Positions 1 through 64,000 of a stretch of DNA of 64,000 nucleotides are shown here, piece by piece. The translations under genes and the position numbers were made by a program. Numbering within the stretch: position 1 is the first letter of the stretch; each line of letters begins with the position of its first letter. The notes under the pieces were generated by a model. The model worked only from the letters and a program-made list of their open reading frames with translations. It ran no database searches and had not been told where the DNA came from. Origin of the DNA: a bacterium (GTDB taxonomy: Bacteria > Sysuimicrobiota > Sysuimicrobiia > Sysuimicrobiales > Segetimicrobiaceae); assembly GCA_035945995.1 (NCBI GenBank), contig DASYZR010000166.1:4855-68854 (forward strand), in the 5' to 3' direction.

Positions 1-229
1 GCTGGGCATGGCACGCCAAATCGGCACGCTCCGCGTAGGCGCCTGGGGCGACGCGGTCGCCTTCGAGTTGCGGGAGGGACAGTTCGCGCTGGAGGACTCC
101 CACGGCGAGGTCCGGACCGGCCGGCAGCGCCTCGTGCCCACGACCGTCGTGCGCGGCGGCAATGTGTACCGCGAGACGGCCGGGGTCCCATCATCACCAC
201 CACGTCGGCTAGCCGGCGACCCGGGCTAA
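1..229 (+). CDS. hypothetical protein, probably the C-terminal fragment of a gene that starts before the window
   Basis: ORF 8..229 is in frame back to position 2, so it likely continues upstream. Its composition is not the Arg/Ala-only bias seen in the artifact ORFs. It lies convergent to dppC. No recognisable domain. Confidence 0.25.
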   Translation, partial: LGMARQIGTLRVGAWGDAVAFELREGQFALEDSHGEVRTGRQRLVPTTVVRGGNVYRETAGVPSSPPRRLAGDPG

Positions 230-1143
230 CGCCCCTGGGTGTGCGGGTCCAGGATCTCGCGCATGCGTTCGCCGAGGAGATTGACGGCCAGCACCAGCAC
301 GAGGAGCGCGAGTCCGGGAATGGTGCTCACCCACCAGGCGACGAAGAGCACGCTGCGGCCGTCGCTGATCATCGACCCCCAGGCCGGGATGCTCGGCGGG
401 ATGCCGACGCCGAGAAACGAGAGCGACGCCTCGAGCACCATGAAGTAGCCGAGCCGCAGGAGCGCCACCACCGTCACGGTGTTCACGATGTTGGGCAGGA
501 TCTCGCTCACGAGGATCCACGAAGTCGGATAGCCCATCGCCCGCGCCGCCTCCACGTACTCGCGGTTCGACTGCGCGAGCGTCTCTCCGCGGGCGAGCCG
601 GTAGAACTCGATCCAGCCTTTGAGCGCGAGCGCCCAAATCAGGTTCCAGAAACCCGGGCCGAGAAACGCCATCATCGCGATCGCGAAGATCAGGTACGGG
701 AACGCCTGCAGCAGCTCGACGACCCGGGCGCCCACCATGTCGAGGGCGCCGCGGAAGTACGCGCCGGCCATGCCGAGCGCCGTCCCGATCACCGCGGAGA
801 TGCCGACCGTGAGCGCGCCGACGAGCAGGCTCACCCGTGCGCCGTAGATCGTCCTGGAGAGCACGTCCCGGCCGAGCGCGTCCGTGCCGAACCAGTGGGC
901 CGCCGACGGCGGCGCGAGCCGCGCGGCGAGATCCGTGACCGCCGGACTGTACGGTGCGATCGCGGGCGCCAGGACGGCGCCGAGCACGTAGACGAGCATC
1001 AACACGGCCGCCGCGGCGCCGACCGGCTCCGCGCCGAGTCCCCGCACGACGCGCCGGAGCGACGACAAGGCGCGGACACCGTGGCGCCGGACGGGATACA
1101 GGATCGGCGGCATGCCGGCGGGCAGCGGCCGGGCGCCCATCAT
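226..1143 (-). CDS. ABC transporter permease, DppC/OppC family (peptide/nickel type)
   Basis: C-terminal 305 aa of ORF 226..1767 is a typical DppC-like membrane protein (multiple TM helices, EAA-like region). The start, a double ATG at 1143, overlaps the upstream dppB stop as ATGA. Confidence 0.9.
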   Translation of the reverse strand: MMGARPLPAGMPPILYPVRRHGVRALSSLRRVVRGLGAEPVGAAAAVLMLVYVLGAVLAPAIAPYSPAVTDLAARLAPPSAAHWFGTDALGRDVLSRTIYGARVSLLVGALTVGISAVIGTALGMAGAYFRGALDMVGARVVELLQAFPYLIFAIAMMAFLGPGFWNLIWALALKGWIEFYRLARGETLAQSNREYVEAARAMGYPTSWILVSEILPNIVNTVTVVALLRLGYFMVLEASLSFLGVGIPPSIPAWGSMISDGRSVLFVAWWVSTIPGLALLVLVLAVNLLGERMREILDPHTQGR

Positions 1144-2150
1144 GCCACGTCCATTTGCGGGTCGAGCACGGTGTACGCGATGTCGACGGCCAGGTTGGCG
1201 GCGACGTAGGTGATCGCGTAGAGCATCACCGCCGCCTGGACCACCACGTAGTCGCGGGCGAAGATCGAGTTCACGACGAGGCGCCCGAGCCCCGGCCACG
1301 CGAACACGGTCTCGACGATCATGTTGCCGCCGAGCAGTTCGCCGATCTGCAGCCCGGCGACCGTGATCGCGGGAATCAGCGCGTTGCGCAGCGCGTGCTT
1401 GATCACGACCGCGGTCTCGGGGAGGCCCTTCGCGCGGGCCGTCGTCACGTACCGGCGGTGCAGCACCTCGATCATGGAAGAGCGGACCGTCCGCGCGAGC
1501 ACCGCGGCGAACACCACGCCCAGCGTGAGCGCCGGCATGAGCAGGTGGCGCAGCACGCTCGCGAGCGCGGCGCCGCTTCCGGCGAGCAGGCCGTCGACGA
1601 GGAGAAAACCGGTCGCCGGCGGCACGGCGATCGTCGGGTCGATCTGTCCGGACGTCGGCAAGAGGCGCGCGTTCACCCCGAAGAAGAGAATCAGCAGCAG
1701 CCCGAACCAGAACGCCGGCATGCTTGCGCCGAGCAGCGACGTCGAGAGCACCGCGCGATCGATCCACGAGCGCGGCCGCAGCGCGCTCGCGAGGCCCATC
1801 GGGACCGCGATCAGGACCGCGATGACGATCGTCGCCGCGGTGAGTTCGATCGTGGCCGGGAGCGCGCCGGCGATCAGCGCCGCCGCCGGCCGGTGCTGGA
1901 CGATCGAAGTGCCGAGATCGCCGCGCGCGAGCTGGGCAAAGAACAGCTCCAACTGGACGGGCAGCGGTTGGTCGAGATGCAGTTCGTGCTGCGCCGCCCG
2001 GATCGTCGCGGCGCTCGAGTTCGTATCGCCGAGCATGATCTCGACCGGATCGCCGGGCAGCAGGTGCAGCGAGAAGAACGCCAGCACGGCGACGCCCAGC
2101 GCCACGGGCACGGCGAGCAGCACCCGGTGAACGATTCTCAGCCAGCGCAT
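1140..2150 (-). CDS. ABC transporter permease, DppB/OppB family
   Basis: 336-aa ORF with the characteristic DppB N-terminus (LHLLPGDPV) and ABC permease TM topology. Confidence 0.9.
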   Translation of the reverse strand: MRWLRIVHRVLLAVPVALGVAVLAFFSLHLLPGDPVEIMLGDTNSSAATIRAAQHELHLDQPLPVQLELFFAQLARGDLGTSIVQHRPAAALIAGALPATIELTAATIVIAVLIAVPMGLASALRPRSWIDRAVLSTSLLGASMPAFWFGLLLILFFGVNARLLPTSGQIDPTIAVPPATGFLLVDGLLAGSGAALASVLRHLLMPALTLGVVFAAVLARTVRSSMIEVLHRRYVTTARAKGLPETAVVIKHALRNALIPAITVAGLQIGELLGGNMIVETVFAWPGLGRLVVNSIFARDYVVVQAAVMLYAITYVAANLAVDIAYTVLDPQMDVA

Positions 2151-2181
2151 TTCGGCACCCGCGCGCCCCGGCGCGCGGGTC

Positions 2182-3699
2182 TTAGTACCCCGCCTGCTTG
2201 AGGAGTTCCCGCGCCTTCATCGGATCGTACGGATACGGTTTGAGCGACGGGTCGTACCCGAAGCCGTTCGGCAGGAACGCCGTGCTGAGCCGCGTCCCGT
2301 AGCCGTGGTAGATGTCGCGGAGGATCGGGGCCCAGTTGATCGCGTAGTTCACTGCCTGCCGCACCCGCGGATCGGTGAACGGGTCCGCCTTGGTGTTGAA
2401 CTCGATCTCGTAGGAGCGCGTGCCCTCGGCGGTCTTCACCTGCACGTTCGGGCTCGCCTTCAGGCGGTCCACGAGATCCGGCGGTACTTCCTGGATGATC
2501 TGCACCTCGCCGGACAGCAGCGCCGCGATCCGGCCGGACGGCTCCGGGATCATCCGGAAGATGACCTGCCGCAGTTTCGCCGGGCCGGCCCAGTAGCCGT
2601 CGTAACGCTCGAGGACGATCTCGGAGTTGAGGGCGCCCCGCACGAACCGGAACGGGCCGGCACCGACCGGCTTCGCGATGAATCCGGCCTCGCCGGCCTG
2701 CTGCGTGTACTTCTGCGGCACGACCTGGAAGTGGACGAGCGACTGCAGCATGAGCGCCTCCGGAAACGAGGCGCCGTAGACGAACCGCACGTGCGAGTCG
2801 TCCCGTTTCTGCACGCGGAGGATCGGTCCGAGCAGATCCTTCCGCGTGGTGGAGACGCCGCTGATCGCGCCGGGCGTCAACACCCGCTGAAACGTGAAGA
2901 CGACGTCGTCGGCGGTGACCGGATCACCGTTTTGGAATTTGACGCCGGGACGAAGCGTGAAGTCGTACACCGCCGGCCCGACCTTGCGCCACGACGTGGC
3001 AAGCTGCGGGACGACCTTTCCGTCCGGGCTGTGGCCCACCAGTCCGTCGTAGATGTTGCGCAGCACCGCTTCCCGGTCGTTCGGGGGAATGCCCGGATCG
3101 AGCGGCGCGATCGAGTCGTTGCGCATGCCGACGATGATCGTATCGCCGCCCCGCACGCTCGCCGGATACATCGTCTCGCTGTTGTCGGCCGCCGGGACCC
3201 AACCGGCCACCGCGGAGGACTGCGCCTCGATGTTCTGCAGCACGTATCCGAACGCCCAGGGCGCGTCGGCGTAGATCCTCCGCTGGGCGTCGTAGTACGC
3301 GGCCTGCCGCTGCGCGTCGTTCGGGGTGCCGGAGGCCACCGCCATGTCGTGATCCACCGCGGGGTTCGAGTAGAACGAGAAATTGCCGCGTGCTTGGGTC
3401 ACAAACTTCGGCACGGCGAGATCGTAGGGATCGAAGTAGGCGCTCCCCCAGTCGGTCGTGTAGGCGGCCCGCTGCCCGGCCCGGACCTGCGCGATCAGCA
3501 CCGACAGCTGCCACGCGCGCACCTGCGCGGTGATCCCGGCCCGGCCCAGTTGCGCGGCGATCGCCTGGGCTTCCGTGGCTCGGTTCGGCGTCGTGTCCAG
3601 GACGAACGACAGCGCCCGGGCCGCGTCGCCGCGCGTCCCGCCGAGGAGCGAGACGCCGAGCAGCGCCGTGGCCAGCACGGCGGAGATCCGTTTCTTCAT
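2182..3699 (-). CDS. ABC transporter substrate-binding protein, family 5 (DppA/OppA-like)
   Basis: 505-aa ORF with an N-terminal signal peptide (MKKRISAVLATALLGVSLLGG) and family-5 substrate-binding composition. A strong GGGGGG ribosome-binding site precedes the ATG. Confidence 0.9.
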   Translation of the reverse strand: MKKRISAVLATALLGVSLLGGTRGDAARALSFVLDTTPNRATEAQAIAAQLGRAGITAQVRAWQLSVLIAQVRAGQRAAYTTDWGSAYFDPYDLAVPKFVTQARGNFSFYSNPAVDHDMAVASGTPNDAQRQAAYYDAQRRIYADAPWAFGYVLQNIEAQSSAVAGWVPAADNSETMYPASVRGGDTIIVGMRNDSIAPLDPGIPPNDREAVLRNIYDGLVGHSPDGKVVPQLATSWRKVGPAVYDFTLRPGVKFQNGDPVTADDVVFTFQRVLTPGAISGVSTTRKDLLGPILRVQKRDDSHVRFVYGASFPEALMLQSLVHFQVVPQKYTQQAGEAGFIAKPVGAGPFRFVRGALNSEIVLERYDGYWAGPAKLRQVIFRMIPEPSGRIAALLSGEVQIIQEVPPDLVDRLKASPNVQVKTAEGTRSYEIEFNTKADPFTDPRVRQAVNYAINWAPILRDIYHGYGTRLSTAFLPNGFGYDPSLKPYPYDPMKARELLKQAGY

Positions 3700-3774
3700 C
3701 CCGCACCCCCCGTTGTGTCTCCCAGCGCCGGCGCAGGGATTCTTCGCGGAGAAATACCGCCTGCCGCCGGCCGG

Positions 3775-4098
3775 TCAGTCGAGCGGCACTTCGAGGTCGA
3801 GGAGCGGCGCGTACTGCTGCGCCCCGAAGATGTCCGGGTCGCCGGGACTGCCGCTCGGCCGGCTGCGGTACACCGTGAACTTGATCGCGCACCCGGGATC
3901 GAACGCGACGAAATCCGAGATGCGCGTCTCCGGGATGTCGTAGAGGCGCGCGACCGACGCTTTGGTCACGGCGCCGCTCTTCAGCGTGCGCTCGTAGGTG
4001 TCCCGGTCGGCGAAGATGATGTCGAAGGTGATCTTGTCGACCCCGGCGTTCTTGCTGCGCACGACCTTGGCGAGGCTCGAGAGCTTGGCGGTTTTCAT
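3775..4098 (-). CDS. DUF4387 domain protein (partner of DUF1446/AtuA-like)
   Basis: 107-aa product (MKTAKLSSLAKVVRSKNAGVDKITFDIIFADRDTYE...) matches the DUF4387 pattern. Its ATG overlaps the upstream DUF1446 stop as ATGA. Confidence 0.75.
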   Translation of the reverse strand: MKTAKLSSLAKVVRSKNAGVDKITFDIIFADRDTYERTLKSGAVTKASVARLYDIPETRISDFVAFDPGCAIKFTVYRSRPSGSPGDPDIFGAQQYAPLLDLEVPLD

Positions 4099-5504
4099 CG
4101 CCGGCTCACCGCCTCGCCGGCGCCGCGTCCGGCGGGGGTGCCTGTTCCCACGTCGATCAAGTGCAGCGGGAACAGCTCGAGCGGATCGCTCACCCGGAGC
4201 GTATGGTTCACGGTCCACCGGTAGGCCGCGCTGGCCGGCAGCACTTCGTCGAGCGGGAACGCCACGCCGCCGGCGGTGCCCTTCACCTCGGGCAGGCGCG
4301 CGTAGAAGAGCTGGCGCGTGCCGATCATGCACACTTCCTCGGCCATCTCCTTGCTGGGGGCCACGCCGTAGACCACAAGGCCGAGCTCGTGCGCCGGCGT
4401 CCGGACGGGCTCGAGATCGCCCATGACGCCGTTGCGGCCGAACACCTGGTAGTGCAGCTCGTAGCCGGCGGTGCCGAACTTTTCCTCGACCGCGTGACGT
4501 GCCCAGCCGATGACGCCGTCGATGTTCGCGATCGTGTAGGGATCGCGGATTCCCGCGATGCCGACGTAGCGCTCTCCGACCTTGCCGGCGCCTTCCAATT
4601 TGACCCGCGGCTCGGCCGCCGGGTTCCAGACCGGGCCCGTGATCCGCGTCGTACGCGCGTCGAACTGTTCGTACCGGCACCCCCGCATGTCGAGCTCACC
4701 GCCGAGCGCGTACTCGAAGAACGGGTTCGACCGTTCGTACATCGCATGCCCGGCGACCGACGCGATTGTGCAGCGCTGGTCCGGGTGCATCGCCGTAACC
4801 TTCACGTCCTCCATCGAAATCTCGCCGATCACGCTTTCCTTGGCGCCGTAGGGCTCGGCGCAGAAGGAGGCGCACTCGAGCACCTTGCCGAGATAATAGG
4901 ACAGCGCCTCGGGGAAGCCGGCGCTGATTGCCGGGCCGGCGCAGATCGCGAGGTCGCTCGAGCGGCCGCCGATGATGACATCGGCGCCCCGATCGAGCAG
5001 CGTGTTGTAGGGGTGGATCCCCGCCATCGCGACGATCCGGTCCGTCGCCTCGAGCTCCGCGAGCGTCAGGTCGGCACGGCCGTTCAGCCCCGCGACCGTC
5101 TCGCCGGCGGCGATGCGCCGGCGCACCAGATCCTTGGGGACCTCCGAGTAGAAGTAGCCGAGGCGGAAGGGCGCGAGGTGACGGCGCGAGGCGATCTCGC
5201 GGATCATCTCGACGTACATGTCGACCCGGCTGTTCGACCCGGTGTCGCCCGCGGAGCCGATCAGCATCGGCACCCCGAGCCTCCGAGACGCCAGCAGGAT
5301 GTGCTCGAGGTCGTGACGCTGCCATTCCTTCGGGCTGGTGCAGGTGTCGGAGCCGAGCGGGCCCGGCCCGATGTCGTCGCTGCCCGAGTCCGAGACGATG
5401 AAGTCGGGGTGGGCCGCCACCCCCAATTCGAAGCTGCCGAGCCTGAGCGGCGCAAAGCCCAGATGCCCGTTTGGGGCCAAAAAGCGCAGTGTCTTGCCAC
5501 CCAT
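4095..5504 (-). CDS. DUF1446 family protein (AtuA-like, acyclic terpene utilisation-related)
   Basis: 469-aa ORF with real-protein composition (Y/F/K/I/M-rich). Shows AtuA/DUF1446-like N-terminal features and the conserved pairing with DUF4387. Confidence 0.8.
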   Translation of the reverse strand: MGGKTLRFLAPNGHLGFAPLRLGSFELGVAAHPDFIVSDSGSDDIGPGPLGSDTCTSPKEWQRHDLEHILLASRRLGVPMLIGSAGDTGSNSRVDMYVEMIREIASRRHLAPFRLGYFYSEVPKDLVRRRIAAGETVAGLNGRADLTLAELEATDRIVAMAGIHPYNTLLDRGADVIIGGRSSDLAICAGPAISAGFPEALSYYLGKVLECASFCAEPYGAKESVIGEISMEDVKVTAMHPDQRCTIASVAGHAMYERSNPFFEYALGGELDMRGCRYEQFDARTTRITGPVWNPAAEPRVKLEGAGKVGERYVGIAGIRDPYTIANIDGVIGWARHAVEEKFGTAGYELHYQVFGRNGVMGDLEPVRTPAHELGLVVYGVAPSKEMAEEVCMIGTRQLFYARLPEVKGTAGGVAFPLDEVLPASAAYRWTVNHTLRVSDPLELFPLHLIDVGTGTPAGRGAGEAVSRR

Positions 5505-5517
5505 TCGTCTGCCTCCA

Positions 5518-6324
5518 TCACGCCACGATGTGGGCCAAGCGCTCGATGTTGAACTTGTACCGGTCGCCGCGGTACACGGTGCGGCGGTACTCTACCGGCT
5601 CACCGCCGGGTGCCGAGATCAGCGAGGTCACGTTGAAGACCGCCGCGGGCCGGTCGAGCGAGAGCAGCGCGGCCTCCTCGGCGGTCGCGAGACGCACTTC
5701 AAACGTCTGCTCGGCCCGCAGCTCGGGGAGGCCCGTGCGCTCCGCGTAGAGTTCCGAGAGCATCCGCGGCCTCCCGGAGGCCGCGGCCCGGCAAAAGATC
5801 TCAACGGTCTCCGCCGCCTTGGCGGCGGGGAAATAACTCCGGTAGATGGCGAGCGGCTCGTCGTCCCCGAGCCCGAGACACACGAGATGCAGCAGCGGTG
5901 TGTCCGGCGGGATACCGAGCAGCCGGCTCAACACCACATCGCCCGGCTCCTGCGTCCGGCTCACGACACGCAGTCCCGGGATCATGCCCTGCGCGGCGAG
6001 CGCCTCGCGAAAGGCCGTGACTCGTCCGAGGGGCTGGGTAATCGGCCCGTGCGCCGCGACGAACGTGCCGCGCCCTTGAATCTTCTTGAGCAGCCCCGCG
6101 CGCGCGAGATGCTCGAGGGCCTGCCGGACCGTCGACCGGCTGACACCGAACTGCTCGGAAAGATCGCGCTCTGAGGGCAGCTGTCCGCCGGCGCCCCAAT
6201 CGCCCTTGCGGATCCTGGCGTTGATGGATCCGAGCAGCTGCCGGTAGAGGGGTCCGCGGCCTCGGGCGTAGACACCCGGGCCCATCTTCCGCCCGTGCCT
6301 CGCGACGTCCGGACGCTGCGCCAC
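5518..6324 (-). CDS. GntR family transcriptional regulator (HutC subfamily, HTH + UTRA domain)
   Basis: Has the GntR winged helix-turn-helix motif (LPSERDLSEQFGVSRSTVRQALEHLARAGLL) followed by a UTRA-like effector domain. Confidence 0.85.
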   Translation of the reverse strand: MAQRPDVARHGRKMGPGVYARGRGPLYRQLLGSINARIRKGDWGAGGQLPSERDLSEQFGVSRSTVRQALEHLARAGLLKKIQGRGTFVAAHGPITQPLGRVTAFREALAAQGMIPGLRVVSRTQEPGDVVLSRLLGIPPDTPLLHLVCLGLGDDEPLAIYRSYFPAAKAAETVEIFCRAAASGRPRMLSELYAERTGLPELRAEQTFEVRLATAEEAALLSLDRPAAVFNVTSLISAPGGEPVEYRRTVYRGDRYKFNIERLAHIVA

Positions 6325-6362
6325 GCGACTCCCACTCCCCGCTGGTTCATACCTGATAGCTA

Positions 6363-6379
6363 TGTGGTACGTACCAACA
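6363..6379. promoter_or_regulatory. candidate HutC-type operator: perfect 12-bp palindrome TGGTACGTACCA about 40 bp upstream of the GntR start
   Basis: The palindrome is seen directly in the sequence and resembles dre-like GTGGT-N-ACCAC operators of HutC/DasR regulators. It sits in the lower-GC intergenic region upstream of the GntR gene. Confidence 0.35.
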
Positions 6380-6508
6380 TCGGATTCGCCCTGGCGTCTT
6401 AGCTTCCCTGCCTCATCAAGTGGATCTGATGGGTCTATCGGAGTCTAAATTCGATCCCGCCGTTGTCGAGGCGTTTCGTGCGTTCGTGACCGTGGCGGGC
6501 TCTGGACG

Positions 6509-7726
6509 TTAGTCCTCTTCGTCCATCTTGAACTCGGCGTGCAGGATCCGGACCGCCGCCTCGACCTCGTCCGCGCGGACCACGCATGAGATCTTGATCT
6601 CCGACGTGGCGATCAGCTCGATGTTGATGCCGCCCCGGGCCAGCGCGCCGAACATCCGCGCCGCGACCCCCGGGTTGGTGATCATCCCGGCCCCCACGAG
6701 GCTCACCATCGCGACGCCGTCGTCCGCGAGAATATCCCGGGCGCCGATCTCCTCGGCGACGGAGCGGGCGGCCTCGACCGCGGCGGTCATGTCGGTCCGC
6801 GCCACGGTGAAGGAGATGTCCGCTCCCTGCGCCTTCGGAACGCTCTGGATGATCAGGTTGACGTTGACGTGGCGGTCCGCGATCGCTTGAAACAGCGTGT
6901 GGGCGATGCCGGGTCTGTCTTGGATCCCCGTCGCCGCGATCTTGGCCACGTTGCGGTCGTGGGTCACCGCCGTGACCAGCCGGCGCCGTTCACTCGCGTT
7001 GTCCGTCACCACCGTTCCCCCCCGGTCCACGAACGTGCTGCGCACCTCGAGCGGTACCTGGTACTGCTTGGCGAGCTCGGCCGCGCGCGTCTGAAGCACC
7101 AGCGCCCCGGTACTCGCCATCTCGAGCATCTCGTCGTAGGAGATCTCGCGGAGTTTCCGCGCCGTGGGCACGACGCGCGGGTCCGCGGTGAAGACGCCTT
7201 CGACGTCCGTATAGATCTGGCAGATCTCCGCGCCGAGCGCCGACGCGAGGGCCACCGCGGTCGTGTCCGAGCCGCCCCGCCCCAGCGTCGTGATCTCCCC
7301 GGCTTCCGTCGTTCCCTGGAACCCGGCCACGATGACGATGCGGCCGGCCGCCAGTTCGCGCTCGAGGCGGCCGCGGTCGACGCGGAGAATGCGCGCCCGC
7401 AGGTGGACCGGTTCGGTGCGGATCTGCGCCTGCCCGCCGGTCAGCGACACCGCCGGGTAGCCGCGCGTCTGCAGCGCCATGGCCAGCAGCGAGATCGAGA
7501 CCTGCTCGCCGGTCGAGAGCAGCATGTCCATCTCGCGCGCGTCGGGGGTCGTCGTGATCTGGCGCGCCATGGCGATGAGGTCGTCGGTCGTGTCGCCGGG
7601 CGCGGAGACCACGACCACCACGTCGTGGCCCCGGTCCCGCGCCGCCGCGACGCGGCCGGCCACATGCTTGATCAGGTCCGGCGTGGCGACGGAGCTGCCG
7701 CCGAACTTTTGGACGACCACGCTCAC
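6509..7726 (-). CDS. lysC: aspartate kinase
   Basis: Product begins VSVVVQKFGGSSVATPD and ends with ACT domains. GTG start overlaps the thrB stop as GTGA. About 405 aa. Confidence 0.9.
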   Translation of the reverse strand: MSVVVQKFGGSSVATPDLIKHVAGRVAAARDRGHDVVVVVSAPGDTTDDLIAMARQITTTPDAREMDMLLSTGEQVSISLLAMALQTRGYPAVSLTGGQAQIRTEPVHLRARILRVDRGRLERELAAGRIVIVAGFQGTTEAGEITTLGRGGSDTTAVALASALGAEICQIYTDVEGVFTADPRVVPTARKLREISYDEMLEMASTGALVLQTRAAELAKQYQVPLEVRSTFVDRGGTVVTDNASERRRLVTAVTHDRNVAKIAATGIQDRPGIAHTLFQAIADRHVNVNLIIQSVPKAQGADISFTVARTDMTAAVEAARSVAEEIGARDILADDGVAMVSLVGAGMITNPGVAARMFGALARGGINIELIATSEIKISCVVRADEVEAAVRILHAEFKMDEED

Positions 7727-8640
7727 GGTGCCGTCTCCACGACGGTCCCGTCCGTGTCGATCTCCGCGTCGATGGCCCGGCACGGCGCCCCCGCCGTCTC
7801 GAACGCCCGCCGCATCGCGTCGCCGATCCCCGGCGCACCACCGAACGCCACCACCGTGGGACCGGATCCGCTCAGGGCGACGCCGTGGGCGCCGGCCTCG
7901 CGCGCCGCCGCGAACACCGCCTCGAGTCCCGGGACGAGACGGGCGCGGTACGGTTGGTGCAGGCGATCTCGCGTCGCCTCGTCGAGCAGATCCATCCGGC
8001 CCTCCACCAGCGCCGAGACGAGCAGCGCGGTCCGCGTCAGGTTGAAGACCGCGTCGCGAAACGGGACCGCCTCCGGCAGGAGCCGCCGGGCGTCCGCCGT
8101 CGAGACCGCAAATTCCGGGATCGCGATCACCACGCGCAACCGTCTGGGGATCAGGCGCACCCACCGGATTTTCCCCGCCTCCGTCGTCGCGCATGCGACC
8201 AGCCCGCCGGCGAGCGCCGGGGCGACGTTGTCCGGGTGCCCCTCGATCCCGGCGGCGAGATCGAGCAGCGCCTGCCGGTCGAGCGGACCGCCGAGGAGGG
8301 CGTTGGCCGCGGCCGCGCCGCCGGCGATGGCCGCGGCGCTGCTGCCGAGTCCGCGCGCGAGCGGGATCCGGTTGTACTGCTTCAGGTGAAACGCCCGCGG
8401 CATCGGCCGCCGCTCCGGCCGCTCCGGGCCGCGCACCCGCTCGGTGACCGCGAGCGCGGCCCGATATGCGAGGTGGGTTGGATCGCGCGGCAGGGTCTCC
8501 GCGCCTTCGCCGTCAATCTCGATCCGCGGCGTCTCCGCGGCGTCCAACTCGACGGTGTTGTGCAGGCGGAGGGCCAGGCCGAGCGCGTCAAACCCGGGCC
8601 CGAGGTTCGATGTGGTGGCGGGCACGCGGACGCGGATCAC
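7723..8640 (-). CDS. thrB: homoserine kinase
   Basis: GHMP kinase motifs (SNLGPGFD, PLARGLGSSAA). Start chosen at GTG (VIRVRVPATTSNLGPGFD); the listed ORF extends to 8721 (MWPARL...), an alternative start that would overlap thrC. Confidence 0.8.
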   Translation of the reverse strand: MIRVRVPATTSNLGPGFDALGLALRLHNTVELDAAETPRIEIDGEGAETLPRDPTHLAYRAALAVTERVRGPERPERRPMPRAFHLKQYNRIPLARGLGSSAAAIAGGAAAANALLGGPLDRQALLDLAAGIEGHPDNVAPALAGGLVACATTEAGKIRWVRLIPRRLRVVIAIPEFAVSTADARRLLPEAVPFRDAVFNLTRTALLVSALVEGRMDLLDEATRDRLHQPYRARLVPGLEAVFAAAREAGAHGVALSGSGPTVVAFGGAPGIGDAMRRAFETAGAPCRAIDAEIDTDGTVVETAP

Positions 8641-8680
8641 CGCACGCCCACCGGTCGCGCCGCTCCCCCGAGGTGTTCGT

Positions 8681-9784
8681 TCATGAACGTCCGCGAGGCG
8701 CCGCAGACGCGCCGGCCACAAGCGGCTCCCCGATGACGCCCTCGATGGCCTCGAACGTCGCCGGCACCGGCTCGGGCCGGCGTTCCGTTCTGAGCACCGC
8801 TTCCGGATCTTTGAGCCCGTGTCCGGTCAGGATGCAGACAATGACGATGCCGTCCGGCACCCGGCCCTCGCGCGCGCGCCGAAGGACGCCGGCCACCGGC
8901 GCCGCCGACGCCGGCTCGACGAAGACGCCTTCCTCCTGTGCGAGCAGCGTCCGGGCGGCGAGAAGTTCCTCATCCGTGACGGCCTCGAAGGCGCCGCCCG
9001 ATTCCTTGACCGCGGCCACGGCGCCGTCCCACGAGGCCGGCCGGCCGATCCGGATCGCCGAGGCGACGGTCTCCGGACGATCGACGGGGCGGCCGTGGAC
9101 GAGCGGCGCCGCGCCGGCGGCCTGGAATCCCCACATCGCCGGCCGGGAGGCCACGATATCGCGGGCGCGGTACTGCACGAAACCCCGCCAGTACGCCGTG
9201 ATGTTGCCGGCGTTGCCGACCGGGATGGCCACGACGTCGGGTGCCTTGCCGAGCTCGTCGCAGATCTCGAATGCGCCGGTCTTCTGGCCTTCGATCCGGT
9301 AGGGATTGACCGAGTTGACCAACGTCAGCCGGAGCCGGGGCGCCCCCTCGCGGACGAGGCGCAGGGCCTCGTCGAACGAGCCCTCGATCGACACGATGCG
9401 GGCGCCGTGCGCCAGGGCCTGCACGATCTTGCCGAGGGCGATGCCGCCGGCCGGCACGACGACGAAGCACTGGATGCCCGCGCGCGAGGCGTAGGCCGCG
9501 GCCGACGCCGACGTGTTGCCGGTGCTCGCGCAGATGACGCCCCGGCTGCCCTCCTCGACGGCCTTGGTGATCGCGAGCGTCATCCCGCGGTCCTTGAAGG
9601 ACCCGGTCGGATTGACGCCTTCGTTCTTGAGATAGATCGTGGTGCCCGGCACGCGGCGCTCGAGCCGCTCGGCGTGCAGCAGCGGGGTATCGCCTTCCCG
9701 CAGCGTCACGACCGGGGTCCCGTCCGCGACCGGCAGGAACCGGCGGTACTCCTCGATGACCCCGCGCCAGACCGTCCGGCTCAC
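8681..9784 (-). CDS. thrC: threonine synthase
   Basis: PLP-dependent fold with the SFKDRG lysine motif. 367 aa. Confidence 0.9.
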   Translation of the reverse strand: MSRTVWRGVIEEYRRFLPVADGTPVVTLREGDTPLLHAERLERRVPGTTIYLKNEGVNPTGSFKDRGMTLAITKAVEEGSRGVICASTGNTSASAAAYASRAGIQCFVVVPAGGIALGKIVQALAHGARIVSIEGSFDEALRLVREGAPRLRLTLVNSVNPYRIEGQKTGAFEICDELGKAPDVVAIPVGNAGNITAYWRGFVQYRARDIVASRPAMWGFQAAGAAPLVHGRPVDRPETVASAIRIGRPASWDGAVAAVKESGGAFEAVTDEELLAARTLLAQEEGVFVEPASAAPVAGVLRRAREGRVPDGIVIVCILTGHGLKDPEAVLRTERRPEPVPATFEAIEGVIGEPLVAGASAAPRGRS

Positions 9785-9838
9785 GGCCCGCCCGGCGCGC
9801 CGGCCCGCCGCCCCCTCGCCTCCGCCCGGCCCGCGGCG

Positions 9839-11134
9839 CTACGCATCGTCGACCACGCGGATGACGTTCCGGACGGCGCTCACGACCTCGAGCGCTTCGA
9901 TGCGCCGCAGCACGCGCCGCATCTGGCCCTCCCGCGCCGTGTGGGTGATCATCACGATGTCGGCGCTCGTCCCGCGGCTCTTCTGCGAGATCGCCGAGAT
10001 GCTGACGCCTTCTTCGCCGAAGATCGTCGCGATGCGGGCGAACACGCCGGGGCGGTCCGTCACCTGCATCAGCAGGTAGAACGGCGTCTCCACGTCGTCC
10101 ATCGGCCGCAGCGGGCGCGGTTCGAGCGCCTCCCATCCGACGCGGCCGTGGCCTCCGGAGGCGTGATTGCGCGCCACGTCGACGAGATCCCCGACGACGG
10201 CGCTCGCCGTGGGATCGCCGCCCGCGCCGCGGCCGACGATCATCACTTCGCCGGCGGCGTCCCCGCGCACGAAGACGGCGTTCAGCTCGTTGCGCACGGC
10301 GGCGAGCGGATGCGCGCGGGGCAGGAACGCCGGGTGGACGTGCGCTTCCACGCGGCCCTCGTGCTCGCGCGCGATCGCCAGGAGCTTGAGCACGTAGCCG
10401 AGCTCGGCGGCGTACTGGATGTCCTGCGCCGTGACGCGCGCGATGCCCTCCCGGTACACGTCGTCGGCGTGGAGCGGCGTGTGGAACGCGATCATCGCCA
10501 GAATGGCCAGTTTCGCCGCGGCGTCGTGGCCCTCGACGTCGTCGGTCGGATCGGTCTCGGCGAAGCCCCGGCGCTGCGCGTCCTCGAGCGCCCCGCCGAA
10601 CTCCGAGCCCCCTTCGGCCATCCGCGTCAGGATGTAGTTCGTGGTGCCGTTGAGGATGCCGGTCACTTCCTGGATGCGGTTGGCGGCGAGCGACTCCTTG
10701 AGCATCTGGACCACCGGCACGCCGGCGCCCACGCTCGCTTCGAGCCGCAGATCGACGCCCGCCCGGGCGGCCGCGGCGAAGAGCTCCGGGCCGTGCCGCG
10801 CAATCAGCTGCTTGTTGGCCGTGACCACGTGCTTGCCGTGCTCGATCGCGTCGAGGAGCAGGGTGCGCGCCGGCTCGAGCCCGCCGATGACCTCGACGAC
10901 GACGTCGATCGCCGGATCGGCGACGACCGCCGGCCCGTCGTCCGTGAGGACCCCGGGATCGAAGACGAAGCCCCGGGGCCGGTCGGGGCGCGCCACCGCG
11001 ACGCGCGCGAGCCGCAGCGTCGCCCCGGTCCGGCGCCTGATCTCCGCGCCGTTCGTGCGGAGCAGCCGGACGACCGCGCCGCCCACGGTTCCGCAGCCGA
11101 GCAGGCCGACGGCGACCCCCTCCGGGCGGGTCAC
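9839..11134 (-). CDS. hom: homoserine dehydrogenase
   Basis: C-terminal 431 aa of ORF 9839..11983: VGLLGCGTVGG Rossmann motif, catalytic domain and C-terminal ACT domain. GTG start overlaps the dapA-like stop as GTGA. Confidence 0.85.
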   Translation of the reverse strand: MTRPEGVAVGLLGCGTVGGAVVRLLRTNGAEIRRRTGATLRLARVAVARPDRPRGFVFDPGVLTDDGPAVVADPAIDVVVEVIGGLEPARTLLLDAIEHGKHVVTANKQLIARHGPELFAAAARAGVDLRLEASVGAGVPVVQMLKESLAANRIQEVTGILNGTTNYILTRMAEGGSEFGGALEDAQRRGFAETDPTDDVEGHDAAAKLAILAMIAFHTPLHADDVYREGIARVTAQDIQYAAELGYVLKLLAIAREHEGRVEAHVHPAFLPRAHPLAAVRNELNAVFVRGDAAGEVMIVGRGAGGDPTASAVVGDLVDVARNHASGGHGRVGWEALEPRPLRPMDDVETPFYLLMQVTDRPGVFARIATIFGEEGVSISAISQKSRGTSADIVMITHTAREGQMRRVLRRIEALEVVSAVRNVIRVVDDA

Positions 11135-12324
11135 GGCGCGGCGCCCCCCGTCTGCGCGGGGCCTCGAGGCCGGGCGGCGCCCACGCCCAGCGTCCACAGC
11201 CCGCGCCGGAGCGACCGCCGCTCGTCCTCGGTCAGCGGCAACGCCGGCGGGCGGGTCGTCGCGTGGCGGATCAGCCCGGCGATGACCATCGCTTCCTTCA
11301 CGACCACGAAGGCCGGCGCGTCCACGGCAAAGAGCTGCGGGATCGCGGCGAGCGCCCGCGCGCGCTCGGCGGCGTCGCCGAGGCGCCCGTCCCCGACGCC
11401 GCGGTAGATTTCGACCAGCGGATCGGGCGCGAAGTTGGCCGTGCCCGGCACCGCGCCGTCCCCGCCCAGCAGCAGGGTGTTGAGCAGATGGTAGTCCATG
11501 CCGCACAGCACGACGAAGTCGGGCCGCGCCGGCCGCACCGCGGCGATGATCTCCTGGATGTGGGCGATGCTGTCGATCGTGTCTTTGATCCCGGCGATGT
11601 TGGCGTGGTCCTGGGCCAATTTCAAAACCACCCGCGCGGGGATGCTGCGGCCGGTGAGCGCCGGGAAGTTGTAAATGTACACTGGGAGGCGCGTCCCCAC
11701 GGCCAGGAGCCGGAAGTGCTCGTGGATCGACCGGTCCGAGGCAATCCAGTAATACGGCAGGACGCAGGCGGCGCCGGCCGCCCCGATCTCCTCCGCGTGC
11801 TCGGCGTAGGCGACGGCTTCCTCGGTCCACGGACTCCCGCATCCCACGAGCACCGGGACGCGGCCGCGCGCGGTGCGCACGACGAGCTCGGCGAGCGCGC
11901 GCCGCTCCTCGCGCGACAGCGAGGTGAACTCTCCGGTCGTGCCGAGCGCCAGGAGCCCGTGCACGCCGTGCGCGATGAGCCACTCGACGTGCCGGACGTT
12001 GGCGTCCTCGTCGATCCGGCCCCGCTCGTCAAAGAGCGTGGGGATCGGGACGACGATCCCCGCGACGCCCTTCCCGGCGGCGCTACCCGGGTCGGCGGCC
12101 GGCCGCCGCTGGGCGGCAAGAAACTCGTGCACGAGCGCTTCGGCGTCGCCGGCCCGTTCGTCCGGGACGAGCAGGTCCCCCCAGACGCCGGTCGCCTTTT
12201 CCAGGACCTGCCCGTAGCCCGGCACCTGCCTGGAGCGGAGGACGACCGGAATGCCGGCCTGCTCCAATAGACCCTGGAGCATCAGCGCCTCGACCTCATC
12301 GCCGGCGGTATGGATGGCCTTCAT
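11131..12324 (-). CDS. DUF2007 domain fused to a 4-hydroxy-tetrahydrodipicolinate synthase family protein (DapA-like)
   Basis: N-terminal MKAIHTAGDEVEALMLQGLLEQAGIPVVLRS matches the DUF2007 signature. Followed in frame by DapA motifs (LALGTTGEF, GIKDT active-site Lys, VLPYYW). The ATG overlaps the rsmI stop as ATGA. Confidence 0.75.
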   Translation of the reverse strand: MKAIHTAGDEVEALMLQGLLEQAGIPVVLRSRQVPGYGQVLEKATGVWGDLLVPDERAGDAEALVHEFLAAQRRPAADPGSAAGKGVAGIVVPIPTLFDERGRIDEDANVRHVEWLIAHGVHGLLALGTTGEFTSLSREERRALAELVVRTARGRVPVLVGCGSPWTEEAVAYAEHAEEIGAAGAACVLPYYWIASDRSIHEHFRLLAVGTRLPVYIYNFPALTGRSIPARVVLKLAQDHANIAGIKDTIDSIAHIQEIIAAVRPARPDFVVLCGMDYHLLNTLLLGGDGAVPGTANFAPDPLVEIYRGVGDGRLGDAAERARALAAIPQLFAVDAPAFVVVKEAMVIAGLIRHATTRPPALPLTEDERRSLRRGLWTLGVGAARPRGPAQTGGAAP

Positions 12325-13202
12325 CGCTCCGCCTCCTGCCTGACCGTGAGCCACAGCCGGTACACTTCGTTGCGTCTGAGGCCCGTCGCTTCCACCGCGC
12401 GCCGCACCGACTCCTGGCCCGGGCGTCCTTCGGCGGCGGCCCGGCGCAGCACGGCGCGCGCCGTCTCGCGCGCGGCGTCCGCCGCGGCGTCGGCGTCCAC
12501 CCCAGTGGGACCCCGGTCCGGCGCTCCTTCGATGACGAGCGTGAATTCCCCACGCGGCGCGTGGGCGGAAAAGCGCCGGACGGCTTCGTCGAGCGTCGCC
12601 CGGTACACCTCTTCGTGCACCTTGGTCAACTCGCGCGCGACCGCGATCCGGCGGTCGCCGAACGCCTCCTTTAAGTCTTCGAGCGTCTCGCGCACCCGGT
12701 GGGGGGATTCGAACAGCACGAGGGTGTGGGGCAGGTCGCGGAGCGTCGCGAGCGCGCGACGGCGCGCCGCGCGGTCCGGCGGAAGAAATCCCACGAACGT
12801 GGCGGGCTGGGTCGCGAGTCCCGAGGCGACCAGCGCGGCGAGCGCGGCGCTGGGGCCGGGCACCGGCACCACCGGCACGCCGGCGTCCGCGGCGGCCCGC
12901 ACGAGCGTCGTCCCGGGATCGCTGAGCCCGGGCGTGCCGGCGTCGGAGACCACGGCGATCGAGTCTCCGTCCAGCAGACGCCGGACGAGCGCGGGGGTGC
13001 GCGCCCGCTCGTTGTGCTCGTGCAGGCTGACGAGACGGGCCGGAATGCGGTGATGCGCGAGCAACTTGCGCGTATGCCGGGTGTCCTCCGCGGCGATCAC
13101 CGCGGCATCACGGAGAACGCGAAGCGCACGAAGCGAGATGTCCTCGAGGTTGCCGATCGGGGTCGCGACGAGGTAAAGCGTCCCTGTCCGGCCTGGCGTC
13201 AC
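12321..13202 (-). CDS. rsmI: 16S rRNA (cytidine1402-2'-O)-methyltransferase
   Basis: TP-methylase fold with the LYLVATPIGNLEDIS N-terminus. 293 aa. Confidence 0.85.
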   Translation of the reverse strand: MTPGRTGTLYLVATPIGNLEDISLRALRVLRDAAVIAAEDTRHTRKLLAHHRIPARLVSLHEHNERARTPALVRRLLDGDSIAVVSDAGTPGLSDPGTTLVRAAADAGVPVVPVPGPSAALAALVASGLATQPATFVGFLPPDRAARRRALATLRDLPHTLVLFESPHRVRETLEDLKEAFGDRRIAVARELTKVHEEVYRATLDEAVRRFSAHAPRGEFTLVIEGAPDRGPTGVDADAAADAARETARAVLRRAAAEGRPGQESVRRAVEATGLRRNEVYRLWLTVRQEAER

Positions 13203-13214
13203 GCCCTCACTATA

Positions 13215-14207
13215 TCACGGCGTGGGTGCCGCCACGGCGAGGCCGCGGCGAAAGCCGTCCCGCCAGGTCGGGTAGAGGGGCCCAAAGCCGAGCACGCGCT
13301 TCGCCTTGGCATTCGACGAACCGCGCGCGCTCGTCATCATCACGAGCAGCGCGTCCCCGATGAGCCCGCGCGCGAGCCACGCCGGCACCCGGAACGGCGG
13401 CTTGGCACCGATCGCCCGCGCCAGCTCCGGCAGCCACGCCGATACCTCCGCCGGCTCGTCGTCGACAATGTTGTAGATCCCGGCCGGCCCTCCCTCCGCG
13501 GCGAGCCGTGCCGCGGCCGCCGCGTCGTCGATGTGCGTGAACGACCACACGCCGCGTCCGCCGCCGACGATCGGAAACTTGCGTTGACGCACCAAACGCA
13601 GGATGTCGCCCGCGTCCGCGCCGTTCCCGGCGCCGAGCGACGTGCCGGGACCGTAGAAGCTGCCGTAGCGCAGCACGATGCCCGTCATGTCCGGCGCGCC
13701 GGAGACCGCGGCCTCGAGGAGCCGGATGGCGTCGAGGGTCTGTCTCATCGCGGCCGGCGGAGCCGGATCGAGCGGGTCGTCTTCGGTCTTCACGCGGCCG
13801 CCCTCGCGGATGTTGGGCCAGCCCGTGTAACTCTGCGCGATGAACCTCGTCGCGCCGGCGGCGCGCGCCGCCGCGAGCAGATTCGCCGTGCCTTCGGTGC
13901 GCAGCAGGTTGGTGACGGCGAACTCCCGATCGAAGTTCCTGAGGCGGCGCACGCCGGCCAGCGCGGTGACCTGGTGGATGACGACGTCCGGGCGCGCGGA
14001 GACGACGGCGCGGACGACGGCGTCGCGGTCCAGCGCGTCGACGATGACGGCTTCGGCGCCCGCGGTCCGCAGGCCCTCCGCGCGGGCGGACGTACGCGTC
14101 GCCCCGACCACCTCGTGGCCGCCGGCCACGAGCAGCGGCACGAGCCGCCTGCCGACGGCCCCCGTGGCGCCCGCGAGAAAGATCTTCAGCGGACCATCAG
14201 TCCCCAT
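13215..14207 (-). CDS. NAD-dependent epimerase/dehydratase family protein (SDR)
   Basis: Rossmann motif KIFLAGATGAVG near the N-terminus. The ORF is listed to 14222; an internal ATG at 14207 gives an 11-nt overlap with the upstream CGNR gene stop. Confidence 0.75.
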   Translation of the reverse strand: MGTDGPLKIFLAGATGAVGRRLVPLLVAGGHEVVGATRTSARAEGLRTAGAEAVIVDALDRDAVVRAVVSARPDVVIHQVTALAGVRRLRNFDREFAVTNLLRTEGTANLLAAARAAGATRFIAQSYTGWPNIREGGRVKTEDDPLDPAPPAAMRQTLDAIRLLEAAVSGAPDMTGIVLRYGSFYGPGTSLGAGNGADAGDILRLVRQRKFPIVGGGRGVWSFTHIDDAAAAARLAAEGGPAGIYNIVDDEPAEVSAWLPELARAIGAKPPFRVPAWLARGLIGDALLVMMTSARGSSNAKAKRVLGFGPLYPTWRDGFRRGLAVAAPTP

Positions 14208-14838
14208 GTTTGTGCCGGGCATAGTAGCGGTGGGCCTTGGCCCGGTTGCCGCAGGTCTTCATGTCGCACCAACGCCGGCTGTGGTTGCGGCTCGTATCCA
14301 GGAACAGCCAGTCGCACGTGGGGCTCTCGCACTTGTGGATCCGCTCGCGCTCGTCGTCCGAGGTGAGCAGGTCCATCGCCGAGCGCAGCACGGGCCAGAG
14401 CATGCGGTCCATCGCCTCCGCACCGCCGGCCCAAACCCGCACGCACCCCTCCGCGGTCGCATCGAGCCGGACCTGGCCGAGCGCGCGGCTCAGCATGGCG
14501 TTGAGGATGTTCATGTCGCCGGGCCGCTGGGCCCGGCACTCGGCCGCGCCGCAGAAGATCCTGAACATCGCTTCGCGCAGCTGTACCGCGTCCGCGAGGA
14601 TCCTGCCGGCCTCGCCGGGGCGGCGCTTCGCGAGCTGACCCAGACGCTGCGCTTCGCGCTCGCCGAGCACGCCGGCCTGCCGGCCCCAGGCGACGAGATC
14701 GGCATACGTCGTGAGACGCTCCTTCGGCTCGGCCCGCGTCCCGCTCACCGTGTTCACGAAGTCGAGGCACAGCCGCCCGCCGGTGAACTCGAACGCATAC
14801 TCCGGCCCGGCCGGCGGGTCGGCCTCAGCACTTGCCAT
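14197..14838 (-). CDS. CGNR zinc-finger domain protein (putative stress/regulatory, ABATE + CGNR)
   Basis: C-terminal C-x-C ... CGNR motif (CESPTCDWLFLDTSRNHSRRWCDMKTCGNRAKAHRYY). 213-aa product starting MASAEADPP. Confidence 0.8.
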   Translation of the reverse strand: MASAEADPPAGPEYAFEFTGGRLCLDFVNTVSGTRAEPKERLTTYADLVAWGRQAGVLGEREAQRLGQLAKRRPGEAGRILADAVQLREAMFRIFCGAAECRAQRPGDMNILNAMLSRALGQVRLDATAEGCVRVWAGGAEAMDRMLWPVLRSAMDLLTSDDERERIHKCESPTCDWLFLDTSRNHSRRWCDMKTCGNRAKAHRYYARHKHGD

Positions 14839-14849
14839 ATAACCACCTA

Positions 14850-14935
14850 CTTGAAGTTGACAAGTTAGATCGCCTATGGTACAGTTCTGACTGTCAAAAA
14901 TATTATAGTAGGTTATACGGGCGGGCGCAAGCGCG
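14850..14935. promoter_or_regulatory. divergent sigma70-like promoter region between the CGNR gene and the CBS gene, with an ACAGT-N4-ACTGT inverted repeat
   Basis: Plus strand: TTGACA (about 14857-14862), a 17-nt spacer, then TACAGT. Minus strand: TTGCGC, 17 nt, then TATAAT (complement of about 14902-14907). Local GC is sharply lower and an inverted repeat overlaps the -10 element. Confidence 0.35.
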
Positions 14936-15081
14936 GGCTCGAGCGAGGCGGCGGGCGGCCAACCGATGGACCCGCCGACACGACGGTGCCTGGCCGGTTT
15001 GAGTGACAGGAGCGGATAGATGCGGCGCCCCGTTCCACCTACGATGGGAGCGTCGGAAACAGCCCGAAGGGAGGACGGAAG

Positions 15082-15480
15082 ATGATCGGAGTGCGCTCGT
15101 CTAGGCTTCGAAGTGCCGTTGTCTCGTCGCCGGTGATCACTCCCCGAACGACCGTGGCCACCGCGCTGCGGCTGCTGCGGGAACACGACGCCGCGGCGCT
15201 GCCGGTGTGCGACGGCGAGCGGTTCGTCGGCCTGGTGTCCGAGAAGGGGCTGCTGCGGCTCACGCCGTCGGACGTCACGACGCTCGACGTGTACGAGTTG
15301 CGCAACGTGCTCGACCGGCTGACCGTGTCGCGCGTCGTGGAGCCGGTCCCCTCGATTTCCGCGGACGCGTCCCTCGAGGACGCCGCGGTGCTGATGCGGA
15401 CCGGACGGCACGAGGCGCTCCCGGTGCTCGACGGCGGACGTCTGGTTGGATTGCTGCCCTGGACCGCGGTGCTCCCGTAG
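15082..15480 (+). CDS. CBS domain pair protein
   Basis: 132 aa with two CBS-like repeats (ALPVCDGERFVGLVSEKGLL ... ALPVLDGGRLVGLL). Confidence 0.75.
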   Translation: MIGVRSSRLRSAVVSSPVITPRTTVATALRLLREHDAAALPVCDGERFVGLVSEKGLLRLTPSDVTTLDVYELRNVLDRLTVSRVVEPVPSISADASLEDAAVLMRTGRHEALPVLDGGRLVGLLPWTAVLP

Positions 15481-15507
15481 GCCCGTCCGGCGCAGGAAAG
15501 GGGTCTC

Positions 15508-15762
15508 GTGATGTGGAGCGCAAGGATGTATGAATGGTTGGCGACGGAACGTCTCGCGTCATACCGCCGGGAAGCGGAGCGGGACCGCCGGGCAAGCTCC
15601 GCCGCGCGGCAGGACGTTCTTGCGCGGCGGGGTGGTGCGGAGCGGCCCGCCCACGCCGCGGCCGGGCGCCCGTCCTCCTGGGAGTGGGTACCGACCCGCC
15701 GGGTGCTGGCGGCGACATTCATCGGCCTCGCGGCGATCGGCGCCCTGCGCCGGCGGCGGTAG
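15508..15762 (+). CDS. hypothetical small protein with a C-terminal transmembrane helix
   Basis: 84-aa ORF with a charged helical N-terminus and a hydrophobic C-terminus (VLAATFIGLAAIGAL). No known domain. Confidence 0.35.
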   Translation: MMWSARMYEWLATERLASYRREAERDRRASSAARQDVLARRGGAERPAHAAAGRPSSWEWVPTRRVLAATFIGLAAIGALRRRR

Positions 15763-15787
15763 GCGGCGCCTCCCGGAGCCGCCTGAG

Positions 15788-16558
15788 GTGAAATTGACCC
15801 TGATCGGCGGACCGACCGTCCTGATCGAAGCGGGCGGATTCCGCCTGCTGACCGACCCGACCTTCGACGGTCCCGGCGAATATCGCCTGCCGCATACGAT
15901 GCTCGTCAAGACGTCGGGGCCGGCGCTCGATCCGCAGGCCCTCGGGCCCGTGGATGTGGTGCTGCTCAGTCACGACCAACACGCCGACAACCTCGACACG
16001 GCCGGGAGGGCCTGCCTGGGTACCGCCGGCCGCGTGCTGACGACGCAGGCCGGCGCGGCGCGCCTCGGTGGACGGGCGGAGGGCCTGGCGCCGTGGGACA
16101 CAACCGACGTTACGAAACCGGACGGGCGGGCGCTTCGGGTCACCGCCACCCCGGCGCGGCATGGCCCCGCAGGGATCGAGCCGCTGGCCGGCGACGTCAT
16201 CGGATTCGTCGTCACGGTCGGTGATCAGCGCGGGTCTGCGATCTACATCACCGGGGACACGGTCTGGTACGAGGGCGTGGCGGAGGTCTCCCGCCGGTAT
16301 CGCGTCGGTCTCGTGCTGGTGTTTGCCGGCGCCGCCCGCACGCGCGGGGCGTTTCATCTCACCATGGACGCCAACGACGTGATTGAAACCGCGTCCGCCT
16401 TTCCGGACGCACTCATCGTGCCGGTGCACTGCGACGGGTGGGCGCACTTCTCGGAGGGCTGCGGGGACGTGGTGCAGTCCTTCGCCGCGCTCGGGATCGG
16501 CGGCCGCCTGCAGCTGCTCCGGCCGGGCGTCGCCACGGCCATCACCGGGTCGTCGTGA
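15788..16558 (+). CDS. MBL-fold metallo-hydrolase
   Basis: GTG start (VKLTLIGGPTV...) with GGAG upstream. Shows the HxHxDH-like metallo-beta-lactamase signature (LLSHDQHADNLD). Confidence 0.75.
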   Translation: MKLTLIGGPTVLIEAGGFRLLTDPTFDGPGEYRLPHTMLVKTSGPALDPQALGPVDVVLLSHDQHADNLDTAGRACLGTAGRVLTTQAGAARLGGRAEGLAPWDTTDVTKPDGRALRVTATPARHGPAGIEPLAGDVIGFVVTVGDQRGSAIYITGDTVWYEGVAEVSRRYRVGLVLVFAGAARTRGAFHLTMDANDVIETASAFPDALIVPVHCDGWAHFSEGCGDVVQSFAALGIGGRLQLLRPGVATAITGSS

Positions 16559-17184
16559 GCGCGATGCGGATCGAGCATCTGGGGAAACGGCCGCACGTGG
16601 ATGAGAGCGCCTGGGTGGCCCCCAACGCCGTGCTGTCGGGTCCGGTGCAGGTGGGACCGCATGCGCGCGTCCTGTACGGCGCGGTGCTGACGGCCGAGGG
16701 CGGGGCGGCGCTCACGGTCGGCGCGGAGTGCGTCATCATGGAGCAGGCGGTGTTGCGCGCCGCCGGCCGGTTTCCGCTCCGGCTCGCAGAACGCGTTCTC
16801 GTGGGACCGCATGCCTACCTGGCGGGGTGTACCGTGGGGGCGCGCAGCTTCATCGCCACCGGCGCGATGATCTTCAACGGCGCCGTCCTGGGTGAAGCCT
16901 GCACCGTGGCGTTGGGCGGCAAAGTGCACGTCGACACCGAGCTGGCCGGCGGCACGCGGGTGCCCATGGGGCACATCGCCTTCGGGCGTCCCGGCCGGAT
17001 CTATCCACCCGGGCGGGCCCCGTCGGTCCACGACGAGCTCGGCCGCCTCGACTTCATGCGCTATGTCTTTGGCGTCGCCTCGGCGGGGAGGACGCGTGCG
17101 AGCGTCATGGACGACGTCATGCGCAAGTACGTCCGGGCCTTGGGCGCGCATCGAGCCGACAAGATCCTGCGTGGCAACCGCTGA
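16555..17184 (+). CDS. gamma-carbonic-anhydrase-like / hexapeptide-repeat (LbH) family protein
   Basis: Left-handed beta-helix repeats (VLSGPVQVGPHARVLYGAVL...). GTG start overlaps the MBL hydrolase stop as GTGA; an in-frame ATG at 16564 is an alternative start. Confidence 0.75.
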   Translation: MSAMRIEHLGKRPHVDESAWVAPNAVLSGPVQVGPHARVLYGAVLTAEGGAALTVGAECVIMEQAVLRAAGRFPLRLAERVLVGPHAYLAGCTVGARSFIATGAMIFNGAVLGEACTVALGGKVHVDTELAGGTRVPMGHIAFGRPGRIYPPGRAPSVHDELGRLDFMRYVFGVASAGRTRASVMDDVMRKYVRALGAHRADKILRGNR

Positions 17185-17285
17185 CTGCCGACGGCGCGTT
17201 CGAGTTCCCCCTTGCCGGTCCGGACGGCGAGCCGATTGACCTGTGGCGGACCTGCCTGTCGCACGGGCTCACCGAGCTGCCGCCG

Positions 17286-18128
17286 ATGCGGGTCGACGCG
17301 GCCTCGCGCGCGTTCGAGATGACGCTGCCGGTCAACGGGGGACGGCCGCGCCTGATCCGGATCACCGAGGGCGGTCCCGGATTCGGCCTCGTACGGATTC
17401 TCGGGCCGGCCACGGGTCCGCGGATCGCCGGGCGGGTGGTCGCGGCGGTGCGCCACGTGCTGCGGCTCGACGAGCCGCTGGCCGAATTCTACGCGCTCGC
17501 GGCGGACGATCCCGATCTCGCCTGGGCGTGCGCCGGCGCGGGGCGGCTGATCCGCAGCCCCACCGTGTTCGAAGACGTCGTCAAGACGGTCTGCACGACG
17601 AACTGCTCGTGGGCGCTCACGCGCCGGATGGTGACGGCGCTCGTGGAGCACCTCGGCGCGCCCGTTCCCGGCGCGCCCGTCCGTGGGTGGATCGGCCGGG
17701 CGTTTCCCTCGCCGGCGGCGATGGCGGCGGCGCGGCCGGCCTTCTACAAGAACGTCGTCCACGCCGGCTACCGCGGACCGTACCTCTTGGCGCTGTCACG
17801 CCGCGTCGCGCGCGGCGAGGTGGACCTGGAAGCGCTCGGCCGCCGTCCCGGCACGCCCGGGGCCCTGACGGACGAGGAGGTGGCCGAGCGCCTCGGGGAC
17901 CTCCCCGGCGTCGGGCCGTACGCGGTCGCCCACATCATGCTGCTCGTGGGACGATACTCGCGCCTCGTCTTCGACTCGTGGACACGGCCGGCGTTCGCCC
18001 GCCTCTCAGGACGCCGGCGGCAGGTCGCGGATCGGACTATCGCCAGGCGATTCCGTCGCTACGGCCGGTACGCCGGACTGGCGTTCTGGCTGTACCTCAC
18101 GCGGCACTGGGTCGAGCCGGCATCGTGA
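17286..18128 (+). CDS. DNA-3-methyladenine glycosylase II / HhH-GPD base-excision repair protein (AlkA-like)
   Basis: HhH-GPD motif region (LGDLPGVGPYAVAHIMLL). Conserved-looking in-frame sequence upstream (...DLWRTCLSHGLTELPP) suggests the true start may be an upstream non-ATG codon. Confidence 0.75.
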   Translation: MRVDAASRAFEMTLPVNGGRPRLIRITEGGPGFGLVRILGPATGPRIAGRVVAAVRHVLRLDEPLAEFYALAADDPDLAWACAGAGRLIRSPTVFEDVVKTVCTTNCSWALTRRMVTALVEHLGAPVPGAPVRGWIGRAFPSPAAMAAARPAFYKNVVHAGYRGPYLLALSRRVARGEVDLEALGRRPGTPGALTDEEVAERLGDLPGVGPYAVAHIMLLVGRYSRLVFDSWTRPAFARLSGRRRQVADRTIARRFRRYGRYAGLAFWLYLTRHWVEPAS

Positions 18129-18132
18129 AGAC

Positions 18133-18396
18133 CTAGGGTTCAACGGCCAGCGGCGGCCCAAGGAGCTCCATGCCGTGGGCGCGCCAGAGCGCCGGGTCCT
18201 GCGGCGGCATTGCGTTGGCCCTCGTGACTTCGCGGAAGAACGCTTCCATCTTGCCGGCGGGCGTAAACGCGATCAGGATTTTGCCGCGCGAGTCACCGAC
18301 GTGCGCCCAGACATGGGGCACCTCCCGCGGCGCAAGCACAGAATCGCCCGGCCGCAGCGTGAACCGTTCCTGTCTGAGCAGCGGGGGATTCCGTGC
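18133..18396 (-). pseudogene. cupin-domain gene remnant (C-terminal half only)
   Basis: The minus-strand frame reads LRPGDSVLAPREVPHVWAHVGDSRGKILIAFTPAGKMEAFF, which is cupin motif 2. A stop sits immediately upstream and no motif-1 half is present. Only 343 bp separate the flanking genes. Confidence 0.4.
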
Positions 18397-18471
18397 TCAC
18401 CGACGCTGTCCTGCCCGCCCAGGCGAAAAAACTGAAGAGGCCATCCCGCCGGCAACGGGGAAAGATGTAGA

Positions 18472-20580
18472 TTGATGCCCAAGACCGTTCACGTCATCCT
18501 GGCTTTCCATGCCCACGAACCGCTTTGGGACCTGCCCGCGCACCTGCAAAGCGCCGTCCCGGACATGCGCATCGCGCAGGCGGTGCCCCCGGAGAACTAC
18601 CTGCGGCGGCGGGCCAAAGAAGGCCGCAACATCTACCGCGATCTCATCGCGTTCGCCAGCGGGATGGGCGTCCGGGTGACGGTCGACATCTCGAACGATC
18701 TGTTCTTTCAGATCCGCACGATTCTCCCGCGCACGTTCGAAGAGCTGCGGCGCGCGTACCGCGATCATACGATCTATCCGCTGTACACAACCGCGCATCA
18801 CACGCACGCGGTGCTGCTCGAGCCGGGAGAGCTGGTCGAGGAGCTGCGCCTGAACCAGGAGGCCCTCCACGATCTCGTCGGCGCGCCCAAGCCGCGGCAC
18901 CGCGTGTTCTTCTTCACCGAATGCTCGGTGCACCCGCGGTTTGCGCCGGCCCTCGAGGACGCCGGCATCGACGCGATCGTCCACCCGCACCTGAGCAACC
19001 GCAAGGGCGTCTACACGACCTCCGATCCGTCGCACGACTACGTGCACCGCCCGTTTCTCATCGGGCGGCGGATCATCGCGCTGCCGCGGCACTTCCGCGT
19101 CTCGCAGGAGATCTGGCGCCCGGTCACCCGCATGTACCCGCAGGAGGTGCGCTCGCAGGGCTACATGATGGGCTCCTATTACGTGTTCGACACGGAGTAC
19201 CGCGAGCACCGCTACCTCGATTTTCCGATCGATCGCGCCCGCGGCGTCGAGGAGTACGCGACCACCCTCCGCGAGGCGCTGGCGGCCGCGCCGGACGGAG
19301 GCTTGATCCTGTACATTCAGGATCTCGAATTGATGGACTTCGGCGATGTCGCGCTCGACGTGCTGCAGGCGGCGTGGAAGCAGGTGCTCGGGTCGTCCGA
19401 CGCGACCGTCAATTTCTCCACGCCCGACGAGTATCTCGAGACGCTGCCCGGCCCCCCCGAAGCGCGCGTCGAGCACCAGGGCATGGGGTGGGCGCCGGAG
19501 ACCCGCGTGCTGCTCCGCTCGGACGGCCAGTACCCGCCGCTGTACGCGGGCGAGGCCGGGGGGGTCGACGTGGTGCCGGCGATCTTCCGGCCGCATCCGT
19601 TCATCTACTGGGAGCCCGGCAAGTACGTCGTGGGGCTGTTTGGATGGCTGCTGCGCGCGTTCGGGCTGCTGTCGCCCGTGGGCATCCACGCGTCGGTGCT
19701 CTGTGACGAGGGCTATCTGCTCTACCGCTTCCCGATCGAGAAGCGGATCGCGGTCGGCTTCCGCCTGCTCAAGCAGGCCGACAACTGGGGCTGGCAGCCG
19801 AGCGAGGCGCTCAACAAGCGGCCCTACCTGTACGGGCTCATGCTGGCCGACGCGCTCATGGTCATGCTGCAGTTCTATCCGGAGCGCTATCCGGCGACCG
19901 AAGACCGGGTCGACCCGCGGATTCTCGTCGGGCTCGGCCGGTTGCCGGAAGGCCTGCTCGACACGCGGATCGCGTATCTCCGCTTCGCGCTCGAACGGCT
20001 CCGTGAGGAGCGCCACGACTACGATCCGAGCGAGGCGTTCCGGCAGCTCGACTACGCGACGGACTTCCGCGACAAGGCGGGGCGCGGCGCGGAGCAGCTG
20101 CTCGACGCGTACCGCGCGCTCGACGAGGATTTCCGCAACGCGGCCCGCTGGCGGCGCGTGCTGCTCGAGGCGCGCGAGCACTGCCGCAACGTCTTTCTCT
20201 GTCTCGACCACGTCCAGCGGACGTGGATGGCGGCCGGCGACGTCGACTTCCTCATCGACGCGATGTACCGGTACCTGTACGACCTGTACCCGCCGCGTTT
20301 TCCGGAAATCCTGGACCAGGTGGACCGCGGGACCGCGGCCGAACGCGTCTATCTCGGCACCCGGCTGGTGCACTTCGCGATCCCCTCCGAGTCGCCCGTG
20401 GCCGGCCGTCCGCTGAGCGCGCTAACGGTCTCGCCCGACAGTCTCGTCATCGCGCTGCGCCGGGGCACGCGGATGCTGGTCCCCCGGGGCGACACCGTGC
20501 TGCACGGCGGCGACCACATCACCGTCGCCACGACCCGGGGAGACAGCGTGCGGCTGGACGACATCATCGCGCTCCGGTGA
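18472..20580 (+). CDS. GH57-like glycoside hydrolase domain protein fused to a C-terminal TrkA_C (RCK_C) domain
   Basis: 702-aa ORF with real-protein composition. N-terminal HxHxP-like motif (ILAFHAHEPLW), a YPLY region, FFFTECSV (GH57 nucleophile-Glu context) and QDLELMDFG (a DGEKFG-like region). The C-terminal about 80 aa match TrkA_C (GRPLSALTV...GDTVLHGGDHITV). Stop at 20580 lies 13 nt before glgE. Confidence 0.8.
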   Translation: MMPKTVHVILAFHAHEPLWDLPAHLQSAVPDMRIAQAVPPENYLRRRAKEGRNIYRDLIAFASGMGVRVTVDISNDLFFQIRTILPRTFEELRRAYRDHTIYPLYTTAHHTHAVLLEPGELVEELRLNQEALHDLVGAPKPRHRVFFFTECSVHPRFAPALEDAGIDAIVHPHLSNRKGVYTTSDPSHDYVHRPFLIGRRIIALPRHFRVSQEIWRPVTRMYPQEVRSQGYMMGSYYVFDTEYREHRYLDFPIDRARGVEEYATTLREALAAAPDGGLILYIQDLELMDFGDVALDVLQAAWKQVLGSSDATVNFSTPDEYLETLPGPPEARVEHQGMGWAPETRVLLRSDGQYPPLYAGEAGGVDVVPAIFRPHPFIYWEPGKYVVGLFGWLLRAFGLLSPVGIHASVLCDEGYLLYRFPIEKRIAVGFRLLKQADNWGWQPSEALNKRPYLYGLMLADALMVMLQFYPERYPATEDRVDPRILVGLGRLPEGLLDTRIAYLRFALERLREERHDYDPSEAFRQLDYATDFRDKAGRGAEQLLDAYRALDEDFRNAARWRRVLLEAREHCRNVFLCLDHVQRTWMAAGDVDFLIDAMYRYLYDLYPPRFPEILDQVDRGTAAERVYLGTRLVHFAIPSESPVAGRPLSALTVSPDSLVIALRRGTRMLVPRGDTVLHGGDHITVATTRGDSVRLDDIIALR

Positions 20581-20593
20581 GACGGTTGCCGGT

Positions 20594-22641
20594 ATGAGCC
20601 CGCGGACGCCTCGGCACGAGTCCGCCATGAAGGACCGACCCGGACGGGTCGCGATTGAGGGCGTGACGCCTGAGATCGACGGCGGGCGGTTCCCCGCGAA
20701 GCGGACCGCCGGGGACACCGTTGTCGTCGAGTGCGACGCGTTCGCCGACGGCCACGAGCTGCTGGCCGGTGTGCTGCGGTACCGGTGGGAGGGCGATGCC
20801 GTCTCGCGCGGGGGCTGGAGCGAGACGCCGCTCCTCCCGTTGGACAACGACCGCTGGCGGGGCATCTTTGTCGCGGCACGGGCCGGCCGGTACCGCTTCA
20901 CGGTGGAGGCGTGGGTCGATCCGTTTTCGACGTGGGCGCACGATCTCACCAGACGGGTCGAGGCGGGGCAGGACGTGCGGGTGGATCTGCGGATCGGCGC
21001 CGAGATGGTCCGGGCCGCGGCCGGGCGCGCGCCGAGCCGGCGGCGCGGGCCACAGACGCCCTCGGACCGTGCGCGGCTGACCGGGTGGGCCGGGCGTCTC
21101 GAGACGGGTGATGAGGAGGCGGTCCGGATGGCGCTCTCGGCGGAGCTGGCCGACACGATGCGCCGGCACCCCGCGCGGGACGGCGCGTCGCGCTACGCCC
21201 CCGAGCTCACCCTCGTCGTGGACCGTGAGCGCGCGCGCTTCGGCGCGTGGTACGAGATGTTTCCGCGGTCGACCTCGCCGGAGCCGGGCCGCCACGGCAC
21301 CTTTGCCGACTGCGAACGGCGCCTGCCGTACGTCGCCGGCATGGGGTTCGACGTGCTGTACCTGCCGCCGATCCATCCGATCGGCCGCGCGCACCGCAAG
21401 GGCCGCAACAACTCCGAGACGGCCGGTCCGGAGGACCCGGGGAGCCCCTGGGCGATCGGCGCCGCCGAAGGCGGCCACACCGCGATCCATTCCGACCTCG
21501 GGACGATCGACGATTTTCGCCGCCTCCTCGCGCGCGCCCGCGAGCACGGACTGGAGATCGCCCTCGATCTCGCGTACCAGTGCGCGCCGGACCATCCGTA
21601 CGTCCGCGAGCACCCGGAGTGGTTTCGCCGGCGGCCCGACGGCACCGTCCAGTACGCCGAAAACCCGCCGAAGAAGTATCAGGACATCTACCCGTTCGAC
21701 TTCGACTCGGACGACTGGCGGGGGTTGTGGAAAGAGCTCCTCGGCGTCGTGCGGTTCTGGATGCGCGAGGGCGTGCGCATTTTCCGCGTGGACAATCCCC
21801 ACACGAAGCCGTTCGCGTTCTGGCAGTGGTTGATCGCGGAGATCCACCGCACCGACCCCGACGTCATCTTCCTCGCGGAGGCGTTCACGCGCCCGAAGGT
21901 GATGTACCGGCTTGCGAAGGTGGGCTTCACGCAGTCGTACACCTACTTCACCTGGCGCACCACCAAGGCCGATCTGACGGCATACTTCACGGAATTGACC
22001 CGCCCCCCCGTGCGCGACTTCTTCCGGCCCAACCTCTGGCCCAACACGCCGGACATCCTCCACAAGTACCTCCAGGACGGGGGCCGGCCCGCGTTCGCGG
22101 TGCGCCTCGTGCTCGCGGCCACGCTCGGGGCGAACTTCGGCATCTACGGGCCGGCCTTCGAGCTCTTTGAGCACCGGTCGGCCGCCCCGGGAAACCCGCC
22201 CCCGGCCAGCGAGGAGTACCTCAACGCCGAGAAATACGAGATCAAGCGCTGGGACCTCGACCGGCCGGACAGCCTGCGCGGCCTGATCGCCCGCGTCAAC
22301 GCGATCCGGCGGGCCCACCCGGCGCTGCAGCGCGACGACACGCTCGTGTTTCATTCGGTGGACAACGACCAATTGCTCTGCTACAGCAAGACGGCGCCGG
22401 CTGGCGGCGCGGGGCAGGCAGGCGGCGCGGCGGTGCTCGTCGTCGTGAACCTCGATCCGGCGTTCGCACAGTCGGGTTGGACCACGCTGTCGCTGCCCGC
22501 CCTCGGCCTGGGTCCGGACGACCCGTATGCCGTGACGGACCTGCTGACGGACGCGCGCTACACCTGGCGCGGCCGGCGGAACTACGTCGTGCTGCGTCCG
22601 GCCGAGCAGCCGGCGCACATCTTTCGCCTGGACCGGGCGCC

Positions 22642-22645
<4 letters not shown>
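20594..22645 (+). CDS. glgE: alpha-1,4-glucan:maltose-1-phosphate maltosyltransferase
   Basis: Classic GlgE signature ([52 protein letters not shown]). 683 aa. Confidence 0.92.
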
Positions 22646-26127
<3,482 letters not shown>

Positions 26128-26131
<4 letters not shown>

Positions 26132-27981
26132 GCGACGGCACGCCGGGCGCCGTCCTGCTCCCCGGCGGCCGCTGCCGGTTCCGCGTTTGGGCGCCGCGGG
26201 CCAGCGCGGTCGAGGTGTACCTGGTCACCCCGCGCAGCCGGCGCGTCGCGCTCGCATCCTGCGACGGGGGCTACTACGAGGCCGTGGTCCCGGATGTCGA
26301 GGCCGGGGCGCGATACCGGTACGTGCTCGACGGCACGGTCGATTACCCCGATCCGGCGTCCCGCCTGCAGCCGGACGGCGTCCACGGGCCGTCGCAGGTC
26401 GTCGATGCGGCGTTTGCGTGGAAGGACGCCGGGTGGCGCGGGCTCCCGCTCGCAGAGTACGTCATCTACGAACTGCACGTCGGCGCGTTTTCCGCGGCGG
26501 GCACGTTCGACGGAGTGATGGGCGAGCTCGAGGCGCTCGCCGACCTCGGGGTGACCGCGATCGAGCTGATGCCGGTGGCGCAGTTTCCCGGCCGGCGCAA
26601 CTGGGGATACGACGCCGTGTATCTCTACGCCGTGCATCCGGAGTACGGCGGGGCGGAGGGGCTGAAGCGCCTCGTGGACGCCTGCCACCGCCGGGGGCTC
26701 GCCGTTGTGCTCGACGTCGTCTACAACCACCTCGGTCCCGAAGGGAACTACCTCGGAGCATTCGGCCCGTACTTTACGGACCGCTACCGGACGCCCTGGG
26801 GGGACGCGATGAACTTCGACGGCCCCGACAGCGATGCGGTGCGGCAGTTCGTGGTCGACAACGCGTGCTGGTGGGTCGAGGAGTTTCACGTCGACGCGCT
26901 GCGCCTCGACGCCCTCCACGCGGTCGTCGACCAGTCCGCGCGCCACATCTTCGAGGAACTGGCGGGCGCCGTCCACGACCGTGCGCGGGCGGCCGGCCGC
27001 GCGGTGCACGTGATCGCGGAGAGCGGTCTCAACGATCCGCGCCTGCTGCGGCCGCCGGACCGCGGCGGGTACGGCCTCGACGCGGACTGGAACGACGATT
27101 TTCACCATGCGCTCCACGCGCTGCTCACGGGCGAGCGAATGCGCTACTACATGGACTTCGACGGCGCCGCGGACCTGGCGCGGGCGTGGACCGACGGGTT
27201 CGTGCTCGCGGGCCGGTACTCGCCCTATCTCCGGCGCCGGTTCGGGGCGCCGTCGCTCGATATCCCGGCCGAGCGGTTCGTCGTCTTCGCCCAGAATCAC
27301 GACCAGGCCGGCAACCGGGCGCTCGGCGAGCGGCTGACGGCGCTCGTCGGGTTCGAGGCGCTCAAACTGGCGGCGGGGACGGTGTTGCTCTCGCCGTTCG
27401 TGCCGCTCCTCTTCATGGGCGAAGAGTATGGGGAGACGGCGCCGTTTCTCTACTTCACCGACCACGGGGACCCGGGCCTCGCGGCGGCCGTCCGGCAGGG
27501 CCGGTACGAAGAGTACCCGGAGAGTGAGCCGCCCGATCCCCAGTCGCCCGAGACGTTCGAACGGTCGCGGGTCGCGCGCGGCCACGCGCGCGAGCCGCGC
27601 CACCGCGTGCTGCTCGATCTCTATACCGCCCTGATCCGGCTGCGCAAGACGGATCCCGCGCTGGCCAACCTCAGCAAGGGAACCATGGACGTCCGCGTCT
27701 GGGACGACGCCCGCGTTCTCCTGGTCCGCCGCTGGCACGAGCGGAGCGCCGTCGTCGCCGCGTTCAATTTCTCCGCGTCTCCGGCGATGGTCGAGGCGGC
27801 GGTGCCGGCCGGCCCGTGGAAACTCGTGATCGACTCCGCGGACGCGCGGTGGGCCGGCCCCGGCCGCGCGGCGCCCGAGATCCTCGAGTCCCGCGGCACG
27901 GTGATGCTCACGCTCGCACCGTGGTCCTTCGCGCTGTTCGGGACGGACGTGGACCCGGGCGCCGAAGGAGGCCGCCCGTGA
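26128..27981 (+). CDS. treZ: malto-oligosyltrehalose trehalohydrolase (GH13)
   Basis: N-terminal E-set region (RFRVWAPRA) and a GH13_10 catalytic core (YELHVGAFSAAGTF, GVTAIELMPVAQFPGRRNWGYD, VLDVVYNHLGPEGN). The ATG overlaps the treS-mak stop as ATGA. Confidence 0.85.
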
Positions 27982-29036
27982 CCCCGGAACGCAAACCCGT
28001 TGTCGCGCTGACGTTCGGCGATCCGGCCGGGATCGGGCCGGAGCTCATCGCAAAACTCGTGGCGCGCGGCGATCCGGTGCGGCAGGCGACCGCCGTCGTG
28101 GTCGGCGACCGGTGGGTGTGGGACGACGGGCAGCGCGTGGCCGGCACGCGGACGGCGCTCCACGAGATCGCGTCCATCGCCGAGGCGCGGACCCGGGAGA
28201 AGCCGGGCGCACCGTTCTTCCTCCCGATCGACACCGTGACGCCGCACGACGTGCGGCGCGCAACGGCCACCGCCGGGGGCGGCGCCTCGGTCCTCCGCGC
28301 GCTGGCGATCTGCCTGGATGCCGCGCGCGCCGGCCAGATCGACGCGATCTGCTTTGCGCCCCTCAACAAGCTCGCGATGAAACAGGGGGGACTCGCCTTC
28401 GAGGACGAGCTGCACTTCTTCGCCGACTATCTCGGGGTACGGACCTACTTCTGCGAGCTCAACGTGCTGGACCCCGACGGCCGCGGGACAGGCGGGCTGT
28501 GGACCACGCGCGTCACGTCGCACATTCCGCTCCGGGACGTCGCCGCAGCACTCAGCCGCGACCGCATCAAGGACGCGGCCCGGCTGCTCTATCGCGCGCT
28601 CGAGGCGGCGGGGGTCGGGCGGCCGCGGGTCGCCGTGGCGGCCCTCAACCCGCACGCCGGCGAGGGCGGCACCTGCGGGCGGGAAGAGATCGACATCATC
28701 GAGCCGGCGGTGCGCGAGGCGCGCGCCGAAGGCCTCCCGATGGACGGACCGTTTCCGGCCGACACGATCTTTTTGCGGGCCCGCGCCGGTCTCTACGACG
28801 GCATTCTCACGATGTACCACGACCAGGGGCAGATCGCGATCAAGTTGATGGGCTTCGAGCGCGGGGTGACCGTCCAGGGCGGCCTGCCCGTCCCGATCAC
28901 CACGCCGGCGCACGGTACCGCGTTCGACATCGCCGGCCAGAACAAGGCCGGCGTAGAGGCGCTCACCCGGGCCTTCGCGATCGCCTGCCGGATGGGCGCC
29001 TCCAGCCGTGCCGCGGGAACCGTGCGCGCACCCTGA
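27978..29036 (+). CDS. PdxA family dehydrogenase (4-hydroxythreonine-4-phosphate dehydrogenase-like)
   Basis: PdxA signature regions (ALTFGDPAGIGPE, ALNPHAGEGG, YHDQGQIAIK). GTG start overlaps the treZ stop as GTGA. Confidence 0.85.
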   Translation: MTPERKPVVALTFGDPAGIGPELIAKLVARGDPVRQATAVVVGDRWVWDDGQRVAGTRTALHEIASIAEARTREKPGAPFFLPIDTVTPHDVRRATATAGGGASVLRALAICLDAARAGQIDAICFAPLNKLAMKQGGLAFEDELHFFADYLGVRTYFCELNVLDPDGRGTGGLWTTRVTSHIPLRDVAAALSRDRIKDAARLLYRALEAAGVGRPRVAVAALNPHAGEGGTCGREEIDIIEPAVREARAEGLPMDGPFPADTIFLRARAGLYDGILTMYHDQGQIAIKLMGFERGVTVQGGLPVPITTPAHGTAFDIAGQNKAGVEALTRAFAIACRMGASSRAAGTVRAP

Positions 29037-29076
29037 GACGCGGGTCGGCGGCGCCTTACCAGCGGGCCCGGCGTTC

Positions 29077-29709
29077 TTAGCCCAACGCCGCTTCCAACGT
29101 CCGGTTCAGTCCCGCCAATCGCTCTGCCGGCAGTCGCGCGATGAATTTATGCAAGGCCGCCGCGAGATCGGGAGCGTCGTGCTCCATCTCCTGCAGCTTG
29201 CCGGTCGATAGACGGTAGAACGTGCTGGGAGAGAGCGCAACCACCGACGCGGTGCGCACACCGCCGATGTACATGGGCACCTCGCCCACGACCGTGCCGC
29301 CGCGCATCGTCCGCAGACGCGTGATCCGGCCATCGGGCAACTCAACCTGGGCCGTCAACTGACCGGACTCGATGAAGTACATCGCGTCGGACGGATTGCC
29401 CTGCCGCACGAGATAGTCGCCTTCGCCCACCTGGTGCTTCTCGAGATACGTCATCAACCGGTAGTTGACGACGAACAGCACAATCGCCACCACCACGCCC
29501 ATGCCCACACCTGCCAGAAAGTTCACCGCGCCGACGGCGGCGAGAATCAGCAGCACCAGCACATAATCGGTGCGCGGCAGTTTGAACCACGCGTCGTACA
29601 GCCACTCCACGAGGAACGAGAGGCCGAGAAAAAAGAGAAAACCGCCCAGTACCGGTTTGGGGAAGAATGACAGGAGCCCTGCGCCGAAGAAGAGCACAGC
29701 GGCGCACAC
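29077..29709 (-). CDS. membrane protein with a C-terminal cyclic-nucleotide-binding domain, probably a truncated SulP-like transporter
   Basis: The N-terminal about 100 aa contain two or three TM helices. The C-terminal cNMP-binding fold reads GEGDYLVRQGNPSDAMYFIESG...RTMRGGTVVGE. The hydrophobic frame stays open upstream of the GTG start with no upstream ORF, suggesting the N-terminal transporter part has been lost. Confidence 0.6.
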   Translation of the reverse strand: MCAAVLFFGAGLLSFFPKPVLGGFLFFLGLSFLVEWLYDAWFKLPRTDYVLVLLILAAVGAVNFLAGVGMGVVVAIVLFVVNYRLMTYLEKHQVGEGDYLVRQGNPSDAMYFIESGQLTAQVELPDGRITRLRTMRGGTVVGEVPMYIGGVRTASVVALSPSTFYRLSTGKLQEMEHDAPDLAAALHKFIARLPAERLAGLNRTLEAALG

Positions 29710-30024
29710 GGCGGCCGCGAAGAGCCGGCCAGCCGGCTGTTCGCTCCCAAACGGTATGCCAGGGCCGACAGGCTCAGCGTGTGGTAGCCGCGAGATTGGC
29801 CAGGCCCGCCGATTCGAGTTCGCGATTCAGATCGGTGTCCTGACGGATCGTCAATTCGAGTCCACTGGGATCCCTGTGAGGAAAGCAACCGTAGTTCGGG
29901 TGCGTGTACTCCGGCACGCATGGTCGAGGGCAACGTCGCATCGTCAGGCTTGTTATGCGGTTTCTAGTACCTTCCTGTACCCTGATTACCGCCTCTTACC
30001 ACACAACTCGTTGGCACGACATTA

Positions 30025-30060
30025 GCAAAAGGCCGGGCGGCTGTGGCGACCGCCCGGCCT
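30025..30060 (-). terminator. rho-independent terminator (10-bp GC stem GGCCGGGCGG/CCGCCCGGCC, 9-nt loop, followed by UUUUGCU on the minus strand)
   Basis: Perfect inverted repeat seen directly in the sequence, about 20 nt downstream of the small ORF's stop codon. Confidence 0.5.
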
Positions 30061-30078
30061 CGTGGAGCAGCCTGTCGC

Positions 30079-30267
30079 CTACGCCCTACGACTCCAAGGC
30101 CACCGCACGTTCCCGAAGGCGAGCCACAGGCCGAAGGGGATGAGGATGGCATCGGTTGTCAGGTTGATTACCCCGAGTGTCCCGCCCGGCTTCGGAATCC
30201 AGACGTAGACGCCTATAGCCAGAGCAAGCCATCCCCTTACGTCTTTCAGACCAAGGGACATCTTCAT
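30079..30267 (-). CDS. small hydrophobic membrane protein (62 aa)
   Basis: Product MKMSLGLKDVRGWLALAIGVYVWIPKPGGTLGVINLTTDAILIPFGLWLAFGNVRW. AGGGGGGG ribosome-binding site 8 nt upstream. Start is 16 nt downstream of the secreted-protein gene, and the terminator follows. Confidence 0.45.
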   Translation of the reverse strand: MKMSLGLKDVRGWLALAIGVYVWIPKPGGTLGVINLTTDAILIPFGLWLAFGNVRWPWSRRA

Positions 30268-30283
30268 GGCCGACCCCCCTGCC

Positions 30284-31066
30284 TTAATGGGATGCGCCGG
30301 CTTCGTGCGTGGCGGCGCCGGCGAGATCGGATAACCCCTTGCCCAAGAGAAACAATCCGCCCATGATTTGGTTAATGGTAACGGGCGAACTTGACGGAAA
30401 GGAGATGCCCATGACCCCCATCGCCAGAATGATTTCCGAGTAGCCAACGAATGACTGACCGACATTCCAAAGTGAGATGGAGCCGCAGCACGGGTCCAAC
30501 GCATTTCCGCCGCCTTGGGCGAAAAGGTCCACCGGCTTGTCGCAACTGTAGCAGCCAGCGCCACCCTGGTATGACGGGTCTGGGTCCAGTTCCAGCGGAC
30601 CCGTGTTGAAGTTGCCCACCTGAGCCAACTCTTCCTCGGCTACGACATGCAGCCCCGAGCCATTGAGGAACGCGACGATGGATCGGGTGCAGTCCGCGCC
30701 GCGTGCGAGGATGAGGCGGTGACCGAGGAAGATGAGATACCGTCGATACATCTTCGCGGCATAAGCCGTGATCGCCGGCCGAGCGTCGGATGACATGAGG
30801 AAGGCGTTTTCGTTTGGTGCGATGCCGCGCTGCTTCGCGTAGTGCTGCGTCGCCTTATTAAGCGCGAGTAGCGCAACCGCGTTCCGCAGCGTCGTTTTCT
30901 CATCGGGACTGATGCAGCCGGCGCGTCCCTTGGCTGCCTCGAAGTCCGACTGGGCCTGTGCGGGCGTAATCGTGAGAATCGCCGCAGAACCTGCCTGCGC
31001 CAAGGGAACCGTCACTGCGACCGCCACGAGCACTATCCCAACGAGTAATTTCCGGGCCATACGCAT
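30284..31066 (-). CDS. secreted hypothetical protein (Sec signal peptide; Cys- and Gly-rich C-terminal region)
   Basis: Signal peptide MRMARKLLVGIVLVAVAVTVPLAQA|GS. AGGGGGAGG ribosome-binding site upstream. Lower-GC coding sequence with real-protein composition. No recognisable domain. Confidence 0.6.
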   Translation of the reverse strand: MRMARKLLVGIVLVAVAVTVPLAQAGSAAILTITPAQAQSDFEAAKGRAGCISPDEKTTLRNAVALLALNKATQHYAKQRGIAPNENAFLMSSDARPAITAYAAKMYRRYLIFLGHRLILARGADCTRSIVAFLNGSGLHVVAEEELAQVGNFNTGPLELDPDPSYQGGAGCYSCDKPVDLFAQGGGNALDPCCGSISLWNVGQSFVGYSEIILAMGVMGISFPSSSPVTINQIMGGLFLLGKGLSDLAGAATHEAGASH

Positions 31067-31231
31067 CCTCCCCCTCTTTCCGGCGAGGGCCGGGAATGAT
31101 AGCGGCCCGATGATACGGACAGTCTGCCGGGGAGGCAGTCAAGGTGGAGACACATAGACCGTCGCGTGCGAGACAAGAGCACGATGCAAATCGAACGTTA
31201 CGACGCCGGGCGCCGGAACGGGTTGGGAACC

Positions 31232-31864
31232 TCATAAGGCTGCCGGGGAAAGAATTTTGATGGCGCCTCCCCGCAACTCGACGACGCCGGCGCGCCGGAG
31301 TGCCATGAGCGCTGAGTTCACGCGCTGGCGGCTCGCCCCGGCGAGCGCCGCCAGGTCGCCCTGCGTCAGGTGCAGGGACGCCGGTCGCCCGTCGGCGAGC
31401 TCGCGTTCCGCCAGCGTCTGCAACGTGCGTCTGACGCGCACGGCGAGGCCTTCCAGCGCCAACGTCTCGGCGTGACCGGCAAGAAAGCGCACGCGATCGC
31501 TGAGATAATTCATGATCGCGAGCGCGACGGCGGGGTCGGCGCGCAGGGCACGTTGAACCTCGCCGACCGGCAGGCCCTGCACCGTGGATTCCACCGTCGC
31601 GCGGCACGAGGACTCGCACGGCCCTCCGCGGATCGCGTTCTCCAGTCCGACCAGGCCGCCCGGCCCCACCCAATCCGTGGCGATGTACGATCCGTCCTCG
31701 CGTTCCGACACGAGAATAAGGCCTCCGGCCTGCACGCGAAAGACATAGCTGCTGGGATCACCGTCGCGCGTCAGGAATTCGCCCTTGCGGAGGGCGCGTC
31801 TTCGCAGGCGCGAAGCGCAGTTCGGCCCGAACAACATCGCGGCAACGGCAGTCGAGTTGGTCAT
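31232..31864 (-). CDS. Crp/Fnr family transcriptional regulator
   Basis: N-terminal cNMP-binding domain and a C-terminal helix-turn-helix (TQGDLAALAGASRQRVNSALMALRRAGVV). Confidence 0.85.
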   Translation of the reverse strand: MTNSTAVAAMLFGPNCASRLRRRALRKGEFLTRDGDPSSYVFRVQAGGLILVSEREDGSYIATDWVGPGGLVGLENAIRGGPCESSCRATVESTVQGLPVGEVQRALRADPAVALAIMNYLSDRVRFLAGHAETLALEGLAVRVRRTLQTLAERELADGRPASLHLTQGDLAALAGASRQRVNSALMALRRAGVVELRGGAIKILSPAAL

Positions 31865-31991
31865 CGTCGCGCCAGGCCGGCCCCGACCGCATCCCTGTGA
31901 GACGTGACTGCTCGGGTATCGTTTGCGAACGAGCGGGGGTGGATTCCTTCAGACGATTACTAGTAGCGGGGCTTGCGATCGTCCGCCGGAT

Positions 31992-34115
31992 TTAGCCCGT
32001 GGCGTCCGCCACCCCGGCGTGGGTCGTCTGCTCCCAGGGTGTCCCGGCGGGGAGCGCGAGCTCCCAGCGGAGCACCAGCATCGCCCCCTGGTGATTCCGC
32101 TCGAGCCCGGCCTCCGAATTCGAGATCGTGAAGACGGGGAGGCTCCAGACGTCCGCGGGCCGCTCGAGGGCGAACGCAAGCCTGAGGCCGGAGTACGTCT
32201 CGCCGGCGTGCACGCCGGTGGTCGGGGGGAGATCCGCCGGCTCCCACAACGAGACGCGCGTCCCGTCCGCTGCGGCCCACACCTGCTCCGGTCCCCCGAA
32301 CAGCCCGAGGCTCCACTGTTCCGCGAGCACGGCGCGCAGGACGCCCGGCCCATCCCACATGAGACGCACGGCGTGGGTGAGCCCCCGGCGGCGTATGTCC
32401 ACCTCGATCCGGCGCCCGAGGGTCACCTGCCCCTCGCCAACCGGCGCGCGCCGTGTCAGCGCGGCCGCGGCGCCCGTCCCGGTCTCCTCGAGACGCCACG
32501 CGTACCGGCCGGAGCCGAATCCGCCCAGATCCTCCGCGGTGTCGCGCCACGCTTCGTCGCGCAACACCTCCGCCGGCCAGAGCCACGTTCGCATGGTCGC
32601 CCGGCGCACGCGATCGTACATGAGCAGCCGTTCGAGGCCCGGTTCCTTGGCGTGGTCGCCCGCCGCGTGAATCGAGACGGCTCCCTCGATCGGAGGCGCC
32701 TCGTGGCGCACGCGCGCATGGTAGGCTTCCGCCCGCCTCGTCAGCACGTTGCCGAGATGACGCCGCGCGGTCCGATCGTCCCACTCCACGACGCTGCCGC
32801 CCCGCGCCGGGTCCACCGTGCACACGTCCAGCTGGGTGGCCAGGTACAGTTCGGGCTGCCCGTCCCCGTTGAGGTCTTCGGCCGACGTCTCGGCGTACGG
32901 TTCCGGGTGCCGGATGAGGTCCGCGTCCGCTTCCGCGGCAATGAGGCGCTCAAACGCCGCGCTCCGAATGTGCGGCAGATAGATGCCGCCGAAGACGCCG
33001 TGCCAGTAGGTGCAGTTGCACTCGCCGCTCCAGAGCTCATCGAGCGCCCGCTCCCGGTCCGGCCCGGGCGGCATCGCGTGGACCTTGCGTCCGGCGCGGA
33101 GCGCCAGGTGGTGCAGCGTGTTGGCCTCCGGATATCGCACGAGGAAGTGCCGCCAGAATCCGCCGCGCACCAGCGACGCGAGGTCCTCGCGGCCCCCGGT
33201 TTCGAGGTCGTGCCGGAAGGTCGCCCGCGCCTCGGCGCGCTGCGGCGGGAGCGCCCATTCCGCCATCTCGTCGTACGTGGCCGTCGGCAGGTAGATCGCG
33301 CCGGCCGGGTCGTGGGTGCGCCGGTAGTCGCCCGGAGGCACCACGTCGATCCACGGCGTCGCCTCCAGCGTGTCGAAGAACCGATCCACCCACCCGCGCT
33401 CCCAGCAGTGCGCGTACGTGGTCGGCCACATCCCGAACTTCTCCCCGTCGTCGCCCATCAACGCGAGATCGAGCGGCGCGTCGCGGCCCTCCGGCCGGAC
33501 CTCCGTCTCCGCGAGCGTGCGGAGGTAGGCCACGACGTCCTCCGGCGACACCCACGGAATGAGATACCGCAGGCGCCGGAGGCTCGGGAACAGCGCGAGC
33601 GAGACGCCCTCCTCTTCGGTCACGTAATAGCCGAGCAGTTGTCGGTCTTCGAGCCCGACGGCGTGGAAGTGCGAGTCATCGACGATGGTGTACTTCACGC
33701 CGGCCTCGCCGAGCGGGCGCGCCAGATGCGGCTCCCAGACGCGCTCGGCCAGCCATAGCCCGTCCGCGGAGTACCCGAACCCGTCCCTGATCGCGCGCGT
33801 CATCTTCACGATCTGGCCGCGCTTGTCCGCGTCGGGCACGATCGGGAGGATCGCCTCGTAGTAGGCGCCGGTGAGCATCTCGATCTGTCCGCGCGCCACG
33901 AGCGCCCGCAGCCGCGCGATGAGCTCGGGGCGGTGCGCGCGCAGCCAGTCGAGCAGCGGGCCGGAATAATGCAGCGCGAGGCGGATGCCGGGGTGGCGCT
34001 CGAGCGAGGCGATCATCGGCGCGTACGATCGCTCGGTCGCCTCCGCGAAGACGTGGTCGAAGTTGCCGACCGGCTGGTGGTTGTGCAGCGCCAGGGCGAG
34101 TGCGAGCCGATGCAT
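31992..34115 (-). CDS. glycoside hydrolase family 57 protein (4-alpha-glucanotransferase / alpha-amylase type)
   Basis: Canonical GH57 motifs LALHNHQP, GQIEMLTGAYYEAILP and LMGDDGEKFGMWP. 707 aa. Confidence 0.9.
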   Translation of the reverse strand: MHRLALALALHNHQPVGNFDHVFAEATERSYAPMIASLERHPGIRLALHYSGPLLDWLRAHRPELIARLRALVARGQIEMLTGAYYEAILPIVPDADKRGQIVKMTRAIRDGFGYSADGLWLAERVWEPHLARPLGEAGVKYTIVDDSHFHAVGLEDRQLLGYYVTEEEGVSLALFPSLRRLRYLIPWVSPEDVVAYLRTLAETEVRPEGRDAPLDLALMGDDGEKFGMWPTTYAHCWERGWVDRFFDTLEATPWIDVVPPGDYRRTHDPAGAIYLPTATYDEMAEWALPPQRAEARATFRHDLETGGREDLASLVRGGFWRHFLVRYPEANTLHHLALRAGRKVHAMPPGPDRERALDELWSGECNCTYWHGVFGGIYLPHIRSAAFERLIAAEADADLIRHPEPYAETSAEDLNGDGQPELYLATQLDVCTVDPARGGSVVEWDDRTARRHLGNVLTRRAEAYHARVRHEAPPIEGAVSIHAAGDHAKEPGLERLLMYDRVRRATMRTWLWPAEVLRDEAWRDTAEDLGGFGSGRYAWRLEETGTGAAAALTRRAPVGEGQVTLGRRIEVDIRRRGLTHAVRLMWDGPGVLRAVLAEQWSLGLFGGPEQVWAAADGTRVSLWEPADLPPTTGVHAGETYSGLRLAFALERPADVWSLPVFTISNSEAGLERNHQGAMLVLRWELALPAGTPWEQTTHAGVADATG

Positions 34116-34138
34116 GGCCGTGCCCTACCTCACGCGCC

Positions 34139-35740
34139 TCACGCGTCGTCCTCGCCGGCGGCGGCTTCGTCCCCTCGCGGCGACCGACCGGCGGCCGCCG
34201 TCTCGGACGCATGGTCGGCCACGCTGCCGGAGGGCATGTACAGCACGACGGCCGCGAGCCCCAGCGCGACGAACCCCAGTCCCAGCACGAAGGCGCCGTG
34301 GATCCCTTGGGCCAGCGCCTGCCGGAGCACTTCGTGTCCCGCCGGACCCAGCCGCGCCTGCGATCCCGCATCGAGCATCGCCTGCGGGTCGCCGATCGTG
34401 GGCAGGCCGAGCCGCACGCGCGCCGGCAGGTGCGCCAGCCGCGCGTCGAGGATGCCGACCAGCACCGCGCCCTGCGCGCTCACGCCGATCGCGCTGCCGA
34501 GATTGCGCGTAAAGATGTTGATCGACGTGACGATGCCCCGCAGCGGGCGCGCGACCGCGTTCTGCATCGCGATGATGAACATCGTCGCCGTGAGCCCCAT
34601 GCCGCTGCCCAGCACGATCATGTCGGCAAAGACGACGGTGGCCGTCGCGTGGACGTCCAGGCGCGTCAGGAGCAGCGACCCGGCGGCCAGCAGGGTCATC
34701 CCGCCCGTGGTCACCGGCCGGTAGCCCCACAGGAGCGCGAGGCGGCCGCCCACGATGCTCGACACGGTCCACATCACCATGTAGGGCATCAGCGCTTCCC
34801 CGGCGGTCGTGGCGCTCTTGCCGGTCACGGCCTGGACGAACAGCGGCACGTACGCCGTGGTCCCAAAAATACTTATGCCCAGCAGGAACCCGCCGAGGCA
34901 CGCCACGGCGATGATCCGGTTGCGGAACAGGCTGAACGGCAGGAACGGCTCTTCGGCGCGCATCTCTACGCGCGCGAAGAGCAGCAGGAGCGCCACGCAG
35001 AGGACGGCCAGCCCGGCCGCCTGCACGGAGAGCCACGCGAACTCGTGGCCGCCCCAAAACATCAGCAGCAGCAGGACGATCGAGGCGGCGGAGAGCAGGC
35101 TGATGCCGGCGTAGTCGATCGACGCGCGGGCGGCGGTCCTGGACTCGTGGAACGCCAGCGTGAGGATCAGCGTCGCGACGAGACCGGCCGGCACGTTGAT
35201 GAAGAAGATCCACCGCCACGCCCCGTGGTCGGCGAGAGCGCCGCCGACCAGGGGCCCGACGACGGCGGCGAGGCCCCACACCCCGCTGAACATGCCCTGG
35301 ATGCGCAGCCGCTGTTCGAGCGGGAAGAGGTCGGCGATGATCGTGAGCGCGATCGGGAGGACCGCGCCGCCGCCGATGCCCTGCAGCAGCCGGAAGAACA
35401 CGAGCTGCCCCATCGATTGCGAGAGCCCGCAGAGCGCCGAGGCCCCGATGAAGCCGAGGATGCCGATCAGGTACACGCGCTTGCGGCCGTGGATGTCCGC
35501 GAGGCGGCCGAAGATCGGCGTCGTCACCACAAAGGCGATCTGGTAGGCCGCGAAGACCCACGAGTAGAGGGCCAGGCCGCCGAATGCGCCGACGATCGTC
35601 GGCAGGGCCGTCCCCACGGCCGTGGCGTCCATCGCCGCGAGGAACATGCCGAGCATCGCCGCGACCGTGACGACGGCCCGGCGGCTCGGCGCGGGCGATC
35701 CGGCCTCGTCGCGGCCGCGGCCGGCGGTTACGACAGCCAT
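34139..35740 (-). CDS. MFS transporter (DHA2-like, 14 TM)
   Basis: Lower 533 aa of the run-on ORF 34139..36994. Has MFS motifs (GRLADIHGRKRV, LQGIGGGAVLP). Start MAVVTAG overlaps the glcE stop by 13 nt. Confidence 0.85.
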   Translation of the reverse strand: MAVVTAGRGRDEAGSPAPSRRAVVTVAAMLGMFLAAMDATAVGTALPTIVGAFGGLALYSWVFAAYQIAFVVTTPIFGRLADIHGRKRVYLIGILGFIGASALCGLSQSMGQLVFFRLLQGIGGGAVLPIALTIIADLFPLEQRLRIQGMFSGVWGLAAVVGPLVGGALADHGAWRWIFFINVPAGLVATLILTLAFHESRTAARASIDYAGISLLSAASIVLLLLMFWGGHEFAWLSVQAAGLAVLCVALLLLFARVEMRAEEPFLPFSLFRNRIIAVACLGGFLLGISIFGTTAYVPLFVQAVTGKSATTAGEALMPYMVMWTVSSIVGGRLALLWGYRPVTTGGMTLLAAGSLLLTRLDVHATATVVFADMIVLGSGMGLTATMFIIAMQNAVARPLRGIVTSINIFTRNLGSAIGVSAQGAVLVGILDARLAHLPARVRLGLPTIGDPQAMLDAGSQARLGPAGHEVLRQALAQGIHGAFVLGLGFVALGLAAVVLYMPSGSVADHASETAAAGRSPRGDEAAAGEDDA

Positions 35741-37104
35741 CCCAACCGTCCCGGGACCATGATGCTCCGCGGATCGTATTGCGCCCGCAGGCGGCGCATC
35801 AGGTCGACGGCGGGCGGCGCGGCTCCCCACACCGGCAGGCGCGGCTTGAGCGCGGGCGGCGCGACTTCGACGACGGCGTAGCCCTCGGGCGCGTCCGGTA
35901 CTTGGCCGTCGGCGGCCCGCCCGAGGGATTCGGCCAGCGCCGTCGCCCGGTCCGGCCCGGCCGCCACGTAGGTGAGTCCGATACCGGCGTGCGCCAGCAC
36001 CGCGGCGGGCGGATCCCCGGGGACCGCGTGGGCCGCGCCGGCGACGTCGATCCATCGCGTGATCGGCGTACCGACGCGGAAGACGACGCCGCCCGGATGC
36101 GTGGCGGGCGACGGAAATCCTGCCACGGCCCGCCACAGCGCCTCGTGCGCCGCGCCGGAGTGCACCTCGAGGACGGCGTCCGGCCCCCCGGCGGCCGCGG
36201 TCAGCGCGCGCATCTCCTCGACGTGGCGCCGGCGGCTCTCTTCGAGGCCTTCGGCCAGGAGCAGCACCCCCCATCGCCCGGCCCGCGCCTCGATCCCCGC
36301 GGCCCGCCCCAGCATGACGAGGGTTTCCGGGCTCGCGGCCTCGAGCGCGGAGGGGAGCAGGTACGACCGCATCACCGCGGTGGTGAGCGCGTGCGCCGCC
36401 GCGGCGCTCGGCAGGGTGACGAGGACCGTTACGCCGTCGCCGGGCAGCGGCAGGATCTTGAACGTCACGTCGGTGATGACCCCGCACGAGCCGAGCGAGC
36501 CGATGAACAACTTGCCGAGGTCGTACCCGGCGACGTTCTTCACGACCTTCCCGCCGGCCTTGATCACCTCGCCCGTGGGCAGCGCGACGCGGATGCCGAT
36601 GACGAGATCGCGGATCGCGCCCCACAAGAGGCGGCGGGGACCGTTGCGGTTCGCCGCGACGAGGCCGCCGATCGTGGCCGCCTCCGCGCCGGGCGGATCG
36701 AGCGGGAGCCACTGCCCGTTCGCCGCGAGGGCCCGCTGCACGTCGCGGAACGGCGTGCCGGCGCGGACCGCGACGACGTAGTCGGCCGGCGTGTAATCCG
36801 TGATCCCGGTGAGGCGCGTCGTCTCGATGACGAGGTCGGCGCGCTCGGGTGGATTGCCGAGATGCTGGTGCGCCCCGCCGCCGCGCGGGATCACGCCCGC
36901 GTTGGTGTCCGCGGCTGCGGTCAGGAGGGCGGCGACCTGCTCGGGATCCGCGGGCGCCGCCCCCAGCGCGGGGCGTACGCCGTCGATCTGCCATCCGTCA
37001 AGGCGGCCCGGGTCTGTGGTGACGTGGGCGTCCCCGACGATGCCGCGGACGCGCGCGGCCAGGGCGCCGCCGACCGCGTCTTGGGTGTGAGACACGCCGG
37101 TCAC
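35728..37104 (-). CDS. glcE: FAD-binding oxidoreductase, glycolate oxidase subunit GlcE-like
   Basis: FAD-binding PCMH domain (GVIPRGGGAHQHLG). GTG start overlaps the glcF stop as GTGA. Confidence 0.8.
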   Translation of the reverse strand: MTGVSHTQDAVGGALAARVRGIVGDAHVTTDPGRLDGWQIDGVRPALGAAPADPEQVAALLTAAADTNAGVIPRGGGAHQHLGNPPERADLVIETTRLTGITDYTPADYVVAVRAGTPFRDVQRALAANGQWLPLDPPGAEAATIGGLVAANRNGPRRLLWGAIRDLVIGIRVALPTGEVIKAGGKVVKNVAGYDLGKLFIGSLGSCGVITDVTFKILPLPGDGVTVLVTLPSAAAAHALTTAVMRSYLLPSALEAASPETLVMLGRAAGIEARAGRWGVLLLAEGLEESRRRHVEEMRALTAAAGGPDAVLEVHSGAAHEALWRAVAGFPSPATHPGGVVFRVGTPITRWIDVAGAAHAVPGDPPAAVLAHAGIGLTYVAAGPDRATALAESLGRAADGQVPDAPEGYAVVEVAPPALKPRLPVWGAAPPAVDLMRRLRAQYDPRSIMVPGRLGWLS

Positions 37105-38468
37105 GCCGGGCCGGGCGGCCCCGGGGCGCGCTCCGGATCGCCGGCGGCGTACGCCCGGTCGAGCAGGTCCACGACGTGGCAGGCTTCCATCGGCAGGCCC
37201 CGGGCGCGGATGCCGGCCGCGAGCTGCAGGAGGCATCCGGGGTTCGGGGCGACGAGGAGATCGGCGCCGGTCCGGGCGACGGCGCGCATCTTCTCCTCGA
37301 GAATCTGCCGCGAGTAGCCGGGCTGCACTACGTTGTAGATGCCGGCGCTGCCGCAGCAGCGGTCGGCCCCCTCCATCTCGACCAGCTCGAGCCCGGGGAT
37401 GCGGCGCAGCAGATCGCGCGGCTCGCGGCGGATGCGCTGGCCGTGGGCGAGGTGGCAGGGGTCCTGATAGGTGGCGCGCGCCCGGATCTCACCGAGGGAG
37501 CCGGTGAGGCCCAGGTCGGCGAGGAACTCCGTCGCGTCCCGGCACAGCCGGCTGTACGCGTCCGCCCGCGCCATGTACGCCGGGTCGTCGTCGCGGAACA
37601 GCACCGGATATTCCTTGCTCGCGACCCCGCAGCCCGCCGCGTTGATGACCACGGCGTCGACGCCCGCGCGCAGGAACACCTCGATGTTCCGGCGGGCCAT
37701 CTGCTGCGCGGCCGTGCGTTCGCCGTTGTGGATGTTGAGGGCGCCGCAGCAGGTCTGCTCCCGCGGGACGACGACCTCGCACCCGTTCCGCCGCAGCACG
37801 CGCACGGTGGCCTCGTTCGCCCCCGGAAAGAGGACGCTCATCGCGCAGCCGCTCAAGAAGCCCACGCGCGCGCGCCGCGGCCCGATCGCGGGGAAGACTT
37901 CCTGCGCCGGCGCAAACGGGGCATCCGGGACTTCCGGCAGCAGGGCTTCCATTTCTCCGAGCCGCTTCGGCATGAGGTGCAGCCGGCGGAGCGCGCGGCC
38001 GAGCCCGCTCCGCTGGTAGAGACGGAGCAGCCCCGCCGCGGCGCGCAGCCGCCGGGGGTGCGGCATCAGGTGCCGCAGCGCCGCGAGCGTTACGCGGCGG
38101 GCCAGCGGCGAGCCGGTGGGGCCGATCTCCGCGCGCGCCGCTTCGATGATCGTGCCGAAGTGGACGCCGGCGGGGCAGGCGGTCTCGCAGGCGCGGCAGC
38201 CGAGGCAGACGTACATGTGCTCCTCGAGCCGCGCATCGATCGGAATGCGTCCCTGCGCCGCGGCCTCGATCAGATGGATCCGGCCGCGCGGCGACTCGGT
38301 CTCCACGCCCAGCATCCGGTACGTCGGGCACGCCGGCAGGCAGAACCCGCACTGAATGCACTTGTCGAGCTCCGGGATCAGCAGCCGCGGGATCGGCTGG
38401 GCGGCCGCCCGGCCGTGCGGGCCGCCGTCACGCGGCGCGGTCCTGCCTGCGCGGGCGGGGGACGCCAT
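37101..38468 (-). CDS. glcF: (Fe-S)-binding protein, glycolate oxidase iron-sulfur subunit GlcF-like
   Basis: Two 4Fe-4S ferredoxin Cys clusters (CIQCGFCLPACP, CLGCRACETACP) and CCG domains (CCGSAG). The listed ORF extends spuriously upstream; the ATG at 38468 lies 6 nt after the glcD stop. Confidence 0.85.
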   Translation of the reverse strand: MASPARAGRTAPRDGGPHGRAAAQPIPRLLIPELDKCIQCGFCLPACPTYRMLGVETESPRGRIHLIEAAAQGRIPIDARLEEHMYVCLGCRACETACPAGVHFGTIIEAARAEIGPTGSPLARRVTLAALRHLMPHPRRLRAAAGLLRLYQRSGLGRALRRLHLMPKRLGEMEALLPEVPDAPFAPAQEVFPAIGPRRARVGFLSGCAMSVLFPGANEATVRVLRRNGCEVVVPREQTCCGALNIHNGERTAAQQMARRNIEVFLRAGVDAVVINAAGCGVASKEYPVLFRDDDPAYMARADAYSRLCRDATEFLADLGLTGSLGEIRARATYQDPCHLAHGQRIRREPRDLLRRIPGLELVEMEGADRCCGSAGIYNVVQPGYSRQILEEKMRAVARTGADLLVAPNPGCLLQLAAGIRARGLPMEACHVVDLLDRAYAAGDPERAPGPPGPA

Positions 38469-38473
38469 CGCGC

Positions 38474-39946
38474 TCAGATCCACAACCCCGACGCCGCAAG
38501 GCGCGGCGGGCGGCGGGTGAGGAGTTCCCCACAGGAGACGGGGGTCGGGAACACCTTGAAGGGGTTCATGCAGTCCTCCGGGTCGAACGCCGTCTTCAGC
38601 CGCCGCTGCGCGCCGAGGTCGGCCTCGGTGAAGATCCACGGCATGTAGTTGTTCTTTTCGAAGCCGATGCCGTGCTCTCCGCTCAAGGTCCCGCCCGCCG
38701 CCACGCACGCGGTGAGCATCTCCTCGCTGGCCCGCATCACCCGCTCGGTTTCCCCGGGGGCCGCCGCGTCGTAGGGGATGAGCGGGTGCAGGTTGCCGTC
38801 GCCGGCGTGAAACACGTTGGCGACCCGGATGCCGTGGCGCCGCGCGATCTCGACGATCTGATGCATGATCGCCGGCAGTTGGCTCCGGGGGACGACGGCG
38901 TCGTGGAGGAAGTAGTTGGGGGCCAGGCGCCCCATCGCCCCGAACGCGCCCTTGCGGGCCGCCCAATACAGAAGCCGTTCCTGGTCGGTCCGCGCCGTGC
39001 GGACCTCACGGGCGCGATTCGCGCGGCACAGGTCCTCGACGGTGCGGGTGCACCGTTCGAGGCCTTCCCGGACGCCCTCCACTTCGATCAGCAAGACCGC
39101 GCCCGCGTCGAGGGGGAGCCCCGCGTGCACCGCGGGCTCGACGGCCTGCGCCGTGAGCTGGTCGATCATCTCGAGCGAGGTGGGCCCGATACCCGAGGCG
39201 ATGATGTCCGCCACGGCCTGGCTGGCGTCCTCGATCGTCTCGAAGATGCCGAGCATCGTCCGGACCGTCTCGCGGCGCCGCAGCAGCCGGACGGTCGCGG
39301 CCGTCACGATGCCGATCGTGCCCTCCGACCCGACGGCGAGGCCGGTGAGATCGAGCCCCGGCTCGTCCGGCCCACGGCCGCCCAGCCGCGCGACCGAGCC
39401 GTCCGCCAGCACCATCTCGAGCCCGAGCACGTGGTTGGTCGTCACGCCGAAGGCGAGCGTGTGCACGCCGCCGCTGTTGTTGGCCACGTTGCCGCCAATG
39501 CTGCACGCGGACTGGCTGCTCGGGTCGGGCGCGTAGAAGTACCCGTCGCCCTCGACCGCGCGCGTGACGTCGAGGTTGATCACGCCCGGCTGCACGACCG
39601 CGGTCCGGTTCTCGAGGTCGACGGCGAGGATCCGGCGCATCTTGCTCATCGCGACGACGATGCCGCCGATCGGCGTGATCGCCCCGCCGGACAGCCCGGT
39701 GCCCGAGCCGCGGGCCACGAGGGGGACGCCGAACCGGCCGGCCGCGCGCACGAGGGCGGCCACGTCGTCCGTCGACTCGGGGAACACGACGAGGTCCGGC
39801 AGGGCGGCCAGGACCGACCCGTCGTACTCGTAGGCCAACAGGTCGACCGGCTGCGCGAAGACCCGCTCCCGGCCCAGCGCGTCGACGAGGGCGCCGATGA
39901 GGGCGTCGCGGTCGGCAATACGGCAGCGCAACTCGGCGAGGCTCAC
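38474..39946 (-). CDS. glcD: FAD-linked oxidase, glycolate oxidase subunit GlcD
   Basis: FAD-binding domain (GSGTGLSGGA) and a C-terminal oxidase domain. 490 aa. Confidence 0.9.
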   Translation of the reverse strand: MSLAELRCRIADRDALIGALVDALGRERVFAQPVDLLAYEYDGSVLAALPDLVVFPESTDDVAALVRAAGRFGVPLVARGSGTGLSGGAITPIGGIVVAMSKMRRILAVDLENRTAVVQPGVINLDVTRAVEGDGYFYAPDPSSQSACSIGGNVANNSGGVHTLAFGVTTNHVLGLEMVLADGSVARLGGRGPDEPGLDLTGLAVGSEGTIGIVTAATVRLLRRRETVRTMLGIFETIEDASQAVADIIASGIGPTSLEMIDQLTAQAVEPAVHAGLPLDAGAVLLIEVEGVREGLERCTRTVEDLCRANRAREVRTARTDQERLLYWAARKGAFGAMGRLAPNYFLHDAVVPRSQLPAIMHQIVEIARRHGIRVANVFHAGDGNLHPLIPYDAAAPGETERVMRASEEMLTACVAAGGTLSGEHGIGFEKNNYMPWIFTEADLGAQRRLKTAFDPEDCMNPFKVFPTPVSCGELLTRRPPRLAASGLWI

Positions 39947-39982
39947 GGTCCACTCAGTATAACAAACGCGGGCGCGCGGAGG

Positions 39983-40891
39983 TCACGGCAGGAGGCGCAT
40001 CAACGTCTCCGCGCACGCCACGGCGGATCCCCACCCGGCGCCACCCTCCTCGTAGTGCCACCACGCGGACAGCACCGCCTGGGCGACGCCCCAGCCCGCA
40101 ACGCGGTGCCGGTCCAGGCCGAGCTCGGCGGCCAGCAGCTCGACGCGGCGCTGCTGCACGGCCGAGTTCAGATAGAGGTCCGGGGACGGGTTGCGCAGCA
40201 GCGCGCCCACGTCGTACGCGGGCTCCGCGGCGAGGCCCTTGGGATCGATCGCGAGCCAGGAGCGCCGCGTGGCCGACAGGATGTTGAAGTGATGGAGGTC
40301 GCCGTGCACGAGCACCGCGGGTGCTGCGGACGCCGGCAATTCCTCGAACAACGCCTCCGCCGTCTCGACGAGCCGCGCATCGAACGGACCGGTGCCGCCG
40401 TCGAAGCGCCGGCGCAGGCGCCGCAGTCCCGCGGCCCAATGCGCCGCCGCCGGAAAGGTATGCCCGGCCGGCAGCGGCCGCCACAGATCGCGCATTACCC
40501 GGGCGGCGATGACCGTCGCCTGGTCGTCGTCCACGGCGTCCGACAGTTTGGACGCCGGCCGCACGCGCTCCAGCAAGAGCATCCCCTGTTGTTCGTCCGC
40601 GTCGAGCAGCTCCACCGCGGCCCCGCCCGCGTACACTCGAAGGGTCCGGATCTCGCTTTCGAGCTCCGGACGCGGCACGCCGATCTTGACCACGACGTCG
40701 CGGCCCTGGGCGGTGAGGGCGGGGGCCACGTAATTAAAGGAAAGTTCGAACGATTCCTCGGCGATGCGAACGTGCCACCGGCGCTCGCACTCCTCGATCA
40801 GCGACGGAAGGGACTCCAGCCACGCGGCTCCTTCCGGGAATGCGCCGCGCACGGTCCGCCGGAATCCTTCCGGGAGGTTGTGGTCCGGCAT
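39983..40891 (-). CDS. aminoglycoside phosphotransferase family protein, APH(6)/StrB-like kinase
   Basis: Protein-kinase-like fold with the HGDLHHFNIL catalytic motif and a DPKG region, typical of streptomycin 6-kinase-like APH enzymes. Confidence 0.8.
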   Translation of the reverse strand: MPDHNLPEGFRRTVRGAFPEGAAWLESLPSLIEECERRWHVRIAEESFELSFNYVAPALTAQGRDVVVKIGVPRPELESEIRTLRVYAGGAAVELLDADEQQGMLLLERVRPASKLSDAVDDDQATVIAARVMRDLWRPLPAGHTFPAAAHWAAGLRRLRRRFDGGTGPFDARLVETAEALFEELPASAAPAVLVHGDLHHFNILSATRRSWLAIDPKGLAAEPAYDVGALLRNPSPDLYLNSAVQQRRVELLAAELGLDRHRVAGWGVAQAVLSAWWHYEEGGAGWGSAVACAETLMRLLP

Positions 40892-40986
40892 CTCCGGTAA
40901 GACATTCCGTGACGCCGGGCCGCGTTCATGCCGGGACCCGCCGCCCGGAAGGAGACCCGGCCGGCCGACTCGGAAACTCTGCCGCG

Positions 40987-41625
40987 ATGCGGATCTTCAC
41001 CATCGGTCACTCGACGAGCTCCTTCGACGAACTCGTCGCGGCGCTGCGCGGGTTCGGGGTGCGCACGCTCGTCGACATCCGGACGGTGCCGCGCTCGCGC
41101 CACGTGCCGCAGTTCAACGCCGAGACCTTGCGTCGGACGCTGCCCAACCGGCGCATCCGCTACCGGCACGTGCGCGCGCTCGGCGGGTTGAGAAAGGCCC
41201 GCGCGGACTCGAGCAACACCGCGTGGCGGAACGCGAGTTTCCGTGGGTTTGCCGATTACATGGAAACGCCGGAGTTCGCGGAGGCGGTCGACGGGCTGCG
41301 CGCGCTGTCCCGCGAGGCCGGCCCGGTCGCCATCATGTGCGCCGAGGCGGTGCCCTGGCGGTGCCACCGCTCGCTCGTCGCGGATGCGCTGGCGGCCGGG
41401 GGGGACGAGGTCGTGCACATCATGGGTCCCGGCACCGGGCGTCTGCACTCTCTGACGCCGTGGGCGCGGGTGGCGGGCGGGCGGGTCACCTACCCGGGAC
41501 CGCCGCCTCCGCCCGCGCGGGCCACGCGCCGTCCGTCATCTCGCCGCGACGCCCGCGTGCCGCGCGCCGGCCCAGGTGCGTCAGGCGGGCGGGCGAAGGC
41601 GAAGCAGGGTGCGCTTTGGAAATAG
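40987..41625 (+). CDS. DUF488 family protein
   Basis: Characteristic N-terminus MRIFTIGHSTSSFDELVAALRGFGVRTLVDIR and a CAEAVPWRCHRSL motif, followed by a Pro/Arg-rich tail. Confidence 0.75.
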   Translation: MRIFTIGHSTSSFDELVAALRGFGVRTLVDIRTVPRSRHVPQFNAETLRRTLPNRRIRYRHVRALGGLRKARADSSNTAWRNASFRGFADYMETPEFAEAVDGLRALSREAGPVAIMCAEAVPWRCHRSLVADALAAGGDEVVHIMGPGTGRLHSLTPWARVAGGRVTYPGPPPPPARATRRPSSRRDARVPRAGPGASGGRAKAKQGALWK

Positions 41626-41666
41626 ACCGGCGAGTTCCATTCGAGCGCGCAATGCGGGAGGCTCCC

Positions 41667-42038
41667 ATGGAGACCGAACATTCCTACGCGATCGATCTCG
41701 ACGCACGGTTTGGACCGCTGGAACTGATCGACGTGCAGGCGCTGGTCGATACGTGCGCGCAGCCCTGGTACAACCAGACGCTCTGCCGGGTCAACGACAG
41801 CGTCGTGCGACTCGGCGTGGTGCACGGCGATTTCCACTGGCACAAACACGACCGGGACGACGAGTTCTTCTACGTCGTCGACGGGCGATTCGTCATCGAT
41901 CTGGAGGGCCGCAGGGTCGAACTCGCCCCCCGGCAGGGCTTCATGGTGCCGAAGGGCGTGCTCCACAGGACCAGCGCGCCGGAGCGTACGGTGATCCTCA
42001 TGGTCGAAAACGCCGGGATCAGGCCGACGGGCGACTGA
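41667..42038 (+). CDS. cupin domain protein
   Basis: GGGAGG ribosome-binding site 7 nt upstream of the ATG. Cupin motifs present (GVVHGDFHWHKHDRDDEFFYVVDGRF ... MVPKGVLHRT). Confidence 0.7.
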   Translation: METEHSYAIDLDARFGPLELIDVQALVDTCAQPWYNQTLCRVNDSVVRLGVVHGDFHWHKHDRDDEFFYVVDGRFVIDLEGRRVELAPRQGFMVPKGVLHRTSAPERTVILMVENAGIRPTGD

Positions 42039-42057
42039 CGCCTTCGGCCGGCGCACG

Positions 42058-43044
42058 ATGCGGCAGGTCCCCGCAGGTCTGGCGATTCTGATCGCGATCG
42101 GTCTGGGGCTTGGTCTGTCGGGTCCGGCGCCACGGTCGGGAGCGGCTTCGCCGGACGCCGCGACGATCGGCCGGTGGGAGCCGCGCCCGCCTGCCCTCAC
42201 CGATCGGTCCGAGGTCGCGGGCGCGGCGCTCGGGGATCACATCTACGTCGTGGGCGGCCTCACCGCGATCGGCGTGACGGCCGACGTTCAGGAATACGAT
42301 CCGGCCGCAAACCGGTGGCGGGCGGTCGCACCGCTGCCCCAGGCGGTCCACCATCCCGCCGCCGCTGCGCTTGACGGACGGCTCTATGTGATCGGCGGCT
42401 TCGTCGCCCGCGACCGTTCGATCTGGCATCCCATCAACACCGTGTACGAGTACGATCCCCGCACGGACCGGTGGCGCACGCGGGCGTCGATGCCGAGCGC
42501 ACGGGGCGCGCTCACGGCGGTTGCCGCCGGAGGGCGCATCTACGCCGTAGGCGGTACGGCCGGCCGCGATACCGGTGCGATCGAAACCTATGATCCCGCG
42601 ACCGACACGTGGAAGCGATTGCGCTCCATGCCGACGCCGCGCAATCATCTTGCCGCCGTTGCGCTGGACGGACGAATCATCGTCTTCGGCGGCCGCGTCG
42701 GCGAGCCGGCGCGGAACGTCGGTACGGTTGAAGCGTACGATCCCACGACCGACACCTGGCAGACGCGGGCGCCGCTCCTCACGCCGCGCAGCGGACTCGG
42801 CGCGGCGGCCGTCGCCGGACGCGCGTACGTCATGGGCGGCGAATTGGGTCGCCCGGGCACCTATCCGGAGAACGAGGAATACGACCCAACGACGGACCGA
42901 TGGACGCCTCGCGCGCCGATGCCGTCGCCCCGCCACGGCCTGGCCGTCGTCGGCGTCGGCGGACGGATTTACGCGCTGAACGGCGGGCCCCGTCCGGGCG
43001 GCACCTACAGCAACGTGAACGAGGTGTACTTCCCGCCGCGATAA
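42058..43044 (+). CDS. Kelch-repeat beta-propeller protein, secreted
   Basis: Signal peptide followed by six repeats of the Kelch pattern (GxxxYVxGG...YDPxTxxW). Confidence 0.8.
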   Translation: MRQVPAGLAILIAIGLGLGLSGPAPRSGAASPDAATIGRWEPRPPALTDRSEVAGAALGDHIYVVGGLTAIGVTADVQEYDPAANRWRAVAPLPQAVHHPAAAALDGRLYVIGGFVARDRSIWHPINTVYEYDPRTDRWRTRASMPSARGALTAVAAGGRIYAVGGTAGRDTGAIETYDPATDTWKRLRSMPTPRNHLAAVALDGRIIVFGGRVGEPARNVGTVEAYDPTTDTWQTRAPLLTPRSGLGAAAVAGRAYVMGGELGRPGTYPENEEYDPTTDRWTPRAPMPSPRHGLAVVGVGGRIYALNGGPRPGGTYSNVNEVYFPPR

Positions 43045-43592
43045 TCCGCTCGATCGTGCGCTTCCACGTCCGCGCGCGTGATGCGCATGAGATACACGGC
43101 CGGGGAGGCATCCGGCGGGGCCGCGGCCGGAACACGCCGGAACCCCGCCTTCTCGTATGCCCGAATGGCGACGCGGTTCCGGGGCGACGGGTCCACGTAG
43201 CACGCGTCGACGGCCTCGTCGGCGAACACGATCTTCCGGAGGAAGGCCTCGAGGATGCGCGGCCCGAGCCCGCGTCTCACGTAACGGGCGTCGCCGATGA
43301 AGAGGTCCAGGCCGACGCCGGACCCCGTGTCGTGCAGGCCCCACGTGCCGCCGGCGATGCGATAGAGTTGGATGTAGCCGATCGGTGTCTCGTTCCGGTC
43401 GATGAGGTACGGCACCGCGTCGTGCGTCCCGCTCACCCGAGGGAGGTATTTCGCGCGCACCTCGTCGAGCGTCGGACCCGGGCGGTCCCACCACTCGAGC
43501 ACGTGCGGCGTGTTCAGCCAGCGATGAAGCAGCGGCAGATCGGATTCGGCGAGGCGCCGAAACGAGATCCGGTCGGGCGTATCGTGAGACAT
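43005..43592 (-). CDS. GNAT aminoglycoside N-acetyltransferase, AAC(6')-Ib-like
   Basis: 195-aa product alignable by eye along its length with AAC(6')-Ib: LHRWLNTPHVLEWW vs LYEWLNRSHIVEWW, YLP, PIGYIQLY, DPSPRNRVAIRAYEKAGF, ASPAVYLM. Confidence 0.8.
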   Translation of the reverse strand: MSHDTPDRISFRRLAESDLPLLHRWLNTPHVLEWWDRPGPTLDEVRAKYLPRVSGTHDAVPYLIDRNETPIGYIQLYRIAGGTWGLHDTGSGVGLDLFIGDARYVRRGLGPRILEAFLRKIVFADEAVDACYVDPSPRNRVAIRAYEKAGFRRVPAAAPPDASPAVYLMRITRADVEAHDRADYRGGKYTSFTLL

Positions 43593-43710
43593 GGCAACTC
43601 CACCTGGACCGCGCGATCGGCGCCGCGGGCGCGCGACGGCGGTGCCGGGAAATTTCCCACGCGGCGCGGCATGGCCTGCCTGGCGGCGCGGGCCCGAGGA
43701 GGCGTCCCAC

Positions 43711-44125
43711 ATGGACGTGAGCATCTGGGAGGCCATGGCGGCCTGGTATGACGCCAAGCAGGGCGACGACGGCGATCTCTGGCACCGGACGCTCATCGAT
43801 CCCGCGCTGCTGCGGGTGGTCGGCCCGGTGGCCGGCCGGCGCCTGCTGGACCTGGCCTGCGGGAACGGATATCTGGCGCGCCGGCGAGGACCACGTCGCG
43901 AACACGCCGGCCTACCACCGGCTGCTCTCGTGGTACGTCCGGACGCTTCGGACGGCCGGATTCGTCATCACCGCGTTTGAAGAGCCGGAGCCGACTGAGG
44001 AGTTCCTGGCCGGCTCTCCCGCGGGACCGTGGATTGCGGAGATTCCGTTGCACTGTGTGCTCGAAGCGCGCCTGGAGGCGACGACTCCCGAACGCGCGAC
44101 CGACGGCGGGGCCAGCGCGGAATAG
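43711..44125 (+). pseudogene. class I SAM-dependent methyltransferase remnant (frameshifted, internally deleted)
   Basis: Frame A holds motif I (LLDLACGNGY) after a GAGGAGG ribosome-binding site. Only about 12 codons later the frame +1 continues with a methyltransferase C-terminal region (PAYHRLLSWYVRTLRTAGFVITAFEEPEP). The middle roughly 100 aa are missing. Confidence 0.5.
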
Positions 44126-44230
44126 CGCCCGGCCAAGGCCCGGATAGACGTCGGGGACCGCGGGGCGGTGGAGACCCGGCCGGCGTCGAATCTCCGCCGC
44201 GCTCAGGATGCCTGCTCAGGGGGGAACGAC

Positions 44231-44863
44231 ATGCCGTCGAACGCCTACCGGCGGTCTGCGGGGTCCGCCGCGCTTGCCGCGGCGGTCACCACGTTTGTGT
44301 ACTCGGTCGCATTCGTCGTGGTCACGCCGGCCGCGCCGCACGCCGGCCGGACGCTGGCCGCCCTGTGTCTCGGGCTCGGCGCCATCTTCTCGACCGCCGT
44401 CCTGGTCGGCATCTACGAGGCCGTGCGGGAGATCGATCCCGCCAAGGCGTTATGGGGCCTGCTGCTCGGGATCATCGGGGCGGCCGGCGCGCTCGTCCAC
44501 GGCGGCTACGATCTCGCGGTCGCCGTCGGCCCCGCCTCCGGCGCCGGTGTTCCGGCCGGCGCGCTGAGCCCGGTCGATCCGCGCGGTCTGCTCACCTTCG
44601 GCGCGAGCGGAGTCGGGCTCGCGGTCCTGGCCGGACTGATGGCGCAGACGTCGTCCGGGAGCCGGGCCGGCGCGTTTCCGGGGCCCCTTGCCGGGCTCGG
44701 GTATCTGCTCGCGGTGCTGGAGATCATCTTGTACGTCGGCCGGCTCTTGATCGTGACGCCGGCCAACCCTCTGATCGTGGTCCCGGCGCTTCTCGCGGGG
44801 TTCGTCGTCGGGCCCGCCTGGTATCTCTGGCTCGGGGTGGTCTTCCGCCGCGCGCGCGCGTAA
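44231..44863 (+). CDS. hypothetical integral membrane protein (about 5 TM, DUF4386-like composition)
   Basis: GGGGGG ribosome-binding site 7 nt before the ATG at 44231. The ORF is open from 44168. Product is Ala/Gly/Leu/Val-rich with multiple hydrophobic helices. Confidence 0.55.
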   Translation: MPSNAYRRSAGSAALAAAVTTFVYSVAFVVVTPAAPHAGRTLAALCLGLGAIFSTAVLVGIYEAVREIDPAKALWGLLLGIIGAAGALVHGGYDLAVAVGPASGAGVPAGALSPVDPRGLLTFGASGVGLAVLAGLMAQTSSGSRAGAFPGPLAGLGYLLAVLEIILYVGRLLIVTPANPLIVVPALLAGFVVGPAWYLWLGVVFRRARA

Positions 44864-44897
44864 ACGCCGAATGTTGCAGGGGCGGCGGGCCCGGTCG

Positions 44898-45668
44898 TCA
44901 GGCGCCCGAGCCGGCCAGGGCTCCGGTCGCGATCATCTGCGCGAGGCGCTCGATCCGCTCCGCGAACATCTTCTCACCGAGCTCCGCAGTCGACCCGCGC
45001 GCGTCCCCGAGGATGCCGGTCGGGCTCATGGTGTCCATCGGCGGCGGCACCTTCGATCGCCACCGGATCGACGCGTCTCCGGTGAAGCCTTCGCAGGCCT
45101 TGTCCATCTGCACGAGATCGGGGCGATGGGCCAGCATCAGGGACGTCTCTCCCTGGGCCGCGTGCACGCCCAGTTTTGTCATGTCGAGGCCTTCGCGCGC
45201 CGCGAACGCCCGCGTGTGCTGCAGCCATTCGTCGAAGTCGGTCACCGCGGAGATCCGTAGGGCCGCGTGCTCGTCCCGCAGGCGCGGCAGCGCGCCGCGC
45301 AGCGCGCGGTAGTTGCCGCCGTGGCTGCACAGCAGGATGATCTCGCGGAACCCGTGGCGGGCCAGCGAGCGGCAAACGTCCTGGATCACGGTCTCGAGGG
45401 TCGCCTCCTCGATGCTCACGGTTCCCGCCATCGGGAGATGCCCGGCGGAGTACCCGAGCGAGACGACGGGTGCGACCAGCGCGTCGCCGAGCCGGCGCGC
45501 GAGTCGGACGCCGGTCGCGTACCCGAGGTAGGTGTCGGTGCCGATCGGCAGGTGCGGCCCGTGCTGCTCCATCGCTCCGAGCATCACGATCACGCGGCGT
45601 TTGCCCGCGGCGATGGCGTCCCGTACTTCCGGCCAGGTCATCTCCTCGATCAGCACCGTGTCGCGCAT
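44898..45668 (-). CDS. creatininase family protein (creatinine amidohydrolase-like)
   Basis: Creatininase motifs (GAMEQHGPHLPIGTD, GYSAGH, CSHGGN). Start placed at MRDTVLIEEMTWPE. Confidence 0.8.
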   Translation of the reverse strand: MRDTVLIEEMTWPEVRDAIAAGKRRVIVMLGAMEQHGPHLPIGTDTYLGYATGVRLARRLGDALVAPVVSLGYSAGHLPMAGTVSIEEATLETVIQDVCRSLARHGFREIILLCSHGGNYRALRGALPRLRDEHAALRISAVTDFDEWLQHTRAFAAREGLDMTKLGVHAAQGETSLMLAHRPDLVQMDKACEGFTGDASIRWRSKVPPPMDTMSPTGILGDARGSTAELGEKMFAERIERLAQMIATGALAGSGA

Positions 45669-45794
45669 CTCCGAGTCCTCCTGGGGCCGGCGCAGGCATC
45701 GGTCCGGCACTCACGAACACGACTTCGCGACGGCCGCGCATCACTCCCCGCGTCCGCGGCCGGCCGTGACCCCGAGATTCTCGAGGAGGCGCGC

Positions 45795-47360
45795 ATGACG
45801 GACGGTAGGCGAGATCGGGCGGTGGCGGCGCTTCGGGCGCATCTTGCGACGATCGCCGACCTCCGGGCGGCGACCGCGATTCTGCGGTGGGATCAGGAGA
45901 CGCAGATGCCGCCGGGCGGGGCGGAAGGCCGCGCCCTCCAGCTGGCGACGCTCGCGCGCCTCGCGCACGAACTCCTCGTGTCGGACGAGACGCGCCGGCG
46001 GCTCGACGCCGCCTCCCGCGCCGCCGACGGCGCCGAGCCGGGATCGGACGAGGCCGCCCTTGTCCGGGTCACCCGCCGCGATCTCGACCGGGCCGCGAAG
46101 CTGCCGGCCGACTTCGTCGCGGAACAGCGGCGCGTGACGGCGGTCGCGACGCACGTGTGGCAGGAGGCGCGGCGGGCCGACGACTTCGCCGTGTTTCGTC
46201 CGCACCTCGAGCAGGTCGTGACGCTTGCGCGGCGCGAGGCGGACTACATCGGGTACGCGGACCATCCCTACGACGCGCTGGTGGACCGGTACGATCCTGG
46301 AATGACCGCGCGGGAGCTCGAAGCGCTGTTTCGCCGCCTGCTCGACGTGATCGTGCCGCTCGTTCGGGCGATCGCGGCGCGGGCGGGCGCGGTCGACGCC
46401 GGCGTCCTGGACGCGGACTTCGACGAGGACGCGCAGCGGGCGTTCGCGCTCGAGATCGTGCAGACCTTCGGCTACGAGACCCGCCGCGGGCGGCTCGACC
46501 TGTCGGCGCATCCCTTCTCCACCAAGTTCCACCGCGACGACGTACGCATCACCACGCGGTTCGGGCGGCGCTTATCGGCCGTGTTCGGCACCTTTCACGA
46601 GTCGGGGCACGCGATGTACAGTCAGGGAACGGCGCCGGCCCTCGAACGCTCGCCGTTGTCGGAGGGCGCCGGCAGCGGCATCCACGAGTCGCAATCCCGG
46701 ATGTGGGAAAACCTCGTGGGCCGCAGCCGCCCGTTCTGGCAGTACGCGTTCCCCCGGTTGCGCGAGACGTTTCCGGCGCAGCTCGGCCGGACCGACGCCG
46801 AGGCGGTGTACCGGGCGGTCAACCTCGTGGAGCCGGGACTGATTCGGGTCCGCGCCGACGAAGCCACCTACAACCTGCACGTCATTCTTCGGTTCGAGCT
46901 TGAGAAGGCGCTGCTGACCGAGGAGCTCGCGGTGCGGGATCTGCCGGAGGCGTGGGGCGGCAAGATGCGCGCGTACCTCGGCGTAGTACCGCCCACCGAT
47001 ACGGACGGCGTGCTGCAGGACATCCATTGGTCTAGCGGCCTCGTGGGGTCGTTCCCGTCGTACACGCTCGGCAACGTGGCGTCGGTGCAGTTGTTCGAAG
47101 CGGCCTGCCGGGCGCATCCCGCCGTTCCGGCGGAGATGCGCGAGGGCCGGTTCGAGACGCTCTATGGGTGGATGCGCGAGCACGTCTATGTGCACGGGCG
47201 CAAGTTCCTGCCTGCCGAGCTGCTGGAGCGCGCCACGGGCCGCGCGCTGACCCCGGAGCCGTACCTCCGCTATCTGCGCGCCAAATTTGCCGAACTCTAC
47301 GGCCTCGAATCCGCGCACGGCGGGGACGACAAGCCGTCGGGGCCCGGTGCTCCAGAGTAA
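45795..47360 (+). CDS. carboxypeptidase M32 (thermostable carboxypeptidase Taq-like)
   Basis: HESGHAMY zinc motif and a conserved HPF/IRVRADE region. GAGGAGG ribosome-binding site precedes the ATG. Confidence 0.9.
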   Translation: MTDGRRDRAVAALRAHLATIADLRAATAILRWDQETQMPPGGAEGRALQLATLARLAHELLVSDETRRRLDAASRAADGAEPGSDEAALVRVTRRDLDRAAKLPADFVAEQRRVTAVATHVWQEARRADDFAVFRPHLEQVVTLARREADYIGYADHPYDALVDRYDPGMTARELEALFRRLLDVIVPLVRAIAARAGAVDAGVLDADFDEDAQRAFALEIVQTFGYETRRGRLDLSAHPFSTKFHRDDVRITTRFGRRLSAVFGTFHESGHAMYSQGTAPALERSPLSEGAGSGIHESQSRMWENLVGRSRPFWQYAFPRLRETFPAQLGRTDAEAVYRAVNLVEPGLIRVRADEATYNLHVILRFELEKALLTEELAVRDLPEAWGGKMRAYLGVVPPTDTDGVLQDIHWSSGLVGSFPSYTLGNVASVQLFEAACRAHPAVPAEMREGRFETLYGWMREHVYVHGRKFLPAELLERATGRALTPEPYLRYLRAKFAELYGLESAHGGDDKPSGPGAPE

Positions 47361-47399
47361 CGCGGCCCTCCGAGAGAGCGTCCGGCCGGGCCGGCCGGT

Positions 47400-48308
47400 T
47401 TAGATCTTGAGGCGCGGGTCGAGCACGTCGCGCAGGCCGTCACCCAGCATGTTGACGCCGAGGACGGTGAGCATGATGGCGAGGCCGGGAAAGGTGGCGA
47501 TCCACCAGGCGTCGCGCAGGTAGTCGCGGCCCTCGCTCAGCATCCGGCCCCACTCCGGCGTCGGCGGCTGGCTGCCGAGCCCGATGAACGAGAGGGCGGC
47601 GGCCGCGAGGATCGCCGTCCCCATGCCGAGCGTGCCCGCGACGATCACCGGCGCCACGACGTTCGGCAGAATGTGGCGGACGAGGATGATCGGGACCGGG
47701 ACCCCGGTCACCCGCGCGGCCTCCACGTACAGCTGTTCCTTCGCGACCAGGACCGACCCGCGCACCAGCCGCGCGTACACCGGGATGCCCGCGATCCCGA
47801 CGGCGATCATGAGGTTGCGCAGGCTCGGGCCCAGCACGCTGACGATGCCGAGCGCGAGCAGGATGCCGGGAAACGCCAGCATCACGTCCACGGCCCGCAT
47901 GAGGAGCGCGTCCGCGAGCCTGCCGTAGTAACCGGCGAGGAGGCCGATCGCGGTGCCGGCCGTCGCGGCGATGCCAACCGAGATGAGCCCGATCGTGAGC
48001 GAGATGCCGGAGCCGTGCACGACGCGGCTGTAGACGTCGCGGCCGTACTGGTCCGTGCCCATCGGATGCCCGGGGCCCGGCGCGGCCAGTGCGTTGGCGA
48101 CGTCGATGCGGATCGGGCTCACCGGTGCAAACGCGTATTGGAAGACCGCGATCACGACCAGCGACCCGACGATGACGAGGCCCGCGACCGCCCCTTTGTG
48201 CCGGCGGGCGCGCCGGACGGCCACCTGCCAGCGTGCGCGCGGCAGGCGTCCCCGCGCCCCGCCGGCGGGCGCCCGGACCGCGTCCACCGCGGCGAGCGGT
48301 CTACCCAT
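47400..48308 (-). CDS. ABC transporter permease, DppC/OppC family
   Basis: C-terminal 302 aa of ORF 47400..49049. Typical DppC topology with an N-terminal extracellular loop (HPMGTDQYGRDVYSR). Confidence 0.9.
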   Translation of the reverse strand: MGRPLAAVDAVRAPAGGARGRLPRARWQVAVRRARRHKGAVAGLVIVGSLVVIAVFQYAFAPVSPIRIDVANALAAPGPGHPMGTDQYGRDVYSRVVHGSGISLTIGLISVGIAATAGTAIGLLAGYYGRLADALLMRAVDVMLAFPGILLALGIVSVLGPSLRNLMIAVGIAGIPVYARLVRGSVLVAKEQLYVEAARVTGVPVPIILVRHILPNVVAPVIVAGTLGMGTAILAAAALSFIGLGSQPPTPEWGRMLSEGRDYLRDAWWIATFPGLAIMLTVLGVNMLGDGLRDVLDPRLKI

Positions 48309-48334
48309 CCGACCGGCGCCCGGCGTGCGCGCGA

Positions 48335-49258
48335 TCACCCGTAGCGAATCCGGGGATCGATCGCGGCATACACCACATCGACGGCCAGGTTGATGAGCAC
48401 GTAGGCGACCGCGACGAACAGCACGATGCCCTGCACCAGCGGAAAGTCCTTGTTGAGAATCGCGTTGACGAGCAGCCGCCCGACGCCGGGCCGGCCGAAG
48501 ACGGTCTCGATGACCACGGTGCCGGCGAGCAGCTGCCCGGCCTGCAGTCCGAAGATGGTGACGATCGGAATGAACGCGTTGGCCAGCCCGTGACGCAAGA
48601 TCACGGAGGCGCCGGCAAGGCCCTTGGCCCGCGCGGTGGTGATGTACTCCATCCGCAGCACCTCGAGCATGCTGGACCGCGTGAGCGCGGCCGTGATCGC
48701 CGCGGCGCCGGTGCCGAGCGCCACGGCCGGCATAATGAGGTGCTGCAGGCCGCCTCCGCCGGTGGCCGGCAGCAGCTCGAGGTGCAGCGAGAAGACGAAG
48801 ATCAACAAGAGGCCCAGCCAAAACGACGGCATGGAGACCCCGAGGCGCGCCGCCATCATCGCCCCGACGTCGGCCCAGGAGTTCTGGCGGATCGCGGCCA
48901 CGAGGCCGAGCGAGACGCCGAGGGTGCCGGACAGCACCAGCCCGGCGACGGCGAGCTGCAGTGTGGACGGGAACAACTCCATGATCTCGGTCGTGACGGG
49001 CCGCCGGTCGCGAATCGACTCGCCGAGGTCCCCCCGCGCGGCATTCCACACGAACCGGCCGTACTGCTGCGCGAACGGCTCGTTGAGGTGCAGTTGCGCC
49101 CGCATACGGGCGATCTGCTCCGGGCTCGTCACGAATTCGCTCAGCATCATCTTGACCGGATCGCCGGGGATGAGGTACAGCATCGAGAACACGGCGAGCG
49201 TGACGCCGAAGACGACGGGGACCGTCGCGAGGAGCCGTGCGGAGATGTAGCGGAACAC
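48335..49258 (-). CDS. ABC transporter permease, DppB/OppB family
   Basis: GTG start. N-terminus FRYISARLLATVPVVFGVTLAVFSMLYLIPGDPV. Confidence 0.9.
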   Translation of the reverse strand: MFRYISARLLATVPVVFGVTLAVFSMLYLIPGDPVKMMLSEFVTSPEQIARMRAQLHLNEPFAQQYGRFVWNAARGDLGESIRDRRPVTTEIMELFPSTLQLAVAGLVLSGTLGVSLGLVAAIRQNSWADVGAMMAARLGVSMPSFWLGLLLIFVFSLHLELLPATGGGGLQHLIMPAVALGTGAAAITAALTRSSMLEVLRMEYITTARAKGLAGASVILRHGLANAFIPIVTIFGLQAGQLLAGTVVIETVFGRPGVGRLLVNAILNKDFPLVQGIVLFVAVAYVLINLAVDVVYAAIDPRIRYG

Positions 49259-49260
49259 GC

Positions 49261-50526
49261 TTACGTGTTGCGGACGACGGGGTTGCCGCCGAGGAGAACC
49301 ATCGCCGGACGCCGCAGGACCGCGAGGTTCTCGAGCGGATCCCCGGCGACCGCGATCATGTCGGCGTGGAGGCCTTCCCGCAGCGCGCCCACCTCATGGG
49401 CGATCCCTATGGCCGCGGCCGCCCCGGACGTCGCCTCGGTGAGCGCCTCTGCCGCGGACGCCCCGGACTCGTGCAGCAGCTCGAGCTCGGTCACGAGGCC
49501 GTCGAACGGGGTGAAGCGCCAGCCGGCATCGGTGCCGGCGACGTAGCGCACCCCCGCCCGCCGCATGCGCCGGGCATGATCGAGGTTGGCATCGTTCATC
49601 CGCCGCCACCGTTCCACGGCGGCCCGGTCTTCCCCCGTCGCCTCCGCCCGGGTCGAGAGTGCGCCGACCAGGAAGTGTCCGACGCACAGGGTCGACGTCA
49701 CCGCCACCTCCCGCTGCGCGACGGCGTCGGCCACGTCGGCCTCGAACCGCGAATGCCCCTCCGCGTCGGTGATGAAGAGCGCGTGTTCGATGTGGTCCGT
49801 CCCCGCGGCGATCGCGTTCCGGGTCGCCTGGGCGCAGGTGCAGTGGATGCCGACCCGGCGGTTGAGCCGGTGGGCCTCGTCCACGGCGGCGCGGAGCTCC
49901 TCGACCGTGTACGACGGCCGGGACGAGTCCGTCCCGCGGGTGCCGCCGCCGCTCCCCATGATCTTGATGTAATCGACGCCGGCCTTGGCGAGCGCGCGGA
50001 CCATCCGGCGCATGCCCTCGGGGCCGTCCGCCTCTCCGCCGAAATACCAGCAGTGCCCGCCGGTGATCGTGACGGGACAGCGGCACAGGTGCAGCCGGGG
50101 GACCTGGACGTACCCGAGGCGCTGGGCCCGCCGGAGATGCAGTGTGGTGTCGCGCATGCCGCCGCAGTCCCGCAGCGTGGTGATCCCGGCGCGCAGCGCG
50201 GCCTGGGCGTTCCGGAGCGCCGTCGCCAGCAGCACGCCGTCCGGCTCCCGCACGGAGTCTTCGAACGGCGTCCCGTCGCCGGGCAGCACCAGGTGTACGT
50301 GCGCGTCGATCAGCCCCGGCAGCAGCGTGTGGCCGGAGAGGTCGAGATGGGGCGTCCCGGCGGGCCAATCGCCGGGCGGCCCCGCACCACCCAAGACGCT
50401 GTGGATCATCCCGCCCCGCACGACGACCGTGGGATCCTCAATGGGCGGGCGGCCTGTCCCGTCGATCAGGCGGGACGCGCGGACGACCAGCCACCCGGGG
50501 GGAGCGGTCACGGCGCTATTCGGCAA
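49261..50526 (-). CDS. amidohydrolase family protein (metal-dependent hydrolase, TIM-barrel)
   Basis: Metal-binding HxH motif (LIDAHVHL) and further His/Asp ligand regions. 421 aa. Confidence 0.85.
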   Translation of the reverse strand: MPNSAVTAPPGWLVVRASRLIDGTGRPPIEDPTVVVRGGMIHSVLGGAGPPGDWPAGTPHLDLSGHTLLPGLIDAHVHLVLPGDGTPFEDSVREPDGVLLATALRNAQAALRAGITTLRDCGGMRDTTLHLRRAQRLGYVQVPRLHLCRCPVTITGGHCWYFGGEADGPEGMRRMVRALAKAGVDYIKIMGSGGGTRGTDSSRPSYTVEELRAAVDEAHRLNRRVGIHCTCAQATRNAIAAGTDHIEHALFITDAEGHSRFEADVADAVAQREVAVTSTLCVGHFLVGALSTRAEATGEDRAAVERWRRMNDANLDHARRMRRAGVRYVAGTDAGWRFTPFDGLVTELELLHESGASAAEALTEATSGAAAAIGIAHEVGALREGLHADMIAVAGDPLENLAVLRRPAMVLLGGNPVVRNT

Positions 50527-50547
50527 CGACCGTGTCGCTCACACGGC

Positions 50548-52152
50548 CTACTTGCCGATCGTCACATCGCCGAGCACGGGGTACGTCGAGAAGTTGTATT
50601 TCGTATCGTGCACGGTGTTGCGGATCACCCAGACGGACAGCTCGTCCACGAGCGGGATCGAGACGGCGTCGTTCATGAGGATCGTCTCCATCCGGTCGTA
50701 GATCACGCGCCGCTTCGCCGGATCGAACGCCGCGCGGCCATCGGCGATCAGCCTGTCCACTTCCGGATTCGCGTAGCACGACCAGTTGAAGTTGCCGCCG
50801 ACGTTTTGCGAGGCGAACAGCGCGTACAGCCCGTCCCAGTCCGTGGAGCGCAGGAACATCACCGGGCCGTTGGTGGCGCAGTGGTAGTTGTCCTCGTACC
50901 ACGGCGGCCGCGCCTGGCTCTTGATCTTGGCGTCGACGCCCAGCTGGAGCAATTGCCCCTGCAGCAGCTCGATCTCGGGCAGGTTGCCGCTGCCGTAGTT
51001 GATCGAATTGATCTCGATCGTGAGCGGCTGGCCGTTCTTGGTCCGGATGTTGCCGGGGCCCATCTTCCACCCGGCTTCGTCGAGCAGCGCCGCCGCCTTC
51101 TTCGGATCGTACTTGTACTTGGCGCACAGCGCCGGGGTGCCGAGCGTGTGCTGGGTGAGGGGCGCGCACGCCGCGGTGCCGGTTCCCCGGAAGACCGAGT
51201 CGACGAACGCGGCGCGATTGAGCCCGTAGAGGAGCGCCTGCCGCACCTTCACGTCGTTGGTCGGCGGCCTGCGGACGTTCAGGAGCCAGATCCGCGGCGC
51301 GCCGGGATACGGGTTCTTCTCCACGCGCAGGGCCTTGTTGCCCTCCAGGCGCCGGAGCACCGAGGCCGGCGTGTTGAGGAAGCTGATCATCTGCGTCTCG
51401 CCCGATTCCACCGTCGTGACGCGCGTGCCGGACTCCGGGATGAACTTCCACACGATCCGGTCGACGGCCGCCGGGCCCTGGCGGGTGCTGTACGGCGGCT
51501 TGCGGTTGTACTCGGCGTTGCGGACCAGCGTGACGTGGTCCTTGGCGACGTACTCGCTGACGGTGAACCGTCCGCTCCCCACCGGCTTCTGGTTGACCGC
51601 GTCGCCCTGCCCCGGCGTGGTCTTCGGCGAAATGAGCGACAGGGTCCCCCCGGAGACGTAGGTGAGGAAGGGCGCGTAGGGTTCTTTGAAGTTCACCCGG
51701 ACCGTGTAGGGATCCACGACCGTGGACCCGGCGTAGCCCGTCAGCGCGAGCAGCGCGCCGCCCGCTTTGAAGTTCGGGTTGACGATGCGGTCGAAGTTCC
51801 ACTTCACGGCCGCCGCGTCGACCGGAGCGCCGTCCGAAAACTTCGCGTCCTTCCGCAGCGCGAACGTGAACGACTTGCCGTCGGGCGCGGCCTTGTACCC
51901 GGTGGCCAGCCACGGGAGCAGCTTCCCGCCCAGGTCCTGGTACAGCAGGTTCTCCGCGACGTCCGTGATGATCTGGTAGGTCACGGCCGACGGCGACGCG
52001 GCCGGATCGAGCGTGGGCGGCTCCTGGTCCAGGCCGACGGTCAGCGTGCCCGGCGCGGCGCCGAGCGCCGGCGGACCGGCGCCGACGGCGGCGAGGGCGA
52101 GCAGCGTGAGGCAGAGCACGACGTGTCGCCACGCCGCGGGCAATCGACTCAA
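50548..52152 (-). CDS. ABC transporter substrate-binding protein, family 5
   Basis: Signal peptide (LSRLPAAWRHVVLCLTLLALAAVGA). Putative TTG start with a GGGAGG ribosome-binding site 7 nt upstream, overlapping the galT-like stop as TTGA. The listed ORF extends spuriously to 52263. Confidence 0.85.
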   Translation of the reverse strand: MSRLPAAWRHVVLCLTLLALAAVGAGPPALGAAPGTLTVGLDQEPPTLDPAASPSAVTYQIITDVAENLLYQDLGGKLLPWLATGYKAAPDGKSFTFALRKDAKFSDGAPVDAAAVKWNFDRIVNPNFKAGGALLALTGYAGSTVVDPYTVRVNFKEPYAPFLTYVSGGTLSLISPKTTPGQGDAVNQKPVGSGRFTVSEYVAKDHVTLVRNAEYNRKPPYSTRQGPAAVDRIVWKFIPESGTRVTTVESGETQMISFLNTPASVLRRLEGNKALRVEKNPYPGAPRIWLLNVRRPPTNDVKVRQALLYGLNRAAFVDSVFRGTGTAACAPLTQHTLGTPALCAKYKYDPKKAAALLDEAGWKMGPGNIRTKNGQPLTIEINSINYGSGNLPEIELLQGQLLQLGVDAKIKSQARPPWYEDNYHCATNGPVMFLRSTDWDGLYALFASQNVGGNFNWSCYANPEVDRLIADGRAAFDPAKRRVIYDRMETILMNDAVSIPLVDELSVWVIRNTVHDTKYNFSTYPVLGDVTIGK

Positions 52153-53231
52153 GGCGCACCTCCCTGGGCTCCGGTGGGACTGGCCACCGGGATCTTCGTC
52201 TCCCGGAGATACCGGGCCGCGTCCTCGGGCGGCACCGTATTGATGTAGAACCCGGACCCCCACTCGAACCCCGCGACCTGCGAGAGGCGCGGCAGCACCT
52301 CGATGTGCCAGTGGTAGAAGTGGTCAACCCTGGCGTCGTACGGGGCGGTGTGAATGATGTAGTTGTACGGCGGGTTGGCGAGACAGGCGTGGATCCGTCC
52401 CAGGACGGCCTGCACGGTCTCGGCGAGCGGCCGCAACTGCACGTCTTCGAGCGCGCCGAAGCTCGCGGTGTGGCGGCGGGGAAGGATCCAGAGCTCGAAC
52501 GGGCACCACGACGCGTACGGCGCGAAGGCGACGAACTCGTCGTTCTTCCACACGAGCCGCCGACCGTTCCCTTCCGGCCCTTCTCCCACCTCCTGACGGA
52601 GGATGTCGCAGAAGACGCAGCGGCCTTCGCGCGCGAAGTAGGCCTGGGCGCCCTCCAGTTCTTCCTCCGCCCGTTTCGGCACGATCGGCATGGCGATCAA
52701 CTGCGAGTGCGGATGCGCGAGCGACGCGCCCGCCTGCCGGCCATGGTTGCGGAACAGCAACAGGTACTTGAAACGCGGGTCGCCGTCGAGATCGCGGTAG
52801 CGCTCGCGGTACATCCACAGGACCGACGCGAACTGATCCGGACTCATCACCCCGGGATGCGCCGCGTGCTCGGGCGTCTCGATGATGACCTCGTGGGCGC
52901 CGACGCCACCCATGCCTTCGAACATGCCCTCCCAGGTGACGTCTGTCGATCCCTCGATGCGGAGCGCCGGGTACTTGTTCGGGACGACCCGCACCTGCCA
53001 GCCCGGCGTGTCGGGTGCGGTCCCCGGCCGGCGAATCGCGACGATCTCCGGCGGGGTGGTGCTCTCGTGGCCTTCGCAGAACGGACACGTCGATGACGGC
53101 GCGGCGAGCGGCTCGTTCTTGGCGAAGTCGCTCGGGCGGGCCGCCCGCTCGTTGGCGACGATCACCCACCGGCGGGTGATCGGATCTTTGCGCAGCTCGG
53201 GCACGGCATCCCTCCGTGGTTGGGACGGCAT
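52149..53231 (-). CDS. galT: galactose-1-phosphate uridylyltransferase family protein (GalT-like, HIT-like)
   Basis: HPH active-site motif (AHPHSQLIAMP) and Zn-binding Cys/His (CPFCEGH). Confidence 0.85.
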   Translation of the reverse strand: MPSQPRRDAVPELRKDPITRRWVIVANERAARPSDFAKNEPLAAPSSTCPFCEGHESTTPPEIVAIRRPGTAPDTPGWQVRVVPNKYPALRIEGSTDVTWEGMFEGMGGVGAHEVIIETPEHAAHPGVMSPDQFASVLWMYRERYRDLDGDPRFKYLLLFRNHGRQAGASLAHPHSQLIAMPIVPKRAEEELEGAQAYFAREGRCVFCDILRQEVGEGPEGNGRRLVWKNDEFVAFAPYASWCPFELWILPRRHTASFGALEDVQLRPLAETVQAVLGRIHACLANPPYNYIIHTAPYDARVDHFYHWHIEVLPRLSQVAGFEWGSGFYINTVPPEDAARYLRETKIPVASPTGAQGGAP

Positions 53232-53249
53232 CGGGTGCGGCGCGGAGGC

Positions 53250-54737
53250 CTAGGTGGGCGCGCCGGCGCGTTTCGCGGCGATCGCGCGCCGGTACGTCTC
53301 CACGTACCGCCCGGCCGCGCGCCCCCACGAGAAATCTTGCCGCATTCCGGTCTGCATGAGACGCGTCCACACCCCCCGGTTGCGGAACGTCGCCAGCGCG
53401 CGCTCGAGCGTCGCGCGCAGCGCCTCCGCGGCGTAGGCCTCGAAGACGAAGCCGTTGGCCGTCCCGCGGGCGACGGCATCCGGCGCGGCGTCCACGATGG
53501 TGTCGGCCAGTCCGCCGGTCTTGCGCACGACCGGGACCGTGCCGTAGCGTAGACTGTACAGCTGATTCAGACCGGACGGCTCGTACCGCGACGGCATGAG
53601 GAACATGTCCGCGCCGGCCTCGATCCGGTGGGCCAACGCGTCGTCGAACCCCAGGGTGACCGAGACGCGGCCGCGATGGCGCTCGTGGAACGCTTGGAAG
53701 ATCTCGTGATACTTGGGCTCGCCGGTGCCGAGCAGCGCGAACTGCGCTCCGCGCGCGACGAGCCGGTCGAGGACGGCGGCGACGAGGTCGAGGCCTTTCT
53801 GGTCGGCGAGCCGCGTGATCATGCCGACTGTGGGGACGTCCGGGGTCTCGCCGAGGCGCAGGGTGCGCTGCAGGTCCTGCTTGCAGACCGCTTTGCCCGC
53901 GAGGTCGTCCGGCGTGTAGCGCGCCGCGAGGTGCCGGTCGGTCGACGGATCCCATGCGCTGTAGTCCACGCCGTTGAGAATGCCGGTGAGATCGGCGGCG
54001 CGGTCCCGCAGCACGCCGTCCAGGCCGCAGCCGAACTCCGGCGTCTGAATCTCGCGGGCGTACTGTTCGCTCACGGTACTCAGCAGGTCGGCGAAGACCA
54101 GCCCGCCTTTGAGGAGGTTCACCTTGCCGAAAAACTCGAGGCCCTGCGGCGTGAAGACCCGCCGCGCGAGGCCGGTGACCGGGAAACGGTCGGGTGGAAA
54201 CAGCCCCTGGTATGCGAGGTTATGAATGGTAAACAGGGTCGCCGTGCGCTCGAGGCCGGGGGCCCGGGGCTCCTCGCGCAGCCACACCGGCAGCAGGGCC
54301 GTCTGCCAGTCCTGGCAATGCAGGACGTCGGGGCTCCATCCGAGGTGCCGGAGCAACGCGAGCACGCCGCGGCCGAACACGGTAAACCGCTCGAGGTTGT
54401 CCTCGTAGTCGGTCCCGCCCTCGCCGTAGAGGCCCGGGCGTCCGAACGACGGGTCGTGCGCGATGAGATACACCGGGACGGCGGTCTCCGGCAGCCGCCC
54501 TTCGAGCAGTGTGACGTCGGCCGAGGTACCGCCGAGTGATACGGCGGCGCGGCCGATCGTTTGAAAGGCGAAGCGGGTCCGGTCGATGGACCGGTAGCCG
54601 GGCAGCACGATCCGCACGTCGCAGCCCCGCTCGGCCAGCGCCCGCGGCAGCGCGCCCGCCACGTCGGCGAGCCCCCCGGTCTTGGCGAACGGCACCGCCT
54701 CCGACGTGCAGAAACAAACGCGGACGTTCTCGTTCAC
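53250..54737 (-). CDS. glgA: glycogen synthase (GT5, ADP-glucose type)
   Basis: KTGGLADVAGALPRAL motif near the N-terminus. GTG start overlaps the upstream small-gene stop as GTGA. 495 aa. Confidence 0.9.
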   Translation of the reverse strand: MNENVRVCFCTSEAVPFAKTGGLADVAGALPRALAERGCDVRIVLPGYRSIDRTRFAFQTIGRAAVSLGGTSADVTLLEGRLPETAVPVYLIAHDPSFGRPGLYGEGGTDYEDNLERFTVFGRGVLALLRHLGWSPDVLHCQDWQTALLPVWLREEPRAPGLERTATLFTIHNLAYQGLFPPDRFPVTGLARRVFTPQGLEFFGKVNLLKGGLVFADLLSTVSEQYAREIQTPEFGCGLDGVLRDRAADLTGILNGVDYSAWDPSTDRHLAARYTPDDLAGKAVCKQDLQRTLRLGETPDVPTVGMITRLADQKGLDLVAAVLDRLVARGAQFALLGTGEPKYHEIFQAFHERHRGRVSVTLGFDDALAHRIEAGADMFLMPSRYEPSGLNQLYSLRYGTVPVVRKTGGLADTIVDAAPDAVARGTANGFVFEAYAAEALRATLERALATFRNRGVWTRLMQTGMRQDFSWGRAAGRYVETYRRAIAAKRAGAPT

Positions 54738-55165
54738 GGCAGTCGCACCCGTATCGATCCGGCCGCGGCGCGGCCGTCGCCGGCGAGGTACGTCCCCGGC
54801 CGGAGAAACGTGACGTCGAGCGTGCCGCTGCTCCCATCCCGGAGCACGCCGGTGGAGGTCTCGATCCCGGGTCCCGTGATGGTCAACGCGCGCGGCACCC
54901 CCGACGTGTTGCGGACAACGAACCGCACCGAGCCCGGAAGCAGCAGCATGACGGCCGGATCGATGACGTCCGCGCCGAGGGTGATCTCGATTCGCTGTGA
55001 TTCGGCGGCTCTGACGGGCGGTTTCCAGACGCCGCGGCCGGCGGCGAGCGCCGCGAGGCCGACAATGCCCGCGCACAGGACGCCGCGGAGCACGCCGCGG
55101 AGCACGCGCACTGCCGGCCGCCGCACCCGCCGCTCCGCCGTGGCCGATACTTGATGCGGAGCGCT
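54734..55165 (-). CDS. hypothetical membrane-anchored protein with a beta-sandwich (cupredoxin-like) C-terminal domain
   Basis: GTG start. N-terminal TM helix (VLCAGIVGLAALAAG) and a beta-rich C-terminus (IEITLGADVIDPAVMLLLPGSVRFVVRNTS...). A 12-bp tandem repeat encodes VLRGVLRGVL. Confidence 0.5.
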   Translation of the reverse strand, partial: SAPHQVSATAERRVRRPAVRVLRGVLRGVLCAGIVGLAALAAGRGVWKPPVRAAESQRIEITLGADVIDPAVMLLLPGSVRFVVRNTSGVPRALTITGPGIETSTGVLRDGSSGTLDVTFLRPGTYLAGDGRAAAGSIRVRLP

Positions 55166-55385
55166 CACGGCCTCGTGGCTTCGTCGCCACGCGGGGGCGG
55201 TCCTCCACCATTCACCATGCGCCAGTGTCGAGGTTGTTCCCATGGCAACCCGGCCGCAGCGTCCCACTCCGGACTGAGACGCGCCCGGAGAGCAGGAGGT
55301 TCTCCCCGCCGGACGTAAGGATACGCCGCGGCTCGGCGCGCGGGCAGGCAAGACAGGGGCCGGGGGGCCACCGGGGGGACCAGTC

Positions 55386-56615
55386 ATGCGACAGGGTATG
55401 CGCGCGGTGGTAGGCGCGCTGATCGTGCCGGTGCTGTTGTTTGCGCTCGTCACGCCAGGCCGGCCGGCGGCAATGCCGGAGATCAAGATCGGTGCCGTCC
55501 TGCCGCTGACCGGCGCGTTCGGATCATCCGGCGGGTATTTCAAGCAGGGCTATACCCTGGCGATCGACGACGTCAACAAGGCCGGCGGCCTCGCGGTCGG
55601 ATCGCAGAAATACCGCCTGACCCTCGTCATCCTCGACGACGGCAGCGACGGCACGCGCTCGCGCAGCCTGGTCGAGAAGCTCGTCACCGACCAGCACGTG
55701 AACTTCCTGCTCGGCGGTTACGATACGTCGCTCGTCGAGGCTCAAGAGGTCGTGCCCGACCAGTACAAGATCCCCTACGTCGAGGGCGGCGGCGCGGCGT
55801 CCTCGATCTTCAAGCGCGGCTATAAGTACATCTTCGGGACCCTGGCGACGGTCTACGATCTCGGCGCGATCACGATGAACTTCATCTCGGCTCAGATCGC
55901 GGCCGGACACCTGCCGAAGCCGCTCACGATCGCCGCGGTGTGGGAGAATACGGACCACGGCAAGGACTACATCGACGCGATCACGGATCAGGCGAAGGCG
56001 CACCCGGATCTGTTCAAGGTCGTGCTCAATCAGTCGTTCCAGCTCAACGGCAGCGACTTTTCGCCGCTGCTGCAGCAGGTCAAGGCGTCGAACGCGGCGG
56101 CGTTCCTCTCCGACGCGCACCTGCCGGATTTCATCACGATGCACCGCCAGTATCTCCAGGCCGGCCTCTACCACCAGTTCGTGTCGTACGGCGCGCGCGG
56201 GCCGGATCAGAAGGGCCGGCAGGCGCTCGGGCCCGGCGCCGACTATCTCGTCGCGGGGCTGTGGTGGACCCCCGCCCTCAAAGACCCGGCGTCGCAGCTG
56301 TTCACGGAGCGGTGGACGAAGGAGTATCACGTGACCCCGGACTGGTTCCAGGCGCTCGCGTTCGAAACGGCCCGGGCGCTGCTCGCCGGCATCGGCCAGG
56401 CCGGCGCGGTGGACGGCCCGAAGGTCCGCGACGCGCTCGCGCATCTTGTGCTGCGCTCGATGCTCCCCGGCGGCGTGATCAAGTTCCAGCCGAACGGCCA
56501 GGTGGCGACGCCCTACGTGATGGTGCAAAACATGCCCGGCAACACGGTGCGGATCATCTGGCCCCGGAACCTGCCGGAGACGCGGGCGGCGCTTCTGCCG
56601 ATGCCGAAGCCGTAG
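55386..56615 (+). CDS. branched-chain amino acid ABC transporter substrate-binding protein (LivK/LivJ family)
   Basis: Signal peptide and a periplasmic-binding-protein type I fold (IKIGAVLPLTGAF..., FLLGGYDTSL). Confidence 0.9.
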   Translation: MRQGMRAVVGALIVPVLLFALVTPGRPAAMPEIKIGAVLPLTGAFGSSGGYFKQGYTLAIDDVNKAGGLAVGSQKYRLTLVILDDGSDGTRSRSLVEKLVTDQHVNFLLGGYDTSLVEAQEVVPDQYKIPYVEGGGAASSIFKRGYKYIFGTLATVYDLGAITMNFISAQIAAGHLPKPLTIAAVWENTDHGKDYIDAITDQAKAHPDLFKVVLNQSFQLNGSDFSPLLQQVKASNAAAFLSDAHLPDFITMHRQYLQAGLYHQFVSYGARGPDQKGRQALGPGADYLVAGLWWTPALKDPASQLFTERWTKEYHVTPDWFQALAFETARALLAGIGQAGAVDGPKVRDALAHLVLRSMLPGGVIKFQPNGQVATPYVMVQNMPGNTVRIIWPRNLPETRAALLPMPKP

Positions 56616-56637
56616 CCCGGCGCTCGCCCGGCGCGAG

Positions 56638-57519
56638 GTGTTCACCGCTCAAAACCTGATCTCGATCTGCATCACGTCGATTTTGACGGCGGGCCTGTAC
56701 GCGGTCATGTCGTACGGTCTCGCCATCATTTACGGCGTCATGAAGGTCATCAACCTCAGCAACGCGGGTTTTCTCATGCTCGGGAGCTTCATGGCGCTCG
56801 TCTACTTCCAGGCGTGGCACCTCGATCCGATCGCCGGTGCGTTTCTCAACATGCCGCTCTTCTTCGCCGCCGGCTGGCTCGTGTACGTGGCGCTGGTGCG
56901 GCGCGTGCGCCAAGCGCTCCCGATCGCGTCGCTGCTCATGCTGTTCGGGCTGTGGCTCGTGCTGCAGAACACCGCGCTCGCGGTGTGGGGCAGCGAAGAC
57001 CAGTCGATCATCACGCGGTACACCTACAAGGCGCTGCCGTTCTTCGACTTTCGGGTCGCGTTGACGCGGCTCGTGGTCTTCGCCGTCGCGCTCGCCGTGA
57101 TGGCGGTGCTCCATGTCCTGATCAACCACACCTACGTCGGCAAGGCGCTGCGGGCGACCGTGCAGGACCCGCAGGCCGCGCTGCTCGCCGGCATCGACAC
57201 GGAGCGGATCAGCGCGCTCGCCTTCGGCGTCGGCACCGCCTTCGCCGGGTTCGCCGGCGGCCTCATGACCCTGCTGTTCAGCTTCACCCCCGACTTCGGC
57301 GCCCCGTTTCAGTTGAAGAGCTTCACGATCATCGTGCTCGGCGGGCTCGAGAACCTCGCCGGCGTGACGGTCGGGGCGGCGATCCTGGCGTTCGCGGAGT
57401 CGTTCGCGGTGCTCTTCATGCGGGCCAGCTTGCAGAACGTCGTCGCCTACGCGCTCCTCGTCGTCGCGCTCATCGTCATGCCGGGCGGCGTCGCCTCGCT
57501 GTTCGGGCGGCGCTCGTGA
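56638..57519 (+). CDS. livH: branched-chain amino acid ABC transporter permease
   Basis: LivH-like 8-TM permease. GTG start. Confidence 0.9.
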   Translation: MFTAQNLISICITSILTAGLYAVMSYGLAIIYGVMKVINLSNAGFLMLGSFMALVYFQAWHLDPIAGAFLNMPLFFAAGWLVYVALVRRVRQALPIASLLMLFGLWLVLQNTALAVWGSEDQSIITRYTYKALPFFDFRVALTRLVVFAVALAVMAVLHVLINHTYVGKALRATVQDPQAALLAGIDTERISALAFGVGTAFAGFAGGLMTLLFSFTPDFGAPFQLKSFTIIVLGGLENLAGVTVGAAILAFAESFAVLFMRASLQNVVAYALLVVALIVMPGGVASLFGRRS

Positions 57520-58613
57520 CCCCGTCTGACGCGGGGCGGGCGGCCCCGTCTGACGCGGGGCGGACGGCCCCGTCCGGCGCGGGGCCGCGGATCCGCCCGG
57601 CGGCGTTTGCGGCCCCGGCCCTCGGGATCGCGCTCGCGCTGGTGCCGGTCTTCGCCCCGCGGAACATCACGCTGCTGAACCTCGGGTTCTTCACGTTCCT
57701 CTACGTCGCCCAGGGCCTCGCCTGGAACATCCTCGGCGGGTTCGCCGGGTACGTGTCGTTCGGCTACGCCGCGTTCTTCGGGCTCGGCGCGTACACCACC
57801 GCGCTCTTGTGGCTCGGCGGCTGGACGCCGGTGCTGACGTTTCCCCTCGCCGGCCTCGTCGCCGCGGCGTTCTCGCTGGTCGTGGGCGTGCCGACGCTGC
57901 GGTTGGCCGGGCCCTACTTCTCGATCGCCACGATCGGCGTCGGCGAGGCGATGCGGATCCTGATGCTCAACCTCGACCGGTTCACCGGGGGCGCCTCCGG
58001 GCTCAATCTGCCGACGGTCGTGCCGTCCAAGGCGTGGTTCTATCTCGCGGCCCTGGTCATGGCGGCGGTCGCCTACGTCACCGCGACGTGGATCCGCGGC
58101 TCGCGATTCGGCCTCGGGCTGGCGGCGCTGCGGATGGATCTGGAGGCCGCGGAGACGCTCGGCGTCCGCACCGCCTTGTTCAAGAATGTGGCGCACGTGA
58201 TCAGCGCGTTTCTCGTGGGCGTCTGCGGCGGCCTCTTCGCGACCTATTTCCAGTACCTGCACCCCGACACCGTCTTCAGCTTCACGGAGAGCATCAGTCT
58301 CGTCCTGATCGCCCTCATCGGCGGCCTGGGGACGATATGGGGACCGATTCTCGGCGCCGCGGTGTTCTACGCGGTGCAGGACTACCTGCAGACCTCGTAC
58401 CCTACGTTTCACCTGCTGGCCTACGGCGTGCTGCTGATCGTGATCCTGCTGTTCGAACCGCGGGGCCTCGCCGGGCTGGCGGCGCGGCTCTGGGGGCGAC
58501 GGCGGGCCCCGGTCCCCATAGCGGTGGCGCCGCCGCTGCCCGGGATGATTGCTCCGCCATCGGCGGCCGCCGCCGTGCCCGGCGAAACCGGAAGCCACGA
58601 GCGGCCGGCATGA
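57516..58613 (+). CDS. livM: branched-chain amino acid ABC transporter permease
   Basis: LivM-like permease. GTG start overlaps the livH stop as GTGA. The N-terminal tail is encoded by tandem 21-24 bp repeats. Confidence 0.85.
   Translation: MTPSDAGRAAPSDAGRTAPSGAGPRIRPAAFAAPALGIALALVPVFAPRNITLLNLGFFTFLYVAQGLAWNILGGFAGYVSFGYAAFFGLGAYTTALLWLGGWTPVLTFPLAGLVAAAFSLVVGVPTLRLAGPYFSIATIGVGEAMRILMLNLDRFTGGASGLNLPTVVPSKAWFYLAALVMAAVAYVTATWIRGSRFGLGLAALRMDLEAAETLGVRTALFKNVAHVISAFLVGVCGGLFATYFQYLHPDTVFSFTESISLVLIALIGGLGTIWGPILGAAVFYAVQDYLQTSYPTFHLLAYGVLLIVILLFEPRGLAGLAARLWGRRRAPVPIAVAPPLPGMIAPPSAAAAVPGETGSHERPA
57520..57590. repeat. three tandem copies of a GC-rich hairpin unit GCCCCGTCTGACGCGGGGCGG (variants), embedded in the livM 5' coding region
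   Basis: Seen directly in the sequence: CCCCGTCTGACGCGGGG twice, then CCCCGTCCGGCGCGGGG. Each unit is a 5-bp stem (CCCCG/CGGGG) with a 7-nt loop. Confidence 0.7.
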
Positions 58614-59365
58614 CGGAGTCGCTCGTGCTGGAGCACGTCACCGTGCGGTTCGGCGGGCTCGTGGCCGTGGACGCCGTCAGTGTGGCGGTCGAACCCGGCA
58701 AGATCACCGGCCTCATCGGCCCGAACGGCGCCGGCAAGACGACGATCTTCAGCGTGATCAGCGGCCGGCTCCGCCCGACCGCCGGCCGGATCGTGGCGTT
58801 GGGCCGCGACATCACCGGCTGGTCGCCGCACGCGGTGTGCCGGCACGGCGTGTGCGTGACGCATCAGATCGTACGCCCGTTCGCCGACCTCTCCGTGCTG
58901 GAGAACGTCATGGTCGGCGCCGCGTTCGGCGGCGGCGCCCGCGTCGAGGCCCGGTCGGTGCAGACGGAGGCGATGGCCGTGCTCGAATTCGCCGGGCTGG
59001 CGGCGCGCGCCGATCTGCCCGCCGCGTCGCTTACCCTGGCGCAACGCAAGCGCCTGGAGATCGCCCGGGCGCTCGCGACCCGGCCGGCGGTCCTGCTGCT
59101 CGATGAGGTCCTCGCCGGCCTGACCCCCGCCGAAGTCGCGCAGGCGGCCGGACTCGTGCGCCAGATCTCGGCCCGCGGCACCACCATCGTGATGATCGAG
59201 CACGTGATGCACGCGGTGATGAATCTCTCGCACCGCGTGCTGGTCCTCAACTACGGCCGGCTGATCGCCGACGGGACGCCCGCCGAGGTGACCGGGAACC
59301 CCGAAGTGATCGAAGCCTATCTCGGCGTCGGCGCGCAGACGGGAGAGGAGCCCCTGCATGACTGA
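58610..59365 (+). CDS. livG: branched-chain amino acid ABC transporter ATP-binding protein
   Basis: Walker A GPNGAGKTT, signature and Walker B motifs. The ATG overlaps the livM stop. Confidence 0.9.
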   Translation: MTESLVLEHVTVRFGGLVAVDAVSVAVEPGKITGLIGPNGAGKTTIFSVISGRLRPTAGRIVALGRDITGWSPHAVCRHGVCVTHQIVRPFADLSVLENVMVGAAFGGGARVEARSVQTEAMAVLEFAGLAARADLPAASLTLAQRKRLEIARALATRPAVLLLDEVLAGLTPAEVAQAAGLVRQISARGTTIVMIEHVMHAVMNLSHRVLVLNYGRLIADGTPAEVTGNPEVIEAYLGVGAQTGEEPLHD

Positions 59366-60128
59366 GCCTCCATCGAACGGCGCCGCGTCGTCCGTCCGGG
59401 ACGCGGGGGCGGGGGGGGAGCCGCTGCTCGAGGTCAACGGGGTCGCCGCGGCGTACGGTGAGGTCCGCGCGCTGTGGGACATCTCGTTTGCCGTGCGCGA
59501 AGGCGAGATCGTGACGCTGCTCGGCGCGAACGGGTCCGGCAAGACCACCACGATGCGCGTGATCTCCGGGCTGCTCCGTCCCCTGGTCGGCGACGTTCGC
59601 TTCGGGGGCCGGCCGATTCACCGGCTGCGCGCCCCGGCCATCGTCGAGGCGGGCGTCATTCAGATCCCCGAGGGCCGCCGGCTGTGGCCGCGGATGACGG
59701 TGCTCGAGAACCTGGAACTCGGCGCGTACCTCCCGCAGAGTCGCGCCCGTCGGCACGAGACGCTGGCGTGGGTGCTGTCGCTCTTCCCCCGTCTCGCGGA
59801 GCGCCGGATGCAGCTTGCCGGCACGCTCTCCGGGGGCGAGCAGCAGATGCTCGCGATCGGGCGGGGCCTTATGGGGCTGCCGCGCCTGCTCATGCTCGAC
59901 GAGCCCTCCCTCGGCCTCGCGCCGATCCTCGTCAAGGAAGTCTTTCGCATCGTGCGCCAGATCAACGCCGAGGGGGTCACCATTCTGCTCGTGGAGCAAA
60001 ACGTGCACCAGGCCCTCGAGCTCGCGTCGCGGGGCTACGTGCTCGAAACCGGCCGCATCACGCGGTCGGGGTCCGCGGCGGACCTGCTGCAAGACCCCGA
60101 GATCAAGCGCGCGTATCTCGGCCGGTAG
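59358..60128 (+). CDS. livF: branched-chain amino acid ABC transporter ATP-binding protein
   Basis: Walker A GANGSGKTT, LSGGEQQ signature and LLMLDEPS Walker B. Confidence 0.9.
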   Translation: MTEPPSNGAASSVRDAGAGGEPLLEVNGVAAAYGEVRALWDISFAVREGEIVTLLGANGSGKTTTMRVISGLLRPLVGDVRFGGRPIHRLRAPAIVEAGVIQIPEGRRLWPRMTVLENLELGAYLPQSRARRHETLAWVLSLFPRLAERRMQLAGTLSGGEQQMLAIGRGLMGLPRLLMLDEPSLGLAPILVKEVFRIVRQINAEGVTILLVEQNVHQALELASRGYVLETGRITRSGSAADLLQDPEIKRAYLGR

Positions 60129-60189
60129 AGGATTCCCTTCCCGGCGGACGAACTCCAGGGCACCGATGGAAACCGCGCAAGGGGGGACC

Positions 60190-61539
60190 ATGATGTCCGA
60201 ACGCCAGACCGCCCGGCTCACCAGGCGGCAGTTCGTCACCGCCGGCGGGGTGCTCGCCGGATCGTTGGCCGCGGCGCGCCTCGGCGGACGGCCCGCCTTC
60301 GGGGCGGCTGCGCCCGAGATCGTCTTCACCACCGACCAGCTCATTCCGCTGCAGGAACAGGAGTGGGCGCGCACGAGCCTGATGGCGGGCTTCACGAAGG
60401 CGTCCGGCATCCCGGTCCGGTTCATCGCGGAAGGGGACGGCCCGTACGTCGACCGGATGGTCGCGGAGGCCAAGGCGGGGCGCGGAACGATCAGCGCGAC
60501 CGGCGCGCTGCACGGTCTCTACCCCATCCTCCTCAGCGCCAATCTGATCCGGGACATGGCGCCGGTGCAAAAACAGCTCGGGGGGCTGAAGGACCGCACG
60601 TTTTACAAGGACCTGCTCGCGGTGTCGCACATGGGCGGCATCCAGGCGTTCATACCCTGGATGCAGGCGACCTACGTCTTCGCGGCCGCCAAGTCGTCGC
60701 TGCAGTACTTCCCCAAAGGCCGCAACCCGATGCGGATGACCTACGACGATCTGCTGCAATGGGGACAGAACATTCGGCAGGCCGCCGGGCAGCGCCGGCT
60801 CGGCTTCCCCGTCGGGCCGAACGGCCTGTACGGCCGCTTCCTGCACGGCTACGCCTATCCGTCGTTTACCGGAGCGCAGGTCAAGCGGTTCAAGTCTCCC
60901 GAGGCCGTCGCGATGTGGCAGTACCTGCGCCGGCTCTGGGGCGTCACGCATCCGTCGTCGTTCACGTACGAGTTCATGTACGAACCCCTCCTGTCCGGTG
61001 AGGTCTGGGTCGCGTGGGACCACACGGCCCGGCTGATTCCCGCCCTCCGCCAGAAGCCGGACGACTTCGTGGTGCTGCCCTCGCCGGCGGGGCCGCGCGG
61101 CCGGTCCTTCATCTCGGTGATCGTGGGACTGTCGATTCCCAAGAACGCCCCCGACCCGGACGGCGGCGTCAAGCTGATCGAGTACCTGACCCGCCCGTCG
61201 ACGCAGCTCCTGACGCTCGTGGGCGACGGGTTTTTCCCGGTGTCGCCCGAAGTGGCGAAGTCGGCGACCAGCGGATGGGTCAAGGTCGTGGCGGACGGGG
61301 TGTCCGCGCAGGCCGGGGCGCCGGACGCGCACACCGCGCTGCTCCCGGTGGGGTTGGGCGCCCGAACCGCGGAATTCGTCCCGATCTACGCCGACACGTT
61401 CCGGCTGATCGCGATTCAGGGGAAGAGCATTCCGGACGTGCTCACGGCGCAGGCCGGCCGGCTCGCGGCGCTGTACCAGGCGGCGAACGCGGTGTGCCCG
61501 CCGCCGGATCCCGCGATCACGCCCTGTAAGCCGGACTAG
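60190..61539 (+). CDS. ABC transporter extracellular solute-binding protein, family 1 (carbohydrate type), Tat signal
   Basis: AAGGGGGG ribosome-binding site. Twin-arginine motif (TRRQFVTAGGVLAGSLAAA). Family-1 substrate-binding composition. Confidence 0.85.
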   Translation: MMSERQTARLTRRQFVTAGGVLAGSLAAARLGGRPAFGAAAPEIVFTTDQLIPLQEQEWARTSLMAGFTKASGIPVRFIAEGDGPYVDRMVAEAKAGRGTISATGALHGLYPILLSANLIRDMAPVQKQLGGLKDRTFYKDLLAVSHMGGIQAFIPWMQATYVFAAAKSSLQYFPKGRNPMRMTYDDLLQWGQNIRQAAGQRRLGFPVGPNGLYGRFLHGYAYPSFTGAQVKRFKSPEAVAMWQYLRRLWGVTHPSSFTYEFMYEPLLSGEVWVAWDHTARLIPALRQKPDDFVVLPSPAGPRGRSFISVIVGLSIPKNAPDPDGGVKLIEYLTRPSTQLLTLVGDGFFPVSPEVAKSATSGWVKVVADGVSAQAGAPDAHTALLPVGLGARTAEFVPIYADTFRLIAIQGKSIPDVLTAQAGRLAALYQAANAVCPPPDPAITPCKPD

Positions 61540-61558
61540 GACCCCGCCGGGCCGACGG

Positions 61559-62425
61559 GTGGCGAAGTCGCGCCGCGCCGCGTGGGCGCCGTACCTTCTG
61601 GCGGTGCCCACGCTGGTGTTTCTCGGCGTGTTCGTCGCCTATCCGATGGTCCAGGCGTTTCTGCTGGGCATCACCACGCCGGACACAGGACGGGTCACCC
61701 TCGACAATGTCCGGCGGATGACGTCGGACCTTTACTTTACTCCGGCGGTCCGCGACACCCTGGTGATCACGGCGGTCGCGATTCCCCTGCAGGTCGCGCT
61801 GGGACTGGCGATGGCGCTCCTCGTGCAGACCCGCTTCGCGGGGCATTCGATCTTTCTGTACCTCTGCGCGGTGCCGATCGGGATTTCCGATCTCGCCGCG
61901 GGGCTGATCTGGCTGTCGATCTTCACGGAGCGCGGGTACCTCAACGCGCTGCTGTTCGGCCTCGGCCGGATCACCCAGCCCGGGCCGTTCCTCACGTACG
62001 ACCGGCCGGGGTGGCTCCTTGCGGCCGTCGTGCTGACGGAGGTCTGGCGGGCCACGGCGATCGTGATGCTGATCCTGCTGAGCGGCCTGCAGTTGATCCC
62101 CAAGGACTACCTCGAGTCGGCCCAGGTGTTTGGGGCCGGTCCCTGGCAGACCCTGCGGTGGGTGACGCTGCCGCTGCTGCGGGCCAGCCTGCAGACGGCG
62201 CTGATCATCCGGACGATCCTCGCCTTCGAGGTGTTTGCGCCGGTGATGATGCTCACGGGCCGGCTGCTGCCCGTGCTGGCCGGCGAGTCCTACCTTTGGT
62301 ACTCGCTGTACCGCAACCCCAACGTCGCGAGCGCCTACGGCGCCCTGATCCTCCTGCTGTCGGGGGCGTTCACCTGGACGTACCTGCGCGTGCTCCGGCC
62401 GCGCCCGGGGGAGGTGCAGGGGTGA
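61559..62425 (+). CDS. carbohydrate ABC transporter permease (MalF/UgpA-like)
   Basis: 6-TM permease with an EAA-like motif region. 288 aa. Confidence 0.9.
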   Translation: MAKSRRAAWAPYLLAVPTLVFLGVFVAYPMVQAFLLGITTPDTGRVTLDNVRRMTSDLYFTPAVRDTLVITAVAIPLQVALGLAMALLVQTRFAGHSIFLYLCAVPIGISDLAAGLIWLSIFTERGYLNALLFGLGRITQPGPFLTYDRPGWLLAAVVLTEVWRATAIVMLILLSGLQLIPKDYLESAQVFGAGPWQTLRWVTLPLLRASLQTALIIRTILAFEVFAPVMMLTGRLLPVLAGESYLWYSLYRNPNVASAYGALILLLSGAFTWTYLRVLRPRPGEVQG

Positions 62426-63237
62426 CATTCCGCCGGCTGAGCGTCTACAGCGCCGCGGTCGTGATCGCGGCGTGGGTGGTCTTTCCGATCGTGCTGATCG
62501 CGCTCGCCGCCTTCACGCCCCGGGAGGCGCTCTACGCGTGGCCGCGTCCCCTCTGGCCGGCCCGCTTCACGCTCGCCACCATGCGCACGTTTCTCGAGTC
62601 CACCGACGTGCTGCGATCCACCTGGAACAGCCTGCAGGTCGCGGGGATGACGATCGGGATGGCGTTTCTGATCTCCGCCCCCGCGGCGTACGCGCTGGCG
62701 CGCTACCGGTTCCGCGGGCGCGAGGCGCTGCAGTTCCTCGTGCTCGCGACGAAGATGTTCCCGGCCGCGATCCTGGCGGTCCCCCTGGCCGTCGCCTTCA
62801 TCCGATGGGGGCTCTACGACACGCTCTTCGGCGTCGCGCTCGTCCACACGGCGCTGGCCGTGCCGTTCGTGATGACGATGGTGACCGGGATTTTCGTGGC
62901 GATCTCCTACGAGCTGGAAGAGGCCGCGATGACCCTGGGGAGCAGCCGGCTCGGCGCGGTGATCCGAATCACGCTGCCCATGGCGCTGCCGGGCCTCGCC
63001 GCGGCCGGCATCTTCACGTTCATCACGTCGTGGAACGAGGTGTTCGCGGCGTCCATCCTCACGGTCGACCACCGGACGCTGCCGGCGCTCATCCTCAACG
63101 CCGTGGTGGGCAGCGGCGCCGGCGCGCCGCTTGATTACCGGTTCGCCGGCGGCTTTTTCATGATCGTCCCGGCGCTGGTGATCATGCTGCTCATCCGCCG
63201 CTACCTGCTGACGCTGTGGGGGGTCGCGCTGCGCTGA
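62422..63237 (+). CDS. carbohydrate ABC transporter permease (MalG/UgpE-like)
   Basis: GTG start overlaps the preceding stop as GTGA. C-terminal 271 aa of ORF 61582..63237. Confidence 0.9.
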   Translation: MTFRRLSVYSAAVVIAAWVVFPIVLIALAAFTPREALYAWPRPLWPARFTLATMRTFLESTDVLRSTWNSLQVAGMTIGMAFLISAPAAYALARYRFRGREALQFLVLATKMFPAAILAVPLAVAFIRWGLYDTLFGVALVHTALAVPFVMTMVTGIFVAISYELEEAAMTLGSSRLGAVIRITLPMALPGLAAAGIFTFITSWNEVFAASILTVDHRTLPALILNAVVGSGAGAPLDYRFAGGFFMIVPALVIMLLIRRYLLTLWGVALR

Positions 63238-64000
63238 TGGCGGAGGTCCGGCTCGAGCACCTGCGCAAGACCTACGGGAAGGTAACCGCCATCGACGATG
63301 TGTCGCTCGCGGTCGACGACGGGGAGTTTCTGGTCCTGCTCGGCCCGTCCGGATGCGGCAAGACGACGGTGTTGCGGGCCGTGGCCGGCCTCGAGGAACT
63401 CGACCGGGGCCGAATTTTCATCGGCGGCCGCGACGTCACCCGGCTCCCGCCGGGCCGGCGCCGGATCGCGATGGTGTTTCAGTCCTACGCGGTCTTCCCG
63501 CACCTCCGCGTCTACGACAACATCGTCTTCGGGCTGCGCATGGCGCGGGAGCCGGCCGCCGAGCAGCGCCGGCGCGCCCAGGATGCCGCGGAGTTGCTGC
63601 AGATTCAGGATCTGCTCGACCGGTATCCCGCCCAGCTGTCCGGAGGCCAGCGGCAGCGCGTCGCGGTGGCGCGGGCGATCGTGATGCGGCCGGACGTCCT
63701 CCTGATGGACGAGCCGCTCAGCAACCTGGACGCGCTGCTGCGGCTGCACATGCGAACGGAGCTCAAGCGCATCCACCGCGAGCTGCGGGCGACGACGATC
63801 TACGTCACCCACGATCAGGTCGAAGCGCTGAGCCTCGGCCAGCGCATCGCGGTCATGTACGCCGGCCGGATCGTGCAGCACGATACCCCGTTGCGGGTCT
63901 ACGATGCGCCCGCCAGCCGGCTGGTCGGCGCGTTCATCGGCAATCCGCCCATGAACTTTCTCGAGGGACTCGCGCAGGCGACCGGCGGCGGAACCGCCCT
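63237..64000 (+). CDS. sugar ABC transporter ATP-binding protein (MalK/UgpC-like), 3' end outside the window
   Basis: Reading frame from the ATG at 63237 gives [44 protein letters not shown]...[14 protein letters not shown]...[11 protein letters not shown]. It is not in the ORF track because no stop occurs before the window end. Confidence 0.85.

Follow-up and report, generated by a model that had tools for sequence, protein, structure and literature searches.

The window, which is the whole 64-kb stretch of DNA analyzed here, comes from an uncultured lineage of high-GC soil bacteria (MAG). It harbors two chromosomal genes whose products are homologous to aminoglycoside-modifying enzymes, a kinase and a GNAT acetyltransferase, in the following setting:

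35728..39946, minus strand: glcD-glcF-glcE, a glycolate-oxidase-type operon (FAD_binding_4 and FAD-oxidase_C)
39983..40891, minus strand: PF04655 (APH_6_hur) kinase, 302 aa (Pfam E 8e-42)
40987..41625, plus strand: DUF488 protein, 212 aa (PF04343, E 4e-33)
41667..42038, plus strand: cupin_2 protein, 123 aa (PF07883, E 3.5e-12)
42058..43044, plus strand: Kelch beta-propeller protein, 328 aa (Kelch_1, E 4e-61, 5 repeats)
43005..43592, minus strand: GNAT, 195 aa, Acetyltransf_8 / AacA4-like group (PF13523, E 9e-30)
43711..44125, plus strand: class I SAM methyltransferase remnant (tblastn/blastn against the intact L092 orthologue)
44231..44863, plus strand: predicted membrane protein, 210 aa (no Pfam match)
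44898..47360: creatininase-family gene (minus strand; PF02633, E 4e-66) and M32 carboxypeptidase gene (plus strand; PF02074 on orthologues)

The original prediction placed two aminoglycoside-modifying enzyme homologues at this locus, and both are there, with similarity far beyond chance and with their catalytic residues kept. The 2.1 kb between the kinase and GNAT genes contain the small DUF488, cupin_2 and Kelch genes, as had been proposed and as the Pfam matches confirm. These three form a co-directional run, DUF488 first, that diverges from the kinase gene; the Kelch and GNAT genes converge and their 3′ ends overlap by 40 nt. The Kelch protein has a hydrophobic, signal-like N-terminus. The flanks are conserved, with glcDFE downstream of the kinase gene (glcD starts 36 bp beyond it on the same strand) and the creatininase and M32 genes on the opposite side. 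The window as a whole is devoted to amino-acid biosynthesis, alpha-glucan metabolism, glcDEF, peptidases and ABC transporters. A check of the flanks for mobile-element signatures had been proposed, and none appeared in the 64 kb of core chromosome: the scanned ORFs are only metabolic or transport genes and include no transposase or integrase families, no tRNA or Rfam matches were found, flanking repeats do not exceed chance, and the GC3 of the kinase and GNAT genes (0.87-0.88) resembles that of the flanks, with no GC anomaly.

This gene content bears on one suggested role for the pair, namely self-resistance in an aminoglycoside producer. The precedent is APH(6)-Ia, the kinase that protects the streptomycin producer from its own product. 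Against such a role, the window holds metabolic and transport genes, no aminoglycoside biosynthesis genes (aminocyclitol or sugar-aminotransferase) were seen in its 64 kb, and kinase homologues elsewhere do not lie in biosynthetic contexts either; we consider self-resistance extremely unlikely.

An APH-like kinase about 2.1 kb from the acetyltransferase was correctly anticipated. The protein matches PF04655 over the whole profile (positions 1-252 of 252; 143.7 bits, cut-off 27) and contains LVHGDLHHFNIL, with the catalytic motif HGDLHHFN. Residues K69, E76, H196-G-D198-L-H-H-F-N203 and D216-P-K218 are invariant across 26 homologues. Its AF2 model (pLDDT 93) adopts the general APH/choline-kinase fold, with a best TM of 0.5-0.65 in the PDB, which holds no solved APH(6) structure. 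Most likely the enzyme would use the ATP gamma-phosphate to phosphorylate a small-molecule hydroxyl, with a Lys69-Glu76 pair, Asp198 as the predicted catalytic residue and Asn203 and Asp216 as putative Mg ligands. It is nonetheless distant from the resistance kinases, sharing 29% identity with APH(6)-Id and 28% with APH(6)-Ic and scoring 131 bits on NCBIfam APH_6 (NF012171), below the curated cut-off of 325 bits. The APH(6)-I enzymes known so far are quite divergent among themselves, so an identity of 28-29% does not by itself exclude streptomycin phosphorylation. The family is large (more than 2,963 matches at E<1e-10), and at least 120 homologues with at least 54% identity to the kinase have been automatically named "streptomycin 6-kinase". 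A tblastn search with the kinase (72,556 plasmids, E<=1e-5) did not retrieve aph(6)-Id, carried by 4,151 of these plasmids, and the plasmid matches of the GNAT and the kinase are all below 60% among the matches listed.

The GNAT aligns full-length with AAC(6′)-Ib, as predicted: a phmmer comparison with the PDB entries (1v0c, 2pr8) covers residues 5-174 at E 1e-34, and 67 of 168 ungapped columns are identical (38-40%). The closest characterized relatives are AAC(6′)-IIa (44%), IIc (43%), AAC(6′)-31 (40.5%) and Ib (39%). The motifs recognized by eye are largely present (LNTPHVLEWW, fitting the proposed LNxxHVxEWW; YLP; IGYIQ, fitting IGYxQ; and DPSPRNRVAIRAYEKAGF), but the last of them reads PAVYL rather than PAVYM. 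The AF2 model (pLDDT 88) finds AAC(6′)-Ib as its best PDB match (TM 0.77/0.86), and the top Foldseek matches are 2prb, 2qir, 2vqy, 2bue and 1v0c (TM 0.76-0.86). The residues essential in AAC(6′)-Ib (AF479774 numbering) include the general base D117, Y166, the P-loop, Y80, L120, E167 and F171 (PMC3656343 Table 2; PMC4964394). In the alignment the GNAT keeps the general base D96, Y146, the P-loop V105-G110, Y62, W84, E147, F151, D134 and D161; the sole essential-site change, L120 to I99, is conservative, and D96, I99 and F151 are invariant across 25 homologues. The enzyme most likely passes the acetyl group of acetyl-CoA directly to the primary amine of a small molecule, with V105-G110 as the putative P-loop and Asp96 and Tyr146 as candidate general base and general acid. 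Since the essential residues are kept and the best sequence and structure matches are AAC(6′)-Ib and AAC(6′)-II rather than siderophore acyltransferases, true AAC(6′) activity is possible.

Other features set the GNAT apart. It falls below all three curated NCBIfam cut-offs (130.6 bits on NF012165, cut-off 280; 128.9 on TIGR04431, cut-off 260; 109.8 on NF033074 AAC_6p_Ib, cut-off 400), in a family with 897 matches at E<1e-10. Where AAC(6′)-Ib has the acidic E75, D102, E106, E107 and D110, the GNAT has H, G, L, H and G. Its net charge is +2 (pI 8.7), against about -11 (pI 4.5) for AAC(6′)-Ib, whole-protein charge being only a proxy, and its close subclade is likewise neutral to basic (pI 6.1-11). 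A high-GC proteome is rich in Arg, and arguments from pI are crude in that respect. Judged from these sequences, the GNAT subclade appears to have lost the strongly negative charge that aminoglycoside binders typically carry. Identity to the clinical enzymes is at most 44% for the GNAT and at most 29% for the kinase.

Next to the GNAT gene lies the degraded methyltransferase of the original prediction. The closest relative, L092, carries an intact methyltransferase of 267 aa that matches Methyltransf_11/25; window positions 43711-43884 correspond to nt 1-174 of its gene and positions 43873-44125 to nt 552-804. The remnant comprises codons 1-58 and 180-267; 389 bp are missing internally and the reading frame is shifted. 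The deletion lies between 12-nt imperfect direct repeats, and its junction occurs verbatim in four independent metagenome assemblies. The gene is intact in a more distant relative, L102 (GNAT 66% and M32 77% identical), too.

Comparison with relatives resolves the locus into two syntenic units: the first is kinase-glcD-glcF-glcE, and the second is a methyltransferase gene divergent from the GNAT gene, which in turn converges with the Kelch-cupin-DUF488 run. L102 carries all five genes of the second unit in the same order and orientation, without kinase or glcD. In L012, an FAD oxidoreductase occupies the kinase slot and only GNAT and DUF488 are retained from the second unit, while the creatininase (87%) and M32 carboxypeptidase (79%) are present. 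GlcD (89-97%) and GlcF (88-98%) are conserved in L092, L093 and L012, and DUF488 orthologues (75-83%) occupy the same position in these three genomes and in L102. The cupin is 88-91% identical in L092 and L102; Kelch has an 83.5% identical orthologue in L102 and is absent from L092 and L012. The 210-aa membrane protein is 91-92% identical over its N-terminal 128-149 residues (the L092 orthologue is cut by the contig end), and searches of L012 and of the examined part of L102 detected no homologue. The original description of an accessory stretch is supported in that the glcD-creatininase interval varies in gene content among related genomes; because even close relatives differ, it is not strictly "core".

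The proposed resistance "cluster" does not survive this comparison. The GNAT and kinase belong to different units; no kinase was found within 10 kb of the GNAT homologue in any of 80 other genomes that have one, nor was the linkage found at four further kinase loci. The surroundings of kinase homologues sharing 57-70% identity are unrelated, housekeeping and non-biosynthetic. Purifying selection acts on both genes (dN/dS against L092 of 0.19 for the kinase and 0.33 for the GNAT), and their dS values (0.29 and 0.33) are similar to those of flanking genes (glcD, 0.20), which argues that both were vertically inherited.

The same data weigh on the proposal that such loci are reservoirs or origins of mobile resistance genes, either as a resistance island acquired recently or as the stock from which clinical aac(6′)-Ib and aph(6)-Id evolved. 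The variable interval and the presence of a pseudogene fit such a history. A recent origin of a mobile resistance gene, however, calls for at least 90-95% nucleotide identity and co-mobilized synteny (Ebmeyer et al., 2021; PMC7782503), against which the pair offers 39-44% (AAC(6′)) and 28-29% (APH(6)) amino-acid identity to the clinical genes; moreover, the window lacks mobile-element genes, tRNA, flanking repeats or a composition shift, the dS of both genes is like that of neighboring core genes, and orthologues stand at the same position in relatives. The kinase and GNAT have diverged far too much for the clinical genes to derive from them, and we give this history almost no probability. At the level testable from sequence, low identity and missing mobility signals refute a recent mobile island or clinical-gene origin.

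An intrinsic resistome pair is another matter: the GNAT could be a working AAC(6′), the kinase a streptomycin 6-kinase, or both, with at least one giving the host tolerance of soil aminoglycosides. The full-length homology of the GNAT to AAC(6′)-Ib and AAC(6′)-II with its conserved residues, its best fold match, the complete catalytic motifs of the PF04655 kinase and the purifying selection on both genes all point this way, as does the high rate at which predicted enzymes have been validated, 24 of 28 new ones conferring resistance (Lund et al., 2023; PMC10400643). Set against this are scores well under the curated equivalog cut-offs, the replaced acidic residues, a subclade pI of 6.1-11 versus 4.5 in AAC(6′)-Ib, co-occurrence of the two genes nowhere else (0/80 GNAT genomes) and the housekeeping contexts of the kinase family. 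We regard this reading as unlikely but credible.

The conservation of the second unit raises a further alternative, in which the GNAT, methyltransferase, secreted Kelch protein, cupin and DUF488 protein would constitute a tailoring or detoxification module for a metabolite or envelope component, the aminoglycoside likeness being one of ancestry only. The block keeps its order and orientation in L102 without kinase or glcD, the GNAT of L092 carries a fused PCMT-like methyltransferase domain, and the subclade has shifted in charge. Yet the block decays easily (methyltransferase deleted in the window, Kelch absent in L092, only GNAT and DUF488 left in L012), its genes fall into three transcription units, the GNAT has changed far more rapidly than its neighbors (66% versus 75-88%), and DUF488, cupin or Kelch is near the GNAT in 0/79 more distant loci. 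We find such a module rather improbable. A bolder version, to which we attach little likelihood, draws on the loss of the acidic surface, the conserved company of methyltransferase, secreted Kelch, cupin and DUF488, and the PCMT fusion; it holds that this subclade of AacA4-like acetyltransferases switched its acceptor away from polycationic aminoglycosides and that the block represents an as yet undescribed module for tailoring small molecules or peptides. A separate conjecture of the same low standing concerns the kinase, whose place at the head of glcDFE is conserved in the lineage: its substrate could be a metabolite and not an antibiotic.

On balance, we lean toward the view that the kinase and GNAT genes are unrelated chromosomal genes inherited vertically, each a divergent member of a huge environmental family, which became neighbors because two syntenic units happen to abut, with no indication of dedicated resistance. 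Both are homologues of resistance enzymes with intact catalytic residues, maintained by purifying selection, without mobility signals in the window and without conserved linkage; a native, non-clinical role, also foreseen in the original prediction, is the likeliest. Some promiscuous or weak aminoglycoside modification by either enzyme is possible.

The finding is an ordinary one: two intact, non-mobile, distant relatives of resistance enzymes, adjacent by an accident of gene order. Beyond cataloguing two more divergent homologues in families that already hold hundreds to thousands of uncharacterized environmental lineages it offers little, and it does not tell where aac(6′)-Ib or aph(6)-Id came from. 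Its value is chiefly as a caution: motif likeness to clinical enzymes and physical closeness do not add up to a resistance cluster. Once relatives are compared, the proximity of kinase and GNAT dissolves. If either protein did modify aminoglycosides, this would be one more, unsurprising, example of the deep environmental resistome, from an uncultured lineage, and would help to set thresholds in resistome annotation.

Among known systems, the GNAT is closest to the AAC(6′)-Ib/AAC(6′)-II group (AacA4; NF012165, TIGR04431; 1V0C, 2PRB), with which it shares the fold, a full-length alignment, the P-loop type, D117 (D96 here), Y166 (Y146) and the equivalents of Y80, W104, E167, F171, D154 and D181. 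It differs in having L/F at the Q118/L119 specificity positions, in its score (129-131 bits against cut-offs of 260-280), in its lost acidic residues and reversed net charge, and in being encoded by a chromosomal, non-mobile gene of an uncultured soil lineage, outside any integron cassette. The siderophore/lysine N-acyltransferases (MbtK/EryM, 9NNR; Rv1347c, 1YK3) share PF13523 and the fold, but their phmmer matches (E 4e-17 and 3.5e-8) are much weaker than that of AAC(6′)-Ib, and the GNAT has no siderophore biosynthesis neighbors. The kinase shares with the APH(6)-I enzymes (Ia/Ib/Ic/Id; PF04655; NF012171) the full Pfam profile, a similar length, the HGDLHHxN catalytic loop, the IDP(K/V) Mg-binding motif and the N-lobe Lys; it is set apart by its low identity and score, by its place in a separate, populous environmental clade and by a gene that lies on no Tn5393- or Tn5-type element. 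In type, the pair resembles the new families predicted from about 1M genomes by Lund et al. (2023), 513 of AAC(6′)-I/II type and 1,776 from an APH(6)-I plus APH(3′)-II model (PMC10400643). The enzymes tested there lay above the study's optimized thresholds and had links to mobile elements and pathogens (PMC10400643); the present pair are chromosomal, non-pathogen AAC(6′)- and APH(6)-type homologues whose host belongs to an uncultured MAG lineage.

Gene calls at the locus, made by GC3-guided ORF calling and Pfam, place an AAC(6')-Ib-like acetyltransferase (GNAT) and a PF04655 kinase in the following order, and the coordinates, motifs and spacing originally predicted proved correct:

35728-37236 (-), glcE
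to 38966 (-), glcF
38474-39946 (-), glcD
39983-40891 (-), PF04655 kinase, 302 aa
40987-41625 (+), DUF488 gene
41667-42038 (+), cupin_2 gene
42058-43044 (+), Kelch gene, 328 aa, with a hydrophobic N-terminus
43005-43592 (-), GNAT, 195 aa
43711-44125 (+), methyltransferase remnant
44231-44863 (+), membrane protein without a family, 210 aa
44898-45668 (-), creatininase-family gene
45795-47360 (+), M32 carboxypeptidase

Many independent assemblies of soil metagenomes contain identical proteins in this same order. Scanning 38-46 kb for promoters and terminators gave no sites and is uninformative for this organism.

Encoded across the 64-kb window are aspartokinase, homoserine kinase, threonine synthase, DapA, the GlgE/TreS-Mak alpha-glucan pathway, PdxA, GH57 enzymes, glcDEF, glycogen synthase and several ABC transporters. 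Homologues of ThrC (8681-9784) form a clade of 74-90% identity and then drop to 68% or less, spread over Actinomycetota, Bacillota, Armatimonadota and Nitrospirota. The host belongs to a deep, uncultured lineage from soil. The alpha-glucan cluster (18472-34115) comprises a GH57/TrkA_C protein, GlgE, a TreS-Mak fusion (1184 aa), a TreZ/GlgX-like enzyme and a GH57 4-alpha-glucanotransferase, with the glycogen synthase at 53250-55211; it is typical core metabolism. At 15530-17184 and 17286-18128, an MBL-fold (Lactamase_B_2) protein adjoins a hexapeptide-repeat transferase, and after them comes a 280-aa ORF of high GC3 and no Pfam match.

GNAT and the kinase had been proposed to form a cluster in one accessory stretch. 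A profile scan of GTDB species genomes recovered 80 loci with GNAT homologues, in Chloroflexota, Actinomycetota, Bacillota, Patescibacteria, Myxococcota and others; searched by tblastn, none of them has the kinase within ±10 kb of the homologue. Where kinase homologues of 57-70% identity occur, their neighbours are unrelated (ribonucleotide reductase, ABC transporters, a two-component system, a carbamoyltransferase).

Gene order at the loci of related genomes (identities in brackets; L092 is the closest relative)
L092 (GlcD 97%): membrane protein, intact methyltransferase, GNAT fused to a PCMT-like domain of ~390 aa, cupin, DUF488, kinase (89%), glcD
L093 (GlcD 91%): DUF488, kinase (75%), glcD-F-E
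L012 (GlcD 89%): M32, creatininase, GNAT (57%), DUF488, FAD oxidoreductase occupying the kinase slot, glcD-F-E
L102 (M32 77%): M32, ..., intact methyltransferase, GNAT (66%), Kelch (83.5%), cupin (88%), DUF488 (75%), then an ABC transporter; kinase and glcD absent

These gene orders therefore resolve into two recurrent units, (i) kinase-glcDFE and (ii) methyltransferase, GNAT, Kelch, cupin and DUF488, and the window simply carries the two abutting. By this evidence GNAT and the kinase do not form a cluster. The local flexibility of the interval in gene content partly supports the term accessory, yet the two focal genes are long-term residents.

At L102 (4213-7669), the locus of a more distant relative, unit (ii) is preserved gene for gene and strand for strand, with neither the kinase nor glcD present, and GNAT (66%) diverges much faster there than its neighbours (75-88%). 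In L092, GNAT makes up the N-terminal domain of a larger protein of 567 aa (1387-3090, +) whose C-terminal ~390 aa form a PCMT-like SAM methyltransferase with the motif VLEIGTGTGFNA; this domain takes the place of the Kelch gene present in the window and in L102.

No mobile-element signatures were found: transposases, integrases and recombinases are absent among 46 window ORFs searched with Pfam, a tRNA/tmRNA scan and Rfam gave no matches, and a repeat scan of 39-46 kb returned only short high-GC chance matches and the internal repeats of the Kelch gene. GC varies little along the region (0.70-0.73), and in GC3 neither the kinase (0.88) nor GNAT (0.87) deviates from the flanks (0.88-0.95), the Kelch gene being slightly lower (0.81). 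Relative to L092, dS is 0.29 for the kinase, 0.33 for GNAT, 0.20 for glcD, 0.37 for DUF488 and 0.65 for the cupin gene, with dN/dS of 0.19, 0.33 and 0.08 for the kinase, GNAT and glcD, respectively. These values indicate vertical co-inheritance of kinase and GNAT under purifying, if somewhat relaxed, selection.

The sole compositionally odd stretch in the window is a low-GC patch at 29000-31900 (0.61-0.66 against about 0.71), possibly a more recent acquisition, which contains:

29077-29709 (-), C-terminal fragment of a cNMP-binding protein
30284-31066 (-), secreted-looking protein of 260 aa, no Pfam match, GC3 0.72
31232-31864 (-), Crp/Fnr-type regulator

In L092 the orthologue of the methyltransferase remnant beside GNAT is intact, 804 nt long and a Methyltransf_11/25 enzyme; the remnant retains its nt 1-174 and 552-804, at 94% and 88% identity. 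An out-of-frame deletion of 389 bp brought the two parts together, and an imperfect direct repeat of 12 nt, CTGGCGCG(G/C)CGG, marks the join. Four independent assemblies contain the identical junction, which is therefore no assembly artefact.

The kinase covers the full APH_6_hur profile (Pfam, E 8e-42) and scores 131 bits against the NCBIfam APH_6 model, whose cut-off is 325. By BLASTP it is 29% identical to APH(6)-Id over 256 aa and 28% to APH(6)-Ic over 293 aa; the APH(6)-Id query is at least 99% identical to the gene so annotated in 4,059 plasmids (tblastn). A tblastn search with the kinase against all plasmids matched only 267 records, and aph(6)-Id is absent among the matches listed. K69, E76, H196-G-D-L-H-H-F-N203 and D216-P-K218 are unvarying across 26 homologues, and the enzyme looks active. 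A sequence search of the PDB gave no match at E<=1e-3; the structural model (pLDDT 93) shows a general APH/choline-kinase fold with no close relative among solved structures, and since the fold search yielded only generic APH, choline-kinase and Mph relatives, no substrate is inferred.

A natural 442-aa fusion (P0197) joins a GNAT domain (PF13673/PF13508/PF00583), of a type other than the window GNAT, to an APH_6_hur kinase 60% identical to ours. The Legionella pneumophila conjugative plasmid NZ_CP021273 (18118-23387) encodes a 31% identical PF04655 kinase (E 4e-34) within an array of six GNAT genes, together with one gene each of the pyridoxamine-phosphate-oxidase and cyclase families.

GNAT belongs to Acetyltransf_8 (Pfam, E 9e-30). 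Its best matches among PDB sequences are AAC(6')-Ib11 and AAC(6')-Ib (E 1e-34, residues 5-174), with AAC(6')-Im (6e-18), MbtK/EryM (4e-17) and Rv1347c far behind, and AAC(6')-Ib is also the top structural match of its AlphaFold model (pLDDT 88; TM 0.77/0.86). Identity to AAC(6')-Ib is 38-40% (67 of 168 ungapped columns); a tblastn search of 72,556 plasmids put AAC(6')-IIa at 44%, IIc at 43%, AAC(6')-31 at 40.5%, and both Ib and Ib-cr at 39%. Residues were mapped by anchoring AF479774 numbering on the GNAT/AAC(6')-Ib alignment, with 10 of 10 check residues giving the expected letters. AAC(6')-Ib is inactivated by mutation at Y80, D117, L120, E167 and F171 (PMC3656343 Table 2), which correspond to Y62, D96, I99, E147 and F151 of GNAT; the residues proposed as general base and general acid, together with the P-loop (in Vetting numbering D115, Y164 and L124-G129; PMC4964394), are matched by D96, Y146 and V105-G110. 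On this mapping, the catalytic machinery is intact.

Large screens have already predicted 7,525 new families of aminoglycoside-modifying-enzyme homologues, mostly in non-pathogens, including 513 of AAC(6')-I/II type and 1,776 of APH(6)-I and APH(3')-II type (PMC10400643). Assigning a recent-origin taxon to a mobile resistance gene takes at least 90-95% nucleotide identity and co-mobilised synteny (PMC7782503), and the locus comes nowhere near either, with at most 44% (GNAT) and 29% (kinase) amino-acid identity to clinical enzymes and nothing mobile found. Aminoglycoside-producer self-resistance is rejected, no biosynthetic genes having been seen in the window. What survives of the original prediction is a plausible native role; a resistance cluster, reservoir or origin is not supported. 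On balance we favour, by a modest degree, a reading in which GNAT and the kinase would be divergent members of known enzyme families, inherited vertically and independent of each other, with their chemistry intact. Its main rival, in which GNAT, the kinase or both would still give a degree of aminoglycoside tolerance, we consider rather unlikely. That GNAT and its conserved neighbours act together on a substrate other than an aminoglycoside, a modest novel possibility, seems less likely still.

Four features argue against simple AAC(6')-Ib family membership of GNAT. It scores 109.8-130.6 bits against NCBIfam models with curated cut-offs of 260-400, the specificity positions Q118/L119 of AAC(6')-Ib are L/F, and the acidic residues E75, D102, E106, E107 and D110 are replaced by H, G, L, H and G. 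Finally, GNAT is a basic protein (pI 8.7, net +2), in contrast to the acidic aligned core of AAC(6')-Ib (pI 4.5, net -11). In an alignment of GNAT homologues, the AacA4-like subclade nearest GNAT (at least 52% identity) is neutral to basic (pI 6.1-11) and remoter AacA4-like homologues are acidic (pI 4.7-5.8; 4.5 for AAC(6')-Ib), a charge shift that, pI being a crude proxy, leans against a polycationic acceptor.

What the first reader, a model, noticed from the sequence alone, without database searches (positions are those of the whole stretch)
57516..57600. Triple tandem hairpin repeat forms the N-terminal tail of LivM (locus 2)
The sequence GTGACCCCGTCTGACGCGGGGCGGGCGGCCCCGTCTGACGCGGGGCGGACGGCCCCGTCCGGCGCGGGGCCGCGG encodes VTPSDAGRAAPSDAGRTAPSGAGPR before the first TM helix of the permease. 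Tandem amplification inside an essential transporter gene suggests replication slippage or element duplication that is tolerated because the tail is cytoplasmic and disordered. The copy number is likely variable between strains.
Basis: seen in the sequence. Interest (0 to 1): 0.5.

Follow-up and report, generated by a model that had tools for sequence, protein, structure and literature searches.

The report
Dispersed hairpin repeat translated into permease
Three head-to-tail copies of a 24-base GC-rich hairpin unit sit directly after the stop/start overlap of two transporter genes and are read as a floppy extra N-terminal tail of the second protein; the unit belongs to a dispersed, copy-number-variable repeat family of the REP/MIRU kind, notable mainly because almost the same unit turns up in very different bacteria.

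Summary
Window 57516-57590 holds three 24-nt units, each a 17-nt hairpin CCCCGTCYGRCGCGGGG plus a 7-nt spacer. They start right after the GTGA livH-stop/livM-start overlap.

The array is most likely translated. The GTGA overlap is conserved in all six orthologous loci read, and no canonical start lies between the array and the conserved first helix. AlphaFold2 models residues 1-28 as low-confidence coil.

Copy number varies. A 99.2-99.6% identical soil contig carries one unit, and three other assemblies break inside the array.

It is not a private slippage product. The same unit, also with period 24 and also beginning GTGACCCCGTCT, forms the N-terminal tail of TreS at 22642. A single inverted copy lies at the DHDPS-like/hom GTGA junction at 11146. 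Database scans found the unit in Chloroflexota, Aminicenantes, Acidobacteria and other MAGs. There it occurs as period-23 intergenic arrays or as period-24 in-frame arrays inside real genes, with unit-step copy-number differences between samples.

Six arrays start exactly after a TGA stop codon. One unit is nested in another unit's loop, again after TGA.

Verdict: a REP-like hairpin minisatellite, analogous to intragenic REPs, RPEs and MIRUs. It is a new variant of a known kind and of moderate interest.

The parts
56638..57519 (+). livH-like permease gene (293 aa). Its TGA stop at 57517-57519 overlaps the livM start.
   Evidence: ORF. Pfam PF02653 E=2e-38. The identical protein is found on 4 other contigs.
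57516..57518 (+). GTG start codon of the livM-like gene, part of the GTGA stop/start overlap
   Evidence: A 4-nt RTGA overlap is present in all orthologous loci read: L005, L006, L007, L008, L082, L083. No ATG/GTG/TTG lies in frame before GTG 57642, which is inside helix 1.
57520..57543 (+). Unit 1: hairpin CCCCGTCTGACGCGGGG (57520-57536) plus spacer CGGGCGG
57544..57567 (+). Unit 2: hairpin CCCCGTCTGACGCGGGG (57544-57560) plus spacer CGGACGG
57568..57591 (+). Unit 3: hairpin CCCCGTCCGGCGCGGGG (57568-57584) plus degenerate spacer CCGCGGA
   Evidence: Units 2 and 3 are missing (48 nt) from the one-unit allele L002.
57516..58613 (+). livM-like permease gene (365 aa). Residues 1-25 are encoded by the array. 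Helix 1 spans residues 29-41.
   Evidence: Pfam PF02653 over residues 54-310. LivM subfamily match below the cut-off. AlphaFold2 secondary structure and pLDDT. P44 is invariant and L40 and A41 are at least 90% conserved in 50 homologues.
22642..22693 (+). Second array of the same family. GTGA is the overlap of the glgE stop with the treS GTG. It is followed by two 24-nt units, CCCCGTCTTCGCGGGG+CGGTTCGG and CCCCGTCTTCGCGGCG+TGAGTCCC, read as [17 protein letters not shown] at the TreS N-terminus.
   Evidence: TRF period 24. Sequence. ORFs. GlgE Pfam match. The TreS equivalog domain starts only at residue 51. No in-frame start lies between 22642 and the domain.
11146..11161 (-). Single family unit (+ strand CCCCGTCTGCGCGGGG) in inverted orientation relative to transcription. 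It lies inside the C-terminal tail of the DHDPS-like gene, 12 nt upstream of the GTGA overlap with hom (11131-11134).
   Evidence: The Pfam DHDPS domain ends at residue 384 of 407. The sequence is identical in another soil assembly, L084.

Best explanation
The segment is a three-unit, head-to-tail array of a 24-nt GC-rich hairpin unit: [A/G]CCCCGTCT-loop-CGCGGGG followed by a CGGNCGG-type spacer. The unit belongs to a dispersed, REP-like repeat family.

The array lies immediately 3' of the TGA stop of the livH-like gene. That TGA overlaps the GTG start of the livM-like gene (GTGA), so the array is read as codons 2-25 of the permease. The result is a disordered, probably cytoplasmic N-terminal extension in front of the first transmembrane helix. 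This is inferred, not shown by protein data.

A unit is 8 codons long and has no stop in this frame. Gain and loss of units by slipped-strand mispairing or unequal recombination therefore stays in frame. This explains the 1-, probably 2- and 3-unit alleles in near-identical strains.

The sequence is constrained at the nucleic-acid level, not as a peptide.

The likely consequence at RNA level is an inference. A GC-rich structure starting 5 nt after the start codon should make livM initiation depend on ribosomes terminating at livH, which unwind it. That would tighten or tune translational coupling. Otherwise the array is probably neutral passenger DNA.

How units reach new sites is unknown. The recurrent junction TGA|CCCCGTCT, including one unit nested in another unit's loop, suggests insertion 3' of TGA(C).

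Translation:
- The RTGA overlap is conserved in six orthologous loci.
- Orthologues start V/M-T-x-x-R-x-R-P-A at that codon.
- No canonical in-frame start exists before GTG 57642, which lies inside the conserved helix 1.
- The 48-nt difference in L002 keeps the frame.

Family membership, not local slippage:
- A second period-24 array also begins GTGACCCCGTCT, at glgE/treS.
- A single inverted unit lies at the DHDPS-like/hom GTGA junction.
- 14 genome loci and 59 metagenome stretches match the two-unit pattern.
- Positions the pattern did not fix are still conserved over 40 unit types: the first loop base is T in 34/40, the spacer starts with G in 36/40 and ends with CG in 34/40.

Nucleic-acid-level constraint:
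- Units are read in both orientations and in different frames, and they also occur intergenically.
- The codon TCT occurs 3 times in 6847 codons of window genes, yet twice in each array.
- GC2 is 0.88 in the array against 0.48 in the genes.
- G+C is 0.86 in the array against 0.65-0.72 in the flanks.

Frame preservation:
- Loop plus spacer length is 8 (period 24) in 68 of 79 unit pairs, with 3-nt loops paired to 5-nt spacers.
- All 39 arrays my crude rule called coding have period 24.
- Period 23 occurs only in low-GC arrays not called coding; three are intergenic on inspection.

Arrays inside real genes:
- They sit in tails, linkers and loops of FtsK, NuoF-like, tricorn-like, PNP, urocanase, POR and GFO/IDH/MocA proteins.

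Copy-number variation:
- This locus has 1 unit against 3 at 99.2-99.6% identity.
- Other loci show 6/5/4, 3.9/2.0, 2.4/3.4 and 2.1/2.8 units.

TGA junction:
- Six arrays start right after the TGA stop of an upstream coding-like ORF, five of them at RTGA overlaps.
- L076 carries a nested unit after TGA.

Disordered tail:
Against: - There is no protein, ribosome-profiling or transcript evidence, so translation of the array is inferred from start-codon logic only.
- Folding energies are not better than shuffles (z -1.2, -1.1, +0.5), so a structure-based function is not supported thermodynamically.
- The one-unit allele comes from a short-read metagenome assembly that could have collapsed the repeat. 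Its 11 SNPs show it is a different haplotype, but reads were not examined.
- Relative to the empty orthologous junctions, the one-unit allele is +12 nt, not +24. The original insertion therefore cannot be reconstructed.
- The pattern fixed 16 of 24 unit bases, so the cross-phylum picture is an ascertained sample, and MAG taxonomy labels may be wrong.
- The bias towards TGA could reflect which insertions survive rather than which targets are chosen.
Confidence: 0.7

Rival explanations
1. Purely local event. Replication slippage amplified a short native stretch of the livM 5' end, with no relation to sequences elsewhere.
For: The array is tandem, and copy number differs between strains. The native orthologous sequence GTGACCGCCGTC resembles the 5' arm GTGACCCCGTC. 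Slippage is certainly how the unit number changes.
Against: The same unit with the same 24-nt period and the same GTGACCCCGTCT start occurs at glgE/treS, 35 kb away. A single copy lies at 11146. Dozens of arrays with the same unit occur in other genomes, and positions the search pattern did not fix are conserved among them.
Confidence: 0.07
2. The array is not translated. livM starts downstream at a non-canonical codon, for example ATC 57591. The array would then be an intercistronic RNA element, such as a REP-like stabiliser, a processing site or an attenuator of livM expression.
For: Di Nocera et al. 2013 argue that many REPs annotated at ORF N-termini are really extragenic. Starting at I26 would give I-R-P-A-A-F-A-A-P, which mimics the short tails of the orthologues. 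GC2 and codon usage in the array are not coding-like. Intergenic arrays of the family sit 3' of genes.
Against: No ATG, GTG or TTG lies between the array and helix 1. The GTGA start is conserved in all orthologues. The array and all observed length variants keep the frame open. Elsewhere the family is unavoidably translated, inside FtsK, NuoF-like and PNP genes. The period is held at 24 by compensating loop and spacer lengths.
Confidence: 0.13
3. The repeat encodes a functional peptide module, such as a selected disordered linker or regulatory tail, and is conserved at protein level.
For: It is in frame and lies in tails and linkers of many proteins. APS-x-x-G-R-T-like peptides recur.
Against: The same DNA unit is read in at least three frames and on both strands, giving APSARGG, PPRADGAA, RPAQTGP and GPVCAGRC. 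It also occurs in non-coding DNA with period 23. It is absent from all LivM orthologues. It uses the rare codon TCT.
Confidence: 0.04
4. Assembly artefact, or a degenerate CRISPR array or terminator.
For: Three Logan contigs break inside the array. The hairpin core resembles type I-E CRISPR repeat stems; this rests on my memory only. GC-rich hairpins at gene ends can be terminators.
Against: The junction and first unit are identical in five independent assemblies. There are no spacers, since the period is 24 with a 17-nt hairpin. Rfam gives no hit, CRISPR-DR families included. There is no T-tract and no terminator-like site. The array lies inside an operon with overlapping genes.
Confidence: 0.02

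Closest known systems
REP elements, including intragenic REPs (GTAG- and CGTC-tagged superfamilies; Di Nocera, De Gregorio & Rocco 2013, PMC3733652)
   Same: Both are short GC-rich palindromic units present at many sites. Most lie just 3' of ORFs between unidirectional or convergent genes. REP termini can abut or supply stop codons. Some copies lie inside ORFs in frame, often at the N-terminus, encoding 20-80 extra residues. For CGTC REPs no dedicated transposase is known. The present unit contains an invariant CGTC at the foot of a stem.
   Different: The stem is 5-6 bp, against 8-9 bp in CGTC REPs. There are no A/T pairs at the stem base and no CCA tail. The CGTC is partly paired. The organisation is head-to-tail arrays with a fixed 23/24-nt period, whereas head-to-head dimers predominate in REPs and head-to-tail dimers are described as negligible. 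Nearly the same unit is seen in several phyla.
MIRU-VNTR of the Mycobacterium tuberculosis complex (Supply et al. 1997, as summarised in PMC2734929)
   Same: Both are tandem units scattered over the genome and located between genes of operons. Copy number is polymorphic between isolates. A proposed role is differential translation within polycistronic operons. From my own knowledge of Supply 1997, MIRUs carry small ORFs whose ends overlap the neighbouring stop and start codons.
   Different: MIRU units are 40-100 bp and restricted to mycobacteria. They are not simple hairpins and form separate mini-ORFs. Here the unit is 24 nt and is fused in frame to the downstream protein.
Rickettsia palindromic elements (RPE; Ogata et al. 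2000, cited in PMC3733652)
   Same: Both are palindromic selfish repeats inserted in frame into protein-coding genes and translated. N-terminally decorated proteins are reported to be expressed.
   Different: RPE-1 is about 100-150 bp. RPEs are single insertions rather than short-period tandem arrays, and they are specific to Rickettsia.
Translationally coupled ATGA/GTGA gene overlaps
   Same: The array sits exactly at such an overlap. The overlap itself is conserved in the orthologues.
   Different: Ordinary overlaps carry no repeat. Here the downstream coding sequence begins with a structured repeat.

Membership tests
CGTC-tagged REP superfamily (Di Nocera 2013) | Unpaired CGTC (or TGTC/CCTC) tetranucleotide at one end of the palindrome | tested here: inconclusive
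   CGTC is invariant in the unit (CCCCGTCT). However, its first one or two bases belong to the stem in either pairing register (definition).
CGTC-tagged REP superfamily (Di Nocera 2013) | Stem of 8-9 bp with complementary A/T in the first two positions, a loop of 4-5 nt, and a CCA tail | tested here: not met
   The stems are 5-6 bp and all G/C, the loops are 5-7 nt, and there is no CCA tail (definition).
CGTC-tagged REP superfamily (Di Nocera 2013) | Predominantly head-to-head dimers, with head-to-tail dimers negligible | tested here: not met
   All arrays are head-to-tail with period 23 or 24.
GTAG REP / REPIN-RAYT systems | GTAG tag, inverted REP doublets, and a RAYT (Y1 transposase) gene flanked by REPs | tested here: not met
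   There is no GTAG and no inverted doublets. The transposase part is a weak test, and whole genomes were not available.
REP-like elements in the broad sense | Short palindromic unit, multiple dispersed copies in a genome, mostly at 3' ends of genes or at gene junctions | tested here: met
   There are three loci in 64 kb, all at GTGA junctions. Several loci occur per MAG or sample: W167, UBA2199, Ga0207416. Intergenic arrays lie 3' of genes.
MIRU-VNTR | 40-100 bp units in Mycobacterium, within intercistronic regions, with variable copy number | tested here: not met
   The unit is 24 nt and the host is an unclassified soil MAG. Only the intercistronic position and the variable copy number are shared.
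Rickettsia palindromic elements | Rickettsia-specific 100-150 bp palindromic insert in frame within ORFs | tested here: not met
   The unit is 24 nt and tandem, and the host is different. In-frame residence in ORFs is shared.
CRISPR array | Repeats separated by unique spacers of about 30 nt, with cas genes nearby and an Rfam CRISPR-DR match | tested here: not met
   Period 24 leaves only a 7-nt conserved spacer. Rfam gives no match at gathering score or at E<=10. No cas genes were found among the window ORFs scanned.
Intrinsic terminator | GC-rich stem-loop followed by a T/U tract at the end of a transcription unit | tested here: not met
   No terminator-like site was found in 56600-58700. The array lies between overlapping genes of one operon.
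LivM (high-affinity branched-chain amino acid permease) | BPD_transp_2 (PF02653) permease scoring above the NCBIfam LivM cut-off, in a livJHMGF-type operon | tested here: inconclusive
   PF02653 matches at E=2.5e-30. NF008450 LivM scores 132.5 bits against a cut-off of 366. The operon order is SBP-permease-permease-ATPase-ATPase. The protein is a HAAT-family LivM-like permease whose substrate has not been established.

The most novel reading that the evidence does not exclude
The unit defines a previously undescribed family of 23/24-nt hairpin elements shared across phyla. The elements would be actively inserted, by an unidentified ssDNA or HUH-type or other machinery, immediately 3' of TGA(C). 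Targets would include TGA stop codons at RTGA stop/start overlaps and the TGA in their own loop. The elements would then expand as minisatellites. The 24-nt form would be a stop-free 8-codon cassette that can colonise coding sequence in either orientation, adding disordered tails and linkers to housekeeping proteins.
Probability: 0.3. Interest if true: 0.7.

Novelty: new variant of a known kind. Interest (0 to 1): 0.5.

Why it matters
- For annotation: repeats of this kind sit exactly on start codons. They break short-read assemblies; three contigs end inside this one. They also make N-termini and gene lengths unreliable.
- For biology: this shows how a selfish or neutral nucleic-acid element can add polymorphic disordered tails and linkers to ordinary proteins without breaking them. 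Here those proteins include a permease, TreS, FtsK and a NuoF-like protein.
- If the TGA-adjacent insertion is real target choice, the family offers a tractable case for how REP-like elements without a known transposase move.
- The 24-nt against 23-nt contrast is a clean natural example of reading-frame selection acting on a repeat period.
- The arrays would also be usable strain-typing (VNTR) markers in uncultured soil and sediment lineages.

Tried and rejected
- Rfam found nothing credible at gathering score on the whole window, or at E<=10 on the array and on a 23-nt array.
- The window has no tRNA or tmRNA.
- The terminator and promoter scans found none.
- Folding against shuffles was not significant, so I dropped any claim of exceptional stability.
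- Scans of viral contigs with the exact 23-nt dimer and with the general two-unit pattern gave no hits. A phage vector is therefore unsupported.
- A full-text literature search for the unit sequence on both strands found no paper.
- Exact-product look-ups for the window's GlgE and for LivM starting at GTG 57516 were not on record. Copy number at the treS array could therefore not be compared between samples.
- The TreS homologue search only showed that the N-terminal tail is not conserved.
- Taxonomic placement failed. The source is an NCBI 'MAG TPA [bacterium]' contig of 71.5 kb, and the nearest named taxa are only 59-69% identical in ThrC.
- Reconstruction of a clean empty site failed. The N-terminal tails of the orthologues have diverged, and the one-unit allele is +12 nt, not +24.
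- No second liv locus exists in the window.
- My automatic coding / non-coding call is crude. It labels both window arrays 'unclear' because they straddle two genes.
Full report
**1. The observation**

Window 57516-57590 reads GTGACCCCGTCTGACGCGGGGCGGGCGGCCCCGTCTGACGCGGGGCGGACGGCCCCGTCCGGCGCGGGGCCGCGG, exactly as quoted. In the frame of the downstream gene it translates to VTPSDAGRAAPSDAGRTAPSGAGPR.

Tandem Repeats Finder gives period 24, 3.5 copies and score 75 for 57507-57589. This is the top score among its 53 rows for the window. The repeat finder places three copies in register at 24-nt spacing. The 17-mer hairpin core is exact twice and has two mismatches in the third unit.

Each unit is a 17-nt hairpin (CCCCG / CGGGG stem) plus a 7-nt spacer (CGGGCGG, CGGACGG, CCGCGGA). 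The G-run of one unit can equally pair with the C-run of the next. The array therefore has alternative folds, and the predicted MFE is one nested hairpin.

Neither RNA nor DNA folding is significantly better than dinucleotide shuffles (z = -1.2 and -1.1). This is unsurprising at 86% G+C. The tandem repeat is real. The hairpins are real but not thermodynamically special.

**2. Gene context and whether the array is translated**

The operon encodes, in order:
- a substrate-binding protein (55386-56615);
- a livH-like permease (56638-57519);
- a livM-like permease (57516-58613);
- two ATPases.

Both permeases are PF02653 proteins. They fall below the curated LivH/LivM equivalog cut-offs, so 'LivM-like HAAT-family permease' is the safe name. 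Nothing supports 'essential'.

The livH stop TGA overlaps the GTG at 57516 (GTGA). The same 4-nt RTGA overlap is present in all six orthologous loci whose DNA I read: L005, L006, L007, L008, L082 and L083. Orthologues without the repeat begin V/M-T-x-x-R-x-R-P-A at that codon.

No ATG, GTG or TTG lies in frame inside or after the array until GTG 57642. That codon is inside the first helix, which spans residues 29-41 in the AlphaFold2 model. P44 is invariant and L40 and A41 are at least 90% conserved among 50 homologues.

Unless a non-canonical codon such as ATC 57591 is used, the whole array is therefore translated. AlphaFold2 models residues 1-28 as coil with pLDDT 51-68. The tail carries four Arg and two Asp, which by the positive-inside rule suggests a cytoplasmic location (inference).

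**3. Variation at this locus**

The identical LivH protein is found on four other contigs.
- L002 (forest soil) is 99.2-99.6% identical to the window over 2.3 kb and differs by 11 SNPs. It carries only one unit, an in-frame 48-nt difference.
- Three Logan contigs (99.2-99.7% identical) all end 30 nt after the livH stop, inside the repeat. In them unit 1 is followed by the spacer CGGACGG rather than CGGGCGG, as expected for a two-unit allele.

The caveat is that short-read assemblies can collapse repeats.

Orthologues at 54-88% identity to the window's protein lack the unit. Their tails are short (6-12 residues) or carry other insertions. L006 has a different hairpin and direct-repeat insert, and L005 yet another. 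This junction is a permissive hotspot.

**4. It is not a private duplication**

Two more loci of the same family lie in the window.

At 22642, the glgE stop/treS start overlap is again GTGA. It is followed by two 24-nt units, CCCCGTCTTCGCGGGG+CGGTTCGG and CCCCGTCTTCGCGGCG+..., read as [16 protein letters not shown]. The TreS equivalog domain begins only at residue 51. There is no other in-frame start. TreS homologues have unrelated tails, mostly of 6-29 residues.

A single unit, CCCCGTCTGCGCGGGG, lies at 11146. It is in inverted orientation, inside the C-terminal tail of a DHDPS-family protein and 12 nt from its GTGA overlap with hom. It is identical in a second assembly.

All three family loci of the window thus lie at GTGA junctions.

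**5. The family elsewhere**

A two-unit pattern, CCCCGTC N2-3 CGCGGGGC N5-6 GCCCCGTC, found 14 loci in the species-representative genomes. It found 59 stretches in JGI metagenomes and none in viral contigs.

Two genome hits look like chance: a native IlvE motif and an alphaproteobacterial singleton. The rest are tandem arrays of 2-6 units. Their hosts, as labelled in the records, are:
- Anaerolineae and Chloroflexia;
- Ca. Aminicenantes;
- Acidobacteria;
- a 'Clostridia' MAG;
- Streptomyces, with more divergent units.

Locus G+C ranges from 0.49 to 0.75.

The pattern fixed 16 of 24 bases, so this is an ascertained sample. Even so, the unfixed positions are conserved over 40 distinct unit types:
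- the first loop base is T in 34/40;
- the spacer begins with G in 36/40;
- the spacer ends with CG in 34/40.

I therefore treat it as one sequence family and leave its cross-phylum spread unexplained.

**6. Nucleic-acid-level constraint, with the reading frame respected**

The same DNA unit is read as APSARGG(A/T), GPVCAGRC or PRLRGAVR on one strand. On the other strand it is read as PPRADGAA, RPAQTGP or RTAPRRRG. It also occurs in non-coding DNA.

In the window the arrays use TCT. This codon occurs 3 times in 6847 codons of the window's genes but twice in each array. GC2 is 0.88 in the array against 0.48 in the genes.

Loop and spacer lengths compensate so that the period is 24 in 68 of 79 unit pairs. 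All 39 arrays that my crude composition rule calls coding have period 24. Period 23 occurs only in arrays from loci of 49-62% G+C that the rule does not call coding (L012, L015, L020, L070, and two units in L009). On inspection of ORFs, L009, L012 and L015 lie 3' of genes, partly between convergent genes.

Pfam shows the in-ORF arrays sit in genuine proteins, in tails, linkers or loops:
- the FtsK linker;
- a REC-kinase linker;
- the N-terminal part of a tricorn-like protease;
- inside the Complex1_51K domain of a NuoF-like protein;
- the end of the PNP domain match;
- the N-terminal tails of urocanase, POR-alpha and a GFO/IDH/MocA oxidoreductase.

**7. Minisatellite behaviour**

Orthologous sites in different samples differ by whole units:
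- 6, 5 and 4 units in the FtsK linker, giving open frames (stop to stop) of 813, 805 and 797 codons;
- 3.9 against 2.0 units;
- 2.4 against 3.4 units;
- 2.1 against 2.8 units.

**8. Where arrays begin**

Of about 69 array left ends, 7 are preceded by TGA and 22 by A. In six cases that TGA is the stop codon of an upstream ORF with coding-like composition. In five it is an RTGA stop/start overlap, so the array becomes codons 2 onward of the next protein. Those proteins are LivM-like, TreS, urocanase, POR-alpha and GFO/IDH/MocA, all beginning M/V-T-P-S.

In L076 a complete 24-nt unit is inserted into the loop of another unit, directly after its TGA. For livM, the GTGAC is present in the empty orthologous junctions, so it was there before the insertion.

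This pattern fits insertion 3' of TGA(C). It could also be survivorship, since such sites tolerate inserts. I could not find a transposase (a weak test). I also could not rebuild a clean empty site, because the one-unit allele is +12 nt relative to the empty orthologues.

**9. Mechanism**

Shown:
- a dispersed hairpin unit;
- tandem arrays that vary by unit steps;
- residence in frame at a conserved stop/start overlap;
- no alternative canonical start.

Inferred:
- translation into a disordered cytoplasmic tail;
- expansion and contraction by slipped-strand mispairing;
- tolerance, because a terminating ribosome at the livH TGA covers and unwinds the first hairpin (positions +5 to +21 from the start). 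livM would then be initiated mainly by coupling, and unit number could tune that;
- otherwise, a neutral passenger.

Unknown: how units reach new sites, and why the unit is shared across phyla.

**10. Comparison with known systems**

The closest descriptions are REPs, including intragenic and N-terminal REPs and REP ends that abut stop codons (Di Nocera et al. 2013, PMC3733652). The unit contains an invariant CGTC. It nevertheless fails the defining features of the CGTC families: an 8-9 bp stem with A/T at its base, a CCA tail and head-to-head dimers.

It works like MIRU-VNTRs: intercistronic, polymorphic, and possibly affecting differential translation within operons (PMC2734929). It also works like Rickettsia RPEs, which are translated in-frame palindromic inserts. 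By size, sequence and host it is a member of neither.

It is not a CRISPR array, a terminator or any Rfam family. No paper in the library contains the unit sequence.

**11. Verdict**

The finding is an instance of a REP-like hairpin minisatellite that is translated at a gene junction. That makes it a new variant of a known kind.

The locus itself is of modest interest. Three features of the family raise it to moderate interest (0.5):
- the unit shared across phyla;
- the 24 against 23 period contrast;
- starts adjacent to TGA, with one nested insertion.

Noticed in passing
window 22642-22693: A second array of the same 24-nt unit (two copies) starts at the GTGA overlap of the glgE stop and the treS start. 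It encodes [16 protein letters not shown] at the N-terminus of a TreS-maltokinase fusion whose conserved domain starts at residue 51.
   Followed up: yes
window 11146-11161 (minus-strand genes): A single unit in inverted orientation lies inside the C-terminal tail of a DUF2007+DHDPS protein, 12 nt before its GTGA overlap with homoserine dehydrogenase. It is identical in a second soil assembly (L084).
   Followed up: yes
L076 3161-3260 (Ga0207416_1000072): One complete 24-nt unit (CCCCGTCTCCGCGGGGCGGGACGG) is nested in the loop of another unit, directly after its TGA. The whole array starts at the GTGA start codon of a GFO/IDH/MocA oxidoreductase. It looks like a genuine insertion event.
   Followed up: partly
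L006 4628-4760 and L005 10001-10090: Orthologous livH/livM junctions in relatives carry different inserts at the same place. L006 has a TCCTCCCC/GGGGAGGA hairpin and a 20-nt direct repeat. The junction is a hotspot for unrelated hairpin or repeat insertions.
   Followed up: partly
L001 4665, L003 1832, L004 1081 (contig ends): Three independent Logan contigs all terminate exactly 30 nt after the livH stop, inside the repeat. The array breaks k-mer assemblies, so copy number in such data is unreliable.
   Followed up: partly
L015 5623-5741, L020 80-137, L012 7793-7861, L070 933-1016: Loci of 49-62% G+C (three from Anaerolineae or Chloroflexia MAGs, one an unlabelled metagenome contig) carry the same unit with a 23-nt period (GCCCCGTCTGCGCGGGGCGAACG, up to 5.2 copies). 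Where I checked ORFs (L012, L015, L020) the arrays lie in intergenic DNA 3' of genes, and L015 lies between convergent genes. No Rfam match was found.
   Followed up: partly
L036 / L043 / L048 (same FtsK gene in three sediment samples): The FtsK linker holds 6, 5 and 4 units respectively, giving open frames (stop to stop) of 813, 805 and 797 codons. A further single unit lies about 70 nt upstream. This is a clean unit-step VNTR inside a housekeeping gene.
   Followed up: yes
P0006 C-terminus; window 58476-58503: A close LivM homologue ends in a different tandem peptide repeat (PPAPREPG x3) at the livM/livG junction. The window has a weak period-14 repeat in the same C-terminal tail, which AlphaFold2 also models as disordered (residues 330-365).
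   Followed up: no
window as a whole: The source is an NCBI 'MAG TPA [bacterium]' contig of 71.5 kb (ThrC 100% identical). The nearest named taxa are only 59-69% identical in ThrC, so the host is an unclassified soil lineage with 70.6% G+C. The window carries thr genes, a GlgE-TreS-GH57 glycogen/trehalose cluster and peptide ABC transporters. No transposase appeared among the 20 further ORFs scanned for a gene map.
   Followed up: partly
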